The notes under the pieces: model-generated
Database searches by the model: none
Seen by the model: only the letters and a program-made list of their open reading frames with translations
Told to the model about the DNA's origin: nothing
Part shown: one piece after another, positions 1 through 64,000 of the stretch
Position numbering within the stretch: the first letter of the stretch is position 1
How the letters are laid out: each line of letters begins with the position of its first letter
Position numbers and translations under genes: made by a program
Origin: an uncultured bacterium
GTDB taxonomy: Bacteria; Babelota; Babeliae; Babelales; Vermiphilaceae
Assembly: GCA_963707655.1 (NCBI GenBank)
Contig: OY970172.1
Location: 672,001 to 736,000, forward strand
DNA length: 64,000 bases
Direction of reading: 5' to 3'

Positions 1-1308
1 CGTTGCTGACATATTTCCCAAAGCATCAAAGGCAACAATATAATAAGTATAATTTATGTTTGGGTTTCTCCCGTGATCATAATAGACCAAGGGCCCTGAT
101 GCAGGAACCGTTCCTACCAATTGTGTTAACCCTGGGTCACGATAAATCGCATATGAGACTATGGTGTTCCCCCCTGAAGGTGCGGACCAGGTTAAGTAAT
201 TGTAATTATCGATTTCGGTTAAGAAGATGTTTTTTCTTTTGCAGCCGGTGAATGACATTGGTAAATGCACACCGATAAAAATAACAGTTACCGTATTGTT
301 TCCTGCATTTGCAACATAGGCAAACTGTCCATCAGGGGTAATAGTTATTGTCTGTGGATTACTAAATCCGGTGATAGTATAGATTACCGTATTAGTTGCT
401 GTGTCAATGATACTCACGGTATTGCCTGCAGCATTGGAAACATAGCCATAGCTCCCATCAGGAGTAAAAGCAATCGAAACAGGGGCATCAAAGACACCAG
501 TTAGGCCAGGTGTTGGTACGATTGTATTAGTTGCTATATCTATTACGGTCACCGTATCACTCCCTCCTCCGTTGGTAACATATGCATAAGCGCCATTAGG
601 AGTTATGGTAATTGATTGAGGAGTTGTGAAACCAGAAGATAAGCCCGGAGCAGGGACGATCGTATTAGTTGCAGTATCTATCACGGTTACTCCATCAAAA
701 AGATTAGTAACATAGGCAAACTGACCATCAGGAGTTATTGCGATAAAATCTGGAGCAATAAAGCCAGTATCAAGCCCCGGTGTTGATAAAATAGTATTAG
801 TCGCAATATCAATAACACTCACGCCGGCACCGCCATTGGCAACATAAGCAAACTGACCATTAGGAGTTATTGCTATTGATTCAGGACCATTAAATGTGCC
901 CGTTAAAGCTGGGGTTGATACAACGGTATTGGTTGCAGTTGATATCACTACCACACTATTATTACCCGCACTTGCGACATAGACAAACTGGCCATTAGGA
1001 GTTATTGCGAGCGACTGTGGAACGTTGAAAATATTATCAAGGCCCGGTGTTGATAATACGGTGTCAGTTGCGGTAACTATCACATTTGCGCTGTTATTGC
1101 CCAGATTTATAACATAGACAAACTCTCCATTTGGGGTTACTGCAAGAGACAAAGGAACAGAAAAACCGGGTATAGGGGAAAAAAGAGCATCGAAATGGGT
1201 TATGGGTACAAAGTGAAAGCCCGGTATGACATACATAATAGTATTTGATTGATAAGCGAATAGAAAATTAAAGGTAGACAGGGCAATAACTAATAGTTTT
1301 TTGTACAT
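1..1308 (-). CDS. Secreted YVTN/YncE-type beta-propeller repeat protein with C-terminal FnIII-like segment (3' end runs off window; missed by ORF track)
   Basis: Manual translation from ATG at 1308: MYKKLLVIALSTFNFLFA signal, repeated 'P.S(L/I)AITPNGQF(V/A)YV.N....V.VI..ATNT' units; last codons in window read ...YTYYIVAFDALGNMSAT in the same frame. Confidence 0.85.
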   Translation of the reverse strand, partial: MYKKLLVIALSTFNFLFAYQSNTIMYVIPGFHFVPITHFDALFSPIPGFSVPLSLAVTPNGEFVYVINLGNNSANVIVTATDTVLSTPGLDNIFNVPQSLAITPNGQFVYVASAGNNSVVVISTATNTVVSTPALTGTFNGPESIAITPNGQFAYVANGGAGVSVIDIATNTILSTPGLDTGFIAPDFIAITPDGQFAYVTNLFDGVTVIDTATNTIVPAPGLSSGFTTPQSITITPNGAYAYVTNGGGSDTVTVIDIATNTIVPTPGLTGVFDAPVSIAFTPDGSYGYVSNAAGNTVSIIDTATNTVIYTITGFSNPQTITITPDGQFAYVANAGNNTVTVIFIGVHLPMSFTGCKRKNIFLTEIDNYNYLTWSAPSGGNTIVSYAIYRDPGLTQLVGTVPASGPLVYYDHGRNPNINYTYYIVAFDALGNMSAT

Positions 1309-1482
1309 GTTTTTTCTCTGTTAAAAAGATAAGATTTATATAATCCATGATCATACTAGTCTTGTATAAATCACCGAGTCAACAAAACTATTAGCTAAGG
1401 CAAAACGAGCTTGCCTACGGCTCAGTATCAGATATGGCATTTAGTTGAGCTTATCTTTTTGCCGCCAGTCCACAAATTCTAA

Positions 1483-1510
1483 TTGACAATTTTTGTCAAC
1501 GAGCTACTAT
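1483..1510 (+). promoter_or_regulatory. Putative sigma70 promoter; -35 lies in an inverted repeat TTGACAA-ttt-TTGTCAA
   Basis: TTGACA 1483-1488, 16-nt spacer, TACTAT 1505-1510, upstream of the 1569 ORF. Confidence 0.45.
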
Positions 1511-1568
1511 TAAAAATAGGATAAAATAAGTAAAAAATGTTTCAAAGCTAAAACTTAAAGAGGTTCGA

Positions 1569-2318
1569 TTGAATATCATAAAAAAATTATTCATCTTTAT
1601 GCTTGCCGCCAGCCTTGTGTCAGCGCAGGCAGATTATAAATGGAACGATGGCCTGGGAAAAATTTTTAGCAGCATAGGCAATGGCGCGGGGCGCGTAACA
1701 TCATCTCCCCTTATTAAAAAACATAAAAACAAAATTATTGCAGGAACAGCTGCTGTTGGCGGTCTGAGCGTTGCGGCCTATTTTGGCTGGTGGCATTGGT
1801 TCAAAAGGCCGGCAATTAATCAAATTAAAGCAGACTTATTGCAGGCGGAAATAGAGCGAGATAATCAAAATAAGTTATCTATTCACATGAATGGATATCA
1901 CAGGAAGCTTGCAGCAGAACTTGACAACCTTGTTGGGGCACCGGCGATGTCTTGTCTAAATAGGGCAGGCAAACAGAGAATTGAGGAAGACCGTCAATCT
2001 AAAATAGCAGAAAGCAATCGTGCACGAGAAATTACCCAGGAATTGGAAGACATAAAGGATGACTTTTCAGCGATTGACGCAAGTCAGCCGTTATATACCA
2101 ATAGTAGTTATTATCGAATTATGCAAGCTAAATATCAGCTAGGCAGAGCGGATGGAAATTCATCTCCTATTCTTATCAAGCCAAGTGGATGGCAAGAATA
2201 CGTTGATAAGTCTAGAAGCGGATGGAAAGATGATGTAACTTGTGATGTGGCAGCTATAAGAACAGCCCGAGAAGAAGTCATAGCATACTACAAGAAAAAC
2301 ATCAGTAGCCAGTTTTGA
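1569..2318 (+). CDS. Hypothetical exported/membrane protein, paralog 1
   Basis: ORF with signal peptide, TM segment (AAYFGWWHWFK) and coiled region; N-terminal ~80 aa near-identical to next gene. Confidence 0.75.
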   Translation: MNIIKKLFIFMLAASLVSAQADYKWNDGLGKIFSSIGNGAGRVTSSPLIKKHKNKIIAGTAAVGGLSVAAYFGWWHWFKRPAINQIKADLLQAEIERDNQNKLSIHMNGYHRKLAAELDNLVGAPAMSCLNRAGKQRIEEDRQSKIAESNRAREITQELEDIKDDFSAIDASQPLYTNSSYYRIMQAKYQLGRADGNSSPILIKPSGWQEYVDKSRSGWKDDVTCDVAAIRTAREEVIAYYKKNISSQF

Positions 2319-2450
2319 TGACAATCACAATATTGTAACAAAATATTATGATGATTCAGATAATCCAGATCAAGTTACTCGAACTGAGGTTGTTTACACA
2401 CAAGCGAGTGACATTCTTTAAAGAGGTTTTTCCACTACGAGGATTTGACT

Positions 2451-3188
2451 ATGAATATCATGAAAAAATTATTCGTCTTTATGCTTGCCACCAATCTTGT
2501 GTCAGCGCAGGCAGATTATAAATGGAACGATGGCCTAGGAAAGATTTTTAGCAGCATAGGCAAAAGTACGGGACGAGCGTATCAGAGCGTAACATCGTCT
2601 CCCATCGTTAAAGAACATAAGAATAAAATTGTTATTGGAACAGCGACTGTTGGTGGCTTGGGAATTTTTGCCTATTTTGGCTGGTGGCACTGGGTTAAAA
2701 AACCAACATTAAAGAGTGAATTGTCTGATGCTGAAAGTAAATTAAAACACCTGCACGTGTTAAGAACAGATGCAGAAGCATCAGAAAAACTTTGCACCGA
2801 TACATTGGAGACATTATTTCCATCTGAGCAAATACCATTAGGCGCTAATTCGTTTGTACAGCAAGCTGAAGCTGAACGGATAAGAAACGAAAAAATACGA
2901 AAAGATTCTGTTGCATTGGCACTTCAACAACGCGCTCGTCAAGCATGGGAAGAGAAAATTAAGCACGAAAGCGCTGTGAACCAAACACTATTGAAAATCA
3001 CTATACTCTCTCGAAGGCTAGGCATAAAAGATGGCGCAACAGTACCTCCTGATCGCACTAATCGCATGTCGCCTGACGATACACGATATTTGATGACAAG
3101 CATTATTCATTCGGATGGCACTACCAGCACAAGGTGTTATTGTGATCCAAAAGGTCATCCTAAGAATGAGTTTGAATTTTTTCTTTAA
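2451..3188 (+). CDS. Hypothetical exported/membrane protein, paralog 2
   Basis: ATG at 2451 with GAGGA upstream; shares MNI.KKLF.FMLA..LVSAQADYKWNDGLGKIFSSIG and YFGWWHW with 1569 ORF. Confidence 0.75.
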   Translation: MNIMKKLFVFMLATNLVSAQADYKWNDGLGKIFSSIGKSTGRAYQSVTSSPIVKEHKNKIVIGTATVGGLGIFAYFGWWHWVKKPTLKSELSDAESKLKHLHVLRTDAEASEKLCTDTLETLFPSEQIPLGANSFVQQAEAERIRNEKIRKDSVALALQQRARQAWEEKIKHESAVNQTLLKITILSRRLGIKDGATVPPDRTNRMSPDDTRYLMTSIIHSDGTTSTRCYCDPKGHPKNEFEFFL

Positions 3189-3217
3189 AAATCATTTTTA
3201 CTATTCTTAAAAACTTT

Positions 3218-3254
3218 AAGAGAGGGACACGTAAAAAATGTCCCTCTCTTTTTT
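3218..3254. terminator. Probable bidirectional intrinsic terminator
   Basis: AAGAGAGGGACA...TGTCCCTCTCTT inverted repeat plus T-run between convergent genes. Confidence 0.75.
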
Positions 3255-3257
3255 GTA

Positions 3258-4775
3258 TTATTCTAAAATCGGCTTGCTGTTTGAAACAAAGATTTTACCA
3301 AATTCATGCGCTGCTGCTTTAAGCGGCTCAATAATTGCATCATTTAAATCTTTTGTCTCTTCTATGCTCTCGTACAATTCCGGATACAATGATTTAACAT
3401 AGCTCACAAATTGGGTAACAAACGGACGCACATCGGTGAGCGCCAATGAATCCAAGAAGTTTTCTTTGAGCAAGAAAAGCATTAATGTTTGGTCAACAAA
3501 AGAATAGGTCACAAAGAGCGGCTGCTTTAATATTTCTATTGCCACCGCACCGCGCACTAATTTGCGTTGCGACACTTCATCAAGCTCGGTGCCAAACTGA
3601 GCAAAATCAAGCAACTCATTGTATTGTGCCAACTCCAGACGAAGCGCCTTGGTCACCTTTTTAATTGCTGCTGTTTGCGCAGCACCGCCAACACGAGAAA
3701 CAGAAAGCTCTATATTTACCGCAGGGCGAATTCCCTGATTAAATAATTTTGCATCCAAAAATATCTGCCCATCAGTTATAGAAATGAGATTGGTAGGAAT
3801 ATAGGCGGTAATATCATCACTCTGAATTTGTGCAATAGGAATCGCAGTTAATGATCCACCAGAAGCCATTTTGCCCGCGCGTTCAAGCAGACGTGAATGC
3901 AAATAGAACACATCACCCGGATATGCTTCACGGCCGGGAGCGCGGCGCATAAGCAAAGACATTTCACGATAGGCAATTGCATGGTTGCTTAAATCATCAT
4001 AAATAATAAGCGCGTCTTGCTTGTTGTCTCTAAAATATTCAGCAATGGTGCAGCCAACATACGGAGCAAGGTATTGATCCAATACCGCTTCACTGGCATT
4101 TGCACTCACCACAATCGTATAATCAAGCGCCCCATTTTCTGCCAAAGTACCAATAATGCGCGCCAAGTTGGCTTGTCGCTGGCCAATGGAAACATAGACA
4201 CAGATAACATTTTTGCCTTTTTGATGCAAAATGGTATCGATAATTAAAGAAGTTTTACCGGTATTACGATTACCAATAATTAACTCACGTTGCCCTTTAC
4301 CAATAGGAAACAGCGTATCAATGGCAATACAGCCGGTCTCCAATGATTCATTAATAGGGCTCCGTTCAATAATTTGGGGAATCTTTTCTTCGACAGCGCG
4401 CAGCTCCGTCGCTTCCAGCTCACCAAGAGCATCTATGGGTTTACCCAGCGCATTTACCGTGCGGCCAATAAGTGCACTTCCTACCGGCACTTTAAAAACG
4501 GTGCCCGTTCTTTTTGCTACTTCAAGTTCTGCGACAGGAATGGTGCGATATAAAACAAAAATTGCAGCAGCATCTTCATCAAGATCAAAAATTATTCCTT
4601 TGTTGCCACCCTCAAAGTCTATAAGTTCACCAAATATTGCGTTTGCTAGGCCATGCACGTAGCAAATGCCATCACCCACTTTGACTACAATGCCAATTTC
4701 ATCAAGCGATTGCCTTGGCTTTTCTTGTAGTGATTGTTCAAATAATGAAACAAGATCAATATTTTTTACGTTCAT
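3258..4775 (-). CDS. atpA: F0F1 ATP synthase subunit alpha
   Basis: PIGKGQRELIIG, Walker A GNRNTGKT, PGREAYPGDVFYLHSRLLER, SVSRVGGAAQ. Confidence 0.97.
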   Translation of the reverse strand: MNVKNIDLVSLFEQSLQEKPRQSLDEIGIVVKVGDGICYVHGLANAIFGELIDFEGGNKGIIFDLDEDAAAIFVLYRTIPVAELEVAKRTGTVFKVPVGSALIGRTVNALGKPIDALGELEATELRAVEEKIPQIIERSPINESLETGCIAIDTLFPIGKGQRELIIGNRNTGKTSLIIDTILHQKGKNVICVYVSIGQRQANLARIIGTLAENGALDYTIVVSANASEAVLDQYLAPYVGCTIAEYFRDNKQDALIIYDDLSNHAIAYREMSLLMRRAPGREAYPGDVFYLHSRLLERAGKMASGGSLTAIPIAQIQSDDITAYIPTNLISITDGQIFLDAKLFNQGIRPAVNIELSVSRVGGAAQTAAIKKVTKALRLELAQYNELLDFAQFGTELDEVSQRKLVRGAVAIEILKQPLFVTYSFVDQTLMLFLLKENFLDSLALTDVRPFVTQFVSYVKSLYPELYESIEETKDLNDAIIEPLKAAAHEFGKIFVSNSKPILE

Positions 4776-4784
4776 TGTATGCCT

Positions 4785-5330
4785 TTATTGAGTAAACGTA
4801 TGGGTGAAATTGCGTAGATATTGTTCAAGCGAGCGCTCCCACAGATAATTGGCACTGTGCAAACGTAGCCCCGCAATTAAATCTTTGTTAATCATATATT
4901 CATAGATAATAGTCTTGCCGGTCAGCTGCGCAAGAAGATCTGCCACTTCCCGTTCTTGCTCGGCAGAGAGCGGGTGAGCGCTTTCTATAGTGAAGGAAGC
5001 AATGTTTTGTTGCTCCATGATCATTTCATGCAGATATTTTAAAATAAGAGTTATTAAAATACCTCTTTTGTGGGCGATAAGTAAATTGATGAGCGCATCA
5101 AACGCGTGCCGGGGAAGCCCAAACTGTTCAATTAAAATTTTTTGCAACGCCTTCTTTTTTTCTTCCGGTGCAAGCGCTGAAAGATTAAGGAAAAAAGTAA
5201 AGTGACTATGATGAGCAAAAAACTCGTGCGCACGAGCAAGCTTTTGAATGTCCTCAGGACTGAACAGAGAAGAAAAAGAATGGGCAAAAGCAAGCGCATA
5301 TTTGCGCGCGAGCATTGTTTGTTTATTCAC
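4785..5330 (-). CDS. atpH: ATP synthase subunit delta
   Basis: ARKYALA N-terminus, SAHPL and LIAGL C-terminal motifs, position before atpA. Confidence 0.85.
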   Translation of the reverse strand: MNKQTMLARKYALAFAHSFSSLFSPEDIQKLARAHEFFAHHSHFTFFLNLSALAPEEKKKALQKILIEQFGLPRHAFDALINLLIAHKRGILITLILKYLHEMIMEQQNIASFTIESAHPLSAEQEREVADLLAQLTGKTIIYEYMINKDLIAGLRLHSANYLWERSLEQYLRNFTHTFTQ

Positions 5331-5818
5331 TTACCACTCCTCTTCAATAATGAAAGTGTTGTGGCAATGTACTGTTCTGCATGTGCACTATTTTCATAAT
5401 ATTTTTGCAGCTTCTCTTGCGCTTGCGGAATCGCTTGCACCATGACAAGCCGCGTTAGCGTTTGTTGCGCCAACTGCATTGTTTGCTGATCAGTCCGCTG
5501 CGCCATCTGCTCAAGAATCTGTTTTTTTGTTTGATTCAATTTTTCTTCATTGGCTTTAAAGTTGATGTGCCACTGATCCACTTTAGATTTTAATAGCATG
5601 CATTGCTTTTCAAGATTGCGCTGCTCTTGCTTGCCCTCATCAAGGCGAGATTCAAGCATGCCTTGTTGCTGTTTAAGACCGGTTTCAAATGCTTCTTGCT
5701 CTGAAACTGCATCTTCAAGCGAATTAAGGAGATATTTTTTAAAAACATAAACTGCCAGAAACACAAGGGCACACAGATTTATGAGACGAAAGGCAAAGGC
5801 AACCACAGCTGAAAACAT
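5327..5818 (-). CDS. atpF: ATP synthase subunit b
   Basis: N-terminal TM (FRLINL), long coiled coil, operon position. Confidence 0.75.
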   Translation of the reverse strand: MFSAVVAFAFRLINLCALVFLAVYVFKKYLLNSLEDAVSEQEAFETGLKQQQGMLESRLDEGKQEQRNLEKQCMLLKSKVDQWHINFKANEEKLNQTKKQILEQMAQRTDQQTMQLAQQTLTRLVMVQAIPQAQEKLQKYYENSAHAEQYIATTLSLLKRSGK

Positions 5819-6177
5819 TATTTTTCCACCCCTTGTATGAGCACGTTTGTCATTTTTGCAATATTCTCTTGCACCGTTGCTGAATCAAGAGGAATTAGGC
5901 TCACGGTTGGCACGGGCTTGTGCCGAGTGAATTTTTCGCGTGAAGGATTGTGCGCGGCAAAATAATTCTTACAACGCATCCAAATGTTCAGCCTTTCTTG
6001 TTCATTGATGGCAATACGCTCTTTGATCTGCTGCAATGAGGAAAGAAGCGTCTCACGAACGCTTTTTTCTTGTTGGATAATGGTAAGAACGGGTTTGAGG
6101 ATCAACCCGCGTATTATAAGATATGCAATAAAAAAATGTATTACCTGAAATAGTAACGTAATATTGATTGCAATCAT
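5818..6177 (-). CDS. ATP synthase subunit b'-like
   Basis: INITLLFQVIHF...LILKPV TM typical of b/b'; lies between atpE and atpF. Confidence 0.7.
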   Translation of the reverse strand: MIAINITLLFQVIHFFIAYLIIRGLILKPVLTIIQQEKSVRETLLSSLQQIKERIAINEQERLNIWMRCKNYFAAHNPSREKFTRHKPVPTVSLIPLDSATVQENIAKMTNVLIQGVEK

Positions 6178-6194
6178 GAACTATAATAACCCTA

Positions 6195-6452
6195 TTAAAG
6201 ATAGATAACACTTACCACAATAAGAGCACCTGCTATTATGAGATTGTATACGGAAGAGCTTTCAATAATACCCATAGCAATAATCATGACTCGTTGAACA
6301 GTGCTTGCGCTTGCCGGATATTTTCCTATATTTTCACATGCTTTCATTCCCACCAATCCTTGACCAATAGATGGCCCAACCGAACCGATGCTCATCGCTA
6401 TGGCAGCTCCGATAAATGCAGCAGCCTTTGCATAGAAAATACCATCATTCAT
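6195..6452 (-). CDS. atpE: ATP synthase subunit c
   Basis: Two TM helices, GPSIGQG, loop KYP, conserved Glu in IESSSVY. Confidence 0.93.
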   Translation of the reverse strand: MNDGIFYAKAAAFIGAAIAMSIGSVGPSIGQGLVGMKACENIGKYPASASTVQRVMIIAMGIIESSSVYNLIIAGALIVVSVIYL

Positions 6453-6701
6453 GATTATCCTTTCTCGGGGTAAGTGTAAGTAATTGTATTATATTTCTTT
6501 AATTTACTCTCTTTTTGTAATGATACAACTTATTGTAAACAATCATAAGAGATCTTCCATAGATTTAAACATTTCTTATGCAAAAGAACAGAGAAAGAAT
6601 TCCTTTTTGGCAGAATTTATAAAATAGGTTAAAATACAATGGCTTTAAGATATTCTGTAAATAGCCTTTTGATCAAGCATAGTAGTAGAAGTGATTCATG
6701 A

Positions 6702-8324
6702 ATGATAAATAGTAGCAAACAATATATTTTTTTGTTTTTTCTTGTATCCGTTCCTCTTGGTAACCAAAAAGCCATGGATGATTTCTCCTGGGATTATCCG
6801 GCGGTAGAAAATCTTATCGACAACACCAATTTTGAAACAGCAACCCGCGCACCGGTACCCGTTTCTGACATTATTGCCCTGCTCAATCAGTTTGGGGTTA
6901 TTGATTTATTACAAGAAAATTTATATGACAAGTCATATCCTTTAAACAAACGCTATATTCTTGATTTACCATTATTTACTTTTCCCTGGTACCATTCTCG
7001 TTGCAAAGAGCTGGGCTACCAATTCTTTTATAATGCCACTAATAAAATGACTTTTGCAAAAGAGTGCAACAAGATCAGTGCCTATCTGGCCATCGCGGGC
7101 AACGGCTTTATTGAAAAATTGCAAACCTCGCTGCAGGAAATTGCCTCGGTGTATCCCAATTTTGATCCCAACATGGCGCTAGAATTGTTGACCCTCTTTG
7201 AACATTTTACCGTACAAGATCGTTCGCTCGGTATTATGTTCGATGGAGAAAAAAAAATAAATGATGCACGATTGCGCTGGTTTTTACCCGTCTACCTGCA
7301 TGAAAGAAATCATTTCGTAACGCCGGCTGTACAAAAAGCAATAAATCGGATCCTTGATCCCTACCTTGGCACGCCGAGCACAGACGAGCAAATGGCATTC
7401 GCTGAAGAATTTTTAATTGAAGATCAGCTTGGCTTTGGGGATTTTCGCCTGGAATGTGACTTCCCTCTGATTGAAACCGAAACTTTTAAGGCGCGTGTCG
7501 GCTTTATGGCTGATTTCCCCATAGCATTTCCCTGGACCTACGGCCTCATTGGTTCAAAATTCCGCCCCCCTTGCGTGCGTCCCATCCTTGATATTCAGGA
7601 GTTAGTTGCCGAAATAGTTGGTGGCGGTGCAGTAACTGATAGCAATGCGCAGTCTTTTATTATTCAAGCATTTAATAATTTATCTGCCATACTACTCAAT
7701 ACCAGTCTGGGCCATGATGGTCATCCCGGCATTGGGATCATGTGGCGCACCAAGAGCTCATTAACAAAATTTGTTTCGCGCCCATGGGCCGAGAATATCT
7801 ATTTTCAAAGTAGGATGTCATTTGAGTATCTCTTGCCGAACACCGAATATCGTGCCTTTGTGCCAAAAAATAATGCCGCTGCATTTGAAAACCATGATTT
7901 CACCTCTGATGATCCGACCGTCGCACAACAAAATCTCATCTTTCTTGAACAAACACTCACAAATCGCTTATTCCCTCCCTTTATCTATGCAATGGTGTTT
8001 CCCGGTATAGTGATTCGCTCAACATCGCGTGCGGTATATGAGGGCCCGGTGTGGGGATGCTTTGTGGGCAGCGATATGTGGATACGTACAAAAGAACATA
8101 TTACAACTCTTGAATCTTCCGCCGCAGTTTTTAATAGTTTAGAAATAGCAAATGCAGAGCGGCCGTTGGCTTACCAAAGCAAAATGTTTGCAGGTATTGT
8201 GCACCGCGTTTGCTTTGTTGAAGACAGGGAATGGGCTTTCTCACTTAATGCAGATACGACTGTTTTGCGCTCGGGCGTGGGAGAAGATTTTACGATAACA
8301 TTGAATATAGATCTCAACTTCTAG
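6702..8324 (+). CDS. Hypothetical exported protein, possibly outer-membrane
   Basis: 540-aa ORF, signal peptide, C-terminal alternating strand ending in Phe (TITLNIDLNF). Confidence 0.6.
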   Translation: MINSSKQYIFLFFLVSVPLGNQKAMDDFSWDYPAVENLIDNTNFETATRAPVPVSDIIALLNQFGVIDLLQENLYDKSYPLNKRYILDLPLFTFPWYHSRCKELGYQFFYNATNKMTFAKECNKISAYLAIAGNGFIEKLQTSLQEIASVYPNFDPNMALELLTLFEHFTVQDRSLGIMFDGEKKINDARLRWFLPVYLHERNHFVTPAVQKAINRILDPYLGTPSTDEQMAFAEEFLIEDQLGFGDFRLECDFPLIETETFKARVGFMADFPIAFPWTYGLIGSKFRPPCVRPILDIQELVAEIVGGGAVTDSNAQSFIIQAFNNLSAILLNTSLGHDGHPGIGIMWRTKSSLTKFVSRPWAENIYFQSRMSFEYLLPNTEYRAFVPKNNAAAFENHDFTSDDPTVAQQNLIFLEQTLTNRLFPPFIYAMVFPGIVIRSTSRAVYEGPVWGCFVGSDMWIRTKEHITTLESSAAVFNSLEIANAERPLAYQSKMFAGIVHRVCFVEDREWAFSLNADTTVLRSGVGEDFTITLNIDLNF

Positions 8325-8339
8325 AAAAAAGGAGCAACT

Positions 8340-9008
8340 ATGAACGATAAAATAGTATACATCGCCAGTATGATGATTATGGTCTGGGGCACAATGTATC
8401 CTAATGCCGACGACATGTTTAAAAAAGAGGGAGCAATTATCCTCGAATGCTCTGTCATAAAAATAAGTGATGGCTCATCTTTGGGAATCGATGGAGAGGA
8501 AATATTGCGCATGATGCGGGTGCGTAAAGAAGTGCGCAAGATTCAGCTTGGTGTTCCCAACACAGAAGGTAATTTTATCGGACTGTATCATTTGAACAAC
8601 ACGGATTATAGCGTAAAAGAGCTCGCTGCACTCGAAACAGAAATGCGAGAAAATGATCCGGCGGCATTGGTATCATTAAAGCCGTTATTGAAAAAAGCAA
8701 AAGAAGATTTTGTTAAACACGTTATGAGCTTTATGAATGCTGCGCGTGGAGCCAAGCCGATGATGCTTCTTTTAATACAAGAGTCATGCAACAAAAGAAA
8801 GCGTTACGATAGTGTATTATTGCGCTGGGGAGCCGCGCGAGAAGGCACAGAAGAAAGACAGTTTGATGGGGATATAACTGATTTTCGCGTATTTGATACT
8901 TTTTGCACAGATTTGATACACTTTCTTCAAGATGTTATGAGAAGTTGTCCCAAAGCATGGGCGCAGTTTCAACACATGGTAGCGCAGCAGAAATCTGGCG
9001 GCCACTGA
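8340..9008 (+). CDS. Hypothetical protein
   Basis: 222-aa ORF with AGGAG RBS and N-terminal hydrophobic segment. Confidence 0.7.
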   Translation: MNDKIVYIASMMIMVWGTMYPNADDMFKKEGAIILECSVIKISDGSSLGIDGEEILRMMRVRKEVRKIQLGVPNTEGNFIGLYHLNNTDYSVKELAALETEMRENDPAALVSLKPLLKKAKEDFVKHVMSFMNAARGAKPMMLLLIQESCNKRKRYDSVLLRWGAAREGTEERQFDGDITDFRVFDTFCTDLIHFLQDVMRSCPKAWAQFQHMVAQQKSGGH

Positions 9009-9080
9009 ATACTGGCTTGCTCATTCTGTATGCGCGTAAAATTTAAACTTTTTTGTTTTATCAGATAGAGCACAGAGAAT

Positions 9081-11267
9081 ATGGAACAACAGCTGCATGA
9101 GCTTACGGGCACCATTGACCGTTTGCTGTTTAATAGTGAGGAGAGCGGTTTTTCTGTATTTGTGTTGCAAGTCAATGAAGCCACACAGATAGTGGTTCGT
9201 GGTTCCATGGCACAAATTCATCCGGGTGAACAGGTTAGCGTGAGCGGTACTTGGGTAATGCATCCCAAATTCGGTAAGCAATTTGAAGCAAAAAGTTGCC
9301 GCATTGATGTGCCAACGAGCATTATTGGTCTTAAAAAATATTTAGGCTCCGGATTAATCAAAGGCATTGGCCCTGCATACGCTGACAAGCTGGTAAATGC
9401 GTTTGGCTCACAAGTGCTTGAAGTAATTGATAAAGAACCTGAACGATTGCGCCGCGTGAACGGCATTGGTGAAAAGCGTGCGCAGCAAATTATCACTTCC
9501 TGGCACGATCAAAAAGAAATTTCCGGCATCATGGTTTTCTTACAAGAAAAAGGTGTGTCGCCCGCCTATGCAATAAAAATTTATAAAAAATATGGGCAGC
9601 AATCAATTGCCGTAGTACAAGAAAATCCCTATCGCCTGGCAGAAGAGATTTGGGGAATAGGTTTTAAGGTTGCTGACCAGATCGCACAAAATGTTGGTAT
9701 TCCTCGCGACTCTTTAAAGAGAGTGAAGGCAGGAATTTTGTATCAAATATCACAAGAAGTGAGCTCAGGACATCTCTATGTTGATCTGCAACAACTGAAA
9801 GAAAAAACCGCCCTCTTGCTTGAATTAGCTGAGGATCAAGATTCAAAAATCAAACATGCACTGCATGATTTATATAATGAAACTAAAATTAAACTTGTTT
9901 CTCATGACGCGCGCCACTTTGTAACCTTGAGCAGCCATTATCACGCTGAAAAAGGCGTGGCCGAGCGTATTGCCATGCAACTGCAAAACAAAAGCACGCT
10001 CACGCTTGATATACAGGCGGTCTACAAAACATTACAAACCGTTGACCAAAGCAAACATGTGGCTCTTAATGATGATCAGATACATGGCATTATCACCTGC
10101 TTATCACATAAAATGAGCATTATCACCGGTGGCCCGGGAACCGGTAAAACAACATTGATCAAACAGCTGCTCGCTATTTTAGATGGTCATCAAATAAGTT
10201 ATCGTCTTGCTGCGCCAACTGGACGGGCCGCAAAGCGCATTACCGAAGGCACTGGTCGACACGCCGCAACAATTCATCGCCTTCTTGAATTTGATTTTAT
10301 TACGCGCGGCTTTATGCGCAATGAACAAAATGCGCTCAAGCTCGATTTTCTGATCATTGATGAAGCGTCTATGATTGATATTTTTTTAGCTCATTCTCTC
10401 CTCAAAGCGGTTCCCTTTCATGCACATGTTTTATTTATCGGTGACGTTGATCAGCTCCCTTCAGTGGGCGCCGGCAACTTTTTGAATGATTTGATTGCCA
10501 GCGGTAAAACAGCATGCGTTCGTTTAACAAAAATTTTCAGACAAGCGCAAGACAGCTTAATAATTATGAATGCTCACCGGGTGAACAGCGGTGAATTTCC
10601 CACAACAGCATCTCCCGATGCAAAAAAAGATTTTATTTATATTAAAGAAGATAATCCCGAGGCGGTTGCAACGCACATGCATGAATTATTTAAACGACGG
10701 CTGCCTATGATGGGTATACCAAGCGATCAGGCAACGGTTTTGGTTCCCATGAATCGTGGCATAGTTGGCACTCACTCATTGAATCATGTCTTGCAACAAC
10801 TGTTAAACCCTGCCAATACAGAAAAACAACTGGTGTACCACGGTACCACATTCAAAATAGGTGACCGTGTAATGCAGGTGAAAAACAACTATGACAAAAT
10901 AGTTTTTAATGGGGATTGCGGCGACATTGAAGATATTAATGTGCCTGAGCGGATTGTGCATGTACGCTATGCGGAGCGTGTTGTTGAGTATGATGCGGGA
11001 GATCTTGATGAACTTGTACTCGCCTACGCCCTTTCAATTCATAAAAGCCAGGGCTCAGAGTACCCGGCAGTGATTATTCCAATCTTTATGCAACACTTCA
11101 CTTTATTGCAACGTAATTTGTTGTATACGGCAATCACGCGGGCAAAAAAATTGTGCATTCTTATTGGTCAATCACGCGCTATTGCCATGGCAGTAAAAAA
11201 TAATAAAGGTCTTGTCCGCACCACTTTTTTAAAAGAATTTTTAACCACCGAACTAAAGTGCCGCTAA
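9081..11267 (+). CDS. recD2: ATP-dependent RecD-like DNA helicase (RecD2)
   Basis: N-terminal OB/HhH (HPKFGKQF, GIGP), GGPGTGKT, APTGRAAKR, DEASM, SIHKSQGSE, LLYTAITRAK. Confidence 0.95.
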   Translation: MEQQLHELTGTIDRLLFNSEESGFSVFVLQVNEATQIVVRGSMAQIHPGEQVSVSGTWVMHPKFGKQFEAKSCRIDVPTSIIGLKKYLGSGLIKGIGPAYADKLVNAFGSQVLEVIDKEPERLRRVNGIGEKRAQQIITSWHDQKEISGIMVFLQEKGVSPAYAIKIYKKYGQQSIAVVQENPYRLAEEIWGIGFKVADQIAQNVGIPRDSLKRVKAGILYQISQEVSSGHLYVDLQQLKEKTALLLELAEDQDSKIKHALHDLYNETKIKLVSHDARHFVTLSSHYHAEKGVAERIAMQLQNKSTLTLDIQAVYKTLQTVDQSKHVALNDDQIHGIITCLSHKMSIITGGPGTGKTTLIKQLLAILDGHQISYRLAAPTGRAAKRITEGTGRHAATIHRLLEFDFITRGFMRNEQNALKLDFLIIDEASMIDIFLAHSLLKAVPFHAHVLFIGDVDQLPSVGAGNFLNDLIASGKTACVRLTKIFRQAQDSLIIMNAHRVNSGEFPTTASPDAKKDFIYIKEDNPEAVATHMHELFKRRLPMMGIPSDQATVLVPMNRGIVGTHSLNHVLQQLLNPANTEKQLVYHGTTFKIGDRVMQVKNNYDKIVFNGDCGDIEDINVPERIVHVRYAERVVEYDAGDLDELVLAYALSIHKSQGSEYPAVIIPIFMQHFTLLQRNLLYTAITRAKKLCILIGQSRAIAMAVKNNKGLVRTTFLKEFLTTELKCR

Positions 11268-11929
11268 TGCTGTATTCAATTGTGTTACTTGTGTTGCTAC
11301 CGTTTTCTCTTTTTTCCTTTTCAATTATGCTCGAGCCGGCCGGTGACGCAAAAATTACCGGGCGCTGCATTGATGATTCTTTTGAGCGTGGCATCGCTTT
11401 GCAATATACGCAACAACTCAAACAACTGCTTGAAGAACGTATTCCAGGAGTACGTGTTGCTATTACCCGTCTGCCGGGAGAAACGATAACTGAATTTCAG
11501 AATGCCCATTTTGCCAATCGCATGGCAATTGATTTATACATAAGTATCAATTTCTTTAAAGAAAAAGAGGTAATTCCTCACCTATATATCTATAGTTATG
11601 CGCAACATGATGATGCTGATTTCCGCCAGATAGATCTTTGTTTTTATCGCTATGATCAGATTCATTTGTATCATGCGGCACAAACAAAAAAATGGTCAAA
11701 TCTGTTTTGCGATGCTTTAAATCAGGAACAGTACAAGAAAAAGTTACAATGCCCCCGCGTCTGCCGGCTTCCGTTTAAACCATTGCTTGGCATCAAAGCA
11801 AGCAGCATTGCCATTGAAATTGGCCTAAAAAATAAAGATGATTGGCCCCAATTCATTGACCCCTGCTTTTCCGGCATTGTGACCATTATAAGAGATTATG
11901 AAAAAGGCACTACCAATGATACGCAATAA
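11267..11929 (+). CDS. N-acetylmuramoyl-L-alanine amidase-like (Amidase_3 fold), catalytic His residues apparently missing
   Basis: IMLEPAG...FERGIAL...TR...AHFANR...DLYISI...IEIG layout; TAATG coupling with recD2. Confidence 0.65.
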   Translation: MLYSIVLLVLLPFSLFSFSIMLEPAGDAKITGRCIDDSFERGIALQYTQQLKQLLEERIPGVRVAITRLPGETITEFQNAHFANRMAIDLYISINFFKEKEVIPHLYIYSYAQHDDADFRQIDLCFYRYDQIHLYHAAQTKKWSNLFCDALNQEQYKKKLQCPRVCRLPFKPLLGIKASSIAIEIGLKNKDDWPQFIDPCFSGIVTIIRDYEKGTTNDTQ

Positions 11930-12461
11930 AAAACAGATAGTGGGTATTACGGTTGCTTTGATTGCCGGTTGCCTGGCGGCATTGTGTTACCGGGGGAACA
12001 TTATTTTTGTTTTTCCCTCAGCAAACACGCAGATGCCTGCAAACGCAATGCCTATAGCAAAAAAACAAGTTAAACTCTTTTTTTGGCGCGCCGATTCCTG
12101 GAAATATGAAAAGAGCGAACTCATGCTGGGCAGCGATGCGGCTGAAACTATTGCCGCGCTAGCCAATAAGTGGCTCACCCTGCTTGACGAAGAAGGGGTT
12201 ATGACAAAAAAAGTAATGGTGCCCGCCGTGTTGATGGCCGTATCGGGCAACCAGGCCTATATCTCTTTTGATCGTTACCCCTTTGATAAAGAGAGTGCCG
12301 CCTATGATAAATGGATGTGGCTGGAAGGGCTCCTTAAAACTCTGCGCGAAAACGGGGTGGCGGTACCCCGCATCTATTTTAAGGTACAGCACAAGCCGCT
12401 ACGCGACTATCACCTCGACTTTTCATCCCCGTGGCCGCTGAGCGGTTTTATGCACACATAA
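11916..12461 (+). CDS. Membrane-anchored GerMN-like protein
   Basis: N-terminal TM, KLFF, AYISF, GLLKTL motifs; follows amidase-like gene. Confidence 0.5.
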   Translation: MIRNKKQIVGITVALIAGCLAALCYRGNIIFVFPSANTQMPANAMPIAKKQVKLFFWRADSWKYEKSELMLGSDAAETIAALANKWLTLLDEEGVMTKKVMVPAVLMAVSGNQAYISFDRYPFDKESAAYDKWMWLEGLLKTLRENGVAVPRIYFKVQHKPLRDYHLDFSSPWPLSGFMHT

Positions 12462-12498
12462 ATAGGTGTGTGGCACGATCACCATGCAAACGATTCTA

Positions 12499-12856
12499 TT
12501 ATTCTGTGAGAGTCAAGCGGGGATTCATCATAATGATAAATCTCCCTGCTCCCGCCATAACGAACATATTTTCATCAATTTTTTCTCTTGATACAATCAT
12601 GCACCATTCATCACACTCAATGGTGCCGGTAAACTTAAATTCCTGGGGCACGCAGATAAACGCGCCGAGCTGCGAGCAAGCCAGAGCCTTTAAAAGAGGG
12701 GCAAGAAATGCTGATCCCCGGATAAATTATTGCGCCATCGTGAATAAATGCTTCATTCTTCTCAATGGTATGAATCTGATCGAGTGGACCCATAGAATAG
12801 ATATGCGTGGTCAATAAGGTACAGAGCAGCATAAAAAAATTAATTTTAGTATTCAT
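12499..12856 (-). pseudogene. Frameshifted small secreted hypothetical protein (or sequencing indel)
   Basis: MNTKINFF...GSGLLAARRVYLRA then TAA at 12635; removing one base of the G4 at 12645-12648 gives QEFKFTGTIECDEWCMIVSREK...LTE* ending at 12499. Confidence 0.55.
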
Positions 12857-12965
12857 AAAATAATATAACCCCTTCGAATCACTATTTTTGCTTGAGTGTA
12901 AAATATTCTGCCCATCGTAACAAAACATGCCAAAAAAGCCAGCAGCCCTTGATAACAAGGGGAAT

Positions 12966-12993
12966 TTGATGTTTTTACACAAAATGATATAAT
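12966..12993 (+). promoter_or_regulatory. Putative extended -10 promoter of uvrB
   Basis: TTGATG, 16-nt spacer ending TGA, TATAAT at 12988-12993, 6 nt before ATG. Confidence 0.55.
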
Positions 12994-12999
12994 TACAAT

Positions 13000-14979
13000 A
13001 TGAAAAAAATATTTAAATTGCACTCACCGTACAAACCCGCCGGCAGCCAGCCGGAAGCCATAGAAAAACTGACCAAAGGTCGGCCCGGACGCTCTACGCT
13101 TGTAGGGGTTACCGGATCAGGGAAAACCTTTACCCTGGCCAATATTATTGCCAATCAAAACAAGCCGGTCTTAATTCTTTCCCCTAACAAAACCTTGGCG
13201 GCACAGCTCTATGAGGAATTTAGCCAGTTTTTCCCTGAGAATAAGGTGGGTTATTTTGTCAGTTATTACGACTATTACCAACCCGAGTCATACTTGCCGG
13301 CGCAAGATATCTATATTCCCAAAGAAACCAAGATAAATAGTGAAATTGAGCGCCTTCGTGTTGAGGCAACCGCATCTTTGATCAACAGGCAAGATACCAT
13401 TATCATTACCTCAGTTTCTTGTATCTATTCGCTGGGTAACCCCACCGATTATAAAAATTTGTCTGTCCCCTTAACAGTGGGTCAGGAATTATCACGAAGC
13501 GAATTACTAAAAAAGCTCATTTTTATTCAATATGAACGTAATGATATTGATAAAAAATCGGGCACTTTCCAGGTTTTGGGTAATACGGTTGAAATTCAGG
13601 TTCCGTATCAGAAAGAAAAGCTACGGCTGGAACTTTTTGGCAATACCTTGGAATCGATGCAGTGGGTAACCAAGCACAACAACACCGTGGTGTCTGAGCT
13701 CAAAGATACCATTATCTTTCCGGCCAAACACTTTGTGACCACTGAAGGGCGACAAAAAATAGCTCTTAAAAGCATTAAACAAGAGTTAGAAGAATGGGCA
13801 CCCCAGGTTGCCAACCCAATCTACCGGGAACGTATAGAAAAACGGGTGGCTCATGATCTTGAAATGTTACAAGAAGTTGGCCATTGCTCCGGTATAGAAA
13901 ATTATTCATCTCACTTTGACGGCCGCGGACAGGGCGAAAAGCCATTTTGTTTATTCGACTTCTTTCCCAAAGATTTCTTACTTATTATTGATGAATCTCA
14001 TATTGCCATTCCGCAATTGCGGGGTATGTATGCGGGAGACAAAGCGCGTAAAAAATCATTAGTTGAGTTTGGCTTCAGATTGCCTTCTGCTGCGGATAAT
14101 AGGCCTTTAAAATTTGAAGAAATAGAAGGCTATTTTAATGATGTCATCTTTGTTTCGGCAACACCGAGCGATTATGAATTGAGCAATTCTGCGCACGCCG
14201 TTGAGCAGATTATTCGCCCAACAGGGCTTTTGGACCCGGTCATTCAGATACATCCACGCGCAGGTCAGCTTGATCATTTGATTGAGCAGATAAAAAATAC
14301 GAATCAAAAAGGATTCCGAACCCTGGTTACCGTACTTACCAAGAAATTGGCCGAAGAATTGGCCCATTATCTTGAAGAACGGGGCATCAAGGTGTGCTAC
14401 TTGCACAGCGAATTAAAAACACCCCAGCGTACTGAATTAATTCAAAAATTGCGTCTTGGCACTTTTGATTGCCTGGTCGGTGTGAATCTACTCCGTGAAG
14501 GGCTCGATTTACCCGAAGTTGCGTTGGTGGCAATTATGGATGCTGATATTGAAAGCTACTTGCGCGACAAGCGCTCATTGATTCAGATCATTGGTCGCGC
14601 TGCACGTAATACCGAATCGGTTGTGATATTATATGCTGACACGGTAAGCAAATCTATGCGTGGTGCCATTGACGAAACGCAGCGTCGCCGTGTGAAGCAA
14701 GAAGCACACAATGCAGAGCATGGGATTGTACCGGTTACGGTAAAGCGTGAGGTGAGCAAAACAATCACCAATATTCAGTTGGCTATTGCACAGGCATCTG
14801 AACGCAAACGCGGCAAGAAAAAAGCTGCGCAGCTAAACACCGAGCAAGCACACGTACGCATGGTTGAGCTTGAATCATTAATGCAGCAGGCTGCTCAAGA
14901 CCTTGAATTTGAAAAAGCAATCGCCTTGCGTGAAGAATGGGTTCAGCTCAAAAAGCAGACTGAAAATTCTACGCAGTAA
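13000..14979 (+). CDS. uvrB: Excinuclease ABC subunit B
   Basis: GVTGSGKT, FVSYYDYYQPE, DESH, GFRLPSA.DNRPL, NLLREGLDLPEV, C-terminal UVR domain. Confidence 0.97.
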   Translation: MKKIFKLHSPYKPAGSQPEAIEKLTKGRPGRSTLVGVTGSGKTFTLANIIANQNKPVLILSPNKTLAAQLYEEFSQFFPENKVGYFVSYYDYYQPESYLPAQDIYIPKETKINSEIERLRVEATASLINRQDTIIITSVSCIYSLGNPTDYKNLSVPLTVGQELSRSELLKKLIFIQYERNDIDKKSGTFQVLGNTVEIQVPYQKEKLRLELFGNTLESMQWVTKHNNTVVSELKDTIIFPAKHFVTTEGRQKIALKSIKQELEEWAPQVANPIYRERIEKRVAHDLEMLQEVGHCSGIENYSSHFDGRGQGEKPFCLFDFFPKDFLLIIDESHIAIPQLRGMYAGDKARKKSLVEFGFRLPSAADNRPLKFEEIEGYFNDVIFVSATPSDYELSNSAHAVEQIIRPTGLLDPVIQIHPRAGQLDHLIEQIKNTNQKGFRTLVTVLTKKLAEELAHYLEERGIKVCYLHSELKTPQRTELIQKLRLGTFDCLVGVNLLREGLDLPEVALVAIMDADIESYLRDKRSLIQIIGRAARNTESVVILYADTVSKSMRGAIDETQRRRVKQEAHNAEHGIVPVTVKREVSKTITNIQLAIAQASERKRGKKKAAQLNTEQAHVRMVELESLMQQAAQDLEFEKAIALREEWVQLKKQTENSTQ

Positions 14980-15071
14980 AACATTCTCTAATTATTATCA
15001 TTTCATTTTTCCCTTTATTTTTTTATACTCATCATCATGTTTTCTCTTTTAAAAAAAGCAAGGATGAAATA

Positions 15072-17162
15072 ATGAAACACAAACTATTATTAATGTTATT
15101 AATTGTTGGTTTTGGCACTTTTTACTACATCTATACCAAGCAAGGGTCCCCCAAAATGTACGCCGATATAAAAAACATTGCCGATATTATCCGCATTTTT
15201 CCTCAAAGCGCTCACGATATCAATAATGAGGTAGACAAAGTTATAGCTCAATCACGCGCAGAAATTGCAGCATTTCTTGCTATTAAAAATGAAGAACGCA
15301 CTTTTGCCAATACGGCACAAAAACTTGATGAAATTTATGGCCTTTCAAATCAGGCTATTGTAGGTAGCTCTATTTCTATTCTTGAAATGGTGAGCCCTGA
15401 TGAAAAAATTCGTACCGCTGCCCACGAAGCAATTATAAAGATGCAAGACTTTTTAGTTGATGAACTTGCCAACAATGTTGATATCTTCAAAGCATTTAAA
15501 GCATATGTTGAACAAAAATCAGGATCGGAGGAACTTACCGAAAAGCAAAGATACTTTCTGACCGAAACGCTTGATGGGTTTAAGCGCGCAGGGCTCGACT
15601 TGCCGCAAGATCAACTTGATGAACTGAAAAAAATTAAAAAAGATATTGCTGCACTGATTCTTGATTTTGATACCAATATTGCTGCCGACCAAACAAAAGT
15701 TATTGTATCTCCTGCAGAACTGGCCGGATTGCCCGAAGACTTTATTGCCTCATTGGAAAAAGATGAGCAGGGAAATTGCAAAGTTGGGGTTGATGCACCA
15801 ACTTTTTATAAAATTGCACAAAATTGTTCCGTTGGCGATACCCGTAAAAAAATGTCTCGCGCGTATGGCGATCGCGCGTATCCAAAGAATGATGCATTGC
15901 TCAAAGAAATTATCGCAAAAAGAGACTTGCTAGCACAAAAAGTTGGCAAAGCAAGTTATGCAGCCTTGGATCTTGACGATCAAATGGTAAAAACTCCTGA
16001 AAAAGCCTACAGTTTTTTGAATGATTTATTGGCAACAGTAAAAACAAAAGTTGAGAAAGAATTTGCTCTATTAACAAGCGACCTTCCCGCATCAGTTACA
16101 CTTCAAGACGGTAAAATGTTTACCTGGGATGCCGCTTACGTAGCCAATGAGTACAAAAAGAAGCATTTGCAAATTGATGAGCTTAAGATCGCCGAATATT
16201 TCCCGCTCGATACAACAGTAAAAGGGTTGCTTGATATTTATCAAAAGTTCTTTTCATTGCGCTTTGAGCAAAAACCAATCAAACATCTGTGGCACGATGA
16301 AGTGACCATGATGGAAGTCTATTCAACACTCGATAATAGCTTGTTGGGGTACTTCTTGCTTGATCTTTTCCCGCGCCCTTTCAAATACAGTCATGCCTGT
16401 CATGCTACCATTGTTCCGGCAGTCTACGGTGCTGACGGACAAATAAAACCGGCTCTTTCTATTGTTATTGCAAACTTCCCTCGCGCCATCGGTGACAAAC
16501 CGGCATTGCTCGAACGCAATCACGTCTCCACTTTCTTCCATGAATTTGGTCACGCACTGCATGCATTATTGGGAAGAACCATGCTCAGTACTCAGGCAGG
16601 AACCGCCGTTAAATGTGATTTCGTAGAGATGCCATCACAAATGCTTGAAGAATGGCTCGATGAAAAAGAGATTCTTGCCATGATCAGCTCTCATTATCAA
16701 ACGGGAGAGCCATTACCTGATGAATTAATCAATAAGATTGTTGCATTAAAGCAATTTGATGCCGGCTCTTTTGTGCAAACACAAGCCTATTATTCCCTTA
16801 TTTCATTAGATATTTATGCACCGGGGGCAACTAAAGACCCTTATGCGATTATGAAACAGCTCTATACCACTATTAAACCGCATATGATTTTTGATCCGGA
16901 AAATCACATGTATGCATCATTTGGCCATTTAACCGGCTATGGGGCAAAATACTACAGCTATATGTGGTCCAAAGTATTTGCGCTTGATCTTTTTGCACAA
17001 ATCAAAAAAATGGGACTATTGAATCCTGCCGTGGGTGAAAAATATGTGGCCGAGGTTATTGGCCAAGGGGGCAGCGTCGATCCCAATGATCTGCTTGAAA
17101 ACTTCCTGGGTAGAAAACCAAATCAAAAAGCATTTTTGGCCGACTTGGGACTAGGTCAATAA
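15072..17162 (+). CDS. M3 family metallopeptidase (thimet oligopeptidase-like)
   Basis: FFHEFGHALH, DFVEMPSQMLEEW, FGHL.GY.A.YYSYMWS, FLGRKPN. Confidence 0.93.
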   Translation: MKHKLLLMLLIVGFGTFYYIYTKQGSPKMYADIKNIADIIRIFPQSAHDINNEVDKVIAQSRAEIAAFLAIKNEERTFANTAQKLDEIYGLSNQAIVGSSISILEMVSPDEKIRTAAHEAIIKMQDFLVDELANNVDIFKAFKAYVEQKSGSEELTEKQRYFLTETLDGFKRAGLDLPQDQLDELKKIKKDIAALILDFDTNIAADQTKVIVSPAELAGLPEDFIASLEKDEQGNCKVGVDAPTFYKIAQNCSVGDTRKKMSRAYGDRAYPKNDALLKEIIAKRDLLAQKVGKASYAALDLDDQMVKTPEKAYSFLNDLLATVKTKVEKEFALLTSDLPASVTLQDGKMFTWDAAYVANEYKKKHLQIDELKIAEYFPLDTTVKGLLDIYQKFFSLRFEQKPIKHLWHDEVTMMEVYSTLDNSLLGYFLLDLFPRPFKYSHACHATIVPAVYGADGQIKPALSIVIANFPRAIGDKPALLERNHVSTFFHEFGHALHALLGRTMLSTQAGTAVKCDFVEMPSQMLEEWLDEKEILAMISSHYQTGEPLPDELINKIVALKQFDAGSFVQTQAYYSLISLDIYAPGATKDPYAIMKQLYTTIKPHMIFDPENHMYASFGHLTGYGAKYYSYMWSKVFALDLFAQIKKMGLLNPAVGEKYVAEVIGQGGSVDPNDLLENFLGRKPNQKAFLADLGLGQ

Positions 17163-17197
17163 CGGCGATCTTTTCATATTAAAAGAGTGAAGTACGC

Positions 17198-17232
17198 AAA
17201 CGCGCAATAGAAGTAAAATTCATTGCGCGTTT
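17198..17232 (+). terminator. Stem-loop, probable terminator
   Basis: AAACGCGCAAT...ATTGCGCGTTT followed by CATTTT. Confidence 0.55.
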
Positions 17233-17342
17233 CATTTTAAAACTCTTTTCTTGCTCTATCATTTTTTACTAGCATCATCAGAGAAGAGCGGTTAAGCTAT
17301 AAAGCAAATAAAAATATATTGATGCATAGTGAGAAATGAGTC

Positions 17343-17936
17343 GTGCAAGAGAAGCATATTGGTATAGTTCTGAAAAATTATTTTCCCAAGAAATGCAAGC
17401 TATCGTTACTCGATAACAAAATGGGTAAAATAAGCGGCGTTCCAACAGCAGGAACTCATGTTGCTGCCGGTTCATTAATCGAATATTCTTTGGTTGAACA
17501 GCCGGCATGTTCTTTTCTTTATAGTATTAATGTGCACGACGTGCCTTTTGCGCTCGCGCAAGAGGATATTCTTTTTTTGCATCACGTACTGGAAATTTGT
17601 TATTATTTTATGCCAATAAAAAGCTATAATCCTACGATTTTCTCATTGTTACATGTATTGTATATGAGTGATGGCTGGTTACACACTATGGCCGTTAAAA
17701 AATTTTTTTTACTTAAATTATTTGTACTGCTGGGATTGTACCCCGAGGACAAAAAATTTAGAACTCCGTCATTTCATCGATTGGTCACTGCGCCATTTGC
17801 GCAGATGCTGAGCGGAGATATAGATTCTTATGATGAAGAGACTGTTAACGAATGGTTGCGTTTGTGTGTCGCATCTCATCCAATAGCAGATAAATTTAAA
17901 ACAACGTATTTTTTAGATAGTTGCAGGGAAATATGA
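17343..17936 (+). CDS. Divergent RecO-like protein
   Basis: GIVLK...LSLLD..MGKI OB-fold-like start followed by helical region; weak. Confidence 0.4.
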   Translation: MQEKHIGIVLKNYFPKKCKLSLLDNKMGKISGVPTAGTHVAAGSLIEYSLVEQPACSFLYSINVHDVPFALAQEDILFLHHVLEICYYFMPIKSYNPTIFSLLHVLYMSDGWLHTMAVKKFFLLKLFVLLGLYPEDKKFRTPSFHRLVTAPFAQMLSGDIDSYDEETVNEWLRLCVASHPIADKFKTTYFLDSCREI

Positions 17937-20900
17937 AAAAATTGTTGCACGGTATAATATGCCTGTTAGCTGCCTTTGGTCACCGCATGCACGCAGATCC
18001 TATCGCTGAACTTGAAAAATTAGGAAAACATTTATTGCCCGCCAGCGCAAGCGTTTCTACGCAGGATCAAAAAAAGATCTTTACGAGTAATGTTGAAAGT
18101 AAACAGGCAATGCTGGCCAACTATCAAGCAGAAAAAAAACGTTTGGAAGAAGAAAATAGAACGAATGCTCCCGCTATTACCACTGAATTGGAAGAGACCC
18201 TGAGTAAAATCAGGGTGACTGAGGAAGTGCTGAGAAAAGACCCTGACAATGAATTTTTAAAAAGAAAAAAAACATTGCTGAGCGAAAAATATTATGTTTT
18301 GAAAGAATACCAGCAGGCATTTGAGCAACAGCGCCATTTGATTGATCAGATTATTAAAAATCTTACGAATTATTTGGCCGACCCTGAAAATAAAAAATTC
18401 ATTGAACAGTTTCATGAAAAAAAGAAAACTTTTGAAGAGCTACAGGTTATATACCAAAAAGCTATCGAAGAAGAAAAATCTCTTGAAAGCCTGAATGATC
18501 AGGAAAAGAATGCGATTTCTGAACTAGACAATCGCAAACGAGCTGCAAATGCAGATAATGCTTTGTACCAACAGCACAAAGAGCTGCTTGAGAGTGAGCG
18601 TCCCGTACCTGAAGGCATGACACGCGCTGAAGGGGGCGAGCTATGGCAGCTGCAAGAGCATTTATTTACCGATAAAAAACGCGTTGACGAGCTTAAATTT
18701 GAAGAAATTAAACTTAAGCTTGAGTTGATTAGACTGAAAATGTTCATTGCACGTGTACAGCGGGATACCTTGCGGGATACATTCCGCGACATGACATCCG
18801 AGGTCCAGGTGAGCGAGGCCGATGTCACCAATGTGAAAGAAGATTTAGAAAAGAAAAGGCAACAATTTTACACTAATGTACGATCTGTTGATTATGCCAT
18901 TGAACAGAGCAGTAATGACCTTAAGATGCATAAACAAGAGTTGGAAATTCTCGCCAAGCGCTATAACATAATTCTTGATGCTGATTTGGATAAATGGAGT
19001 AAAGAGCCAAAGCAATTGGTAAGCTCTTATGTAGGCATTTGTGAAGTCGGACTCGAAAACGACATTGTGCTTGCACTGTATCGCAAAAAAGATTACCTCA
19101 AAAGCTTGATACATAAAGAAAATGAAAAAATTAAACAGGAAGAGACACTTCTCAAAATCAAAGAAACATTTCACAAAATCCGTTTTGCAAAATTTAGCGC
19201 CAAAGAGCTCGATCAGGAGCTTAAAAACTATGATTTGATTAAGGCCGGCATCAGAGCTCATATCTCTTTGTACAATGAGCGCAAAAATATGGCGACAGAA
19301 CTTTTAGAAGTCCAAAAACGAGCCTTGGAAAATATAGACCAGCTCAGAAATGATATCAAAAACACTCTTAAAGATACGTTATTTAAGGACTATAGTCGCG
19401 ATTACACCCATTGCCTTGAGCTTATCACCAATGCAATAGAGCGCATTAGAGCACAGATAGATCTCATCAATAAAACGATGGCAACCTATACCGACATTAT
19501 TTTCTTGTTGAGCTCAACCAGCAAACAGATAGATTTTATTGTTTTAGAACTGAATTCAACGACCATCTGGTACCGTCCGCAATATGCGATTTCCTGGGAA
19601 GGATTGATGCGCATTATACCCGATGTTGAGCGGTTTGCTTCCGATTTGACCAGCTATTTCAGTCAAGTAAAACCGGTTGTTTTGCTTAATGCCTTCAAAA
19701 ACAGTATTAAAAATCCGCTTTCTCTCTTTATCTCATTTTTATTATTACTCGTCATGATCCTGCTTTTGCTGCTCGCAAAAATCATGTTACCATCTGCACT
19801 ACATCGCATTCAGGTAGCTGCCCAAACTAGAGCATATGTTTATACGCTGTACATGTTTTTAGTCGCTCTTGGCCGTTTTTTACTCATCCATTTTAATGGC
19901 ATAGCCGTATGGTTGGTGATGTATGGATCATTCAAATTACAGATTATTGATAATCCCTATCTGTACAGCCTCTTTTACTTAATTTCAATACCGTATCTCC
20001 TGTATTTGGCACATCAATTTATTTCTTACTTTGCCTCATTTAATCAAGAACATGGCTATCTGTTTTTAAGCAAAGATTTTGAATTTCGTTTTACGCTCAT
20101 GTTTTCAGCTCTTTTGTATGTGACCATTATCTTATATTTCTTCAAAGAAGCCTTTATGTTGGGCAATTACCGCCGCTCCGAATTGCCGAGCGTGCTTGTT
20201 GCTTTAAACTTTATTTTTATCCAGGTTGTTCTTATTGCCCTTATACCAAAGAATCAGATTGTTAATTTGATTCCGACGCATGACATATGGGGATGGATAC
20301 ATGAACAAATCAATCGCTATTATTATTTGGTTATTTTGTGCATAGTCACCATTATCGTCATGAGCAATCCATATGTAGGTTTTGGCCGCCTGGTTGCCTA
20401 TGTTATCTGGCGCATTCTTTATACCATCATCGTAGTAATAATTCTTCTATGGCTACATCGTCTAATCAAACGTTTTTGTGCCTATTTCTTCTTTGTAGAA
20501 GAAGACGATGTTCAGCGAGAGCGTTTCGCCCATGCGAAAAGTTGGTATGGTTTTGCGGTAATTTTACTCTTTTTATTCTTTATTTTCCTGGGACTCATTA
20601 TATTGGCAAAAGTATGGGGATGGCCGGAGCAGCTGGCAAAAATATCTCACATTCGCGACATTGTTCACGGATTGCAACACCCTTTCACCAATGTCGATCA
20701 AAAACCTGTCTCTGTCTGGACCATTTTGCGCCTTATTTTCTTTATTTTAGGCGGCCTGGGCGTTTCATTTGCCTTTAACCGTTTTGTGATGGGCAAAATC
20801 TTTGATATTTTACTCATTGAACCGGGTATTCAAAATACGATTTCAAGCATTACCTATTATCTCTGCTTTGTTTTATCGGTGATTATCGGATTCAATGTCG

Positions 20901-21511
20901 TCGGGCTTAATTCCTTGCTGTATTGGCTGCTTGCATTAGTAGTGGGTATCGGTTGGATCATTAAAGACCCGGTGAGCGATTTTGTTTCCTATTTTATTAT
21001 CTTGGTACAGCGCCCCATTAAGGTGGGCGATTTAATACGGCTTGAAGAAGAGGGAGCTCCTGGTGTGGTTCGTCGCATCACGCCACGATCGGTATTAATG
21101 AGACGCAGAAACAGCACTACCGTTATTGTTCCAAACTCGGTAATAATCAATAAAAACATTATTAACTGGAACTATACGCGCGACTTTATCGCTTTTGATG
21201 ATATTTTGATTACCATATCGTATGAATCTGACGCAATTTTAGCACAGCGCATTTTTCTCTCTGTATTGAGCGAAAACCCTTACATTTTGAAAAACCCAAA
21301 ACCTGTCGTGCGTCTTGATGACTTTAGTGAAAACGGTTATGTGTTTATGGTCCGCGGCTTTTTGAGTTCAAATTATACGCTCGACCAATGGGATATTGCC
21401 AGCGATGTGCGTCTTTCTATGATTCGCATACTCAAAGAGGCCGGCATTGAAGTGGCGGTACCTATGCGCAGGCTTATTTCTGCCGACAATCAGCTTAACG
21501 AGAATAAATAA
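17933..21511 (+). CDS. Large mechanosensitive channel, MscS family (MscK-like)
   Basis: Signal peptide, long coiled coil, many TMs, C-terminal RPIKVGD, IVPNS, INW, NPKP.V. Confidence 0.88.
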   Translation: MKKLLHGIICLLAAFGHRMHADPIAELEKLGKHLLPASASVSTQDQKKIFTSNVESKQAMLANYQAEKKRLEEENRTNAPAITTELEETLSKIRVTEEVLRKDPDNEFLKRKKTLLSEKYYVLKEYQQAFEQQRHLIDQIIKNLTNYLADPENKKFIEQFHEKKKTFEELQVIYQKAIEEEKSLESLNDQEKNAISELDNRKRAANADNALYQQHKELLESERPVPEGMTRAEGGELWQLQEHLFTDKKRVDELKFEEIKLKLELIRLKMFIARVQRDTLRDTFRDMTSEVQVSEADVTNVKEDLEKKRQQFYTNVRSVDYAIEQSSNDLKMHKQELEILAKRYNIILDADLDKWSKEPKQLVSSYVGICEVGLENDIVLALYRKKDYLKSLIHKENEKIKQEETLLKIKETFHKIRFAKFSAKELDQELKNYDLIKAGIRAHISLYNERKNMATELLEVQKRALENIDQLRNDIKNTLKDTLFKDYSRDYTHCLELITNAIERIRAQIDLINKTMATYTDIIFLLSSTSKQIDFIVLELNSTTIWYRPQYAISWEGLMRIIPDVERFASDLTSYFSQVKPVVLLNAFKNSIKNPLSLFISFLLLLVMILLLLLAKIMLPSALHRIQVAAQTRAYVYTLYMFLVALGRFLLIHFNGIAVWLVMYGSFKLQIIDNPYLYSLFYLISIPYLLYLAHQFISYFASFNQEHGYLFLSKDFEFRFTLMFSALLYVTIILYFFKEAFMLGNYRRSELPSVLVALNFIFIQVVLIALIPKNQIVNLIPTHDIWGWIHEQINRYYYLVILCIVTIIVMSNPYVGFGRLVAYVIWRILYTIIVVIILLWLHRLIKRFCAYFFFVEEDDVQRERFAHAKSWYGFAVILLFLFFIFLGLIILAKVWGWPEQLAKISHIRDIVHGLQHPFTNVDQKPVSVWTILRLIFFILGGLGVSFAFNRFVMGKIFDILLIEPGIQNTISSITYYLCFVLSVIIGFNVVGLNSLLYWLLALVVGIGWIIKDPVSDFVSYFIILVQRPIKVGDLIRLEEEGAPGVVRRITPRSVLMRRRNSTTVIVPNSVIINKNIINWNYTRDFIAFDDILITISYESDAILAQRIFLSVLSENPYILKNPKPVVRLDDFSENGYVFMVRGFLSSNYTLDQWDIASDVRLSMIRILKEAGIEVAVPMRRLISADNQLNENK

Positions 21512-22734
21512 TCAGGATACGTAGCTCTATCTTTATTGCGTGTGTCTTGTAGTGCCTGGGCGTAGCCAGCCACCTGGCTTCCTATGCCTTCAGGATACAT
21601 GCTGTACGGCTTGCTCTTAGAATAGTGATGAGTGTATTGCATGATTAAGCTTAGCGCGCTGATGCTCAGACTTGCCATCGACAAGGCATTGTTTTTAACA
21701 TGTTCTTTAATAAAGCTTTTCCACGAAGACTCAAATAATTTTTTATTGCGCATTATTTCATCCAATGCATTTCTAAAATCTTGCTGACACGGATGCGCCT
21801 CATCACGCACCGCTGCATACGCGAGCATTTCTTGTGTTAACTCTTTGATTTCCCGTGCAGAGAAGCCATCAATCTTGTGCGCCATCATCTTGACCATCTC
21901 AGGGTCAATGCTATTGGCTGCATAAAAACTTATTATTTTTTCTCGCATTGCTCTATGGGGAAGATCGATGGCAACAATATGATTGCTGAATCGGCTTTTT
22001 AATGCATCGGGAATATTTTCTAGGCTGTTGGTGGTGCCTATGAAGAGTATGTTTTTATGAGACGAGCATTCATCAATCAATTGCCATAAAGCAACGGCAA
22101 CATCTTGATCGGCTCGTTGATCGTTCTTTTTTTTATCAATAAGACAATGAATTTCATCCAAAATAATCACATAGGGCTGGCTACTATTTTTGATAGAGGT
22201 AATAATGCGCTTCAGGTTTTGAGCGCCGGAATTTTGATACTCGGTAGCTAAAAGAGATGATTGCAGAAAGATAAAGGGGCGCCCAATTTTTTGCGCAATT
22301 GCTTTTGCTATATCAGATTTGCCAACGCCCGGCGGACCAACGAGCAGGAGCTTATCGGTTATTAATAAAGAGCGCAATGCCGGCAACGCATGGGGTGCAC
22401 GTTGAAAACGTTCGATAATGGTTTTAATCCGTGCAGGGCAATCCTGCAATAAATAGGCAACCAATGTATCGTCCAGTCTATCTTCTTGGGGCAATGCATC
22501 AGAAAATTGATCCGCTGATTGCGTGCCTACTGAAGATGACCAAAACAGCTCTTGCGGTATGTCTATGGAGGTAGGAAAACCCTTTTTTCCGGCACCTTCT
22601 AACATTTCTTCAAATGTCTTGTCGCTCATCATATAATTGTCATCAGACAACTCAGGCTGCTCATTTTCTGCGTACATGCCTATGCTGAACAGGCAGATGT
22701 TTAATAAAAATAGCTGATACAAAAGTTTGTTCAT
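21490..22734 (-). CDS. AAA+ ATPase with signal peptide and C-terminal hydrophobic helix
   Basis: GPPGVGKS, IILDE, GTTN...ALKSRF, GFSAREI. Confidence 0.88.
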   Translation of the reverse strand: MNKLLYQLFLLNICLFSIGMYAENEQPELSDDNYMMSDKTFEEMLEGAGKKGFPTSIDIPQELFWSSSVGTQSADQFSDALPQEDRLDDTLVAYLLQDCPARIKTIIERFQRAPHALPALRSLLITDKLLLVGPPGVGKSDIAKAIAQKIGRPFIFLQSSLLATEYQNSGAQNLKRIITSIKNSSQPYVIILDEIHCLIDKKKNDQRADQDVAVALWQLIDECSSHKNILFIGTTNSLENIPDALKSRFSNHIVAIDLPHRAMREKIISFYAANSIDPEMVKMMAHKIDGFSAREIKELTQEMLAYAAVRDEAHPCQQDFRNALDEIMRNKKLFESSWKSFIKEHVKNNALSMASLSISALSLIMQYTHHYSKSKPYSMYPEGIGSQVAGYAQALQDTRNKDRATYPDYLFSLS

Positions 22735-22768
22735 GTGAATGTTTTCGGAGTCTTATTTAAATGAATCT

Positions 22769-24220
22769 TTAAGCAGTTTTTTCTTCTTTGGGCGCGCGTT
22801 TGCAATAACGATATATAAAATAACCACCCACACCTACCGCAACAGGCACCCCAACGACTACCGCTGTTGGCGCTGCAGCGACGCTTGCTCCCACCCCAAC
22901 AAGTGTCGCTTTAAGGCCTCCAAGAAGAGTTGCTGCCGTCACTGTTTGTCCGGTAGCCACCGTCGCTACTACAGCAGTTGTTTCAAGCCCTGCGGCTGTC
23001 GACGCCCCAGAAGCGGCTGTTAGAGCAGCAGCTTCCGCAATTTTATCAATTGCATCTTTGTGTTCTCCAGCTTTCTCACAAACCACTTTCCCTGTGCTAA
23101 AAAGCCATTGCCCACCAGAAAGGATCATTGAACCGGCTGAGAGCAACAGACCATATGTTGCTGGATTAGCTGCAATAGGATGATCATTATAAAAGCGCTT
23201 CTCCCAAGATTCGCTTTCCTGTTTTTCGGAAGGGCTGTCTATTTTTAAAATTTGAACTGCGTGCTGTATTACTCCAGGTGTTAATTCAACGTGGTGATCA
23301 CATATTAGGCTTCTAATTCTTTTTGATAAAAATTCGAGATCGCGATGCGAGCAATCGTTGCATTCACGCGCAATAGTCGCAATGAGTTGTTCATTAATAG
23401 TGCCTTCTTTAAGTTCATCTGCCATACGAAATTTTATACTTTTTTCTTTTTCTTCTTGATTGGGTAACCCAATAGTAATTGTATGACTTGCAACCCTGCT
23501 GCGTAGCGTGTCTGGGAGATTATCAGTGCTATTGGCAGTGAAAATAAAGAAAAGATTTACGTTATCCAAAGCATTATCTATAGAAGTCCCAAGTGCAAGT
23601 CCTGTATCCTGCTTGTGAATTTTTTTGATGTCACTAAAGCCATGGAGTTCATCTAAAATAACAACGGCAAAATCTTTATTCATGGCCTGCGCTTTTTCGA
23701 TGGACCTTTGTAGATTTGCTTCAGCTGAATTTTGGTATTCATTACCAAGCGATGCTCCTTGGAGAAAAACAAAAGGCGCGTTTATTTCTTGCGCGATAGC
23801 CTTCGCAATATGTGATTTGCCCCCTCCCGGAGGTCCAACCAATAATATAGCCGAGGTCATGAGATGCTTCTTTTTTGTTTTAACATCTGTGGATTTGTAT
23901 TTTTTAATATTTTTTACAGTGTCACGTAAATTTTTAGGACAGGTTTCTATGAGAAAATCAGCGTATTCTTGATCAAGGCAACCATCGCACAGCGGCTCGT
24001 CTTTCTTCTTGTCGGTCTCGCTTTCTCCGTTTATTTCTTCGTAAAAATCTTCTTCTTCCGCATATTCTGCGGTATCTCTTTTGGGGAAAAGATGCGCTTG
24101 CAAACTCTCATCGCTATACGCATTATCGTGCGCAGGGTTCTTGACGAACTCGGGTGTGATGGCATTAAGTTGTGCGAGCATCAGAACAATGGTTAAGATA
24201 CTGTAACGAATAATTTTCAT
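22769..24220 (-). CDS. AAA+ ATPase with signal peptide and C-terminal hydrophobic segments
   Basis: GPPGGGKS, VILDE, TAN...TLRSR; Ala/Gly/Val-rich TM tail. Confidence 0.88.
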   Translation of the reverse strand: MKIIRYSILTIVLMLAQLNAITPEFVKNPAHDNAYSDESLQAHLFPKRDTAEYAEEEDFYEEINGESETDKKKDEPLCDGCLDQEYADFLIETCPKNLRDTVKNIKKYKSTDVKTKKKHLMTSAILLVGPPGGGKSHIAKAIAQEINAPFVFLQGASLGNEYQNSAEANLQRSIEKAQAMNKDFAVVILDELHGFSDIKKIHKQDTGLALGTSIDNALDNVNLFFIFTANSTDNLPDTLRSRVASHTITIGLPNQEEKEKSIKFRMADELKEGTINEQLIATIARECNDCSHRDLEFLSKRIRSLICDHHVELTPGVIQHAVQILKIDSPSEKQESESWEKRFYNDHPIAANPATYGLLLSAGSMILSGGQWLFSTGKVVCEKAGEHKDAIDKIAEAAALTAASGASTAAGLETTAVVATVATGQTVTAATLLGGLKATLVGVGASVAAAPTAVVVGVPVAVGVGGYFIYRYCKRAPKEEKTA

Positions 24221-24272
24221 TATAATTCCTTCTTGTTAATAATGAAATGTGCTGATAAGTTCAATGTTTTAT

Positions 24273-25406
24273 TTATTGAGTAATGGGCGCGGCTATGGCA
24301 ATTTGTTGCTGGTCCTCGGGCTCTGTTGGTTTTTTGTTTTTTTCCACTTCTTCTTTTTTCTTTTTCACATTTGTTCTCTCTGCCGCCGCATAGCCGATAT
24401 TGTACATAGCAAGAGAATTTCCCAAGGCCCCCACAAAAGGCATTACTGCTGGATGATTTCTGCAAAATCGCTGCTGCCAATTTTCCTTTTTTCCGTGCCG
24501 TGCATTGTTAAAGGCTTTGATGTCATTGTCAAAAGCTTCGACTTGTCTCGCTACGCACTCATCAAAAGCTTCTGCCGGCTCATCAAGAAAATCCTCCACC
24601 CAGCGAGACAACGCGGCTAAATGTTCATAGGAAAAATTTTTGGTTTTTTTCGCCAAGGACAGAATAAATTTTTCATTGATCATCTTGTTTTCCGGGGCAT
24701 CTTTAAAAAAGATGTTGAAAGCTTCTACACGCGCCTCTTGGCTAGGATATGTTATGGCAACATGCTGGCGGTTGAGTCGACTCGTTACGCGGGGAGGAAA
24801 ATTTGCCATGTCATAGGTTGTGCAAATAAGAAAAATATTATTGCAAGCGCATCGATCGATAAAACTGCACAAAGGATATTGCGCATGCTCATTGTTCTCT
24901 AAAAGATGATCCATATTGTTCAAAATAATTATTAGTTGCTCATTGCGCTTTTTAGCGGCCCGCGCAAAACATTCTAAATAAGGTTCGCACGCGCTGAAAA
25001 CATATGATTCTATTTGAAGAACGCGAGCCTTCATGTGTTGAGCAATCGCTTTTGCCAAGTCCGCTCTGTCGCTCCCCGTTGGGCCAGTAAGCAAAAGAGT
25101 TCGATCCAAAAAACGTTTTCTGTCCTTTTCGTTATTTCTTGCTTCCATAGCTTCAAAATGTTGTAACAACTCTTTTACTTCTGCGGGACTATATTTTATG
25201 AGAAAGTCTGCATATTCGCTATCTAAACGGCGACTTCGGTTTTTTAATGACTCGTTTATGATGCGAATCTCTTCCTGCTTTTGTGCAATTCTTTGCTGCT
25301 CAGTCAGCTCTACCGGTATATAGGAAGCCTTTGTTTTATGCGACGCTTGCACGTGCAATGAATATATGCTCAAAAAAATCAAGAGATAATAGCTCGTATG
25401 CTTCAT
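24273..25406 (-). CDS. Degenerate AAA+ ATPase paralog with signal peptide
   Basis: Walker A GPTGSDRA (no GK), Walker B ILNNMD; shares LDSEYADFLI and WQQRFCRNHP blocks with neighbour. Confidence 0.75.
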   Translation of the reverse strand: MKHTSYYLLIFLSIYSLHVQASHKTKASYIPVELTEQQRIAQKQEEIRIINESLKNRSRRLDSEYADFLIKYSPAEVKELLQHFEAMEARNNEKDRKRFLDRTLLLTGPTGSDRADLAKAIAQHMKARVLQIESYVFSACEPYLECFARAAKKRNEQLIIILNNMDHLLENNEHAQYPLCSFIDRCACNNIFLICTTYDMANFPPRVTSRLNRQHVAITYPSQEARVEAFNIFFKDAPENKMINEKFILSLAKKTKNFSYEHLAALSRWVEDFLDEPAEAFDECVARQVEAFDNDIKAFNNARHGKKENWQQRFCRNHPAVMPFVGALGNSLAMYNIGYAAAERTNVKKKKEEVEKNKKPTEPEDQQQIAIAAPITQ

Positions 25407-25653
25407 GAATTCTTTCTGCTTTATTGTCTTTTAAAAATTGACAAATGAAATATTGTTAAGATATGTTTTTTCTGTTCTTTTTTAAAATGATAAAAAATCA
25501 GATTTCAAATTATCCTATTTTCTGCTTTTGTCAAAGCAAACGAGCCAAAAAAGTGAAATAAAAAAATAATATTTTTTTATTATATACGTGGATAATTCGC
25601 CAAAAACAGCTATTTTTTATCTTATTTGATACATTGCAAAATCTTTTTGTCCG

Positions 25654-25682
25654 TTGATTTTAAAATTAGATTTTTTTATACT
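25654..25682 (+). promoter_or_regulatory. Putative sigma70 promoter of toxin locus
   Basis: TTGATT-17 nt-TATACT in AT-rich divergent intergenic region. Confidence 0.45.
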
Positions 25683-25717
25683 GCGATGAGCTTTTTTTAT
25701 GCAACCGATTATCAACC

Positions 25718-27772
25718 ATGAGGAATGTATTAATGAATTTGAGACATTGGTCACTGATAGTATTGTTTATTACTGCCTGTGCGCAGGGGAAAAGAGAATA
25801 TGATGGTTTGTTTATTTCTGCCATTCCTCAACACTGTGTTATAGAGCAAACGTCCCCACTGCCATTACCGTTGCCATTGTATGTGCATGATCTTGCATTT
25901 GGTCCGGGGATTACTCATAGTGTTGACGGTACCGCATTAATTCAGACGTATATAAGCGCAGATCAACAAGCATTATTCAACAAACAGCCGCGAATCAGCG
26001 TAGACTTCAAATCTGAAATGTTAGGCCTACCTCTATTTGTGGGCGCGTCTCCTGCTTCGATAATAAATTTATGCATGGATATTGCTCGATGGATAAAGAC
26101 AACGTTAGCGACACTCAATCGATTACCCAACAATTGCGGTACTTTTAATGCAAATGCGTGGGCTTCTTTTTGTATCAATGAAAGAAGACTTTCTTATCCA
26201 TTTAATAATGCCGAGAGCAGCTATTTTAATGTTTTCACTCCTGAAATTAGAATGAGCTTATTGCATGATTATGCATTATATGAATACTCTGGCTACATAG
26301 ATTTTCTTAAATCATTTCCCGAATTTGAAGCTTTTGTAGAGCGTTTGCACGCTGATCAGGCACGTTTTAACATGTCGCTCGATTATCATGAGGTGAGTGA
26401 AAAAAAGCAACAGATAATCAAAAATGTCGTAGCCAATTTATCCGCACAAATCAAGGAAAAGCGCGCTGCCGAATTTGAAGCTAAAGAGGCTGAACGCATC
26501 GCTTTGATGGAAAAAACGCGTGAAGACAAGATAGTGAAAGAGGAATTGATATATCACTATAACCGCTATGCAGAAATAGCGCAGAACAATCCCGACGCAC
26601 CTGCCCGTTGGTCGGATTACAGAGCAATCATTGGCAACTTTCTCGATGGCAATGATAAGGCAACTTACACAGAAACATTTTCTGTTGATCAGCAAGGCGT
26701 GGCTCTTTTGAGCACAAAAGCGATTCCGGTTGAGCTTTTCGGGCAATGTACCGGCAACAATATGCAGCAGTTTTTACATCGCGGTTTTCTTGATTTGCTC
26801 GCACAAGCAGCCGATATAGATGAAAAAGATCTGCAATCATTGTTAGTTGATGGTGTTATTGTGGGGCAAGAGTTTAATCATGCCGGATACACCCATAAAG
26901 CCTTTAGTATAGCCAATTTTTGCCATACGCTTGTTGAACATTCGAAAGGGTTAGTGGAAGGGGCTTGGCACAGCGTTTGTAATGTGGCACATGCAGCATG
27001 CCATCCGATAAAAACAGCGCAAGCGATTAAAAATGGTGCTATTGCTATTGGCAAAGATCTGGATGAATTATTTAGGCACTTTAACAAGACAATCGATTAC
27101 CTGGACACGGTAAAAATTACTCTTCTTACCGATCGCACCCTAGCGAAACAAATGACCAAAGTCTTTCTTGAAGAAGAAGGAGTATATTGGAAGATGATGG
27201 GCGCTGCATTTCGCGATCGTTTAATCGCTTACGCAAAATTGACCGATCGTGAGCGCGGCAAATTGGTTGGCCGTCTGGCGATGGATAATTATCTTTTTGG
27301 CCGCGCATTATACTTATCGTCCCACATAAGCACATTCACAAAAACAAGAATATTTAAAGCGTTTAAAGCAGCAAAATCAGCACAGACGGCAGAAGAAATT
27401 GCGCTCGCAACCGCCGAAGGGATAGAAGTACCGCTTGGAAAAGCAGCTTCAGAGAATGTTCTTGCTCAGGAAATTGCGCAAACTGGAAAAATAGATCTGA
27501 ACTATCTTACAAATCAATCTGGTGAGGCTATTTTAAAAAATGGCTATTATGAGATTAATGGATTTAAGTTTAGTGAGCGTTACTACAAGCGTCTTTGGGA
27601 TAGCGGCAGACCTGCCCCTTCGTTAATAGCGAAATTGATATTAGAAAGCCCTGAAGTTGTTGTAGCTGACCAATTCAAGCAAGGGTTTTATAAGTACGTA
27701 GCGGATGGCTGGGAAATGGTTTATAATCCTTCCACAAAAGAAGTATGGCATTTACAACCTATAAGGGGATAA
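25718..27772 (+). CDS. Putative polymorphic toxin (signal peptide, helical pre-toxin region, small C-terminal toxin-like domain)
   Basis: GLVEGAW...HPIKTAQAI helical segment, LATAEG linker, compact C-terminal domain YYKRLWDSGRPAP...GWEMVYNPSTKEVWHLQP; small ORF 3 nt downstream. Confidence 0.6.
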   Translation: MRNVLMNLRHWSLIVLFITACAQGKREYDGLFISAIPQHCVIEQTSPLPLPLPLYVHDLAFGPGITHSVDGTALIQTYISADQQALFNKQPRISVDFKSEMLGLPLFVGASPASIINLCMDIARWIKTTLATLNRLPNNCGTFNANAWASFCINERRLSYPFNNAESSYFNVFTPEIRMSLLHDYALYEYSGYIDFLKSFPEFEAFVERLHADQARFNMSLDYHEVSEKKQQIIKNVVANLSAQIKEKRAAEFEAKEAERIALMEKTREDKIVKEELIYHYNRYAEIAQNNPDAPARWSDYRAIIGNFLDGNDKATYTETFSVDQQGVALLSTKAIPVELFGQCTGNNMQQFLHRGFLDLLAQAADIDEKDLQSLLVDGVIVGQEFNHAGYTHKAFSIANFCHTLVEHSKGLVEGAWHSVCNVAHAACHPIKTAQAIKNGAIAIGKDLDELFRHFNKTIDYLDTVKITLLTDRTLAKQMTKVFLEEEGVYWKMMGAAFRDRLIAYAKLTDRERGKLVGRLAMDNYLFGRALYLSSHISTFTKTRIFKAFKAAKSAQTAEEIALATAEGIEVPLGKAASENVLAQEIAQTGKIDLNYLTNQSGEAILKNGYYEINGFKFSERYYKRLWDSGRPAPSLIAKLILESPEVVVADQFKQGFYKYVADGWEMVYNPSTKEVWHLQPIRG

Positions 27773-27775
27773 TGT

Positions 27776-28129
27776 ATGAAAAATTTATTGATCGATGAAA
27801 GACAATTAGAAGAACAATTAAGAGAAATAGAAGAGAATGGCCAATTTTTAGCGGAGAAGCTTTTATCATTAAGCCGAGAAATTAAATATATTTTGTCCCA
27901 AATAAAATTATCTGAGAATGCAACAACTGCAGGTAAATACTTTGATTTATTACAAAAAACTCAAGTGGCGCTAGCAAAGCTTATGTACGTCAGCAAAATA
28001 GGGATACCTGATCCTTTATGTTGGTTTGTTCGTGATTTTGAGCGCATTGATGATAATGAATTACGCAATTATATTTTTAACAAAATTAAAAACGATGAAT
28101 ATTCTTTTGGCAAAAAATTGAATGGCTAA
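27776..28129 (+). CDS. Putative immunity protein
   Basis: 117-aa AT-rich ORF tightly coupled to the toxin-like gene, no signal peptide. Confidence 0.55.
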   Translation: MKNLLIDERQLEEQLREIEENGQFLAEKLLSLSREIKYILSQIKLSENATTAGKYFDLLQKTQVALAKLMYVSKIGIPDPLCWFVRDFERIDDNELRNYIFNKIKNDEYSFGKKLNG

Positions 28130-28230
28130 ATCAATGCGCTTCAATGATGTATTGGATTTAGAGTTGTATTAAGTTTGAAACAAAACTTTATTGCAGGCAA
28201 GGCGGCACACGCTTCACAAGTCCAAGTAAA

Positions 28231-28277
28231 AAAGCAAATTATCATTTCGCTCAACGAACACAATGATAATTTGCTTT
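28231..28277. terminator. Stem-loop/terminator, copy 1 of a duplicated ~70-bp element
   Basis: AAAGCAAATTATCATT...AATGATAATTTGCTTT inverted repeat between convergent genes. Confidence 0.65.
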
Positions 28278-28305
28278 GAATAATTTTAAATGTTTGTTAG
28301 TTAAC

Positions 28306-29181
28306 TCAATCCAAACCTGCCGGCATATCAACAATCTGGGTTTCCCCTGGCGATGTAGGATCTTCAAGAGTGCATGTTATCCAATTATTATACCCACGCA
28401 CCATCAGGTTCTCTAGCTTTATTATGGACCCTTGGGTAGAAAATACAACCGATCGAGTACATTTGCCAAGCTCAACCAAAGGATCGCGGCTACCATCCCA
28501 GTGTAGACTAAGATCGTCGGTAATATCATAAACCGCTATTTCACGCATAGTTTTCTCTTTATTTTCTTGGGCACAGATCAGCTTATTTTTAGAGTGTGCC
28601 CAGATTGCCGCCAACACTTTAATTGACGAAACAGGACCATCGAAGGGGCCAACCACAATCCATTTGTCAGTATGTGTATCTACACAGATAAGCTTTGCAC
28701 ATGCATCAGCTTTTGCCTCACCAGCGTCTTTTTTCTTATCAAAAACCGCCGCTGCGTAACGGCTATCATGGCTCCATATAATTGGATCGCGCCATGAACC
28801 GTTATCTCGAAGTATAGCAAAATCTTCGCGAACTGATGTTACTTTGCCTTCTAGCAAGGGGTTAAGTCGCCACAACTGCAGCGAATTACTCTCATAACCT
28901 CTTCCCCTTGCGACAAAGCCATTAGTAACGCCAATAACGCTTTGCTTATCAGGGCTTTCTGAGATAAAACTGCGCGGGATGCGCAGAGGGTAATAGAGTA
29001 GATCGTCTTCGGATTGAGCAGCAGAGGCCGCCTTTACAAAAGCTAGATCACTGCATTTAAAAGCTACATTGCCATCTTTAGAGAAGAGGTCGCCATCCGG
29101 ATCAAGATCTTCTGCGGCAAAATTAGATAAAATTGACACGAGTGCTGCTAAAAATAAGCATCGGTGAAGCTGCATGGACAT
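28306..29181 (-). CDS. Hypothetical exported beta-rich protein (partial propeller-like)
   Basis: Signal peptide; SPDKQ, WSHDSRY, WAHSKNK blade-like motifs. Confidence 0.6.
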   Translation of the reverse strand: MSMQLHRCLFLAALVSILSNFAAEDLDPDGDLFSKDGNVAFKCSDLAFVKAASAAQSEDDLLYYPLRIPRSFISESPDKQSVIGVTNGFVARGRGYESNSLQLWRLNPLLEGKVTSVREDFAILRDNGSWRDPIIWSHDSRYAAAVFDKKKDAGEAKADACAKLICVDTHTDKWIVVGPFDGPVSSIKVLAAIWAHSKNKLICAQENKEKTMREIAVYDITDDLSLHWDGSRDPLVELGKCTRSVVFSTQGSIIKLENLMVRGYNNWITCTLEDPTSPGETQIVDMPAGLD

Positions 29182-29300
29182 CCTTTTTTTATCGATTTCA
29201 TTGTTTCAACATTAATGGCTGTTAAACTAGCACACAATCGCCCTTCTTGGCAAGACCACATGCGGCTATCAATGCATGGGTTTCAAGAATGCACATAAGA

Positions 29301-29345
29301 AAAGCCAATTATCTTTTGCCCAATGAACAAAAAACAATTGGCTTT
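29301..29345 (-). terminator. Stem-loop/terminator, copy 2
   Basis: AAAGCCAATT...AATTGGCTTT downstream of FKBP gene; similar to 28231 element. Confidence 0.55.
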
Positions 29346-29364
29346 AAATAACTTTAAATATTTT

Positions 29365-29811
29365 TTAGCTGACGCTGATTAATTCAACGTCAAAAATAAG
29401 GTCCGCTCCTGGTGGTATTAAAGCGCCGGCACCATACACGCCATAGCCTAATTTTGAAGGGATATAAAGACGGCGTTTTTCCCCAATCTTCATAGACATA
29501 ACCCCTTCATCCCACCCTTTAATAACTTGACCTTGGCCAATGATGAAGACGAATGGGCGTCCGCGAGAAATGCTGCTATCAAATTGTGATCCTTTTTCAC
29601 CTTTGTTATTTAACCAACCAGTATAGTGCACGGTAACATGTTGGCCTTTGCGGGGTGATTCTCCTGAGCCGGCTTGAAGAATGTCATATTCCAAACCGGA
29701 ATCTGTTTTAATACGGTTCATTTTGTTCCCTGTATGATGATGAGACGGTGCGTCAGCCAGCAGTGATCCTGTTGACAGTACCAAACTATATACAATTAAT
29801 AATCGTTTCAT
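29365..29811 (-). CDS. FKBP-type peptidyl-prolyl cis-trans isomerase
   Basis: VTVHYTGWL, FDSS, GQVIKGWDEG, LGYG..GAG..IPP...LIFDVEL; signal peptide. Confidence 0.95.
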   Translation of the reverse strand: MKRLLIVYSLVLSTGSLLADAPSHHHTGNKMNRIKTDSGLEYDILQAGSGESPRKGQHVTVHYTGWLNNKGEKGSQFDSSISRGRPFVFIIGQGQVIKGWDEGVMSMKIGEKRRLYIPSKLGYGVYGAGALIPPGADLIFDVELISVS

Positions 29812-29945
29812 TAGTATATCCTTTATAAAAAAAATTATATCAGCTAAAGCCTAATAAAAAACAATTTTTTTACAACAAAAAAAGTTATTTCTTCCATGCG
29901 AAGCACAACTTCACACGACAGATAAAAATTGATTGAAAGGAGTGT

Positions 29946-31265
29946 ATGAATACTATTACCAGCGACTATCGCCATGCAAAAATCAGTGAGAAAAAAATTG
30001 CCGAATTGGGCAAAACATTGGTGAGCGAGATTGAGCGGCTGCAGCAGGCACAAAATTTGCAATATGATACTGACTATGCCTTTATCAATATAATTAACGA
30101 TGCACCCCTTTTGGATGAAATAAAGCAGTTGGTGCATGAAAAGAAAAAACTACAGCCAACTGTTCTGTTGATCGTTGGCATTGGTGGCTCCAATCTGGGC
30201 ACCTTGGCAATTCAACAAGCACTCTACGGTATGTTTTATAATGAACATCAACCGGAACTTAAAATCTATTTTGTTGATACCGTTGATACTGATTATACCA
30301 ATGACATTCTCTTGTTGGCACAACAGGCGCTTGAAAAAGATGAAACGGTGCTTCTCAATGTAATAAGTAAGTCAGGAAACACCACAGAAACCATCGCCAA
30401 TTTTGAAATCTTCTTGGATCTCTTTAAAAATTATTACGAAGATACCTATCATTATTATATTGTCGCCACTACTGATTGTGGCTCCCCGCTCTGGCAGCTG
30501 GCGCAGCGAGAAAAACTTTCTTGTCTGTCTATACCACAAAAGATTGGCGGGCGTTACTCAGTCTTTTCTGCGGTAGGGCTTTTTCCCCTTGCCATGATAG
30601 GCATTGATATTCAGGAATTACTCCGAGGAGCACAATCAATACTCCCCTCCCTGCTTGACACTGACATTTTCTCAAACAATGCCGCGCTGAGTGCTGCGCA
30701 TATCTTTGCGCACTATCAAGAACAGATTGCCATTCATAATTTCTTTATTTTTTCTGTTGATTTACAAGGAATTGGCGCGTGGTACCGGCAATTAATGGCA
30801 GAGAGCATAGGCAAAGCACAAGTACGCTCGGGAGAAAAAGCGGCGATTGGCATCTTGCCCACCACTGCTATAGGCAGCACAGACCTGCATTCAATGGTGC
30901 AATTTTATTTAGCCGGACCAAGCAGCACGTACACTACTTTTTTATCAGTTGAAACAAATAAATCAGATCTGGTCGTACCACGACAAAATGCATTTGAAAA
31001 GCTTGTTCCTAACATTCAAGATAAGCAGCTTGCATCAATTATGTCTGCTATTTTACAGGGAGTTTTTCATGCATACGAAGAAAAGCAGCGCCCTTTTTGC
31101 GCCATTGCCATACAAGAAAAATCTGCACATTGCATTGGTCAATTGCTCCAATATAAAATGGTTGAAATAGTCTATCTGGCCTTTTTGCTGAACATAAATC
31201 CCTTTGACCAAGCCGAGGTAGAGCTCTACAAACAAGCAACACGAAAGATATTGGCTCATGAATGA
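29946..31265 (+). CDS. pgi: Glucose-6-phosphate isomerase
   Basis: GIGGSNLG, SKSGNTTET, IGGRYSVFS, QLMAESIGK, DLHS, NPFDQAEVE. Confidence 0.92.
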   Translation: MNTITSDYRHAKISEKKIAELGKTLVSEIERLQQAQNLQYDTDYAFINIINDAPLLDEIKQLVHEKKKLQPTVLLIVGIGGSNLGTLAIQQALYGMFYNEHQPELKIYFVDTVDTDYTNDILLLAQQALEKDETVLLNVISKSGNTTETIANFEIFLDLFKNYYEDTYHYYIVATTDCGSPLWQLAQREKLSCLSIPQKIGGRYSVFSAVGLFPLAMIGIDIQELLRGAQSILPSLLDTDIFSNNAALSAAHIFAHYQEQIAIHNFFIFSVDLQGIGAWYRQLMAESIGKAQVRSGEKAAIGILPTTAIGSTDLHSMVQFYLAGPSSTYTTFLSVETNKSDLVVPRQNAFEKLVPNIQDKQLASIMSAILQGVFHAYEEKQRPFCAIAIQEKSAHCIGQLLQYKMVEIVYLAFLLNINPFDQAEVELYKQATRKILAHE

Positions 31266-32631
31266 CTGTACTATCATAATATTCGGCGCCAGCGGTGATT
31301 TGGCAAAGCGCAAAATAATCCCTGCTCTCTATCGCCTGGTTGAGCGCAACATTTTAACAAAGTTTCTTCTCATCGGTGCAGCAATTGATCATATTTCCTC
31401 CGATGAGATGCTGCAGCGCGCGCAAGAATTTATTGAAAACATTAACCCTGCTGTCTGGGAAAAACTAAAAAAGGCCGCTCTCTATCAGCCATTAAATTTT
31501 ACCAATTCAGCAGATTATGCCGACCTACAGCAGCAAACAGATGAATATGAAAAAAAATATGGTATGAGCGGCAATCGAATCATCTATGTCGCCGCTGCAT
31601 CACAATTTTTTTGTGCGATTACCAGTAACCTCGCCGCATCGGGCCTTGCACAGCGCCTGGGAGCAGAGGAAAAAACATGGCATAGAATTGTTTATGAAAA
31701 GCCATTTGGCCATGATCTTGCAAGTGCGCAGCATATTGACCGGTGCATAGAAAAATCATTTTTTGAGCAGCAAATTTATCGTGTTGATCATTTTTTAAGC
31801 AAAGAGTTGGTAAGCAATATTGCTCTGCTCCGCTTTACCAATATTTTTTTTGAGCCGATCTGGAACAATCATTACATAGATAACATACAGATTATTTTAG
31901 ATGAAAAAATTGGTATTGACGGGCGTGGCGCTTATTACGATAAATCTGGCGCCTTGGCGGATGTGATGCAAAACCACATGCTTGAAATGCTTGCACTCAT
32001 AGCAATGGAAAGCCCTGCAACCCTCACTGGGGATGATATACGCACGGCACGCGCAACTCTCTTGGCGCAGGTTAATTTTGCTGACGGCATAGTGGGACAA
32101 TATGACACCTATAGAGCAGAACCAGCTGTAGCAGCCGATTCAAAAACAGAAACCTTTGCTGCTGTTATAGTGACTATCAACAATGAGCGCTGGCGCGGTG
32201 TTCCTTTTTATCTGAAAACAGGAAAAAAGATGTCCGCGAAACAAACGAGCATCACGATTACTTTTAAAAAAGTCGATTGCTTACTCGCAAAACAATGTCC
32301 CACACAAGCCAATTCCTTAACGATACAAATTGCGCCGCAACAATTTTTTGCACTGCAAGTAAACGCAAAAAAAATGGGTACCTCGTCAGAAGTTGAACCG
32401 GTATTAATGGACTTTTGCCACAACAACAGCGCGCCACTTGCCTATGAAACATTGCTGGAAGCTATTTATAAAGCAGATCAATCAGTCGCTGTCCGTTTTG
32501 ACGAAATTGAATATTCGTGGAAGATTATTGACGCTATTAAGGCAGCCAACCTCCCTTTGTATTCTTACCAATCAAACACGCAGGGCCCAGAGGAATTAGA
32601 AAAATTTCTACGTAAACATAAAATAAGGTAG
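31258..32631 (+). CDS. zwf: Glucose-6-phosphate 1-dehydrogenase
   Basis: FGASGDLAKRK, EKPFGHDL, RVDHFLSKE, DVMQNH, RWRGVPFYLKTGK. Confidence 0.95.
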   Translation: MNDCTIIIFGASGDLAKRKIIPALYRLVERNILTKFLLIGAAIDHISSDEMLQRAQEFIENINPAVWEKLKKAALYQPLNFTNSADYADLQQQTDEYEKKYGMSGNRIIYVAAASQFFCAITSNLAASGLAQRLGAEEKTWHRIVYEKPFGHDLASAQHIDRCIEKSFFEQQIYRVDHFLSKELVSNIALLRFTNIFFEPIWNNHYIDNIQIILDEKIGIDGRGAYYDKSGALADVMQNHMLEMLALIAMESPATLTGDDIRTARATLLAQVNFADGIVGQYDTYRAEPAVAADSKTETFAAVIVTINNERWRGVPFYLKTGKKMSAKQTSITITFKKVDCLLAKQCPTQANSLTIQIAPQQFFALQVNAKKMGTSSEVEPVLMDFCHNNSAPLAYETLLEAIYKADQSVAVRFDEIEYSWKIIDAIKAANLPLYSYQSNTQGPEELEKFLRKHKIR

Positions 32632-32636
32632 CGGCT

Positions 32637-33545
32637 ATGAAAATCGGATTAGTTGGATTAGGCAGAATGGGCAATGCCATAGCACAGCGAGCAATTGAAG
32701 GAGGCAATCAGGTTATTGGTTTTGATCTTTCTCCCTCTTCATGTGCCGATGCAGAAAAAATTGGTGTAACGATCGCACCTTCACTTGAAGCATTGGCTCG
32801 AGAGGCACGCATCATCTGGCTCATGGTTCCCGCAGGAGAAATCGTTGATACCGTGTTACAAGCTCTGCGCGCCTACCTCAAAAAAGATGACATTGTTATT
32901 GACGGGGGCAACAGCAAATTTACCGATTCAATCAGGCGCGCACAAGAGTTAGAAAAGCAGGGAATATTTTTTCTTGATTGTGGTACCTCAGGCGGTTTAC
33001 AGGGCAGAGAGTTTGGTTTTTCACTCATGGTTGGCGGCGATGAAGCAAGCTATACAAAAATACATTCTCTACTTTCTGCAATTGCTGCGCCGGGAGCACT
33101 GGGGTTGGTTGGACCATCGGGCGCGGGGCATTATGTGAAGATGGTGCATAATGGCATAGAATATGCGCTACTACAAGCATATGCAGAAGGATTTATGCTG
33201 ATTAAAGAGGGAAGCTTTAAAAACAGCAATCCGGACTTGGAACAAATTAGTAGAGTTTGGAGCAATGGCTCGATTATAAGATCATGGATCCTTGATCTTT
33301 CTCATGGCATTTTTGAAAAAGATCAGGAATTTCATCATATTTCAGGATCAATCGGACAAAATGGCACCGGAAAATGGACCGTTGAAAATGCTCATGAAAA
33401 TAATATTTCATTACCGGTGATTGAAGAAGCATTAAAAGTGCGCGCCTGGTCAGAACAAACGGGTGGTAACTATGCTACCAAAATCGTTGCTCTCTTGCGC
33501 CATGCATTTGGGGGCCATGAGTTGAAAAAGCAGAAAAAATCATGA
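32637..33545 (+). CDS. gnd: 6-phosphogluconate dehydrogenase, short (YqeC-type)
   Basis: GLGRMG, IDGGNS, DCGTSGG, GHYVKMVHNGIEY, LRHAFGGH. Confidence 0.93.
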   Translation: MKIGLVGLGRMGNAIAQRAIEGGNQVIGFDLSPSSCADAEKIGVTIAPSLEALAREARIIWLMVPAGEIVDTVLQALRAYLKKDDIVIDGGNSKFTDSIRRAQELEKQGIFFLDCGTSGGLQGREFGFSLMVGGDEASYTKIHSLLSAIAAPGALGLVGPSGAGHYVKMVHNGIEYALLQAYAEGFMLIKEGSFKNSNPDLEQISRVWSNGSIIRSWILDLSHGIFEKDQEFHHISGSIGQNGTGKWTVENAHENNISLPVIEEALKVRAWSEQTGGNYATKIVALLRHAFGGHELKKQKKS

Positions 33546-34165
33546 AAATAATTGATATTAGTTGGCCCATCAGCCAGACAATAACCGGCTATAAAGATAG
33601 AATAACGGTGCGGTTTGAAACCAGAAAAACAATAGCAAAAGATGCTGTATTAGAAACCGGCATTCAGCTTGATTCGCATGCGGGCACCCATGTGGATGCA
33701 CCGGCTCATTTTCTGCCTGATGGGAAGACTATTGATGCGGTCAGCCTTAATTCTTTGATAGGCATGGCAAAGGTAATCGATTGTATAAACGTACATGAAA
33801 AAATTACCGTTGAGTTCTTACAAACCCAAAACATTGAAGCCGGAGATATTATTCTTTTTAAAACAAGCAATAGCCAGAGAGCGCCAACTGAAAAATTTGA
33901 TGCAAACTTTATATACCTAGATGCTGCAGCCGCTGAATATTTAGTAGAAAAGAAAATAAAAGCGGTGGGTATAGACTATCTTGGCATTGAACGAAATCAA
34001 AAAGAACACACAACCCATCGCGCATTGATGCAGCATGATGTTACTATTATCGAGGGGTTGCGCCTGGGCCATGTAAACGCAGGGCGCTACCAATGTATCT
34101 GTTTACCATTAGCGGTAATGGGCCTGGAGGCGGCTCCGGCACGCGCTATTTTAATAGAGGAGTAA
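33542..34165 (+). CDS. Cyclase-family metal-dependent hydrolase (KynB-like)
   Basis: HAGTHVDAPAH, VGID, IIEGL, AAPARA. Confidence 0.9.
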   Translation: MKIIDISWPISQTITGYKDRITVRFETRKTIAKDAVLETGIQLDSHAGTHVDAPAHFLPDGKTIDAVSLNSLIGMAKVIDCINVHEKITVEFLQTQNIEAGDIILFKTSNSQRAPTEKFDANFIYLDAAAAEYLVEKKIKAVGIDYLGIERNQKEHTTHRALMQHDVTIIEGLRLGHVNAGRYQCICLPLAVMGLEAAPARAILIEE

Positions 34166-34167
34166 CA

Positions 34168-34677
34168 ATGAAAAAACTATTATTAATTTTTTGCCTAAGC
34201 TTAACGCAATCAGCGCACAGTAACGTCTACAGAGGTGGTGGCGGTGGCTCTCAACCGAAAACCAAACGACATGCAATCACAGTCCATTCATTATCTGAAT
34301 ACGAAACATATTATAATCAAGCTGATGAGCCCGAGCATATACATTCCCATGGATTGTCTTTAGCTGATTATCACGCGCTCTACCGCGTAGCACACGGCAA
34401 AACATCAGCAAAAAAGGCGGTTGCTCTTTTGCAAAATACCGCGCCAAAAGTTCGTCGAAAACTTTATAAAAGAATTAAGACAGAGAATGACAATTTTTTA
34501 AACAACAATGATAGCGCAAAGAAAGCTCTCTGTTTTTATACAAAGCAACAAAGACGCGCCATGAAATTGCAAAATCTTGCCCATTTTAGACCGTTGTCAG
34601 AATTTGCCCCAGAAGAAGGTCTAGTAGCCGAAGGACAATTTGAAATGAGCCCTAACGATCCCTATTATCAGGAGTGA
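34168..34677 (+). CDS. Secreted hypothetical protein, tandem family member A1
   Basis: MKK signal peptide; YETYYNQADEPEH, SLADYHALYRVAH. Confidence 0.75.
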   Translation: MKKLLLIFCLSLTQSAHSNVYRGGGGGSQPKTKRHAITVHSLSEYETYYNQADEPEHIHSHGLSLADYHALYRVAHGKTSAKKAVALLQNTAPKVRRKLYKRIKTENDNFLNNNDSAKKALCFYTKQQRRAMKLQNLAHFRPLSEFAPEEGLVAEGQFEMSPNDPYYQE

Positions 34678-34679
34678 CC

Positions 34680-35105
34680 ATGAAACATCTATTATTCATT
34701 CTGTGCCTAGGCTTAGCACAATCGCTACACGGCAGCATTTTTTTGCCCAAACAAATCACCGTGTATTCATTACAATACTATGAAACATATTACAATCAAG
34801 CGGATGATCCAGAGCATATCTATCACAACAAATTATCTTTAGCTGATTATCACACGCTCTATCATGTGGCACATGGAAAAAAATCGTCACAGAAAGCAAT
34901 TGATATTTTGCGAAATATCAACCCAGAAGTGCGCCAGAAACTTTATGAAAAAATTGAGGAAGAGAATAACACCTTTGTAAAAAATAATGATACTCCCAAA
35001 AATTGCCTCTGTTATTACACTAAACAACAAAAACGGGCCATAAAATTGCAACTTGCTTTTGATGTCAAACATTTATTGGAAGCAATTGATACTACCCCGC
35101 GGTAA
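34680..35105 (+). CDS. Secreted hypothetical protein, tandem family member A2
   Basis: Paralog of A1: YETYYNQADDPEH, SLADYHTLYHVAH, YTKQQKRA. Confidence 0.75.
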   Translation: MKHLLFILCLGLAQSLHGSIFLPKQITVYSLQYYETYYNQADDPEHIYHNKLSLADYHTLYHVAHGKKSSQKAIDILRNINPEVRQKLYEKIEEENNTFVKNNDTPKNCLCYYTKQQKRAIKLQLAFDVKHLLEAIDTTPR

Positions 35106-35189
35106 GAATTTGTCTGGCATTAATACATTAATTTGTTTATTATAATCCTGTTTTTGACACAATGAATATCGAATAAAAAGGCAAATGTT

Positions 35190-35612
35190 ATGAAAAAATT
35201 ATTTCTGCTTTCCTGCATGTTAATGCTACAGCACATACATGGCATGGATGAAGTGGGTATGGGCGTTGAGCAGCCAAAAGGATATAACACAATATCTTTA
35301 GCGCAATGGGGTATTTTATATAATGTTGCACACTGCAAGTACTACCTTGACAGCATGAAAACTATTATTAAACCCTTATCCAAGCCCGCAAAAAAACGTG
35401 TTATAAAAAAAGTAGCTGAAGAGCATCAAAATTTTCTTAACAACTACACGCCCACTCCTATAGGGGATTTAGATGAGCCGCAGGTCAAAGATTTAAAGAA
35501 ATTTTTTAAACGTCACAAGATCACTTTTCGGTACAAAAAGATGCTTACCGAGGAACAATTTTTTGCGCTTCAAAGACTTCAGAGGATGGCGCGAGAAGAG
35601 GCACTTGACTGA
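35190..35612 (+). CDS. Secreted hypothetical protein, tandem family member B1
   Basis: MKK signal, MDEVGMG, SLAQWGILYNVAHC, KVAEEHQNFL. Confidence 0.75.
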   Translation: MKKLFLLSCMLMLQHIHGMDEVGMGVEQPKGYNTISLAQWGILYNVAHCKYYLDSMKTIIKPLSKPAKKRVIKKVAEEHQNFLNNYTPTPIGDLDEPQVKDLKKFFKRHKITFRYKKMLTEEQFFALQRLQRMAREEALD

Positions 35613-35650
35613 GCTTACAAAGCATCGTTAACTCTTGCCAAGTAAAATAT

Positions 35651-36058
35651 ATGAAAAAAATATTTCTCATTTCTTGCATATTAATGCTCCAACAAATAAA
35701 TAGTATGGATAGCGTGGGCGCGGGCATGGAGCGGCCAAAGAAAAACGAGTATACAACAGTATCTTTGGCGCAATGGGCTACTTTGTATAATGTTGCACAC
35801 TGCACCGCACAACTTGACGAAATGAAAGCTATTATAGCGCCTTTGTCCAGGCGGGCGAAAAAACTTGTACGGGCAAAGGTAGCTGAAGAACATCAAGATT
35901 TTCTCACGCGCGACTACACGCCCTTTTATTTTCCACACTGGCAGCAGAATGAAGTCAACGCTTTAAAGTTTTTTTTTAAACGCTACAATGTCACGTTTCA
36001 ATACAAAGCCGTGAAGACGGCACGTGAGATTCTAGAGGAGATAAAAATGGAGTGGTGA
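35651..36058 (+). CDS. Secreted hypothetical protein, tandem family member B2
   Basis: SLAQWATLYNVAHC, KVAEEHQDFL. Confidence 0.75.
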   Translation: MKKIFLISCILMLQQINSMDSVGAGMERPKKNEYTTVSLAQWATLYNVAHCTAQLDEMKAIIAPLSRRAKKLVRAKVAEEHQDFLTRDYTPFYFPHWQQNEVNALKFFFKRYNVTFQYKAVKTAREILEEIKMEW

Positions 36059-36145
36059 ATCTACCCACAAAAGCATTGTTAACTCTTGCGCAAAACGGCT
36101 TCCTGAATGGTTTGCTTTATCAGATCAGCTAATTAGAGAAAATAT

Positions 36146-36592
36146 ATGAAAAAATTATTTATGATGTCTTGCCTATTACTACTACAACAAATAAGCGGCA
36201 TGGACACAGTGGGCGCAGGTATGGAGCGGCTCAGTTATAAAACAATATCCTTAGAACAATGGGCCATTCTGTACTACGTGGCAAACTGCAACAACAACAT
36301 TGAGAAAATGCAAGCTATTATGGACCCTTTATCCAAGCACGCGAGAAAACGTGTTAGAGCGAAGGTGGCTGAGCAACACCAAAAATTTCTCGAGGTTTAC
36401 ATCCCAAAGCCTGAGGGAGATGTTTATAAGCCAGCGGTCACAAAATTAAAAAAATTTTTCAAAAAGCACGATATCTCTTTTCAATATAACCCGATGATGT
36501 CTATTGCAGAATGGCAAGCGGAAGAACAGCAAAGGGCGAGCCGGGAGAGGTACTGGCACGCAGTTGAAAGAGGCGAAATACACCTTGAGTAA
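36146..36592 (+). CDS. Secreted hypothetical protein, tandem family member B3
   Basis: SLEQWAILYYVANC, KVAEQHQKFL. Confidence 0.75.
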   Translation: MKKLFMMSCLLLLQQISGMDTVGAGMERLSYKTISLEQWAILYYVANCNNNIEKMQAIMDPLSKHARKRVRAKVAEQHQKFLEVYIPKPEGDVYKPAVTKLKKFFKKHDISFQYNPMMSIAEWQAEEQQRASRERYWHAVERGEIHLE

Positions 36593-36612
36593 ACTTCTCG
36601 CTCAAAACATTT

Positions 36613-38184
36613 TCAACTTTTGCGCAAAGCGACCTCTTGAATGGCTTGCTTTATCAGATCAACATTTTGCTTAATACCAAAATAGGCCAAGCCACCCAAC
36701 GTATTGATCTGCTCTTGTGAATATTTAAAGTTAAAAGTACCACAATATTCATTTTCGCAAGCAACCGGATCAAAGCTGGTTGAATAATCACTATTGCTAA
36801 TCATAGGAAAATAGATAACAATCGGACATGCGCTGTTTGTTTCATCTTTAAATACACGCACAACACTTGTCCCTAAATCGGTGTAATCAATCGGTGGAAA
36901 CGGCACATTATTGCGTTCTGCATATTCCTGTGTTTGTCTGAGCGTATCAAAATTTTGATTGCCCTCAGTGGCATCATACACAATAATAATATCAACCGCA
37001 CGCGCAGGGCGCAGCAATGGGGGAAACGGCAGGTTACATGACAAGCCGCCATCCATCAACGTAAGATGGGTTTTATCTTTAAGAGGACTTGCCACAAATT
37101 TGTATGAAAAATTTTTCTCGTTTGAAGGGGCTATGCGCACGGTGTTGGCCGCATGATTAACCTTAATATCATGCAACATAGCAGTGATAGCCGGTTGCAT
37201 AAAAGAGGGCAATGCATCAACATCGGCAAAAATAGAAGCGCTGTAGCTATTAATAAGATCGCGCACATTCGCATCATATGCTGACCCAAACACTCCCATC
37301 ATATACGCAAGGGAAAGTTCCGGCGCTTTTTCAGTTGAAACGCCATTTTCAAATGAGCGGCCATACGCGTGTGTTGGGATATAGGTTTTGGCATACGAGC
37401 TCCCCATCTCATAAGGAGTACACTCAAACCATTGATATGGGTAAACATCCGGCGTTACCGCGGTATAAATAGGCAAAGGATATGCACCGCTCTCTACCGC
37501 TTTATGAGTATCTGAGAGCGTTACAAAAAAACGGTTATCGCCAAACTCTTGCAATAAGAGATTTGCCAGAAAAGTGCTATAAATATCGATTGATGAAAAA
37601 CCTTGTCCCGACTCAACTTTTCTTATTAAATAATCTGAAATATGCCAAAGATCATCAGCCGCCTGCGAAGCATTCAATCCATTCTCTGTTTTTGCACCAA
37701 GGCCATTAATATAGGTAGGCAAATCTATGCCGGAGCTGATCCATGGCGCTAAGGCCCATGTTGAACCTGAGAGCCCTGCCGCGTATAATGCGCTATCAAG
37801 CAACCCCTCTTCTTGCGCCGCTTTTAATGCGAACAATGCAGTAATCATTGCACGAAAACCGCCACCACTAAAGCACCATGCTATGCGGGGACAAGTATCT
37901 TGATTTGTCTGAATACCCATGGCGTTCAATGCGCTGCATACTGTTGCAAGACGCTTGGCAATTACTGCTTCTTCCTCTGCGCATAGAGAGTCTGCAGCAT
38001 CATAACGAACCGCTATTTTTTTATTATTGAGTTGCCCAATATGTGCAAATAATGTTTGTAAAAATTGCGGCATCCATCGTAGCTTATGTTCATATAAAAC
38101 ATATTCTGAGGTATCATTCAAAGCGCAAGAAAACGTAGGTAATAATAAAAGACAAAAAAACAAAACAACAGGATTTTTCTTCAT
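36613..38184 (-). CDS. Secreted cPLA2/phospholipase B-like lysophospholipase
   Basis: SGGGFRAM oxyanion, GLSGSTW nucleophile, WFECTPYE, GVFGSA, LMDGG..CNLP, R.VDIII. Confidence 0.88.
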   Translation of the reverse strand: MKKNPVVLFFCLLLLPTFSCALNDTSEYVLYEHKLRWMPQFLQTLFAHIGQLNNKKIAVRYDAADSLCAEEEAVIAKRLATVCSALNAMGIQTNQDTCPRIAWCFSGGGFRAMITALFALKAAQEEGLLDSALYAAGLSGSTWALAPWISSGIDLPTYINGLGAKTENGLNASQAADDLWHISDYLIRKVESGQGFSSIDIYSTFLANLLLQEFGDNRFFVTLSDTHKAVESGAYPLPIYTAVTPDVYPYQWFECTPYEMGSSYAKTYIPTHAYGRSFENGVSTEKAPELSLAYMMGVFGSAYDANVRDLINSYSASIFADVDALPSFMQPAITAMLHDIKVNHAANTVRIAPSNEKNFSYKFVASPLKDKTHLTLMDGGLSCNLPFPPLLRPARAVDIIIVYDATEGNQNFDTLRQTQEYAERNNVPFPPIDYTDLGTSVVRVFKDETNSACPIVIYFPMISNSDYSTSFDPVACENEYCGTFNFKYSQEQINTLGGLAYFGIKQNVDLIKQAIQEVALRKS

Positions 38185-38214
38185 TGTGAGAATCCTTTTT
38201 TTAATCCTCTGTAT

Positions 38215-38733
38215 TTATATTTTTTCAATCATCGCCACCGATTTCTCAATGACACTATTTACATCACTAGCAGCTTCGGTAAAATTTTGCAATACATAAT
38301 CAGGAACATTTTCACGCTCTGTTGGGCGCCCAATGCCCACACGCAGTCTTTCAAAAGAATCGCCGCTGGCCGCAATAATCGATTTAAGTCCGTTGTGCCC
38401 TTTTGCGCTTCCCCCTTTTTTAATTTTAATCTGACCAAAGGGAAGTTCCAATTCGTCATGCACCACCAAAATATTGTCGGCTTTTATCCCTTTTTTGAGC
38501 AAATAAGGAATCACTCTTCCCGAGCTATTCATAAATGTTTGCGGTTTTATCAATAATAATTGAGAGCCGTTTAAAGAAATCTCGGCAATTTCCATGTCCT
38601 GGTTTTTGCGCCAGCTGCCATGATACCGAGTAGCAAGTTCATCAAGAACGCGAAAGCCGATTGAATGGCGTTGATAATAATAGGCCGAGCCGGGGTTGCC
38701 TAGCCCAATAATTGCTTTAATTGCATGATCCAT
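38215..38733 (-). CDS. pth: Peptidyl-tRNA hydrolase
   Basis: GLGNPG, RHSIGF, KPQTFMNSSG, VVHDELE, GHNGLKS, RLRVGIGRP. Confidence 0.96.
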   Translation of the reverse strand: MDHAIKAIIGLGNPGSAYYYQRHSIGFRVLDELATRYHGSWRKNQDMEIAEISLNGSQLLLIKPQTFMNSSGRVIPYLLKKGIKADNILVVHDELELPFGQIKIKKGGSAKGHNGLKSIIAASGDSFERLRVGIGRPTERENVPDYVLQNFTEAASDVNSVIEKSVAMIEKI

Positions 38734-38745
38734 GTTTGCTCACTC

Positions 38746-39645
38746 TTATTGTATAGAGGGTACTAATGCGCTGCTTATATCAAATATTTCTATTTTATTA
38801 TGGTGAAAAGATGCCGGTACGGAGTTTGAAACAAAAATTTTATCAAAAACATGGGTAATTAATGGCACGTTCTCTTGCTTTGAAAATATACCATGAATAA
38901 AAAAGCCATATATTTCTTTAAAACCGCGTAGCCTCAGATCATGGGCAACATGCATTGCAGTGCCACCCGTATCAATAATATCATCAATGATAATCGCTTT
39001 CTCGTGCAAAGAAAAATCGGATACCCCTGCAAGAGCAATAGTATCTGCTGAAATACGCTTTTTTTCATAAAACATGACCGGCTTATTCACTATGGCGGCA
39101 ACCGCATGTGCGCGCTCACGCGCCCCATTATCGGGCGCTACAATACAATAATCACCCACAATGCGTTGCTGTATATACTCGGCAAGCAGCTGAGTAACAT
39201 GAATAGAACGCATCTGCTTTGTAAAAAATGCCTCATCCTGGAGATCATGCAATTCTACACAGATAAAACGATCAATAGGCAACGATTCCAATAGTCGAAT
39301 AATGCTCTGCGCCGCGGGAGGAATTCCTTTAACGGTCACCTTACTGTGGCGCGAATAACCAAGATACGGAATAAGGGCAGCAAGCTCTGCGCTTCCTGCG
39401 TAGTGAATAACATTGGCCATTAATGCCAACGTTATAATTTCTTCTGCAACAGGGGGGCAGGTAGGATGAATAACAACCACTTTTTTATTGGCGAAAGATG
39501 TAAGATCATCAAAAATTATATCTCGTTCCCCATCGGCAAATACCGTTATATGAGGAACAATCAACTCTTTGCCCAGCGCGCGCGCTATTTGGTCAGCAAG
39601 ATCAAATTTACTGGAAGCAACAATGAGCACATCATCATATTTCAT
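38746..39645 (-). CDS. prs: Ribose-phosphate pyrophosphokinase (divergent)
   Basis: FADGE, PYLGYSR, VAPD.GA..RA, DDIIDTGGT, HGIFS. Confidence 0.85.
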   Translation of the reverse strand: MKYDDVLIVASSKFDLADQIARALGKELIVPHITVFADGERDIIFDDLTSFANKKVVVIHPTCPPVAEEIITLALMANVIHYAGSAELAALIPYLGYSRHSKVTVKGIPPAAQSIIRLLESLPIDRFICVELHDLQDEAFFTKQMRSIHVTQLLAEYIQQRIVGDYCIVAPDNGARERAHAVAAIVNKPVMFYEKKRISADTIALAGVSDFSLHEKAIIIDDIIDTGGTAMHVAHDLRLRGFKEIYGFFIHGIFSKQENVPLITHVFDKIFVSNSVPASFHHNKIEIFDISSALVPSIQ

Positions 39646-39664
39646 AAAAAACTCTTTTAAAAGC

Positions 39665-39696
39665 AAGAAGCGCGACTATTTGTAGTCGCGCTTCTT
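39665..39696. terminator. Intrinsic terminator hairpin
   Basis: Perfect IR AAGAAGCGCGACTA-tttg-TAGTCGCGCTTCTT downstream of skp-like gene. Confidence 0.75.
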
Positions 39697-39731
39697 TATG
39701 TTTTATATAAATTACTGCAAGGCAGTTAATC

Positions 39732-40382
39732 TTAGCTGGCCGCTACTGCTGACACATTCTTTTTGTTATCTGCAATAGTTGCGGTTGCTTTTTTGTTAGC
39801 CGCATACTTTGTATTCATTGCGCCGATAAGTTTATCACTTACATCGGCTTTAGCTGAACTATAGAGTATTTGACCGGTTGTTTTATCAGCTATGATATCA
39901 ATGCTTTCTGCTTGAGCAATGGTTGCTGCTGATTCACGCACTTCTTTAAGAATTCTTTCTGATGCTTTTGCTTGCAACCCTTGGAACTCTTGATTTTTCT
40001 CTTCTACCAGAACTTGGTAATCACGTTTTGCTTTTACCAATCTCTTTTCTTCTTTTTCACGTGATGCTTCACTCATTGTTGCTTTTTTGCTGTCATAAGC
40101 CAAAATGTCTTGTTCTATTTCTTTGCCTTTTTGGGTTATTTCTGTGGACATTTTTTGATTTGTGTCTGACAAGCCGAGTGTTACTTCTGATCCCAATGAC
40201 GATTTTTGCATCACTTCAAATGCATCAACAACGCGTATGTTGAGCTCTTGCCCCTTTTTATCCCCAGCGGCAGCAACTTTTGCTTCAGGAGCTTTCACCT
40301 GAGCAGCCGGTTTTGAATCTGCCAATGCAGTACCAACCAAAGAAGCGCCAAGAATGGTCAAAATTATTCTGTTATTTTTCAT
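39732..40382 (-). CDS. OmpH/Skp family periplasmic chaperone
   Basis: Signal peptide, IRVVDAFEVMQKS..G, coiled coil, ILYS...DVSDKLI. Confidence 0.8.
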   Translation of the reverse strand: MKNNRIILTILGASLVGTALADSKPAAQVKAPEAKVAAAGDKKGQELNIRVVDAFEVMQKSSLGSEVTLGLSDTNQKMSTEITQKGKEIEQDILAYDSKKATMSEASREKEEKRLVKAKRDYQVLVEEKNQEFQGLQAKASERILKEVRESAATIAQAESIDIIADKTTGQILYSSAKADVSDKLIGAMNTKYAANKKATATIADNKKNVSAVAAS

Positions 40383-40470
40383 ATTATATTCCTTTGAAAA
40401 AAAGCTTAATACTCTGTTTCAGCTAATCTAATTTTTTTCAAACATTTAGTCAACTAGGGCTTTCATTCAA

Positions 40471-41058
40471 TTAATTCTCATCTTGCCCGATATCGGAATC
40501 TACCGACTCAGCAACCTCCACCATGTACTGCTCTTCAGCATCCTGGCGAGCTTTTTCTTCACGGTAGCCGGCTATTTTCTTATTGAGCTCATTTAATTCT
40601 TGCTGGGCCCCCACAAGACAATCATTTCCATTTGAAATAAGCAGCAAGTATTCATTTTCTCGCTGAATTATTTTCTTTATGCTTTCTTGTGCTTGCTTGG
40701 CAATTGCTTCCAATTCTTTTTTCTTCTCCTGACAAGGTTCTCTGTTTGGCTCTTTGCAAAAAACAAACATCTGAGCAAGCATAACCTGTTGTAATTCTCG
40801 CTGTTTTTCACTTTCTATCTCATATTCTTTTCTTGCCTGCCTCATGCGCGTACTACAGGCGTCTATATCTTCTTTTAAGTGTTTAATGGCATTGGAACGC
40901 AGCTCACTATTTTGAATTGCTTTGCGCAGTTCTTCATCATTAAGAATGGCTTGAATGACAGGAATAGATGACTGATTGGCTGATGATCCCCAAAAAGCAT
41001 TGCTTGCTTGGTAGGAGCAGAGAACAAAGAGCACTGAAAAAAAACGAATACCATTCAT
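40471..41058 (-). CDS. Secreted coiled-coil hypothetical protein
   Basis: ATG at 41058 with AAAGGA RBS; signal peptide ending ASNA. Confidence 0.65.
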   Translation of the reverse strand: MNGIRFFSVLFVLCSYQASNAFWGSSANQSSIPVIQAILNDEELRKAIQNSELRSNAIKHLKEDIDACSTRMRQARKEYEIESEKQRELQQVMLAQMFVFCKEPNREPCQEKKKELEAIAKQAQESIKKIIQRENEYLLLISNGNDCLVGAQQELNELNKKIAGYREEKARQDAEEQYMVEVAESVDSDIGQDEN

Positions 41059-41169
41059 AGTAAATCCTTTTGATTTTTTCACACAAAGCATTAACGTTCT
41101 CATTGTAATCAAAGTGAACTTTAGCGCAATAAAATGATGTTTCTAAAGGAGGAGATTGATTACCAAGAA

Positions 41170-42957
41170 CTATTCGCTTTCATACGCTTGCTGGTCCCAC
41201 AGGCGCTTATAAATGCCTTGCTTGGCAAGCAGTTCTGCATGGGTACCCTGCTCGGCAACGGATCCATCTTGCAATACAACGATTTGGTCAGCATTTACCA
41301 CGGTGGAAAGACGATGCGCAATAATGAGGGTGGTTGACCCCTTGGAAATCTCTTCAATATTTTTTTGAATTTCTCGTTCAGTACGGGTATCAAGCGCTGA
41401 AGTCGCTTCATCAAAAACATACATCTTGGGAGCTTTTACCAGAACACGCGCAATGGATACGCGCTGCTTTTCACCACCAGATAGTTTGAGGCCCCGTTCC
41501 CCCACCACGGTTGAGATTCCTTCTGGCAGTGCAAAGACCAATTTATGTAACTGAGCTAACTCAATCGCCCTTTCTACTTCAGCTGCCGATGCTTGAGGGT
41601 TCCCATAAGAGATGTTGTAATACAACGTATTATTAAAGAGCACCGTATCTTGCGGTACTACCCCTATTAAGGCACGCAATGATTCTTGCGTAATATCACG
41701 TATATCAATGCCGTTAATTAAAATACGACCATCGGTAACATCGTAGAATCGCAGCAATAGGCGGGTAATAGTTGATTTACCCGAGCCGGTAGAGCCCACA
41801 ATGGCCACTGTTTTTCCTGCAGGAACTTTAAAAGATATGCCTTTTAAAATGGAGCGCTGGGGTCCATAACCAAACACTACATTATCAAAAGTGATTTCAA
41901 CGCTTTCTGGCTTGAGTGTTTGAGCATTTGGACGATCTACAATATCCGGTTTCATTTCAAGCAAATGAAGTGCATTTTCTATATCTCCAAAGCCGCGTCG
42001 TATATGGCGCAGAATAATACCGAAAAAACTCAGTGGATAGATGAACTGTAATAGATAACTATTAATCAACACAAAATCGCCGGTTTTCATCTGGCCCTTT
42101 AAAACAGCCGATCCCGAAATCAAGGTAAAGGCCAAAAGCCCGAGCCCCATAATAACCCCTTGGCCCATGTGTACCATTTCGCTGCGAATTTCTTTTTTGG
42201 TTATAGCGTCTTCAAGCTCAATAAGCGCTTGATTGCACTCATTATGTTCAAATTTTTGATTGTTAAAATATTTCACCGTCTCAAAATTCAACAGACTATC
42301 CACCATGCGCGAGGCAACTTTTTCTTCTTTTTGAATGCTTACGAGCAATGCTTTTGAAGACCATTCAATGCCCACCACGCTAAAGAGTATGTACAATCCC
42401 AAAACAATAAAAAGAAGAGCCCCATACGTGAAAGAATACAAGTACCACAAAACACCAATTGCTATAAAAATTTCTATAATAGTGGGGAGTAAAAATATAA
42501 AAATTTCCATAAAAATATCAGGAAATGCGCGCTGAAGACGTGAAATAATAGCGGCGATCGCCCCGGTTTTTCGCTCAAGATGAAAGCGCAGAGAGAGCTT
42601 GTGCAAATGGTCAAACACAGCAATGCTCAACATTCTTACCCCCCTGCCAATAACCCGTGCAAGCACGATTTCGCGCAACTGAAGAGTAATCTTACTGCAA
42701 ATCCAGGTTACCCCATACACAATGAGTAAAAGCTGCACCAAGCCAGAGGGAATAACCATGCAGGTTGATAATTTATTAATAATGTGTTCAAAGATAAGAG
42801 GGATACTCATATTCAGACAGATAGAAAGCACGACAAAAAACAATGCGCCCGCCATACGAAAACGCATATTAAAGTCATCTACCCACAGATAATGAAAAAC
42901 TAAGCGAATAATTTTACCATACTTCTTTTTCCCTGAGAGACGTAGATTAAGAGCCAT
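41170..42957 (-). CDS. ABCB half-transporter, ATM1/HMT1-like
   Basis: LSLRFHLERKTG, DSLLNFETVKYF, GSTGSGKS, VPQDTVLFN, LSGGEKQR, DEATSALD. Confidence 0.92.
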   Translation of the reverse strand: MALNLRLSGKKKYGKIIRLVFHYLWVDDFNMRFRMAGALFFVVLSICLNMSIPLIFEHIINKLSTCMVIPSGLVQLLLIVYGVTWICSKITLQLREIVLARVIGRGVRMLSIAVFDHLHKLSLRFHLERKTGAIAAIISRLQRAFPDIFMEIFIFLLPTIIEIFIAIGVLWYLYSFTYGALLFIVLGLYILFSVVGIEWSSKALLVSIQKEEKVASRMVDSLLNFETVKYFNNQKFEHNECNQALIELEDAITKKEIRSEMVHMGQGVIMGLGLLAFTLISGSAVLKGQMKTGDFVLINSYLLQFIYPLSFFGIILRHIRRGFGDIENALHLLEMKPDIVDRPNAQTLKPESVEITFDNVVFGYGPQRSILKGISFKVPAGKTVAIVGSTGSGKSTITRLLLRFYDVTDGRILINGIDIRDITQESLRALIGVVPQDTVLFNNTLYYNISYGNPQASAAEVERAIELAQLHKLVFALPEGISTVVGERGLKLSGGEKQRVSIARVLVKAPKMYVFDEATSALDTRTEREIQKNIEEISKGSTTLIIAHRLSTVVNADQIVVLQDGSVAEQGTHAELLAKQGIYKRLWDQQAYESE

Positions 42958-43085
42958 ACCCAATTTCCTTTTATAACAAAACTATGCGCATCAGCCTTAT
43001 TTCATATTATAGTATGCAATCAACTTTTGGTACTAATTTTCAAAAAAATTACTGTTCTGCCCTATCGCCGCGAATGATCTTATGC

Positions 43086-43126
43086 AAAAAAGCGGATGAA
43101 AGGAAATCAATCCGTTTCATCCGCTT
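43086..43126 (-). terminator. Intrinsic terminator
   Basis: AAGCGGATGAAA...TTTCATCCGCTT inverted repeat with A-run (U-tail on minus strand). Confidence 0.7.
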
Positions 43127-43182
43127 AGTTTTTAAATCCTGGTCTCTTATTTCTTCATTGTCGAATGGAGCCAATTATCTTT

Positions 43183-43269
43183 TTATACGTTTTTAAGCTC
43201 TTGCTCTAATGTAGCGATCTGTGCAATTCGCTGCGCATCGGTAGGGTGAGTAGCAGGGATTGGAAAAAA
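43183..43269 (-). pseudogene. Possible relic C-terminus of an M48 peptidase gene
   Basis: Startless frame FFPIPATHPTDAQRIAQIATLEQELKNV* with THP...RI motif. Confidence 0.4.
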
Positions 43270-43280
43270 TCACAATGCGA

Positions 43281-43973
43281 TCATTGTTTTTTAAAGAGAT
43301 GAAATCCGGCAAAGCGAAGAATCAAGGGGGTGCAGGCCAATACGGCCATGGCAACAAAAGCGATGGTTATTTTAAGAGAAAAAACATCTTGTAGCGAATT
43401 GAGATGCTGCAATTGGTGGCCGGCAAAGGAAAAAATTAAAATTCCCGGCATCACGCCCAAAAAGGTTGTCCACGTAAAGGTCCAAAGAGAAACAGTAGTC
43501 AGCCCAGCCAGCAGATTCACGAGAAACAGAGGAACAATGGCAATAAAATGGATCAAAACCAAAAATTGAGTGCCATAATGTGCAACTGCCCGATTAAAAC
43601 TGATTAGCTGAGAGCGATAGTGCTGCTGAATAAAATTACCAATCAGATGACGAACACTCCAAAAAGCAAATGCCGCACCCAGAGTTGAAGCAATAATGCT
43701 CAAAACAGCTCCTAATAACGTACCAAAAAGGAACCCCCCGGCAATCGCAAAGAGAAAGGCAGCCGGCATAGAAATAGCCACTGATGTTGTATAGATTGCA
43801 AAAAAGCTGAACATGGATAGCCAATAGTGGCGCTCAACGTATAATTGCAAATAAGAGCTATGCTTTTTAAGCTGCTCAAAAGTAAAGAGCTGAACAATGC
43901 CTGAAAAATGAAGAAGCACAATGAGTGAGATCAATACTATGCCAAGGAATAAACGCCTTATCACTGTCTTCAT
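43281..43973 (-). CDS. DedA/TVP38 (VTT domain) membrane protein
   Basis: AGGFLFG..LG, ASTLGA, PLFLVNLLAG, TFLGVMPG. Confidence 0.88.
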   Translation of the reverse strand: MKTVIRRLFLGIVLISLIVLLHFSGIVQLFTFEQLKKHSSYLQLYVERHYWLSMFSFFAIYTTSVAISMPAAFLFAIAGGFLFGTLLGAVLSIIASTLGAAFAFWSVRHLIGNFIQQHYRSQLISFNRAVAHYGTQFLVLIHFIAIVPLFLVNLLAGLTTVSLWTFTWTTFLGVMPGILIFSFAGHQLQHLNSLQDVFSLKITIAFVAMAVLACTPLILRFAGFHLFKKQ

Positions 43974-43988
43974 AACACTTTTCCACTG

Positions 43989-44675
43989 TTAGATATGGTA
44001 ATTTTTTTTCACCCTTTTAATAATCAATGGCACCAAGGCGAGGAGTGCAAATATGAGTAATAAGCCCAAGGTTTGCCATGAAATAAGATCTTGCATTGAA
44101 GTAATGGTGCGCAACCGGCTTCCGGCCACCACATAAATCACCAAAAACGGCAAAGTTCCCAGCGCCGTGGTCCATATCATGGTCCTCAAAGGGAGGTCGG
44201 CCAAAATAGCAACAGCGTTAATCACAAAAAAAGGAACCACGCCCAGAAATTGTAAAACAAGCAGATAGCTTGCTCCCCCTTTTTTCATTTCATGCTCAAA
44301 TTTTGCAAATTTTGTTTTATATCTTGCATGAATCACTTGATAAAAAAAGGAACGGTACACGAGAAAAGAGACAGTGGCGCCCAGCACGGCACCCACTTCA
44401 CTATAGATAATGCCATAGCCTATGCCAAACAAATAGCCGGCAGCAAGGGCAAATAAAGGAACAAGCGGCAACCCAAACAGAAGCGCTGCGACAAAAGATA
44501 CAACATACAGAAGCACACCAAAGAAATAATGATTTGAGACAAACTCTTTAAAGACAGCACTGTGCTCTTTGAGTTGTTCGAGTGAAAAATATTTGGCAAA
44601 ACCGAATTGATAAATCAGAAAAATAATCGCCACGAAAGAAAAAATCAAAATTAATTTTTTTGGAAATCGCTTCAT
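43989..44675 (-). CDS. DedA/TVP38 (VTT domain) membrane protein, paralog
   Basis: AAGYLFG..YG, GAVLGA, VPFFVIN, TALGTLP. Confidence 0.88.
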   Translation of the reverse strand: MKRFPKKLILIFSFVAIIFLIYQFGFAKYFSLEQLKEHSAVFKEFVSNHYFFGVLLYVVSFVAALLFGLPLVPLFALAAGYLFGIGYGIIYSEVGAVLGATVSFLVYRSFFYQVIHARYKTKFAKFEHEMKKGGASYLLVLQFLGVVPFFVINAVAILADLPLRTMIWTTALGTLPFLVIYVVAGSRLRTITSMQDLISWQTLGLLLIFALLALVPLIIKRVKKNYHI

Positions 44676-44751
44676 TTTTCCCCTGTCCCCTTGTTTTCTT
44701 TGTTATAATGATAAGTATATAAAAATTTTGTGCACAATTACTAGAGTTCTG

Positions 44752-45570
44752 TCAAAGACCACCCAGATCTTGACAGCCATTAAACGCTATCACTTTACCG
44801 CCTCGGTTTCGCCAACTTGCCGACATGACCAGGCTCGCAACATTTGCCGGGACGCTTGGTGCGCCCTCAATTTTTACATTCAATGCCTGCGCAAAAGGTG
44901 CAAGTGCTTCTTTAAGTATCGTTTGAAATTCGCCGACCAACTCTGCCTTTAATGTTTGTTGCGCTGTAAGAAGTGTAGCCTCGAGATTTTGGAGATCATC
45001 TCGCGTTGCGCATGCCGCTAAAAGCTCTTTTACATCCTCAACAGTCGGCAGCTGGTTAACTCTTTCATCAAAACCACTTAATAACAGACCCAAGCTTTCA
45101 AGCCGCCGCAGTGCTTCCGCGCTTGCCGCATCAACAGCATTAAATCTTGCAATGGTCATATCATGTCTATGCGCGCTCTCTTGCCTGTGCTCATCAAAAC
45201 TCCCATGCAATGCCGAATACTGTATATTTAATGCACTGATTCCTGTATTAACCGTTTCAAATTGACCTGGAATGGCATCAGTGATTAATCGCATTGCGTC
45301 AAGTGCAGATATCGCTCTATCAACATTTGTATGTATTGCTGCCGTGGTACGCTCTAAAGCATCTAGACGTGGATCGTTATAATAAGACCGCAATTTTTGA
45401 TGAACAACCATGCCGGTAACACCAGCAACACAAGCAGCCACAGGAAGCCATTTAATTACCGATGCGGCAGCATTTATCTGCTCCAAAGATTTACTCATTG
45501 CTTGTACTGATATCTGATTGAAAAGGCTCGCCATGAGGAAAAAAATTAACACTCTATTTTTAAAAATCAT
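44752..45570 (-). CDS. Secreted/membrane coiled-coil hypothetical protein
   Basis: Signal peptide ending VQA, TM segment, heptad-rich body. Confidence 0.65.
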   Translation of the reverse strand: MIFKNRVLIFFLMASLFNQISVQAMSKSLEQINAAASVIKWLPVAACVAGVTGMVVHQKLRSYYNDPRLDALERTTAAIHTNVDRAISALDAMRLITDAIPGQFETVNTGISALNIQYSALHGSFDEHRQESAHRHDMTIARFNAVDAASAEALRRLESLGLLLSGFDERVNQLPTVEDVKELLAACATRDDLQNLEATLLTAQQTLKAELVGEFQTILKEALAPFAQALNVKIEGAPSVPANVASLVMSASWRNRGGKVIAFNGCQDLGGL

Positions 45571-45718
45571 GTAATCCGCCTATTAAAGAGCTCTGGATCA
45601 ATATTTTTTGCGTATTATTCGCGCAAGTGTTGTAAATTATAAGAGATTTAAATTAAAATGCAAAAATAAAGAATTTTTAAATTAATGCGTATTATACGCC
45701 ATAAAAAAAGGATTACAC

Positions 45719-46396
45719 ATGTGCTTTTCTGCAAAGGTGAGTTTTATTGCCGCCGGTGTGCTTGCCCTTATAAGCCTGATGAGTTTGTATATTTCGCGCA
45801 CACGCACTGAAAAGTTGCTCTCTTTAACACCACTCTTTTTTGCCATTCAACAAGCAAGCGAAGGAGTATTATGGCTCACGTTACCCTCAGGCAACGGATT
45901 TCTTGCGTATCTGGCTACGTATATATATTTATTTTTTGTTTTTCTTTTTTGGCCGCTGTGGATGCCAATTATTGTTTCTTTTTACGAGAAAGAATGGCTG
46001 CGTAAAATGGGTATGTATTTGTGCGTCGTTGCCGGTGCATGCATTTCTCTCTATTTTTTACGTGTACTATTAATTGCCGGTGCTCATGCAAAAATTGAAC
46101 ATCATCATATATGTTATATTTTTGATTTCACTATTTCTCTCGCCTTCACTTTGCTGCTCAATGCACTCTATTGTGTTGCAACAATAATACCTCTCTTAAT
46201 CTGCAGCAGACCACGGGTGTGGCTTTCAGGGGCAGCATTAGCCATTTCTTATATTGTTTCTTACATTTTTTACTATGCTTGTTTTACTTCTATATGGTGT
46301 TTCTTTGGGGCAGTGCTCAGCTTTTTGACTCTCTACACAATCTATTACAATCAGCATGCAAAGCATACTACTGCAAAAGACGATGCATCGCTTTAA
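45719..46396 (+). CDS. Multi-pass membrane protein (DUF6629-like)
   Basis: MCFSA..SF, PLFFAIQQASEG.LW, TSIWCFF. Confidence 0.75.
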   Translation: MCFSAKVSFIAAGVLALISLMSLYISRTRTEKLLSLTPLFFAIQQASEGVLWLTLPSGNGFLAYLATYIYLFFVFLFWPLWMPIIVSFYEKEWLRKMGMYLCVVAGACISLYFLRVLLIAGAHAKIEHHHICYIFDFTISLAFTLLLNALYCVATIIPLLICSRPRVWLSGAALAISYIVSYIFYYACFTSIWCFFGAVLSFLTLYTIYYNQHAKHTTAKDDASL

Positions 46397-47567
46397 CCAG
46401 CGCATCAACTTCTTCTATCGTATTGTAACAATAAAAGCTGACACGAATCATGGCATCAACGTTGAGAAATTGCGACAACGGCTGAGCGCAATGATTGCCT
46501 GCACGCACACAAATGCCCTGTTGCCACAAATAAGTTGCCACATCATGTGCATGGTGGCCATCAACGGTAAAACTTACCATGTGGCCGTTGTTTTTCAATT
46601 GCTCGATAGATCCTAGGATTTTTATTTTTTCAAGAGAAAGCAATCCCTCAATCAGACGTGCAGATAAATCTGCTTCATGTTTTTGCAAATCGGCAAAGTT
46701 AATGTTTTTGTTGAGATAATCTATCGCGGCACTCAGGCCAATTGCTTGCGCAATGGGTGGCGTACCGGCTTCAAATTTATGCGGCGCTTTGAGCCATGTC
46801 GCATTCTGTGCATTGGCGTGGAATATCATGCCACCGCCAAATTGATACGGCGAAATAATATCATGCAAATCTTTTTTTATATACAACACTCCAATGCCGG
46901 TGGGCCCCAGCATTTTATGTCCGGAAAATGCAAGAAAGTCGCACTTCAAATTCTTTACATCAATCTTTTGGTGCGGCACTGATTGCGCAGCATCAATCAA
47001 AAACAGTGCGCCGCTCTGACGCGCAAATTCTTGCAATATCTGCATATCATTATGAATGCCCAGAGCATTGCTCACCTGTGATACCGCAATAATTTTTATT
47101 TTTTTACTCAATAAGCCGGGCAGGCTCTCAAGTTTCAACGTACCATCAGCATGCAGGGGAATAAGCTTTAAAAGTGCCCCTTTTCTCTTGGCAAGTTGTT
47201 GCCAGGGTACCATGTTGGAATGATGCTCCATCTGCGTAATAACTATTTCATCACCTGGCTGAATATATTCATCGCCCCAAGCGCGAGCCACAAAATTAAT
47301 GCTTTCTGTTGTGCCACGGGTAAAAATTATTTCATCTGAACGAGCGCCAATAAAATGGGCAACTTTAACCCGTGCATCTTCATACAGTTGCGTTGCTTCT
47401 TCTGCCAGTTCATAGAGCCCGCGGTGCACATTTGCATTGCTCTGGCTATAAAAATGGGCCACCGCATCAATAACCGATTGTGGCTTTTGACTGGTAGAAG
47501 CGGTATCAAAATAAATTAATGGCTTTTTAAGAAGCGGAAAATCTTGTCTTAATTTCATTATATCCAT
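46368..47567 (-). CDS. sufS: Cysteine desulfurase SufS
   Basis: NVHRG, EHHSN, FSGHKMLGPTG, FEAGTP, RAGNHCAQP. Confidence 0.95.
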   Translation of the reverse strand: MDIMKLRQDFPLLKKPLIYFDTASTSQKPQSVIDAVAHFYSQSNANVHRGLYELAEEATQLYEDARVKVAHFIGARSDEIIFTRGTTESINFVARAWGDEYIQPGDEIVITQMEHHSNMVPWQQLAKRKGALLKLIPLHADGTLKLESLPGLLSKKIKIIAVSQVSNALGIHNDMQILQEFARQSGALFLIDAAQSVPHQKIDVKNLKCDFLAFSGHKMLGPTGIGVLYIKKDLHDIISPYQFGGGMIFHANAQNATWLKAPHKFEAGTPPIAQAIGLSAAIDYLNKNINFADLQKHEADLSARLIEGLLSLEKIKILGSIEQLKNNGHMVSFTVDGHHAHDVATYLWQQGICVRAGNHCAQPLSQFLNVDAMIRVSFYCYNTIEEVDALVKAMHRLLQ

Positions 47568-48307
47568 TACTCTTCCTCTATTTTTTCCATTGCAGAGTTC
47601 AATAAGCTCTCCTGCATTGAATCTGGCAATTCTTTGATAATTTCTGCAATAAATCCGCGCAATAAAATATGCCGCGCCTGTGTAGAAGAAATACCTCGCG
47701 AAACAAGATATAAAAGTTGATTTTTATCTAATGGACCTGTTGCGGTACCGTGAACGCACTTCACTTCATTGGTCTTCACCTCAAGACTCGGCCGAGAATA
47801 CGCACGCGCCTGAGATGACAATAAAATATTTTTATTCTGTTGTGATGCATAGGTATCCCGAGCGGTTTTGTTAACCTCAATTAATCCTTCATGCATAAAC
47901 TGTGCAGAGCCGGCCAGCAAAGATTTGATTGCCACATCGCTTTTCGTATGCGCCGCGCGATGCTCTTGGCGCGTGGTTATGGTAACGGCTTCATCTTTGT
48001 TGAGCGCCACAATACCTCGTACCTGCGCCTGTGCTCCCTCGCCAAGCAGCAACATTTCGACCTCGTGTCGGCCTGTTTCATTCTGAAGAATATAAAGAGA
48101 CAAAGAAGCATTTTGATGCAGTGTAATATGTAACCGTGTCTTATCATAATGATCATCGCAATGCCAGACAACGGTTGCGCATGTATTGCGCTCAATATGC
48201 ATGGTCGTTATCTCATTGCCGATCGCAGGAGAAATCATTAATGGTGCAAGCGCATTCGCATCGGTAGAAATGGAGATAAAGCGATGAGAAGATTCTGTGT
48301 GCATCAT
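47567..48307 (-). CDS. sufD: Fe-S assembly protein SufD (short)
   Basis: Beta-helix C-terminus [19 protein letters not shown]. Confidence 0.85.
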
Positions 48308-49656
48308 CCTATGGACCCTTCCATCTCCATGGCGATCAAGCGATTAATCTCAACCGCATATTCCATGGGTAATTCTTTTACAAATGCATCAATAAAGCCA
48401 TTTACTATCATCGCCCGCGCTTTTTCCTGACTCAATCCACGGCTGGTCAAATAAAAAATCTGTTCATCGCTAATTTTGCTTACTGAAGCTTCGTGGCCAA
48501 CATCGGCTGATTCAGCATTAACTTCAACGGTCGGATAGGTATCTGAGCGTGATAACTCATCCATTAACAATGCATCGCAATTTACGCGCGCGTGAGCATC
48601 TGTTGCTGATTTTCCAATTTTAAGCAATCCGCGATAACTGGCGCGCCCACCCTTGCTACTGATTGATTTTGAAATAATATTGGAACGGGTATGCGGAGCC
48701 AGATGGATTACTTTACCACCCGCATCTTGCTGCTGACCTTTTCCCGCCACTGCAATAGAGATAATTTGTGCTTTTGCGCCGCGCCCTTTAAGGATTACGC
48801 ACGGATATTTCATGGTTACTTTGCTCCCAAAATTACCATCTATCCATTCGACCGTAGCATTTTCATAAGCGATCGCTCGTTTTGTGACCAAATTATACAC
48901 ATTGTGTGACCAGTTTTGAATCGTAGTATAGCGAATTTTAGCACCGGGCAATGCGATCAATTCAACAACGGCAGAATGCAAAGAATTTTGGCGATAGAGC
49001 GGCGCGCTACAGCCTTCAACATAATGCACAAAACTGCCTTCGTCGGCGATAATAAGCGTGCGCTCAAACTGTCCCATACTGGCACTATTAATACGAAAAT
49101 ATGCTTGCAGTGGCATATCAATCTGCACACCTTTGGGCACATAAATAAACGAGCCCCCACTCCATACCGCGCTATTGAGTGCAGCAAATTTATTATCATG
49201 CGGTGGAATTACGGTAGCAAAATATTTTTTGAAAAGATCAGGATATTCTTTGATGGCTACACTCATATCCAAAAAGAGCACTCCTTGCTCAGCCCATTGT
49301 TTTTTGAGCTTTTTATACATCATTTCCGATTCGTATTGCGCACCAACCCCGGCCAAAAATTTTTGTTCTGCCTGAGGAATGCCCAGTTTTTCAAAAGTGT
49401 TTTTTATTTCATCAGGAATTTCTTGCCATGATGCTTTTTGCCCCTCAAGGGGTTTGATGTAATAATGGATATCTTGATGGTCCAATTCGCTCAAATCAGC
49501 ACCCCAGCCCGGCAAGGGAAGTCGCTCAAAAATGGCAAGAGCAGAAAGGCGAAAATCGGTCATCCACGCCGGTTCATTCTTTTGCGCTGACAAGGCGGCA
49601 ACAACTGTTTTGTTGAGCCCTTTGGCGAATTTATAATTATTGTTGGTAAATGCCAT
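48304..49656 (-). CDS. sufB: Fe-S assembly protein SufB
   Basis: [39 protein letters not shown]. Confidence 0.96.
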
Positions 49657-50380
49657 AGCCACTCTTTTCTATTTCCAGAGCCAGTTCCGCCCCCCGCGAG
49701 GCAACCAATCTTCCCTGAACAAGAACATGCACATAGTCGGGAGTAATATATTCAAGAATGCGATTGTAGTGCGTAATGATTAAAAAAGAAGTTGATGGGT
49801 TCTCTGTACGCACAACGTTTAAAGCGGCGGTCACTAATTGTAATGCATCAATATCAAGACCCGAATCAATTTCATCAAGAACAACGAGTTTGGGTTGAAA
49901 AAGCAGCACTTGCAACATTTCAAGCCGCTTTTTTTCCCCGCCTGAAAAACCTTCGTTAACGGAACGATTGGCCAATTGAGGATCCATAGCCAGCAGCTGC
50001 ATTTTTTCATGCAAAAGTTTGGTAAAATCTGCAGCAGAAATCGTTTTTTTTGTTATAGCCTGGTACGCTTCTTTTAAAAAAGTGGCGATACTCAGACCGG
50101 GAATTTCATATGGATGCTGAAAGACCAGAAATAGACCGAGTTGTGCACGTTTATCGGGAGAAAGCCCTAGTAATGACTGGCCATCAAACAGTATATTACC
50201 GGTGGTTATTTGATATGAGGGATGACCCATGAGGGTATGCGCGAGCGTGCTTTTCCCTGAGCCGTTGGGGCCCATAATGGCATGTATTTGGCCGGGGGCA
50301 CTATGCAAAGTAAGATTATGTATGATAGAAACATCTTCTATTGCAACAGAAAGATTATCAATAACAAGGAGATTTTGCAT
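49637..50380 (-). CDS. sufC: Fe-S assembly ATPase SufC
   Basis: [42 protein letters not shown]; start reassigned to ATG 50380. Confidence 0.95.
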
Positions 50381-50384
50381 ACAG

Positions 50385-50834
50385 TTACTCTGGTACATTT
50401 CGTGGTTTCCATTTGAAATAACAAGCCAGAACAGCAAGGCCAATACCTGAAGCAAAGCCCAACATACCATAGCCCACGGCATAACGATCTTTTTCGCCGC
50501 GGTGCTCTATGTTAAACTGCTCTCGTTCTGCGCATCTTATGACTTCAGCGTCTTGCTCACTCATTCCATACAAAGATACCTTATATTCACGAACCTTATC
50601 ATATTGCTCATGATCGGTACCCTCTTCTTTGCGGCATTCCTCAAGAATAGCCTTAACTTTTTCAGGGTCATTGAGAATCGCATTGGCAAGCCGCTTAGTG
50701 CAAAATGAAGCAAAAACGCGTGATTTTTCTTTTTTTGCCGGCATATCGGTATTCGTTTCTGCATCATAACCCAGTGCTGTTATGCGAGCAGAAAATAAAA
50801 AACCAAAAGCAAAAAGATACAATAATTTTTGCAT
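50385..50834 (-). CDS. Hypothetical protein with signal peptide and C-terminal TM
   Basis: 149-aa ORF directly upstream of sufC. Confidence 0.6.
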   Translation of the reverse strand: MQKLLYLFAFGFLFSARITALGYDAETNTDMPAKKEKSRVFASFCTKRLANAILNDPEKVKAILEECRKEEGTDHEQYDKVREYKVSLYGMSEQDAEVIRCAEREQFNIEHRGEKDRYAVGYGMLGFASGIGLAVLACYFKWKPRNVPE

Positions 50835-50921
50835 AACAATCCCCAGATAAAAAAGTAAAGATTGTAAATAATCATACTATTTATCTATAAAAAAAGCGAT
50901 TCTTAGCCAGAATTGGCTTGC

Positions 50922-52106
50922 TTAAACGGCGACTCTTAACAGTTCAGATAGGGTAATAATACCCTGCGCTACCTTGCGAGCACCGTCAACCAATAAGGGT
51001 TGCAATCCGTCATTGCGTGCCTGCGCAATAATGTCATCAACAATCGGAGAATTAACAATTAAAGAGCGCAAGTTACCGGTCATAACCAGCAACTCAAAAA
51101 TACCTACACGGCCCTTATATCCCCGGCCTTTGCAGGACCCACAGCCAATGCCTTTATATAGACATTCAACCATTAATCCCATCTGTTGTAACATGAGCTG
51201 CTCTTCTTCACTTGGTTCAACCATCACACGGCATGCCAGGCAAATTTTTCTTGCCAGGCGCTGGGCAAGCACACCGGTTAGCGAAGCGTTGATTAAAAAT
51301 GGCTCAATGCCCATATCCATTAAACGCATGATGACGCTTGGCGCATCATTGGTATGTATGGTGCTTAATACCAAATGCCCTGTCAGCGATGCCTCCAGTG
51401 CAATTTGTGCCGTTTCACGGTCACGAATTTCCCCCACCATTACGATATCGGGGTCCTGGCGCAACACAGAGCGCATTCCTTTTGCAAAAGTAAAACCGGC
51501 ATCAGGGTTTACTTGACCCTGCGTCACCCCCAAAAGGTTATATTCAACCGGATCTTCCAGCGTGATAATATGCTTTTCAGCAAGATTAAGAGTATCAAGA
51601 GCCGCATAGAGCGTGGTAGTTTTTCCCGCACCGGTGGGGCCGCATACTAATAAAAATCCCTGCTGCTTACTCAAAAGCTCCTGAACGGTAAAATACATCT
51701 GCGAATCAAAGCCCAACGAATCAAGCTTTATTGTTTGGGCGGAGCGATCCAAAATACGCACCACCATGTTTTCACCGTACAAAGAGGGAAACGTGGATAC
51801 GCGCAAATCTATTTCTTTATGTTCGTACGCGATACGAAATTTACCGTCTTGAGGAATGCGCTTTTCAGCTATGTCAATGCGCGCAAGCACTTTGAGGCGT
51901 GCGCTCAACTGACTCATAAATGCTGCTTCGATAATTTGTTGATCGTATAAAATGCCATCTACACGAAAACGGATACGTCCTGAGTGCGCTGCCGGTTCAA
52001 TGTGAATGTCTGAGGCAGATTGATCAATGGCTGCATATAACAATGAATTAACCAGCCGAACAATGGGCGCTTCTTCATGAAGTGTATGCGATTGTAATCC
52101 AATCAC
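50922..52106 (-). CDS. GspE/PilB family secretion/pilus ATPase (ATPase part)
   Basis: ASDIHIEP, PQDG, GPTGAGKTT, EDPVE, LRQDPD, TGHLVLST, tetracysteine motif. Confidence 0.93.
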   Translation of the reverse strand: MIGLQSHTLHEEAPIVRLVNSLLYAAIDQSASDIHIEPAAHSGRIRFRVDGILYDQQIIEAAFMSQLSARLKVLARIDIAEKRIPQDGKFRIAYEHKEIDLRVSTFPSLYGENMVVRILDRSAQTIKLDSLGFDSQMYFTVQELLSKQQGFLLVCGPTGAGKTTTLYAALDTLNLAEKHIITLEDPVEYNLLGVTQGQVNPDAGFTFAKGMRSVLRQDPDIVMVGEIRDRETAQIALEASLTGHLVLSTIHTNDAPSVIMRLMDMGIEPFLINASLTGVLAQRLARKICLACRVMVEPSEEEQLMLQQMGLMVECLYKGIGCGSCKGRGYKGRVGIFELLVMTGNLRSLIVNSPIVDDIIAQARNDGLQPLLVDGARKVAQGIITLSELLRVAV

Positions 52107-52639
52107 CCTTCACCTTCTTCAATCTCTTCTATTTCTTTACGCTCCTCATCAGCTGATTCCAAATCTTCAACGAGATCATAATCATCAGTCAATGACTTGT
52201 CGTAATATTCTTTAACCGCATCTTCAATATCGCGGGCAATGCCAACATAAAATTGAATATCATCAGAGGTATATTTTCGTAACGCAGGCAACAAATCTGC
52301 ATTACCCGGATCGCTCGCTGCTATCATCAATATATCTTCATCAATCTCTACCGGAATAATGTTATTGCGTAACAAAAAATCCTTAGGGAAATCGCGCACG
52401 AGCAAATGATCAAAAAAATAACCTTCTACATCAAAAAAAGGTACTTGATAATAACTGGAAAGCGCTTTAAGAGTCTCTTCTTTATCAACAAAGGCTTCTT
52501 CCAATAAAAATTCTATGAACCAATCGTGAGACGATTGAGAGAAGCCTTTTTGCAAACCTTCTGCTTCAGACGTGGAAATAACTTTATTTTTTGCCAGTAT
52601 TGCCGAAATTGCCTGGGCAAATTCTTGCTGGTTTATCAT
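52103..52639 (-). CDS. GspE/PilB N-terminal-domain-like protein
   Basis: LLEE..V....LKALS.YY.VPF, IIPV, IAASDP pattern; GTGA overlap with ATPase gene. Confidence 0.75.
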   Translation of the reverse strand: MINQQEFAQAISAILAKNKVISTSEAEGLQKGFSQSSHDWFIEFLLEEAFVDKEETLKALSSYYQVPFFDVEGYFFDHLLVRDFPKDFLLRNNIIPVEIDEDILMIAASDPGNADLLPALRKYTSDDIQFYVGIARDIEDAVKEYYDKSLTDDYDLVEDLESADEERKEIEEIEEGEG

Positions 52640-52658
52640 CTCCTCTCTCCTTTTTATG

Positions 52659-53037
52659 CTATGAACACTTTAATCCGATTAAAAGCCCCACAATAAAGCT
52701 AACGCTCAGTGCAGCATTGATCGTAACCCACTCCCACAACATCGAAAATGCATTGCCAGTTAGATGAGTAGCACGTATGCCAAAAAATTCTTCTACTTTA
52801 GCATCATTGATAATTACATGGATAAGTTCACATTTTTGAACAGCACCATGAGCACTAAAAAAATAACAAACGCGCATACATAATTGGCATATCTTTTAGA
52901 AAGAAGCCTGACGCAAATCCTATCCCGGCCGCAATAAAAAGTTCCAAGATTTTATGTTTTGAAAGATCGATCTTGTCAAAAAAATGATTCGCCCTATCAC
53001 CAATTTTATCTAAAAAACTCATTGGCTTTTCTTGCAT
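52659..53037 (-). pseudogene. FUN14-like membrane protein interrupted by two 1-nt deletions (likely sequencing errors)
   Basis: Reconstructed GIGFASGFFLK/RYANYVCAFVIFLVLMVL/QKCELIHVIIN...SFIVGLLIGLK across three frames. Confidence 0.6.
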
Positions 53038-53147
53038 ATGTGCCTCTTTTTTTATTTTTTCTGAATATAACTGTTAGTGTATAGAGATGAAAACCATAAT
53101 CTCAAGAGTATCGTCAATCTTGAGCAGTTATCTCCATCAAACAGAAA

Positions 53148-53168
53148 GGGAGAGACATAGTCTCTCCC
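53148..53168 (-). terminator. Terminator hairpin downstream of HU gene
   Basis: GGGAGAGAC-ata-GTCTCTCCC. Confidence 0.65.
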
Positions 53169-53194
53169 AACGAATAACTAGATAGTTTATAAAA

Positions 53195-53465
53195 CTACTT
53201 AATCATAGTGCGTAATGCTTTACCTGCTCTGAATTTAGGAACTTTCTTTGCAGGGATTTGCATTTTCTTGCCGGTTGCAGGGTTTACACCAACTCTGCTT
53301 TTTCTTTTCATCACAGTAAAGGTACCAAAGCCAGTTAAAACAACATCTTTACTTGATTTTAATGCGTGCTCACTGAGTGAATAAAAGCTTCTAAGCATTC
53401 TTTGCATGTGATTTCGACATCTTGGTCATTTTCGCCATGCTTTCAACTAATTTTGCCTTATTCAT
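53195..53465 (-). CDS. hup: DNA-binding protein HU, two apparent 1-nt deletions
   Basis: MNKAKLVESMAKMTKMSKS/CKECLEAFIHSV/HALK...GFGTF...GVNPATG...PKFRAGKAL; 271 nt + 2 = 90 aa plus stop. Confidence 0.85.
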
Positions 53466-53790
53466 GTATAAAATCCTTTTTTCTGATTCACCTGTTAAAC
53501 AGCAAACAAAAAAAGCTAGTACTAATTGGTAAAATAGTAACAGGATATTTTTCTGTCAAGATTTTTGTGTTGCCCTATTGGCGAGTGCAATAAATATGCT
53601 TACACAACAGCATATTTATTTTTATGGGTGAAATGCTCGAATGACAAAATCAATAATGATTCGCAAATTTTTCTTCCCGATATGGACAAGGACAGTGAGG
53701 TTGGGGTAATGTAAGCTTTGTTCGTATATAAAGCCTGCACGGATCTTTCGTTCATTTGATGATGTCCTGTTATGAGAAGGTTATTCTGCC

Positions 53791-54990
53791 ATGAAAAAAT
53801 ATATACTAGTCTTGGGCATGCTTGAAATGTGCTCACTGACATGCATGGATAGTAAATCAGCCCAAAAGACCATTTCTCATTTTTTTGTGATTAACAAAGA
53901 AATGACCCTACCACAATTTGTCTCGTCCAGGTTCCAAGCACAGGGAATCAATGCTGGCTTGCAAAACTTTAAACAAAGACTGACTTGTGTCCCATGTAAT
54001 TACAAGACTGAAAGGGCTTGGGAATACGACGAACACTCAAGAACTAGAAAGCACCAAGCGCTAACAAAAATCGCTACGACAGACCAAGAGCGCCGGATTC
54101 AAGCAGCATGGAATAGACACCAGAAAAAATTCATTTGCGCTTGTAATACAACCTTTCTGAATGTGTTTCAATTTGAAAGGCATCACTGCATTGCACAAGA
54201 AACTTTAGCAAATTTCATGCATTCCGAACAAGACCTGATGTGTGTCCCTTGTAATTATTATGCTAAAAGCGCTTATGAATACAAGACGCACGTCGAAAAA
54301 ACTGTTCGACACCAAGCGCTAATAAAAATCGCCACGACTGATCAAGAGCGCCGAGTCCAAGCAGCGTGGGATAGAGAACGGAAAATATTCATTTGCGCTT
54401 GTAATAAAACTTTTCTGAATGTGTTTCAATTTGAAAATCACCAGTGCATTCCACAAAAAACTCTAGCAAGTTGCATGAATTCCGAACAAAAACTGGCTTG
54501 TGCCCCATGTAATTATGAGACTAAAAACGCTCGGGACTACATCCGACACGTTAACACATCTATGCTACACCAAGCGCTAACAAAAATCGCTACGACCGAC
54601 CAAGAGCGCCGGATTCAAGCAGCATGGAATAGAGAACTGAGAAGATTAATTTGCGCTTGCAATAAAGCTTTTCTGAACGTGTCTCACTTTGAAAGGCATC
54701 ACTGCAGTAAAACTCAATTTTTAGCAAATAACACTGATCAAAGCGATCTAGGTTTCAATGAAGAACTACAAGATGGACAGGATGTTATTAGAGATGTTCA
54801 GAGCGCTATGGATAAGCACTCGATTCAGGAAAATGGCCGGCTAGATAGTTTTTATCCAAGCATCACGTATGATGACCAAATAGATTCAACATCGTATCAA
54901 GATGAACAGGACCTTGCTCTTGGCACTGATGAGGATTTGCGTGAATGGTTGGGAAACATGACCGCATCTTCTCATGAAAAAGATGCCTAA
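53791..54990 (+). CDS. Secreted zinc-finger repeat protein 1 (3 units)
   Basis: MKK signal; 3 x [CxxC-x12-H-x5/6-H, QALTKIATTDQERRIQAAW, CxC-x12-HxC]; acidic tail. Confidence 0.85.
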   Translation: MKKYILVLGMLEMCSLTCMDSKSAQKTISHFFVINKEMTLPQFVSSRFQAQGINAGLQNFKQRLTCVPCNYKTERAWEYDEHSRTRKHQALTKIATTDQERRIQAAWNRHQKKFICACNTTFLNVFQFERHHCIAQETLANFMHSEQDLMCVPCNYYAKSAYEYKTHVEKTVRHQALIKIATTDQERRVQAAWDRERKIFICACNKTFLNVFQFENHQCIPQKTLASCMNSEQKLACAPCNYETKNARDYIRHVNTSMLHQALTKIATTDQERRIQAAWNRELRRLICACNKAFLNVSHFERHHCSKTQFLANNTDQSDLGFNEELQDGQDVIRDVQSAMDKHSIQENGRLDSFYPSITYDDQIDSTSYQDEQDLALGTDEDLREWLGNMTASSHEKDA

Positions 54991-57875
54991 CATAGATTGC
55001 TGCATGGACAAGAAGAGCTAGGTTGGGTAATGTAAACTCTGTTTGTACATAAACCCTGCACAGATCATTCATTTTGATAATGTCCTGTTATAAGAAGGTT
55101 ATTCTGCTATGAAAAAATATATACTAGTCTTGGGCATGCTTGAAATTTGCTTACTCACGTGCATGGATAATAAACCCGGCCAAAAGACCGTTTCTGATTT
55201 TTTTGTGATTAAAAAAGAAATGACCTTTCCGCGATTTGTCTCGTCGAGATGCCAGGTGCCAAGAGAACCTGGTGGCTCGCAAAGCTTTGAGCGAAGCCCG
55301 GCTTGCATCACGTGCAATTATAAGGCTAAAAGCGTTCTTGACTACAACCGACACGTCAAAAAAACTACTCTACATCAAGCGCTAACCAGAATCGCTACAA
55401 CAGATCGCGAGCTCCGGATACAAAAAGCGTGGAACAGAGATCAGAGAAGATTCATTTGCGCTTGCAATAAAATTTTTCCGAATGTACTTCACTTTGAAAA
55501 CCATGTCTGCATTTTACAAGAAAATCTGGCAAGCTTCGTGAATTCTGAGCAAAGCCTGACGTGCAGCGCCTGTAATTATAGCAATACGATGGCTTCGGAA
55601 TTCCAAACCCACTGTAACTCTAGACAACACCAAGCGCTAACAAAAATCGCTACGACAGACCAAGAACGCCGAATACAAGCAGCATGGGATAGAGACCAGA
55701 GAAAATTCATTTGCACTTGCGGCAAGGCTTTTTCGAATGTATTTCACTTTGAAACCCATGTCTGCATTTTACAAGAAAATCTGGCAAGCTTCGTGAGTTC
55801 TGAACAAAGCCTGACATGCACCACCTGTAATTATAGCAATACAATGGCTTCGGAATTCCAAACCCACTGCAACACTAGACAACACCAAACGTTAACAAAA
55901 ATGGCTACGACAGACCAAGAGCGCCGGGTCCAAGCGGCATGGGATAGAGGCAAGAGAAGATTCATTTGCGCTTGCAATAAAGTTTTTCCGAATGCGTTTC
56001 GTTTTGAAAATCATCGATGCAATGAATCTCAATTTTTAGCAAACAACACTGATCAAAGCGATCTAGGTTTCAATGAAGAACTACAAGATGAACAGAATGT
56101 TATCGGAGACGCTCAGGGCGCTATGGATGAGCATTTGATTCAGCAAAATGGCTGGCTAGATAGTTTTTATCCAAGCATCACACATTATGAACAAGACCTT
56201 GCTCTTGGCACTGATGCAGCAGTAGCTGCTTTAACCAGTCTTCAAAAAACCTGCGTCATCTGCAATTATACCGCTAAAGATGTCAGGCAATATAAGCAAC
56301 ACTCCCGCAACGCGACACACCAAGCATTAACAAAAATTGCTACGACAGACCAAGAGCGCCGGATTCAAGCAGCGTGGGATAGAGAACAGAGAAAATTCAT
56401 TTGCGCTTGTAATAGAGCTTTTCTGTACGTGCCTCACTTTGAAAGGCATCACTGCAGTAAAATTCGATTTTTAGCAAACAATACTGATCAAAGCGATCTT
56501 CTAGGTTTCAATGAAGAACTGCAAGCTGAACAAGATGTTATTAGAGACGCTCGGGGCGCTATCGATGATCAAATAGATTCAACATCGTATCAAGATGAAC
56601 AGGACCTTGCTCTTGGCACCGATGAGGATTTGCGTGAATGGTTGGGAAACATGACCGCATATTCTCGTGAAAAAGATGCCTAACACCGATCTTTCATTCA
56701 TTTTGATGGTGTCCTGTCATGAGAAGGTTATTCTGCTATGAAAAAATATATACTAGCCTTGAGCGTGCTTGAAGTTTGTTCATTGACATGCATGGACAGT
56801 GGATCCGGCAGAAATGCCATTTCCTCTTATTTTGTTCTTGAAAAAGAGCAAACGCTACGACAGTTTGCCGCACAGCGAGACAAAGATCGAGAAGCGGTAG
56901 CTGCTTTAACTAGTCTTCAAAAAACCTGCGTCACCTGCAATTATACCGCTAAAGATGCTCGGCAATATAGGCCACACTCGCGCAACGCGACACACCAAGC
57001 ATTAACAAAAACCGCTACGACAGACCAAGAGCGCCGGATTCAAGCAGCGTGGAATAGAGAACTGAAAAAGTTCACTTGCTCCTGTGGAGCACTTTTTTCT
57101 GACATGGGCCGCTTTAAAGCCCACCACTGCATTTTGCAAAAAAAGTTCGCAAATTTTATAACTCCTGAACAGCATCTGACGTGCGCCACGTGTAATCATA
57201 GCGACAGATTGCCTGCCAGCTTCCAAAGGCACTTAGAAAGCGCACACCATGAAGCACTGACAAAAATTGCCAGCACAGATCAAGAACACCGAGTTCAAGC
57301 AGCATGGAACAGAGAACAAAAAAAATTCATTTGTTCTTGTGGCAATGTTTTTTCGCGTATAGATTTTTTTCAAGGACATGACTGTATCCAAAATAGTTTT
57401 CTGGATTCTGAACAAGGCTTTGTATGTACCACCTGCAATTATAAAACCACAGAAACTGATTTATTCATAAAACATCGCAAAAACGCTATCCACTTGGCGT
57501 TAACAAAGACCGCTACCACTGACCAAGAACGCCGGGTGCAGGCAGCCTGGAACCGAGCACAGAGAAAATTCATTTGCATTTGTGATAAGTATTTTTATCG
57601 TCTATCCGATTTTGAAAACCATGAATGCATGTTGACAGATAATTTTTCTAACCTTGAAAAAGAGCTTAATTGCGCTCCATGCAATTATAAAGTCGCTGAT
57701 GGCTGGCATTGGGCAAGACACTTAAACAGCGCACAACATCAGGCATTAACAAAGACCGCCATAACTGATCAAGAACGCTGGATTCAAGCCGCATGGAACA
57801 AAGACTCAAAAACGTTCATTTGTTACTGCGATAAAGGTTTTCATGATATAACCCTTTTAAAACGACACCGCTGCA
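53986..57875 (+). repeat. Eleven copies of an ~255-bp coding repeat across three genes
   Basis: Unit starts at 53986, 54241, 54499 in gene 1; 255-nt period at 55501/55756 in gene 2; conserved core caccaagc.ctaacaaaaat.gctacgac.gaccaaga.cgccg. Confidence 0.9.
55109..56683 (+). CDS. Secreted zinc-finger repeat protein 2 (4 units, chimeric)
   Basis: Same architecture; internal copy of the acidic tail before unit 4. Confidence 0.85.
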   Translation: MKKYILVLGMLEICLLTCMDNKPGQKTVSDFFVIKKEMTFPRFVSSRCQVPREPGGSQSFERSPACITCNYKAKSVLDYNRHVKKTTLHQALTRIATTDRELRIQKAWNRDQRRFICACNKIFPNVLHFENHVCILQENLASFVNSEQSLTCSACNYSNTMASEFQTHCNSRQHQALTKIATTDQERRIQAAWDRDQRKFICTCGKAFSNVFHFETHVCILQENLASFVSSEQSLTCTTCNYSNTMASEFQTHCNTRQHQTLTKMATTDQERRVQAAWDRGKRRFICACNKVFPNAFRFENHRCNESQFLANNTDQSDLGFNEELQDEQNVIGDAQGAMDEHLIQQNGWLDSFYPSITHYEQDLALGTDAAVAALTSLQKTCVICNYTAKDVRQYKQHSRNATHQALTKIATTDQERRIQAAWDREQRKFICACNRAFLYVPHFERHHCSKIRFLANNTDQSDLLGFNEELQAEQDVIRDARGAIDDQIDSTSYQDEQDLALGTDEDLREWLGNMTAYSREKDA

Positions 57876-58060
57876 ATAAAAATCCATTTTTAGTACATGA
57901 CGCTGATAAAAACAATCAAGATCTTGACCAAGAAGTGGTAGACAAACAAGATATTTCTCTGCCCGGAGAAGATGATTTAGATGAATGGCTAGATAGAGTA
58001 GAAACATCTCGGGTAAAAAAGATGCTTGAAACTAGATTTAATGCGGTTAGTTCTGATTAA
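56738..58060 (+). CDS. Secreted zinc-finger repeat protein 3 (4 units)
   Basis: Same architecture; tail EDDLDEWLD. Confidence 0.85.
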   Translation: MKKYILALSVLEVCSLTCMDSGSGRNAISSYFVLEKEQTLRQFAAQRDKDREAVAALTSLQKTCVTCNYTAKDARQYRPHSRNATHQALTKTATTDQERRIQAAWNRELKKFTCSCGALFSDMGRFKAHHCILQKKFANFITPEQHLTCATCNHSDRLPASFQRHLESAHHEALTKIASTDQEHRVQAAWNREQKKFICSCGNVFSRIDFFQGHDCIQNSFLDSEQGFVCTTCNYKTTETDLFIKHRKNAIHLALTKTATTDQERRVQAAWNRAQRKFICICDKYFYRLSDFENHECMLTDNFSNLEKELNCAPCNYKVADGWHWARHLNSAQHQALTKTAITDQERWIQAAWNKDSKTFICYCDKGFHDITLLKRHRCNKNPFLVHDADKNNQDLDQEVVDKQDISLPGEDDLDEWLDRVETSRVKKMLETRFNAVSSD

Positions 58061-58208
58061 TTTGGCGTGCCAGCCGTAGTTTTGCCAAGGCGGAAACTCT
58101 GGATAAACGAAGGCTGCTCTGCTTCGCTACGTGCCATAATTGCAATGGTGGCTAAGCTCTTTCCTAAAGAGGCTGGCCTACCGTACGAAGCTCTAACAGA
58201 GCGAAGTA

Positions 58209-58296
58209 TGGTGCCGAGAGCCGGACTCGAACCGGCACAGGCTATAAGCCCGAAGGATTTTAAGTCCTTTGCGTCTACCAATTCCGCCATCCCGGC
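58209..58296 (-). tRNA. tRNA-Leu(TAA)
   Basis: GCCGGGATGGCGGAATTGGTAGACGC AAGGA-CTTAAAA-TCCTT, long variable arm, GGTTCGAGTCC, CCA end. Confidence 0.96.
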
Positions 58297-58322
58297 ACAC
58301 CATAATAATTTCGTAGATTTTG

Positions 58323-58396
58323 TGGAGGCGGCACCCGGATTTGAACCGGGGATCAGGGTTTTGCAGACCCTTGCCTTACCACTTGGCTATGCCGCC
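58323..58396 (-). tRNA. tRNA-Cys(GCA)
   Basis: GGCGGCATAGCCAAGTGGTAAGGC, anticodon loop CTGCAAA, GGTTCAAATCC, TCCA end. Confidence 0.96.
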
Positions 58397-58417
58397 TTAC
58401 CATCTTCTTTTAAACGG

Positions 58418-58900
58418 TTACTTTGAGAGCAACCCTGCTTTTTCCATTTTTTCTTTTAATTCTTCTGCGCTGATCACCGGCACCTTCTCTGCCTCGCCAT
58501 GATGTTTATTTGCGGCGGTCAGATATGGTTTTTGGCAAACACCCTCTACCGGGTATCCATGCTGCGCCCAATCAGCCATTCCTGCTTCATAAGCCCAGAC
58601 ATTTTTAAAGCCATTGGCAATCAACTCACTGGCAACCTGTCCACTTGCGGTGCACAGATAATTACTGCAATAGATTACCAATTCTGTATCTTTATTCAAC
58701 TTGTCTGTAAACGAATGTACTTTTTCAAAGGGGACATGAACAGAGCCTTTAATATGACAATCATCATAAAACGGTTTATCAAGCACATTAATTATATATA
58801 ATGATGCCTTCTTTTCTTTGCCGCCCATAAGATCATTCAACCAACAACCTGGCAACAACAACAAGGGGACCGCTAAAAAGAATAAAAATTTATTGTTCAC
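58418..58900 (-). CDS. Rhodanese-like domain lipoprotein
   Basis: Lipobox LPGC, HIKGS, VIYC, GFKNV..YEAGM..W. Confidence 0.85.
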   Translation of the reverse strand: MNNKFLFFLAVPLLLLPGCWLNDLMGGKEKKASLYIINVLDKPFYDDCHIKGSVHVPFEKVHSFTDKLNKDTELVIYCSNYLCTASGQVASELIANGFKNVWAYEAGMADWAQHGYPVEGVCQKPYLTAANKHHGEAEKVPVISAEELKEKMEKAGLLSK

Positions 58901-58996
58901 GTTTTTTCCTCTGCTTAAAAAGTCTTTTTAATGTAACAAAATTTCTGCATTCCGCAATAATTTCTTATATCAATCATAATACCAAACGGTATCATA

Positions 58997-59989
58997 TCAA
59001 TGAATGAATTGTAAACATCTGGCGGAGCGCACCCGTTTAAAAAAATCAATCGGGTGTTGTAGCAGATCAAAAATCCACCAATCATATTCACTATCAACTG
59101 AAAAAATCCTAAAAAGAATTCTCCCATGAATCAGCCTGCCATCCAATGGTCCAATAAAACGACAATCTCTACTTCCTTGTCTATTGTCCCCCATCACCCA
59201 ATACTGATTCTTGCCTAATTCAACATAAAATTCATCGGAACAATTCCAGCGGCTCTTGCCTTCACACCGCTCTCTGTCACAAGTCGGATTTCGTGTTAGT
59301 GGCGTTTCGGCCTCCAATAGTATCAAATCCCCTTTTTCGTCTCTAATAAGGCGATTTTCTCTTAACAAATAAAATGGTTGCTTATTGAAAGGCACTGACG
59401 GATCATACGATCGCGGATTCGTATGGTCTGCCATAAATTCTTCAACGGCATTTTTATTGGCGCGTTGCACATCTCCTTGCAACAAGGTCTTGTCTTGTTC
59501 TTGTTTAATCCGCCCGTACAAAGTCTCCGGATCTTCATCAAAGCTCATAGCCAAAGGATATTTGTTTAAATACGGCTCATCTAATTTAAGGCTATTCACA
59601 TAAACTACCGGCTTGCCATCCTCTATAACGCCCTTAACAATATCCCCCGGCACACCAATCACTCGCTTGGTCCAATTGCTTGGCCCCCATACATAATTTT
59701 GGAAAAGAGACATGCCAAAAGAAGAGGAGTAATGAAAAAGCGGATCATTGAATGAGATAATTTCGCCTCGTTGCGGCTTACGAAAAAGATAGGTTGCTTT
59801 ATCGGCAAAAAATCTTTCTCCCACGAGCATTGTTGTTTCCATTGATCCGGTAGGAACTTGATAGAGACCAAAGCCAAAGGTTCTTATTAAAAAAATAACC
59901 GTGACCCACAGCAATATCTCGCGCCAACCCCCATCTCTGCATTGTTTATATAAAGATTTGTTTGATTGCTTCTGTTTTGAATGCGCCAT
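58997..59989 (-). CDS. lepB: Signal peptidase I
   Basis: VPTGSMETT (Ser), TKRVIGVPGD (Lys), MGDNR..S.DCR. Confidence 0.93.
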   Translation of the reverse strand: MAHSKQKQSNKSLYKQCRDGGWREILLWVTVIFLIRTFGFGLYQVPTGSMETTMLVGERFFADKATYLFRKPQRGEIISFNDPLFHYSSSFGMSLFQNYVWGPSNWTKRVIGVPGDIVKGVIEDGKPVVYVNSLKLDEPYLNKYPLAMSFDEDPETLYGRIKQEQDKTLLQGDVQRANKNAVEEFMADHTNPRSYDPSVPFNKQPFYLLRENRLIRDEKGDLILLEAETPLTRNPTCDRERCEGKSRWNCSDEFYVELGKNQYWVMGDNRQGSRDCRFIGPLDGRLIHGRILFRIFSVDSEYDWWIFDLLQHPIDFFKRVRSARCLQFIH

Positions 59990-60010
59990 ACTAACTCTTC
60001 CTTTTTTTTA

Positions 60011-60595
60011 TTATACGTTGGTGAATAAATCTTGCGGATAAAGAGAAGGAAGCTGTCCACTCAATCTAAGCTTTTCAAATAAACGAACAACAGATCGCTC
60101 TTTGGTAGGCACTTCATCTGCATTAATATCAATCCACCGCAATTCTTTTGACTCGCTGTTTTGCACTAGCTGTTCATCGCCCACTACCTGCAATAAAAAT
60201 CTAACATCATAATGATAATGTGTTTTTTCTTTTTTATTTTCAGGAATAAGATGAATGTCTATATCAAAAATTTTGTCATGTACCGGCCTAATCGACATGA
60301 TGCCCGATTCTTCTTGTGCTTCTCTTATAGCAACAGCTAAAACATCTGGATCTCCATCGCAATGGCCCCCAAGCTGAACCCACAGATCAAGTTTGGCATG
60401 ATGCATCAAAAGAACTTTTGAACGATCTTTATTGAGCACTATTGCTGACGCAACAACATGACCGGTTTCTAAAAAGCGTTCAAAACAATCAGGATTTGCC
60501 TTTATAAAATTGATCATATCACGTTTAAATGCAATTTCTTCTGTCTCCGAGGAAGCATAATTCTCTAACATCTCTATGAGAGCTAATCTTTTCAT
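60011..60595 (-). CDS. NUDIX hydrolase
   Basis: GGHCDG....AVAIREAQEESG Nudix box, HYHYDVRF. Confidence 0.92.
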   Translation of the reverse strand: MKRLALIEMLENYASSETEEIAFKRDMINFIKANPDCFERFLETGHVVASAIVLNKDRSKVLLMHHAKLDLWVQLGGHCDGDPDVLAVAIREAQEESGIMSIRPVHDKIFDIDIHLIPENKKEKTHYHYDVRFLLQVVGDEQLVQNSESKELRWIDINADEVPTKERSVVRLFEKLRLSGQLPSLYPQDLFTNV

Positions 60596-60627
60596 GCGTT
60601 AATTCCTTTTTATAATAAATTTCTATC

Positions 60628-61602
60628 CTACTTAACAAATTGCAAGCATCTGCTCCAGCGGATACGCTTGAAAAAATCAATCGGATGACGCAAGAGATCA
60701 AAAATAATCCAGGTATGTGCGCTGTCAACAGAGAAAATTCTAAATAACATTTTTCCATGAATGAGTGAGCCGTCGATTGGTCCAAAGAAACGGCAGTCAT
60801 AGCTACCTTCGCGATTGTCTCCCATGCCCCAGTATTGATTTTTACCGAGCTCAACATAAAACTCATCAGTACCGTTCCAATAACTGTTACCTACGCGAAA
60901 TGCTTTGTGGTGCTTCGATTTTTCTAGAGGCGTGCCCGGCCAGCGCAATTCTATTTCACCTGCTTTATTTCTTCTTACTCCGCTTTCTTTAATATTATAA
61001 AACGGTTGGTGATCAAATGGCTTTGAAGGGTCGTACGTTTTCCAGCGAGTGCTGTAGCTTGCTTGTTCTGAAGAAAAACTTTGCAATTCTTCCATACTTA
61101 TTTGACCGCTGAGTACATATTTTAGATTTTCTTTTTCTATCGTTTTGGGATCTATGCCATAGATACCAATGAGAGGATATTGGTTAAGATACGGTTCATT
61201 AAGCTTTTCGCCATTGAGGTAAACCGCTGTTTTGCCATCTTCAATAACTCCCCTGATTGTGTCACCGGGAACAGCAATCAAACGCTTGGTTACGTTGGTT
61301 GGACCCCAGACATAATACTGAAAAAGTTTTTTGACAGGGTTTGAGGAATATTTGAAGGTCACATCATTTAACGAGATAATTTCCCCGCGTCTGGGTGCGC
61401 GAAACCAATAGGTCAGCTTATCAGCAAAAAAACTTTCGCCAATCAGCATGGTTGTTTCTGCCGATCCGGTTGGCACTTGGTACAAGCCAAAACCAAATGT
61501 TCTGACAGCAAAGATAACAACGATCCAAAGAAGCAATTCGCCCCAACTGTTTTTACCAAAATTTTTTTTGTAAAAAGGCGTATTCGATTTTTTTTCCAAC
61601 AT
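60628..61602 (-). CDS. lepB: Signal peptidase I, second paralog
   Basis: VPTGSAETT, TKRLIAVPGD, MGDNR..S.DCR. Confidence 0.92.
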   Translation of the reverse strand: MLEKKSNTPFYKKNFGKNSWGELLLWIVVIFAVRTFGFGLYQVPTGSAETTMLIGESFFADKLTYWFRAPRRGEIISLNDVTFKYSSNPVKKLFQYYVWGPTNVTKRLIAVPGDTIRGVIEDGKTAVYLNGEKLNEPYLNQYPLIGIYGIDPKTIEKENLKYVLSGQISMEELQSFSSEQASYSTRWKTYDPSKPFDHQPFYNIKESGVRRNKAGEIELRWPGTPLEKSKHHKAFRVGNSYWNGTDEFYVELGKNQYWGMGDNREGSYDCRFFGPIDGSLIHGKMLFRIFSVDSAHTWIIFDLLRHPIDFFKRIRWSRCLQFVK

Positions 61603-61634
61603 TAATCATCCCTTAAAAAATATTTTATACATCA

Positions 61635-62270
61635 CTATACTAAATAATACATAGGATTCACCCGTTTACCAAACTTGTACACTTCAAAATGCAGGTGCGA
61701 AGGGTCTCTGCCCGATTTGCTGCGCACAATGCCCGTGTCTCCTACTTTTCCTATGATTTCTCCCTGTTCTACTTTTTGTCCTATGCGCACCAATATAGTA
61801 TTTAAATGCGCATAACGAGTTTTATATTTATTGTTGTGCATTACCACAACGGTCTTGCCAAATCCGGCCCCGTGAGTTGCTTCAACCACCATGCCGGCAT
61901 ACGCTGCTTTTACCGGTGTTCCTTTCAATGCTGCCATATCAATACCATAATGAAAGCCCCATGCGCCGCTTGGCTGTTTGCGTGGGCCAAAGAATGAACT
62001 GAGCCAGAACTGTGAATTTTCAATCGGCCATGCAAAGTAAATATCCCGCTTGCCATCCATCACGGATGGTTTTTGGCGCATTGGTTGCTGACTCTTTATT
62101 CGCCTCGTTCTATTGCGCGTAGATGCTCTCTTTTTATTTGATGCGCTCTCTGTTAATTGCTCATTATAATCGCGCCAATCGCTCAAATTTATCTGATGGC
62201 GTATGTTGTCATGCGCATCACAAAAATCAAGCATTGATTGCTTTAGATAGAGTTGATCGCGATTAACCAC
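61635..62270 (-). CDS. M23 family peptidoglycan endopeptidase domain (possibly fused to upstream ORF by -1 shift)
   Basis: FHYGID, GTPV.AA, TRYAHL, HLHFEV, VNP. Confidence 0.9.
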   Translation of the reverse strand: MVNRDQLYLKQSMLDFCDAHDNIRHQINLSDWRDYNEQLTESASNKKRASTRNRTRRIKSQQPMRQKPSVMDGKRDIYFAWPIENSQFWLSSFFGPRKQPSGAWGFHYGIDMAALKGTPVKAAYAGMVVEATHGAGFGKTVVVMHNNKYKTRYAHLNTILVRIGQKVEQGEIIGKVGDTGIVRSKSGRDPSHLHFEVYKFGKRVNPMYYLV

Positions 62271-62284
62271 AACAAATGATTCTT

Positions 62285-62569
62285 TTAATTCATCAGATTC
62301 TTTTTTTTTTCGCTATTCTCTTGCGTAGAATCGCCCCGATCTTGCATCTCATTATATTCATCGACTATTTTTTTCACTGCCACCACATAACTGCGATATT
62401 CTTCTTTAAGCTGAAGCAATTTCTCTGCTTGGTTTTTAAAGTAAAAATATTCGTACATCAGCAATGAACAAACCGCCGTGACCATAAGCAAAACGGCAAC
62501 AATACCTGCAACGATATAATGCGTATATATTTTTTTAACCATGTTCCCCGTAGTAATTGTATATGCCAC
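62285..62569 (-). CDS. TM anchor plus coiled coil; probable N-terminal part of the M23 protein
   Basis: Hydrophobic segment, coiled coil, ends EKKKNLMN* just after an A10G run. Confidence 0.65.
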   Translation of the reverse strand: MAYTITTGNMVKKIYTHYIVAGIVAVLLMVTAVCSLLMYEYFYFKNQAEKLLQLKEEYRSYVVAVKKIVDEYNEMQDRGDSTQENSEKKKNLMN

Positions 62570-62570
62570 G

Positions 62571-63272
62571 CTATATTAGTAGGAGATCTTCCCGAGCCAT
62601 CCAGCCCTTAAGATGCTTGTCTTTTATTTTTATCCACTGCTCACGCTGCTCTACAATAGCAACTTCTGTTGCATGCGGCAATTGTGCAATACTTTGATAG
62701 CTCGTATCAGGACCGGTAAATATCTGTGCCTGATCTTTTGTTATTATGCCAATCTGCCGATGCATTCGATAATACTTTAGACCCACTGCTCCTGCAGCAC
62801 ACAACGCGACAAAAACAAGAATCAGCAATAACAACCATCGCCTCTTCTTGTACCACGCGCACGCGAGCCCCAAAAGTATACACCAAAAAAACAAAAATAA
62901 GAGCTGTGTCGCCAAAGGGGACCAAGAGTCAACAACGGACCATGTCGTATCAAAAAAATTTGGCTCTTTACCCAAATGCTTTTCTGCCATGCGGATGTTT
63001 GCAGCAATCGCCTGATACTGATGACCGGAGGCAGTTTTTGCTGCTTTGCGCCAATACGCGTAAGCCCTTAGATAATCTCCCTGTTGATAAAAACAGTTGC
63101 CTAGGTTATACCAAACCGCATTACTTGTATTGTTCATGCGTTCATAGCTTTTTATCGCATCGGCATATTTTTCTTGCATATATAATTGATTGCCGCGCAA
63201 AAACGTTTCTTCGTCCGCACTATTGGCGTGAAGAGCAGAAAACATACAGAAAAAAACAAATGCTATAATCAT
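62571..63272 (-). CDS. BatE-like TPR/SH3 membrane protein
   Basis: GNQLY...YADAI, YNLGNC TPR, two TMs, C-terminal SH3b (GPD...GW); ATGA coupling with upstream gene. Confidence 0.8.
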   Translation of the reverse strand: MIIAFVFFCMFSALHANSADEETFLRGNQLYMQEKYADAIKSYERMNNTSNAVWYNLGNCFYQQGDYLRAYAYWRKAAKTASGHQYQAIAANIRMAEKHLGKEPNFFDTTWSVVDSWSPLATQLLFLFFWCILLGLACAWYKKRRWLLLLILVFVALCAAGAVGLKYYRMHRQIGIITKDQAQIFTGPDTSYQSIAQLPHATEVAIVEQREQWIKIKDKHLKGWMAREDLLLI

Positions 63273-64000
63273 AAAGAAGCCCTTTTCTTCAAAAAGGTGA
63301 TCCACTTTTCCGCCTCGTTAAAGAGCATATCGTGTGACAATGTAGCCGTGAAAAACCGCGCTTGAGTCAGCGCTATGAAAAAATGTTGCCACTCTACCAA
63401 GTCCTGCCGCGTTGCATGTTGTTCGAACCACTGCTCAATTGCAGCCCCGGTTACTGCTGATGGCTCTTGTTTGAGAATTGCTGCAAAAAGCGCTATGAAA
63501 ACTGAATAAAGCTGGGCATAATCTTTTTTGGCGCGTGCGCTGATCAGGTCGGCGCGTGCAATGCGCATCAAGCGCCATCGTCTAAAGCTGGGTACTATTT
63601 CATCAATCATTATTTTATTGTGTATAGTGGCCACCCATACCATATATATCAGCGGCATTAGCGCCAAGAGGATAAATAGCCACCACGGCATATGAGCGCT
63701 ATGTCCGCGCATGCCATACAGATTACGAACAATCCCCTTAATTTCAGGGCGATCATTCTCGTTATGCCCTTTTTCATGTGCTTCTTCTTCATGAAAGAGC
63801 TGTTGCTGATTTTCAGATTTTAAAATTGTTACCGGCACTACATTAGTATGCATCGTGATATATCTATGCTGCTCAACATCAAAATAGGTAACTGATTGCG
63901 CAGGAATTTCTATCTCGCCCGCTTTTTTTGCCTGAATTACATATTCAAAACATTGCTTATCGCCGGCAAAATATTTTTTTGATTCATATACCTTTAATGC
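63269..64000 (-). CDS. BatD-like protein, C-terminal part (5' end outside window)
   Basis: Frame open to window edge: KVYESK...FEYVIQAKKAGEIEIPAQSVTYFD...Y, then TM; upstream of batE-like gene. Confidence 0.75.
   Translation of the reverse strand, partial: ALKVYESKKYFAGDKQCFEYVIQAKKAGEIEIPAQSVTYFDVEQHRYITMHTNVVPVTILKSENQQQLFHEEEAHEKGHNENDRPEIKGIVRNLYGMRGHSAHMPWWLFILLALMPLIYMVWVATIHNKIMIDEIVPSFRRWRLMRIARADLISARAKKDYAQLYSVFIALFAAILKQEPSAVTGAAIEQWFEQHATRQDLVEWQHFFIALTQARFFTATLSHDMLFNEAEKWITFLKKRASL

Follow-up and report, generated by a model that had tools for sequence, protein, structure and literature searches.

Do the three AAA genes that stand in tandem in the stretch of 64,000 nucleotides analysed here (the window) encode proteins that leave the bacterial cytoplasm and, if they do, is their place of work the host cell or the bacterial envelope? 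The genome is Babelota/Dependentiae-like and 1.09 Mb in size, and the bacterium is likely to be a parasite living inside protists.

Three tandem AAA proteins

The three minus-strand ORFs, P0001, P0002 and P0003 (Table 1), lie where the first-pass annotation had placed a tandem of AAA+ genes, with intergenic gaps of 34 bp (P0001/P0002) and 52 bp (P0002/P0003). All three pass PF00004, with scores of 98, 74 and 37 bits, respectively, against the Pfam cut-off of 21. Scans for promoters (15 observed vs. 10.4 ± 3.0) and terminators (5 observed vs. 4.9) gave counts near chance. The P-loop core and helical lid that mark the AAA+ superfamily are recognized by Pfam in all three proteins, and by models and fold searches in P0001 and P0002. 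Over the core, P0001 and P0002 are 34% identical, and P0003 is 24–25% identical to either. The active-ATPase motifs (Walker A K[ST], Walker B DE, sensor 1 and Arg finger) are complete in P0001 and P0002, and the lid that follows carries a sensor-2 Arg, within FSAREI in P0001; with these motifs intact, both are predicted to be active. The "pre-AAA block" described earlier as shared by the proteins is present, but as an integral part of the AAA module, not as a domain of its own (structural matches of P0002 span residues 75–337), and the W..RF..HP block is the local form of a family-wide amphipathic helix, W...K.F(L/I)KEN(G/A)P.

Table 1. Positions of the three ORFs and of their features in the window
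Feature	Position	Strand	Description or evidence
P0001, 414 aa	21490..22734	-	signal-like N-terminus, acidic disordered linker, intact AAA, amphipathic and moderately hydrophobic helix
P0001 predicted signal peptide, residues 1-22	22669..22734	-	ends MYA, then acidic ENEQPE; sequence, hydropathy heuristic
P0001 AAA core, Pfam residues 129-253	21976..22350	-	GPPGVGKS, EYQNSG, LDE, N, LKSRF
P0001 hydrophobic helix, residues 349-365	21640..21690	-	KD17 1.52, KD19 1.26
P0002, 483 aa	22769..24220	-	signal-like N-terminus, acidic disordered linker, intact AAA, hydrophobic helix, Ala/Thr/Val/Gly region
P0002 predicted signal peptide, residues 1-20	24161..24220	-	ends LNA; sequence, hydropathy heuristic
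P0002 AAA core, Pfam residues 125-246	23483..23848	-	GPPGGGKS, EYQNSA, LDE, N, LRSR
P0002 Ala/Thr/Val/Gly-rich membrane tail, residues 396-471	22808..23035	-	best span 453-469, KD17 2.11
P0003, 377 aa	24273..25406	-	pseudo-ATPase: signal-like N-terminus, catalytically dead AAA domain, tail of marginal hydrophobicity
P0003 predicted signal peptide, residues 1-21	25344..25406	-	ends VQA; sequence, hydropathy heuristic
P0003 degenerate Walker A, residues 108-115	25062..25085	-	GPTGSDRA; run X3 record 23, 0 differences
P0003 degenerate Walker B, residues 163-164	24915..24920	-	NN replacing DE; runs X1 record 7 and X2 record 14, 0 differences
P0003 weakly hydrophobic helix, residues 321-337	24396..24446	-	KD17 1.13; hydropathy

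P0003 is a degenerate member. As had been noticed before, it lacks the Walker A Lys and the Walker B DE, and both altered motifs recur without a single difference in independent short-read contigs of other runs; they are thus not assembly errors. Moreover, its sensor-1 Asn is replaced by Tyr and its sensor-2 Arg by Glu, and pore loop 1 is absent, so that the Arg finger is the sole catalytic motif left. The last ~25 residues follow an A-run, where another copy, P0124, reads a different frame. A homologue search with P0003 returned only another copy of the same gene, and a search of 261 genomes with a profile of four pseudo-ATPases turned up no other dead proteins that are close relatives; at the level of the family, catalytically dead copies recur. 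The pair of a dead gene and a gene of the 483-aa type was seen again three out of three times within the genus, where the full trio is not repeated.

An unnamed family with its own signatures

The window proteins belong to an unnamed family found, at a strict threshold, in at least 61 of 261 genomes of the phylum; a count of 142/261 (E ≤ 1e-30) was rejected as a measure of its size, FtsH also reaching that level. Copy number is patchy, from 0 to 7 per genome, and the fetched loci include 33 adjacent same-strand pairs, one of which is an unrelated MgsA neighbour. The best NCBIfam model scores 78 bits against a cut-off of 500, none coming near its cut-off, and an Atlas search gave only generic AAA clusters. 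In the literature outside subscription journals, no description of this AAA family was found beyond that of Pagnier et al. (2015; PMC4378268).

The fold is that of the classic clade, which is defined by a short helix inserted after strand 2 and forming pore loop 1 (PMC5039278). This helix is present in the models of P0001 (H159–164 after E154–158) and P0002 (H155–160 after E150–154), and the family resembles p97/Cdc48/VAT, FtsH/i-AAA, Vps4, Rpt/PAN and Msp1/ATAD1 (Z 16–20, rmsd 2.7–4.0, 228–254 residues), also in its Walker A and B motifs, sensor 1, Arg finger and pore-loop aromatic. The i-AAA ATPase domain (Z 19.9, rmsd 2.7 over 233 residues) ties for best match with p97 and FtsH. The signatures of the classic clade, in contrast to its fold, are not those of the family, and the earlier assignment to a classic-clade core stands for the fold only. 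A sensor-2 Arg, which the classic clade lacks, is found in 182 of 187 core-family rows, whereas FtsH controls have Ala there (86/90). The Arg finger is single: R.GRF occurs in 0/192 sequences, as against 90/90 FtsH controls, and the extra preceding Arg typical of the meiotic clade and Msp1-ATAD1 (xxRRF) in only 7/192; the window motifs are KSRF (P0001), RSRV (P0002) and TSRL (P0003). The pore-loop aromatic is kept in 175/187 core rows (Tyr in 143, Phe in 32), but it is followed by Gln (68), Lys (64) or Arg (35) and then by Asn (137), giving Y-[QKR]-N-S instead of an aromatic-hydrophobic(-Gly) loop; the pore loops of known translocases have hydrophobic and Gly residues (PMC5039278). Since 170 of 187 core rows have the full set of catalytic motifs, ATP is presumably used wherever these proteins work.

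These differences bear on the suggestion of the first-pass annotation that the proteins mimic Cdc48 or Msp1. They are not close mimics but a separate lineage, with 15–25% identity to classic-clade proteins, from which they also differ in having no N-domain, MIT or protease domain and in combining a signal peptide with a C-terminal anchor instead of an N-terminal anchor. They lack an M41 match and score 59 bits, vs. 600, with the FtsH/i-AAA model TIGR01241; with a single AAA domain, they score 60 bits, vs. 803, with TIGR01243 and lie apart from Cdc48/p97/VAT in the tree. In trees that included no meiotic-clade sequence, a branch with a support of 98 separates FtsH, Cdc48 and SpoVK from the core family and its Ulp1-like-fused relatives, together with one multi-domain row, and the window proteins belong to a subclade of their own within it (SH-aLRT 97). 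Support is 0 for the exact set of 52 rows that comprises the Babelota single-domain proteins. An origin from FtsH is plausible, but the tree, unrooted and without eukaryotic references, does not show it. Three Lon rows inside the FastTree clade were dropped as long-branch artefacts, and the unrelated FtsH/Lon-type loci returned by a Walker A pattern search of genome contigs served only as outgroup and background.

N-termini and topology

The window N-termini have a basic n-region, an h-region of 10–13 residues and an Ala at a signal peptidase-like position (YA, LNA and VQA). This anatomy, called by a hydropathy heuristic and by eye, fits the signal-like N-termini proposed earlier for all three proteins; by the same heuristic, 165 of 192 core-family representatives have one. 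In 159 of these 165, the charge before the h-region exceeds that after it, and a second span before the ATPase is found in 2/165, as against 63/74 FtsH controls. The predicted topology is one that puts the ATPase of the family outside the bacterial cytoplasm. The annotation had named, as the arrangement that would speak against its reading, N-terminal anchors that stay uncleaved and keep the ATPase on the cytoplasmic side; an N-in pattern of charges and the lack of a second span predict otherwise. The length of the h-region (≤16 residues in 157/165) was set aside as a discriminator, because signals and FtsH anchors could not be told apart by it with the metric used (medians of 11 and 14, respectively).

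C-terminal tails and CaaX boxes

C-terminal membrane segments had been assigned to all three proteins. By the best 19-residue Kyte–Doolittle value, this holds for P0002 (1.99, firm), whereas P0001 (1.26) and P0003 (1.08) are marginal; a value of at least 1.6 is reached by 68 of 190 core tails. The long Ala/Thr/Val/Gly region of P0002 closes with the firm span, followed by a basic C-terminus; it is kept in a same-genus orthologue (L124:4102-5478), and its reading frame is upheld over 22856–23086 by run X2 record 8. Gln-rich helical stretches are frequent after the tail in the family.

Some relatives end in a CaaX box. Cys at position −4 occurs in 14/190 core members, as against 14/772 genes of G000 (Fisher p = 2.6e-4) and 6/354 neighbouring genes, and the other eleven last positions of core members hold 0–6 Cys each. 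In an out-of-sample test, on sequences fetched after the idea had been noted, 10/115 core members had the box (p = 3.7e-4). The feature requires 12 changes on the tree and is therefore scattered rather than confined to one clade. That CaaX substitutes for a hydrophobic tail was unsupported (no segment in 6/21 vs. 48/216, p = 0.59). Host prenylation of a CaaX effector has been shown for Legionella AnkB (PMC2916131), and the enrichment in relatives, as read from their sequences, supports host delivery.

Where the proteins may act

We lean towards the view that the trio consists of AAA-fold proteins, two motif-intact and one dead, that are likely exported and likely tail-anchored on membranes facing the protist cytosol, where they would remodel host proteins with host ATP. 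Action on host-side membranes is likely because the proteins have export signals and because relatives carry a tag that is lipidated, as far as is known, only by host cells. The proteins would be exported by Sec, with cleavage of the signal peptide, and could cross the outer membrane through a type II/secretin system, two secretins being encoded in the genome, or in outer-membrane vesicles. The amphipathic and hydrophobic tail would then anchor them on the surface of the vacuole, an organelle or the replication body, helped in some relatives by a presumably host-prenylated CaaX box, alone or right after a hydrophobic segment. There, as the fold suggests, they may form rings that grip substrates through the conserved pore-loop Tyr in an ATP-driven manner, with a putative unfoldase or extractase activity. 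The repeated gene pairing would fit a role of P0003 as a non-catalytic partner, or a brake, of P0002-type subunits, in a putative hetero-oligomer. Host delivery, as first proposed, gains support at the level of the family from topology, CaaX enrichment, two secretins and ankyrin fusions (core-clade members L117 and L131), while for the trio a periplasmic or surface role is possible.

Several observations stand against this explanation. Spans as hydrophobic as those of the 68 core tails at or above 1.6 do not lend themselves to type II secretion, and the firm span and basic end of P0002 would serve equally well to stop transfer and hold the protein in the bacterial inner membrane. No CaaX box is found in P0001, P0002, P0003 or a fourth paralogue, nor in 176 of 190 core members, and, unlike in known translocases, hydrophobic and Gly residues are missing from the pore loop.

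Delivery to the host had been argued from a periplasm devoid of ATP. With three ATP/ADP translocases encoded in the genome, host ATP has to pass through the periplasm; the premise is therefore a weak one, and a periplasmic or surface role of the trio is possible. The proteins could then sit in the inner membrane in type I orientation with the ATPase in the periplasm, as bacterial equivalents of mitochondrial i-AAA, or else on the outer surface, fed by passing host ATP and serving quality control or the export of a very large secretome. The Arg/Lys after the final span of P0002, the i-AAA domain among the tied best structural matches, and the signal-bearing FtsH derivatives of the same genome (G000:341073-343550 and 473103-475583; also L147) agree with such a motor. 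However, a periplasmic protein would have no use for the CaaX boxes and ankyrin fusions that occur in this clade, P0001 and P0003 have tails of borderline hydrophobicity for stopping transfer, and the family is patchy and fast-diverging, whereas envelope machines with housekeeping functions are usually conserved and present in one copy. We consider retention in the envelope possible but rather improbable.

Less probable again, and in our view unlikely, is that the proteins reach the host without being unfoldases, acting as ATP-switched scaffolds or membrane tethers (ATAD3-like), or co-assembling with host AAA rings (p97, Vps4, the proteasome base) and so poisoning them, the pseudo-ATPases serving purely as decoys. 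The non-canonical pore loop, the single Arg finger, the sensor-2 Arg, the Gln-rich stretches and the recurrence of dead copies would suit these roles, as would a cultured relative that wraps a host mitochondrion around itself (PMC6561590). But retention of the pore-loop aromatic suggests substrate grip, and the low identity to host-type AAA proteins makes co-assembly doubtful. Cytoplasmic ATPases, held by an uncleaved N-terminal anchor in an FtsH- or Msp1-like topology or started at an internal Met without the "signal" (a Met follows it in 37/239 family members, and two Lys stand right after the h-region of P0003), are highly improbable in view of the N-in charge, the lack of a second span in 163/165, the short h-regions, the open hydrophobic leader conserved across the family and the CaaX enrichment.

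Relation to known systems

Signal-bearing AAA proteins of the phylum are not new as such: Ulp1-AAA fusions of this kind in Babela have been known since 2015, and the window trio belongs to a separate subclade. For Babela massiliensis, Pagnier et al. (2015; PMC4378268) described Ulp1-like peptidase-AAA fusions and a COG0464 expansion, called the fusion unique to Babela, and proposed that the signal-bearing fusions act in the amoeba cytoplasm. These proteins share with ours the phylum, predicted signal peptides and an AAA domain, and, by eye, BAB00014 has the motif style of the window family (GPPGTGKS...TEYQGSG...IDEID); the Ulp1-like-fused relatives likewise have the sensor-2 Arg and single Arg finger of the core family. 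The window proteins, in contrast, have no peptidase domain and are stand-alone signal-AAA-tail proteins. Sections 13–14 of that paper make no mention of tails, CaaX boxes or pseudo-ATPase pairs, and its "CDC48-like" family differs in its C-terminal AAA domains, pore loop and eukaryotic best hits. A profile of five circularly permuted Ulp1-like domains found nothing in G000, and the Ulp1-like domain suspected in core members L131 and L133 was set aside, its motifs being seen by eye only and not significant.

Effectors of the Legionella AnkB type resemble the family in the C-terminal CaaX of relatives, in a protist-parasitic setting and in membrane targeting by host enzymes (PMC2916131), but they are non-ATPases delivered by type IV secretion, whereas here the signal is Sec-type. 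AAA ATPases of protist giant viruses (BFVD models) are parasite-encoded AAA folds likewise expected in the protist cytoplasm; at ≤21% identity they are a parallel case, close kinship not being apparent.

Implications

Most bacterial effectors either modify host molecules as enzymes or bind them as adaptors, and a literature search for secreted or translocated AAA effectors found no relevant paper. Tentatively, and with more doubt than confidence, we suggest that Babelota turned a classic-clade AAA motor into phylum-wide modular secreted effectors, with rewired catalysis (sensor-2 Arg, single finger, polar pore loop), targeting to host membranes by tail or host-added prenyl group, specificity from ankyrin, Ulp1-like or lid-repeat modules, and hetero-rings tuned by co-encoded pseudo-ATPases. 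To our knowledge, ATP-driven periplasmic machines are absent from ordinary bacteria; were the proteins retained in the envelope, they would be such machines, possible in an ATP thief. If exported to the host, the family would add mechanical remodelling to the bacterial effector repertoire, as a class of effectors whose action on host proteins is mechanical instead of chemical, and exported AAA motors could account for the organelle remodelling observed in the phylum.

Three tandem AAA genes

The genes for the three AAA proteins P0003, P0002 and P0001 are separated by gaps of 52 bp (P0003/P0002) and 34 bp (P0002/P0001). Upstream of P0003 a 311-bp gap precedes a divergent gene, and at the other end a large MscS gene converges on P0001, the 3' ends overlapping by 22 bp; the convergent orientation is also kept in the same-genus genome G231. 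All three products exceed the Pfam AAA cut-off, and each has, by a heuristic, the signal-like N-terminus that the first-pass annotation had noted: a basic n-region, then 10-13 hydrophobic residues and a c-region ending in Ala. Next come a linker, which is acidic and of low confidence in models of P0001 and P0002, the AAA module, and an amphipathic and then a hydrophobic helix; P0001 and P0002 carry the full set of catalytic motifs. The C-terminal hydrophobic tails ascribed earlier to all three are firm in P0002 (KD19 hydrophobicity, 1.99) but not in P0001 and P0003 (1.26 and 1.08). An A-rich run lies near the end of P0003, and P0124, another copy of this gene, is in a different frame after it, leaving the last ~25 residues of P0003 uncertain. 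The adjacent 684-aa/117-aa ORF layout is reminiscent, as an impression only, of a polymorphic toxin-immunity pair.

Features in the window, on contig C1 of the source genome (G000) and at one fetched locus
Feature	Coordinates	Strand	Remarks
P0003, 377 aa	window 24273-25406	minus	ORF, first of head-to-tail trio
P0002, 483 aa	window 22769-24220	minus	ORF, middle of trio
P0001, 414 aa	window 21490-22734	minus	ORF, last of trio
MscS-family channel, 1196 aa	window 17921-21511	plus	long N-terminal region
A-rich run	window ~24330-24370		near P0003 end
Signal-like protein, 684 aa	window 25718-27772	plus	no Pfam match
ORF, 117 aa	window 27776-28129	plus	3 bp after 684-aa protein gene
Lysophospholipase (PLA2_B) domain protein	window 36613-38184	minus	candidate host-membrane enzyme
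Three neighbouring ORFs	window 53791-58060	plus	C2H2 zinc-finger-type matches; eukaryote-like feature
Fourth paralogue, 357 aa	G000:C1:1050371-1051444	plus	outside window; intact motifs
Multi-domain AAA protein	G000:C1:473103-475583	plus	signal peptide; three tandem AAA domains, first degenerate
Housekeeping ftsH	G000:C1:462324-464193	plus	split by frameshift; assembly indel possible
FtsH-like protein	G000:C1:341073-343550	minus	signal-like N-terminus; no HEXXH motif
FtsH-like protein	L147:2702-4531		signal-like N-terminus; HEXXH kept; apparently no second span
Signal-bearing non-AAA protein	G000:C1:553351-554760		CITS end
Signal-bearing non-AAA protein	G000:C1:746532-747191		CVIS end
Signal-bearing non-AAA protein	G000:C1:908538-910697		CSIS end; looks like WD40 repeats (by eye)

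We take the source bacterium to be a Babelota protist parasite. Its genome, in which the window sits within one 1.09-Mb contig, has three ATP/ADP translocases, two secretins and two Omp85 genes; P0016, the one close homologue that carries an organism name, is labelled Ca. Dependentiae, and TM6/Dependentiae are reported to have small genomes with translocases and two copies of gspD (PMC4776705). Signal-like or membrane N-termini were found by a loose heuristic in 416 of 775 called genes; for Chromulinavorax, 44% with signal peptides has been reported (PMC6561590).

An unnamed AAA family

The trio belongs to a real, so far unnamed family. With the set enlarged by profile hits from 1.8 billion representatives, FastTree (411 domain representatives at 70% identity) recovered a 192-protein clade, hereafter the core family (support 93 after removal of three Lon rows), that contains P0001, P0002 and the fourth paralogue; the degenerate copies lie beside it on long branches. 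In an IQ-TREE analysis of 74 rows, a branch with support 97 separates the 39 core and pseudo-ATPase rows from the others, and the four G000 proteins fall within one 13-row clade (support 95). The fourth paralogue lies ~2.3 kb from genes resembling, by eye, type II secretion/pilin assembly.

Profile matches at E<=1e-30 occur in 142/261 genomes of the phylum, a figure rejected as family size since FtsH also reaches that level. At E<=1e-44 the count is at least 61/261, over 8 of 21 family groups, a lower bound because at most seven candidates were scored per genome. About 100 regions were fetched around 150 places listed, 174 further places lying outside these. A sample of 300 genomes from a chlamydial MAG's phylum gave one match at 1e-40, an FtsH-like protein lacking a signal; on these genomes, and on four further genomes sampling other phyla, the family is likely restricted to Babelota.

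Structural matches to p97 D1, i-AAA, FtsHi, FtsH and Vps4 are tied at Z 19-20, and among NCBIfam models none comes near its own cut-off. Across 187 core rows the Walker A Lys (186), Walker B Glu (184), sensor 1 (185), Arg finger (185) and pore-loop aromatic (175) are kept. The classic-clade assignment made at first reading holds for the fold but not for the signature: unlike the classic clade as described (PMC5039278), 182/187 rows have a sensor-2 Arg and the pore loop is polar (Y-[QKR]-N-S), and R.GRF, found in 90/90 FtsH, is absent from all 192 core proteins. The family is therefore derived from the classic clade without matching its full definition.

A degenerate copy paired with an intact one

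P0003 lacks the Walker A Lys, Walker B DE, sensor 1, pore loop 1 and sensor 2. Motif scoring thus bears out the earlier claim of a catalytically degenerate third protein, and both Walker motifs show 0 differences in contigs of other sequencing runs. G231 has two degenerate genes, each of which immediately precedes a gene of the P0002 subclade (overlapping it by 4 bp at L124; 32 bp at L173), so that, P0003 included, this order holds in 3/3 cases in the genus. The conserved unit is this pair and not the trio, because the P0001 orthologue of G231 (L111) adjoins mscS without genes of either type. Degenerate genes also adjoin intact ones at L193, L187, L194, L177 and L130, a count biased by these loci having been taken around intact hits.

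The degenerate copies are ~21% identical to one another and have lost different residues; a single clade of four of them is not rejected (p-AU 0.64). P0003 and two same-genus copies group with the P0002 subclade (IQ-TREE support 97, with a long-branch warning). It is plausible that the degenerate copy would act as partner or regulator of intact subunits. The multi-domain G000 protein has relatives (P0125, P0130, P0165, P0210) with 3-4 domains and a degenerate first domain; such proteins resemble fused degenerate and active subunits, and domains 2 and 3 of this type keep the FtsH-type RxGRF.

Probable export and CaaX boxes

A signal-like start was scored heuristically in 165/192 core proteins. 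The charge before the h-region exceeds that after it in 159 of these 165, and a second span ahead of the ATPase occurs in 2/165, versus 63/74 FtsH controls. Because of this orientation and the missing second span, the AAA domain is predicted to lie outside the bacterial cytoplasm, whether the signal is cleaved or not; the opposite arrangement, an uncleaved anchor leaving the domain in the cytoplasm, had been named beforehand as fatal to the export claim. Signals end with Met-[EDQN] after a small residue in 49/391 signal-like G000 genes (8/384 other G000 genes; 2/152 outgroup signal-like genes) and in 13/21 CaaX-bearing AAA proteins. The mature protein would begin with Met, as eukaryotic cytosolic proteins do; the pattern may mark proteins delivered to the host or may reflect a second start.

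The strongest evidence for host delivery is the CaaX box, a C-terminal box that host enzymes would prenylate. Cys at -4 occurs in 14/190 core proteins (192 minus two open-ended rows) and 7/47 other Babelota AAA proteins, versus 14/772 G000 genes (p=2.6e-4 for the core proteins against these), 7/413 signal-like G000, 6/354 neighbouring and 4/528 outgroup genes. A stricter pattern, set after examples had been seen, gives 11/190 versus 3/772. Among core sequences collected only once the CaaX idea was in place, the count is 10/115 (p=3.7e-4). The state is scattered on the tree (12 changes versus 13-14 in 20 shuffles listed), although related members are not independent in these counts. Six of the CaaX members carry a hydrophobic segment that stops <=7 residues short of the C-terminus. 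Some core members are fused to ankyrin repeats; among sister proteins the fusion partners are Ulp1-like domains and repeated lid domains. At L132, L134, L135, L137, L139 and L140 the AAA domain precedes several lid-subdomain repeats and then a CaaX box, in some with an N-terminal Ulp1-like domain. CaaX tagging extends beyond the AAA family, CaaX-type ends being present on signal-bearing non-AAA proteins of G000.

Discussion

Pagnier et al. (2015; PMC4378268) reported 13 COG0464 ATPases in Babela, together with nine Ulp1-AAA fusions that bear signals and for which they proposed a role in the amoeba cytoplasm; secreted Babelota AAA ATPases are therefore not new as an idea. For the stand-alone tailed family, its CaaX boxes, rewired motifs and pseudo-ATPase pairs, we found no description in literature outside subscription journals.

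An envelope motor driven by host ATP is the strongest competitor, though we give it a distinctly smaller chance than the reading we prefer. The final span and basic tail of P0002 fit an inner-membrane anchor equally well, and the initial argument that the periplasm lacks ATP fails here because host ATP must traverse the periplasm of an ATP importer. It also counts against host delivery that P0001, P0002 and P0003 themselves end without CaaX. That the proteins reach the host but serve there as a scaffold or decoy seems unlikely. With the AAA domain predicted to lie outside, a cytoplasmic enzyme is highly improbable. The analysis establishes the anatomy of the proteins, the degeneracy of P0003, the family, its motif changes, the CaaX enrichment and the pairing of genes. 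The most likely reading, which we favour by a modest balance of judgement and in which signal cleavage, the route of secretion, the location, the oligomer and the substrate are inferred, is that P0001-P0003 would be exported motors acting on host-facing membranes.

Follow-up and report, generated by a model that had tools for sequence, protein, structure and literature searches.

Three tandem genes for leader-bearing, two-finger zinc-finger repeat proteins in a Dependentiae genome: candidate host-directed effectors

Three tandem genes (A, B and C) lie on the plus strand of the window, the 64,000-nucleotide stretch of contig OY970172.1 analysed here. Their products share a leader-like N-terminus, three or four copies of a unit with two finger motifs, and an acidic tail. 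All three reading frames are open and a regex scan recovered 3 + 4 + 4 units, so the three tandem genes and 11 modules described in the initial annotation stand. The basic finger arrays of the three proteins carry a net charge of +11 to +15 (pI about 9); that of the acidic tails is -9 to -17 (pI about 4.1). The features of the locus are as follows.

53571-58199, no strand: lineage-specific 4.6-kb insertion holding genes A, B and C, between an HU-like gene and the 3' end of tRNA-Leu(taa)
53774-53780, plus: Shine-Dalgarno-like GAGAAGG, 10 nt 5' of the ATG of the gene A leader (alignment)
53791-54990, plus: gene A, 399 aa, open reading frame; leader, three two-finger units, acidic tail
53791-53844, plus: leader of A, residues 1-18; MKK, hydrophobic stretch up to LTC, then MD
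53950-54198, 54205-54456 and 54463-54714, plus: units A1, A2 and A3 (alignment of 11 units)
54715-54987, plus: acidic tail of A, with EDLREWL at 54931-54951; net charge -17, pI 4.1
55109-56683, plus: gene B, 524 aa, open reading frame; leader, three units, tail-like acidic insert, fourth unit, acidic tail
55109-55162, plus: leader of B, same as leader of A
55268-55519, 55526-55774, 55781-56029 and 56216-56464, plus: units B1, B2, B3 and B4 (alignment of 11 units)
56465-56680, plus: acidic tail of B, with the DL.EWL motif at 56624-56644
56738-58060, plus: gene C, 440 aa, open reading frame; leader, four units, acidic tail
56738-56791, plus: leader of C, same as leader of A
56891-57139, 57146-57394, 57389-57637 and 57635-57883, plus: units C1, C2, C3 and C4 (alignment of 11 units; AlphaFold2 model of C)
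57884-58057, plus: acidic tail of C, with DDLDEWL at 57971-57991
58209-58296, minus: tRNA-Leu(taa), right-hand neighbour of the insertion (ARAGORN)
58323-58396, minus: tRNA-Cys(gca), right-hand neighbour of the insertion (ARAGORN)

In a blastn comparison with the window, homology to the locus of a same-genus genome (G231) ended at 53570 and restarted at 58200, and G231 has only about 115 bp where the window has the insertion. The order HU, tRNA-Leu, tRNA-Cys, rhodanese is seen both in G231 and in a genome of another genus (G185), and six-frame translation of the HU/tRNA-Leu site revealed no finger motif in either. Direct repeats of at least 11 bp were not found at the insertion borders. The finger-gene sequence is not an assembly artefact, and 14 of 15 small metagenome contigs, including pieces across the B-C junction, matched the window sequence at 99% or more; the 15 contigs represent four metagenome runs from three studies, of which one run may be the source sample. 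Tandem Repeats Finder reported periods of 258 and 255 nt. The last 50 nt or so upstream are kept before all three genes at about 90% identity (blastn), and in gene B stretches of A-like and C-like DNA form a mosaic: by blastn, 55004-56194 of B matches 53682-54879 of A at 78%, 56218-56404 matches 56893-57079 of C at 92%, and 56560-56685 matches 54868-54992 of A at 96%. At the level of these alignments, recombination is shown to have occurred among the paralogues. A profile of the unit matched 7 of 261 genomes of the phylum at E ≤ 0.01, and of these genomes only the present one carries the full array. The absence of the insertion from this site in G231 and G185, the mosaic B and the rare profile matches would fit the rapid turnover that genes for host interaction are expected to show.

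The 11 unit copies, each of about 83 residues (83-84), combine a CxxC-x12-H-x5/6-H finger and a CxC-x12-HxC finger with, between them, a helix of 22 residues that hardly varies. The regex scan found the first finger in 11 of 11 units (x5 in eight, x6 in three) and the second finger 11 times, and the motifs, the near-invariant spacer and all nine helix strings quoted in the initial annotation are thus present. Aligned over 87 columns, the units have 18 invariant columns; all eight metal ligands fall in these, as do L, A, T, D, E, Q, A and W of the spacer. The spacer helix is the best conserved element (mean entropy 0.40 bits); the corresponding values are 2.18 bits for the H-x5-H loop, 1.81 for the linker before finger 1 and 1.66 for the finger 2 helix. 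Positions -1, +2, +3, +5 and +6 of the finger-1 helix reach 2.3-2.66 bits, with 1.87 at +1 and 1.32 at +4. The variation reported before the first histidine is therefore real, but it is not confined to that segment, since the loop, the linker and the finger 2 helix vary as well. Across units, dN/dS-like ratios were 0.16-0.27 for the scaffold, where purifying selection is strong (0.16, p = 3e-14), and 1.08-1.21 for the helix and loop. In no region did the ratio exceed 1 significantly (p = 0.34-0.45), and positive selection on the helix is not supported (1.08, p(>1) = 0.45). Thus, the variable segments evolve near neutrality while the scaffold is constrained, and because no ratio significantly exceeds 1 the variation may reflect relaxed constraint rather than diversifying selection. 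Classical TGEKP linkers do not occur between the units.

The assignment of the units to the C2H2 type is supported by Pfam scores above cut-off and by the predicted fold. Protein A matched zf-C2H2_REST (PF24540; 33.3 bits, cut-off 27), and B and C matched zf-C2H2_2 (PF12756; 36.6 and 31.5 bits, cut-off 26.9). AlphaFold2 predicted unit A1 (pLDDT 86.8, pTM 0.70) as two beta-beta-alpha fingers with a linking helix, the model having strands at 11-13 and 18-20, a helix at 23-30, a strand at 60-62 and a helix at 72-77. Zinc-finger proteins made up 23 of the 24 PDB sequence matches at E ≤ 1, and Foldseek returned nothing at E ≤ 0.001. In VIA comparisons, where all Z values lay below 4, the top row was JACKDAW/IDD10 ZF3-ZF4 (5b3h_F; Z 3.3, 51 aligned, 26% identity); finger 1 together with the next helix matched JAZ (Z 2.8) and superposed on a TUT1 finger (9j8p; rmsd 1.3 Å over 33 residues, Z 2.5) and on SF3A2 (6qx9; 1.9 Å over 33, Z 2.3). 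A matrin/U1C/JAZ-like finger, as initially proposed, agrees with the H-x5-H spacing in 8 of 11 units and with zf-C2H2_jaz (PF12171, cut-off 22.6) being passed by B (23.9), but A (19.5) and C (10.6) fell below that cut-off and zf-met (PF12874) reached 8.3 bits against a cut-off of 21.2. A resemblance of finger 1 to U1/JAZ-type RNA-binding fingers is supported, at low scores. Ros/MucR (PF05443) was absent from the Pfam families matched by A, B and C at E ≤ 10. Periplasmic and disulfide families gave no match at a useful score in Pfam or NCBIfam, and the two-finger arrangement of U1-like finger, invariant helix and CxC-x12-HxC finger was not encountered in any Pfam family. In the full-length AlphaFold2 model of C (pTM 0.25, from a shallow four-sequence alignment), linkers of about 10 residues between units have pLDDT below 50 and the tail is disordered as far as a low-confidence helix at residues 411-438. 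Because the units are joined by flexible linkers, a TALE-like solenoid is not indicated and the TALE-like architecture suggested initially finds no backing in the model.

The sole full homologue found is one metagenome protein (P0148), 27% identical, which keeps leader, units and tail. Its N-terminus is clearly signal-peptide-like and its C-terminal ELLDEFL resembles the DL.EWL of the A, B and C tails, a motif defined post hoc. The genome itself holds nine further genes with leader and fingers, six of them in a second array. Small two-finger metagenome proteins aligned with the unit over 73 columns spanning both fingers and the spacer (hhalign 98.8%, E 1.3e-16), and by this profile comparison the unit is homologous to them. 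The Atlas clusters nearest to these small proteins bear the label Nucleocytoviricota (score 0.88), which is a lead only, and a viral origin of the small proteins is based on the taxon labels of Atlas and one IMG/VR contig; one member of their alignment touches Pfam DUF1390. New here are the 4.6-kb insertion, the plan of leader, basic array and acidic tail, the homologue, the giant-virus-like relatives and the second array.

The leaders have MKK and then a 14-residue hydrophobic stretch that ends in LTC, after which comes MD. Their 10-residue mean hydropathy of 2.25-2.51 falls among the values seen in the 392 leader ORFs of the genome. They end in a small residue plus Met-Asp, a motif shared by 67 of the 392 leader ORFs; a control window gave 6 of 392, and non-leader ORFs gave 14 of 656. 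Of the signal peptides proposed initially, a hydrophobic N-terminal leader is supported, by its conservation in A, B, C and P0148 and by the GAGAAGG 10 nt upstream. Because about 37% of the crude ORFs in this genome carry such leaders, a leader alone does not mark an effector; an excerpt of PMC6561590 gives signal peptides on 44% of CDS in Dependentiae genomes. A reduced, host-dependent genome, in keeping with the probable protist-infecting bacterium of the initial annotation, is supported by its size (1.09 Mb), three matches to ATP/ADP (TLC) translocases (none in 14 control genomes) and 26 ankyrin matches, some of the ankyrin ORFs having leaders. It encodes two secretins and a VKOR homologue (89 bits). 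For Babela, PMC4378268 describes signal peptides on 79 of 126 ankyrin proteins, whose secretion into the amoeba is the authors' judgement, and type II as the only secretion system found.

The combination of a leader-like N-terminus, eukaryote-style finger repeats and an acidic tail makes A, B and C probable tools sent into a protist host, as candidate nucleic-acid or protein binders. On balance we lean towards the view that they are exported, host-directed effectors of a protist-parasitic Dependentiae bacterium, along the following route. Each pre-protein would bear a putative Sec-type leader, to be cleaved off, and Sec followed by type II, in the literature the sole secretion path found in the phylum, would take the mature protein into the host cell; export into the host is likely. 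There, three or four rigid units, each with a U1/JAZ-like C2H2 finger, the invariant helix and a C2HC finger of the CxC type, would fold around zinc. The basic array would bind some macromolecule of the host, in all likelihood a nucleic acid such as DNA or an RNA duplex, and the ligand would be set by the variable residues in the helix of each unit. By analogy with acidic activation domains, the disordered tail with its DL.EWL may recruit or titrate a host factor. The effector reading is favoured by the leader kept in A, B, C and P0148, by the ribosome-binding site before the leader ATG, by the Met-Asp motif, the two secretins and the published Dependentiae genomes, and by the translocase and ankyrin matches, and a binding surface by the variable finger-1 helix positions, the constrained scaffold and the basic arrays. 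The weak structural matches (Foldseek none, best VIA Z 3.3) count against it, as do the ratios not significantly above 1, the zf-C2H2_jaz cut-off passed by B alone, the VKOR homologue and the low-pLDDT linkers without TGEKP, which differ from DNA-reading C2H2 arrays; no nuclear localisation signal was identified in A, B and C.

Exported effectors of this kind might bind host proteins rather than nucleic acids, each unit acting as a module for protein recognition, and use the spacer helix as a common docking or scaffolding face. The JACKDAW/IDD10 pair in the top VIA row is a C2H2 + C2HC pair solved with the SHR-SCR protein complex, relatives of finger 2 weakly match BIRD-IDD, a C2HC model of Pfam, the units are spaced by long flexible segments unlike those of DNA-reading arrays, and conservation is highest in the spacer helix rather than in the fingers. 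We nevertheless regard protein binding as rather unlikely: nucleic acid is favoured by the net positive charge of the arrays and by the U1/JAZ-like character of finger 1, and the structural scores are all too low to separate the two. A Sec-type leader by itself leads only to the periplasm, and one so common among the crude ORFs is no effector mark, so the proteins might also stay in the periplasm, outer membrane or surface and serve the envelope or adhesion as modules that bind metal or are stabilised by disulfides. Since the VKOR homologue suggests an oxidising periplasm, the five cysteines per unit could form disulfides. However, five cysteines cannot all pair, the ligand spacing and predicted beta-beta-alpha folds are of the cytosolic or nuclear zinc-finger type, periplasmic and disulfide families are unmatched at any useful score in Pfam and NCBIfam, and envelope proteins do not show the pattern of a basic array joined to a disordered acidic tail, all of which makes an envelope role improbable.

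Prokaryotic C2H2-like regulators such as Ros/MucR exist, and A, B and C each have a Met after the hydrophobic stretch. If the leader were mis-called or non-functional and translation began at the Met of the MD motif, A, B and C could be cytoplasmic regulators. The conserved GAGAAGG, however, lies 10 nt ahead of the upstream ATG rather than of the internal Met, the 27%-identical P0148 and the nine other finger proteins of the genome retain the hydrophobic N-terminus at the protein level, and Pfam gave no ROS_MUCR match at E ≤ 10, which leaves this idea very doubtful. Lastly, the homology to small two-finger proteins, the Nucleocytoviricota lead and the location in an insertion might be explained by repeat DNA that came from a giant virus or a eukaryote and is now functionless or in decay, but with three open frames, a strongly purified scaffold and conserved start regions we find this scarcely credible.

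Host-directed effectors built as A, B and C appear to be can be compared with several known systems. Babela massiliensis ankyrin proteins (PMC4378268) follow the design proposed for A, B and C, a Sec leader before eukaryote-type repeats; there the repeats are ankyrins, here zinc fingers. Neither 'zinc' nor 'C2H2' occurs in the main text of PMC4378268 or of PMC4776705. MoHTR2 of the rice blast fungus, with 110 aa, carries a signal peptide and one C2H2 domain (excerpt of PMC12488382); compared by description, MoHTR1 and MoHTR2 resemble our proteins in having a signal peptide, putative in ours, before a C2H2 finger, and they are exported by a pathogen and act in the host nucleus. They are fungal, small and have one finger domain, whereas A, B and C are bacterial, with six to eight fingers in three or four composite units and an acidic tail. 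The small giant-virus-like proteins show the same order of a CxxC-[ND]Y..H-x5-H finger, a spacer and a CxC-x12-H-x(1-3)-C finger, but are single units of about 100-150 aa and lack leader, repeat array and DL.EWL tail. With the U1-like/matrin/JAZ (ZNF346) dsRNA fingers, 8 of the 11 first fingers have H-x5-H in common; in contrast to them, A and C stay under the zf-C2H2_jaz cut-off and the finger is here coupled to the invariant helix and a CxC-x12-HxC finger. The TAL effectors of Xanthomonas are bacterial tandem-repeat proteins in which each repeat varies at few positions, with an acidic region at the C-terminus and a eukaryotic host, features shared by A, B and C, whose host is presumed to be eukaryotic. 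The acidic region of TAL effectors is an activation domain accompanied by nuclear localisation signals; A, B and C have an acidic tail with the hydrophobic DL.EWL motif, and no nuclear localisation signal was identified in them. TAL effectors differ in having a type III signal instead of a putative Sec-type leader, and a continuous superhelix where protein C has flexible linkers and no predicted solenoid (pTM 0.25, four-sequence alignment). Moreover, TAL repeats are helical, 33-35 aa long and vary at a two-residue di-residue, whereas the repeat of A, B and C is an 83-84-aa two-finger zinc unit.

Three open reading frames lie head to tail on the plus strand and encode the finger proteins that we refer to as A, B and C:

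53791-54990, plus strand: gene A, ORF of 399 aa
55109-56683, plus strand: gene B, ORF of 524 aa
56738-58060, plus strand: gene C, ORF of 440 aa

A motif scan found 11 first fingers of the form CxxC-x12-H-x5/6-H, with a gap between the histidines of 5 in eight cases and of 6 in three, and 11 second fingers of the form CxC-x12-HxC, split 3 + 4 + 4 over A, B and C. When the 11 units were cut as 83-84 aa and aligned, mean column identity was 62%, and the 18 invariant columns comprised all eight metal ligands and the spacer core ..LTKIATTDQERRIQAAW... Tandem Repeats Finder reported DNA periods of 258 and 255 nt, matching the periodicity of the units. The three-gene array of 11 modules described in the initial annotation was thus borne out by ORFs, finger motifs, alignment and DNA period, and the helix strings quoted there are all present in A, B and C.

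The array is real sequence. Four metagenome runs of three studies labelled soil, peat or wetland yielded 15 short contigs, of which 14 matched the stretch at 99% or better; some of the pieces span the B-C junction, and one of these four runs may be the source sample itself. None of the sequencing runs that hold the stretch is recorded as RNA, which is not evidence on expression, and promoter and terminator scans gave no excess over shuffled sequence (6 vs 9.8 and 4 vs 5.6, respectively). Gene B is a mosaic. Its first 1.2 kb are collinear with A at 78% and include a partial A-like tail; next comes DNA that matches the first unit of C at 92%, and the 3' part carries stretches matching the end of A at 88% and 96%.

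All three proteins begin with MKKYIL.., continue with a hydrophobic stretch to ..LTC and then carry Met-Asp. Because GAGAAGG lies 10 nt 5' of the leader ATG and the ~50 nt directly upstream are ~90% identical before A, B and C, we favour this upstream ATG over the internal Met as the start. In a crude ORF set of the bacterium's genome (G000), 67 of 392 leader ORFs had a leader ending in a small residue plus Met-Asp/Glu; the count was 6 of 392 for a control window and 14 of 656 for non-leader ORFs. The residue preceding the Met is most commonly Ala, and this leader end may serve in cleavage or sorting as a motif typical of the lineage. A short way downstream in the window are two signal peptidase I paralogues (58997-59989 and 60628-61602, both minus strand).

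The finger arrays behind the leaders are basic (net +11 to +15, pI about 9). They are followed by acidic C-terminal tails (net -9 to -17, pI about 4.1), each of which closes with a hydrophobic motif, EDLREWL in A and B and DDLDEWL in C. The pattern [DE][DE]L.[DEQ][WF][LA] occurs 11 times in 315 thousand residues vs 0.55 times in shuffles. Eight of the 11 occurrences fall within acidic parts of finger proteins, three being C-terminal in the A/B/C array and five N-terminal to the fingers of a second array; as the motif was defined post hoc, weight attaches only to its recurrence across two otherwise different families. A full-length model of C, built on a shallow alignment of four sequences, contained folded units (pLDDT 70-83) joined by linkers below 50, with a pTM of 0.25, and a tail that was disordered until a low-confidence helix covering the motif. 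So modelled, C resembles beads on a string, and nothing in this prediction favours a TALE-like solenoid.

AlphaFold2, run on the 11-unit alignment, returned a confident model of the single unit with a pLDDT of 86.8 and a pTM of 0.70, in which a beta-hairpin plus helix is predicted to be followed by a short second helix, a third helix formed by the invariant spacer and a second hairpin plus helix. Curated Pfam cut-offs were passed by zf-C2H2_REST in A, by zf-C2H2_2 in B and C and by zf-C2H2_jaz in B only, whereas zf-met stayed below its cut-off in all three; NCBIfam and PHROGs gave no meaningful match. A profile search of PDB sequences yielded 24 matches at E<=1, of which 23 were zinc-finger proteins and none lay below E 0.01. 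Foldseek returned nothing from the PDB at E<=0.001, and an exhaustive VIA search reached a top Z of 3.3 with no fold other than zinc fingers among its matches. These matches include JACKDAW/IDD10 ZF3-4, in which a C2H2 finger is paired with a C2HC finger, as well as the dsRNA-binding finger of JAZ (Z 2.8) and the U1-type fingers of TUT1 and SF3A2 (1.3 and 1.9 A, respectively, each over 33 residues). Finger 1 therefore looks U1/JAZ-like despite the low Z scores. The kinship with matrin/U1C/JAZ fingers that had been suggested for it is a possibility, with the jaz cut-off passed in B only, zf-met below its cut-off and Z scores of at most 3.3.

We then compared the units by means of a codon alignment of all 11 and a FastTree tree, counting parsimony changes per column. 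As recombining repeats violate the assumption of a single tree, the resulting ratios are descriptive.

dN/dS-like ratios by segment of the unit
Spacer helix: 0.16, p(<1) = 3e-14
Zinc knuckle of finger 1: 0.22, constrained
Zinc knuckle of finger 2: 0.27, constrained
Linker before finger 1: 0.69, p(<1) = 0.045
Finger-2 helix: 0.93, not above 1
Finger-1 hairpin end and helix: 1.08, p(>1) = 0.45
Basic linker: 1.15, not above 1
H-x5-H loop: 1.21, p(>1) = 0.34

The strong conservation of the spacer helix suggests that it has a constant function in every unit, be it structural or a shared contact. Classical C2H2 fingers contact DNA through helix positions -1, +2, +3 and +6. In the finger-1 helix, entropy was 2.66, 2.66, 2.37, 2.66 and 2.30 bits at -1, +2, +3, +5 and +6 and lower at +1 (1.87 bits) and +4 (1.32 bits). 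Entropies and ratios together indicate that variation is enriched on the presumed binding face and not confined to it. The initial annotation was therefore right that helix positions before the first His are enriched for variation, but other segments vary too. Positive selection on the recognition helix finds no support at its ratio of 1.08.

The genome is a single contig of 1.09 Mb. It contains three ATP/ADP-translocase matches (vs none in 14 control genomes), 26 ankyrin matches and two secretins, and by a crude count an N-terminal hydrophobic leader in 392 of 1048 ORFs, all of which fits a parasitic Dependentiae bacterium. Passages on TM6 genomes likewise mention two secretins (PMC4776705), and a signal-peptide share of 44% of CDS is stated for Chromulinavorax (PMC6561590). 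In a same-genus genome (G231) and in one of another genus of the family (G185), the gene order is a split GspE/PilB-type ATPase, a small membrane ORF, HU, tRNA-Leu(taa), tRNA-Cys, rhodanese and signal peptidase. The finger motif is absent in any frame from the corresponding regions of both, and the 4.63 kb in G000 compare with about 115 bp at the same place in G231, which identifies the array as a lineage-specific insertion by a tRNA 3' end. Its borders carry no direct repeat of at least 11 bp, and no integrase-like ORF was seen in the ORF listing of the region.

An HU-like gene (53195-53500, minus strand) borders the insertion, with its first ~35 codons in three different frames. Its orthologues are intact in G231 and G185, and the cause is either a frameshift or sequence errors. 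The GspE/PilB-type ATPase (50922-52639, minus strand) is divided between an ORF of 178 aa for an MshEN domain and one of 394 aa for a T2SSE core, the two overlapping by 4 nt at their ends. G231 and G185 have the identical split, which is therefore conserved rather than a break. The same window holds three consecutive AAA ATPase genes (21490-25406, minus strand; 414, 483 and 377 aa) and a eukaryote-type lysophospholipase PLA2_B (36613-38184, minus strand), which may be further host-interaction genes.

A motif scan of the crude ORF set found 12 leader-plus-finger proteins in G000, namely A, B and C, a single-unit paralogue, one protein with two fingers, one with three and six in a second tandem array:

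G000:C1:301490-301966 (L005 1369-1845): single-unit paralogue, 158 aa, leader ending ..LLSMDS
G000:C1:358647-364929 (L025, L047-L055), outside the window: second tandem array, six leader-bearing genes of 265-385 aa

The single-unit paralogue sits between MutS-like and inorganic-pyrophosphatase-like genes near an ATP/ADP translocase and has a metagenome homologue of 123 aa (P0025). The second array contains single C2H2 fingers that recur every 40 aa, 34 of them by motif scan and 33 in the aligned set; they have H-x5-H spacing and are joined by a ..HLEKTGQSLPDWQAYEFT.. linker. Its proteins exceed the Pfam cut-offs for zf-C2H2_2, jaz, REST and zf-met. DELAQWAM occurs in an acidic N-terminal region, and in five of the six genes the leader has a lipobox-like LAC (LLAC in three). 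Entropy peaks at helix -2, -1, +2, +3 and +6 (2.7-3.5 bits) and is low at +1, +4 and +5. Outside G000, only one weak match to this array was found among 261 genomes of the phylum, in G231.

Against 1.84 billion representative proteins, the unit profile had 146 matches at E<=0.001 and eight at E<=1e-10, and the sole match at E<=1e-30 was G000's own protein. Among the relatives read (28 of the 146 matches plus the two cluster members P0148 and P0149), there was one full homologue, the metagenome protein P0003/P0148 of 414 aa, which is 27% identical and, besides three like-built units, has a strongly hydrophobic leader, a single classical finger and a tail of low complexity that ends in ..ELLDEFL... 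A word-indexed search with the protein of gene C among candidates of 242-770 aa matched only G000 itself. Searches of metagenome contigs with the query A2 and with P0148 gave no confirmed locus, and five loci with 40-residue matches to A2 in genome contigs (E about 1e-3; Acidobacteria and Opitutus MAGs) were judged spurious.

Within the phylum, P0148 had one weak match besides G000 (E 4e-4, with an internal stop) in the 261 genomes. Pfam PF12756 matched in five of them, never above cut-off, and is too insensitive to map the spread, as G000 itself gave just one match. The unit profile matched seven of the 261 species genomes at E<=0.01, the matches outside G000 being weak and to other finger proteins. 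Of the open frames around eight such matches in six other genomes, five start with a clear hydrophobic leader and two lack a recognisable N-terminus, while the eighth is ambiguous. In G231 (C29; locus L048 32-1758), three tandem leader-plus-finger genes encode 141, 194 and 224 aa and are unlike either G000 array, which suggests that finger gene content turns over between species.

Seven small AT-rich proteins share both fingers with the unit, including the unusual CxC knuckle. The unit alignment matched an alignment of such giant-virus-like two-finger proteins with an hhalign probability of 98.8% (E 1.3e-16, 73 columns), and one of the small proteins scored 24.5 bits vs a cut-off of 24.7 for the chlorovirus family DUF1390. 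The nearest Atlas clusters are Nucleocytoviricota proteins of ~110 aa, with a score of 0.88 that is under the lead level of 0.9. One IMG/VR locus was found with P0114, where the protein matches finger 1 only, and tblastn of P0063 against phage records gave no match. Three long Asn-rich proteins (P0005, P0007 and P0012; 483-1472 aa) carry a repeat of a U1-like finger, a ..A[ST]..[EQ]...LPP.. spacer and a second finger that recalls the unit. They look eukaryotic or giant-viral, and the N-terminus of P0007 appears ankyrin-repeat-like by eye.

In published work on Dependentiae, eukaryote-like repeat proteins are described as reaching the host cell by means of Sec leaders and a type II system (PMC4378268, PMC6561590). 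As the finger proteins follow the design of these leader-bearing repeat proteins, A, B and C are probably exported host-directed effectors, whatever the type of ligand. A VKOR homologue in G000 counts against easy export of reduced fingers, although DsbA, DsbB and Thioredoxin_4 had no match there. Its presence led us to drop the argument that the fingers could be exported reduced for want of disulfide-forming machinery. Fungal C2H2 effectors are likewise described as traversing an oxidising secretory route (in passages of PMC12488382).

In an exported effector, a host macromolecule would be bound by the finger array and a second host factor by the acidic tail. The basic array and the U1/JAZ-like finger 1 make nucleic acid, DNA or RNA, the more likely ligand. 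Binding of the fingers to a host protein is a serious rival, favoured by the IDD-like pairing of C2H2 and C2HC fingers and by the flexible spacing of the units. As the best explanation of the whole, we lean towards exported effectors with the array most likely on nucleic acid and the tail on a host factor. A more ambitious proposal, which we consider unlikely, is a modular zinc-finger effector system that would be analogous to TAL effectors, reach the host by the Sec/type II route and read host nucleic acid unit by unit. Such a system would have been evolved by the bacterium or borrowed from giant viruses or protists. Through its variable helix residues, each rigid two-finger unit would recognise one defined short word in host DNA or structured RNA. 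Recombination would shuffle units among paralogues, and the acidic tail with its DL.EWL motif would bring in the host's machinery for transcription or RNA processing. The second array would then belong to the same arsenal, because four of its variable positions are the classical DNA contacts (-1, +2, +3, +6).

Intracellular bacteria export eukaryote-like repeat proteins such as those with ankyrin, F-box or TAL repeats. In the titles and abstract beginnings that made up the literature searched, we found no description of bacterial C2H2 finger arrays behind a secretion leader. By term counts in main-text passages, zinc fingers go unmentioned in the Dependentiae genome papers PMC6561590, PMC4776705 and PMC4378268. 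Should A, B and C enter the host and bind nucleic acid there, they would represent a new class of bacterial nucleomodulin and, if so, a natural source of composite two-finger units that combine a fixed scaffold with variable reading residues. The relationships connect the putative effectors of Dependentiae with finger proteins from giant-virus-like DNA, in keeping with an exchange of genes between parasites of the same protist hosts. Among known kinds of protein, A, B and C are akin both to the eukaryote-like repeat effectors of intracellular bacteria and to the secreted finger effectors of fungi.
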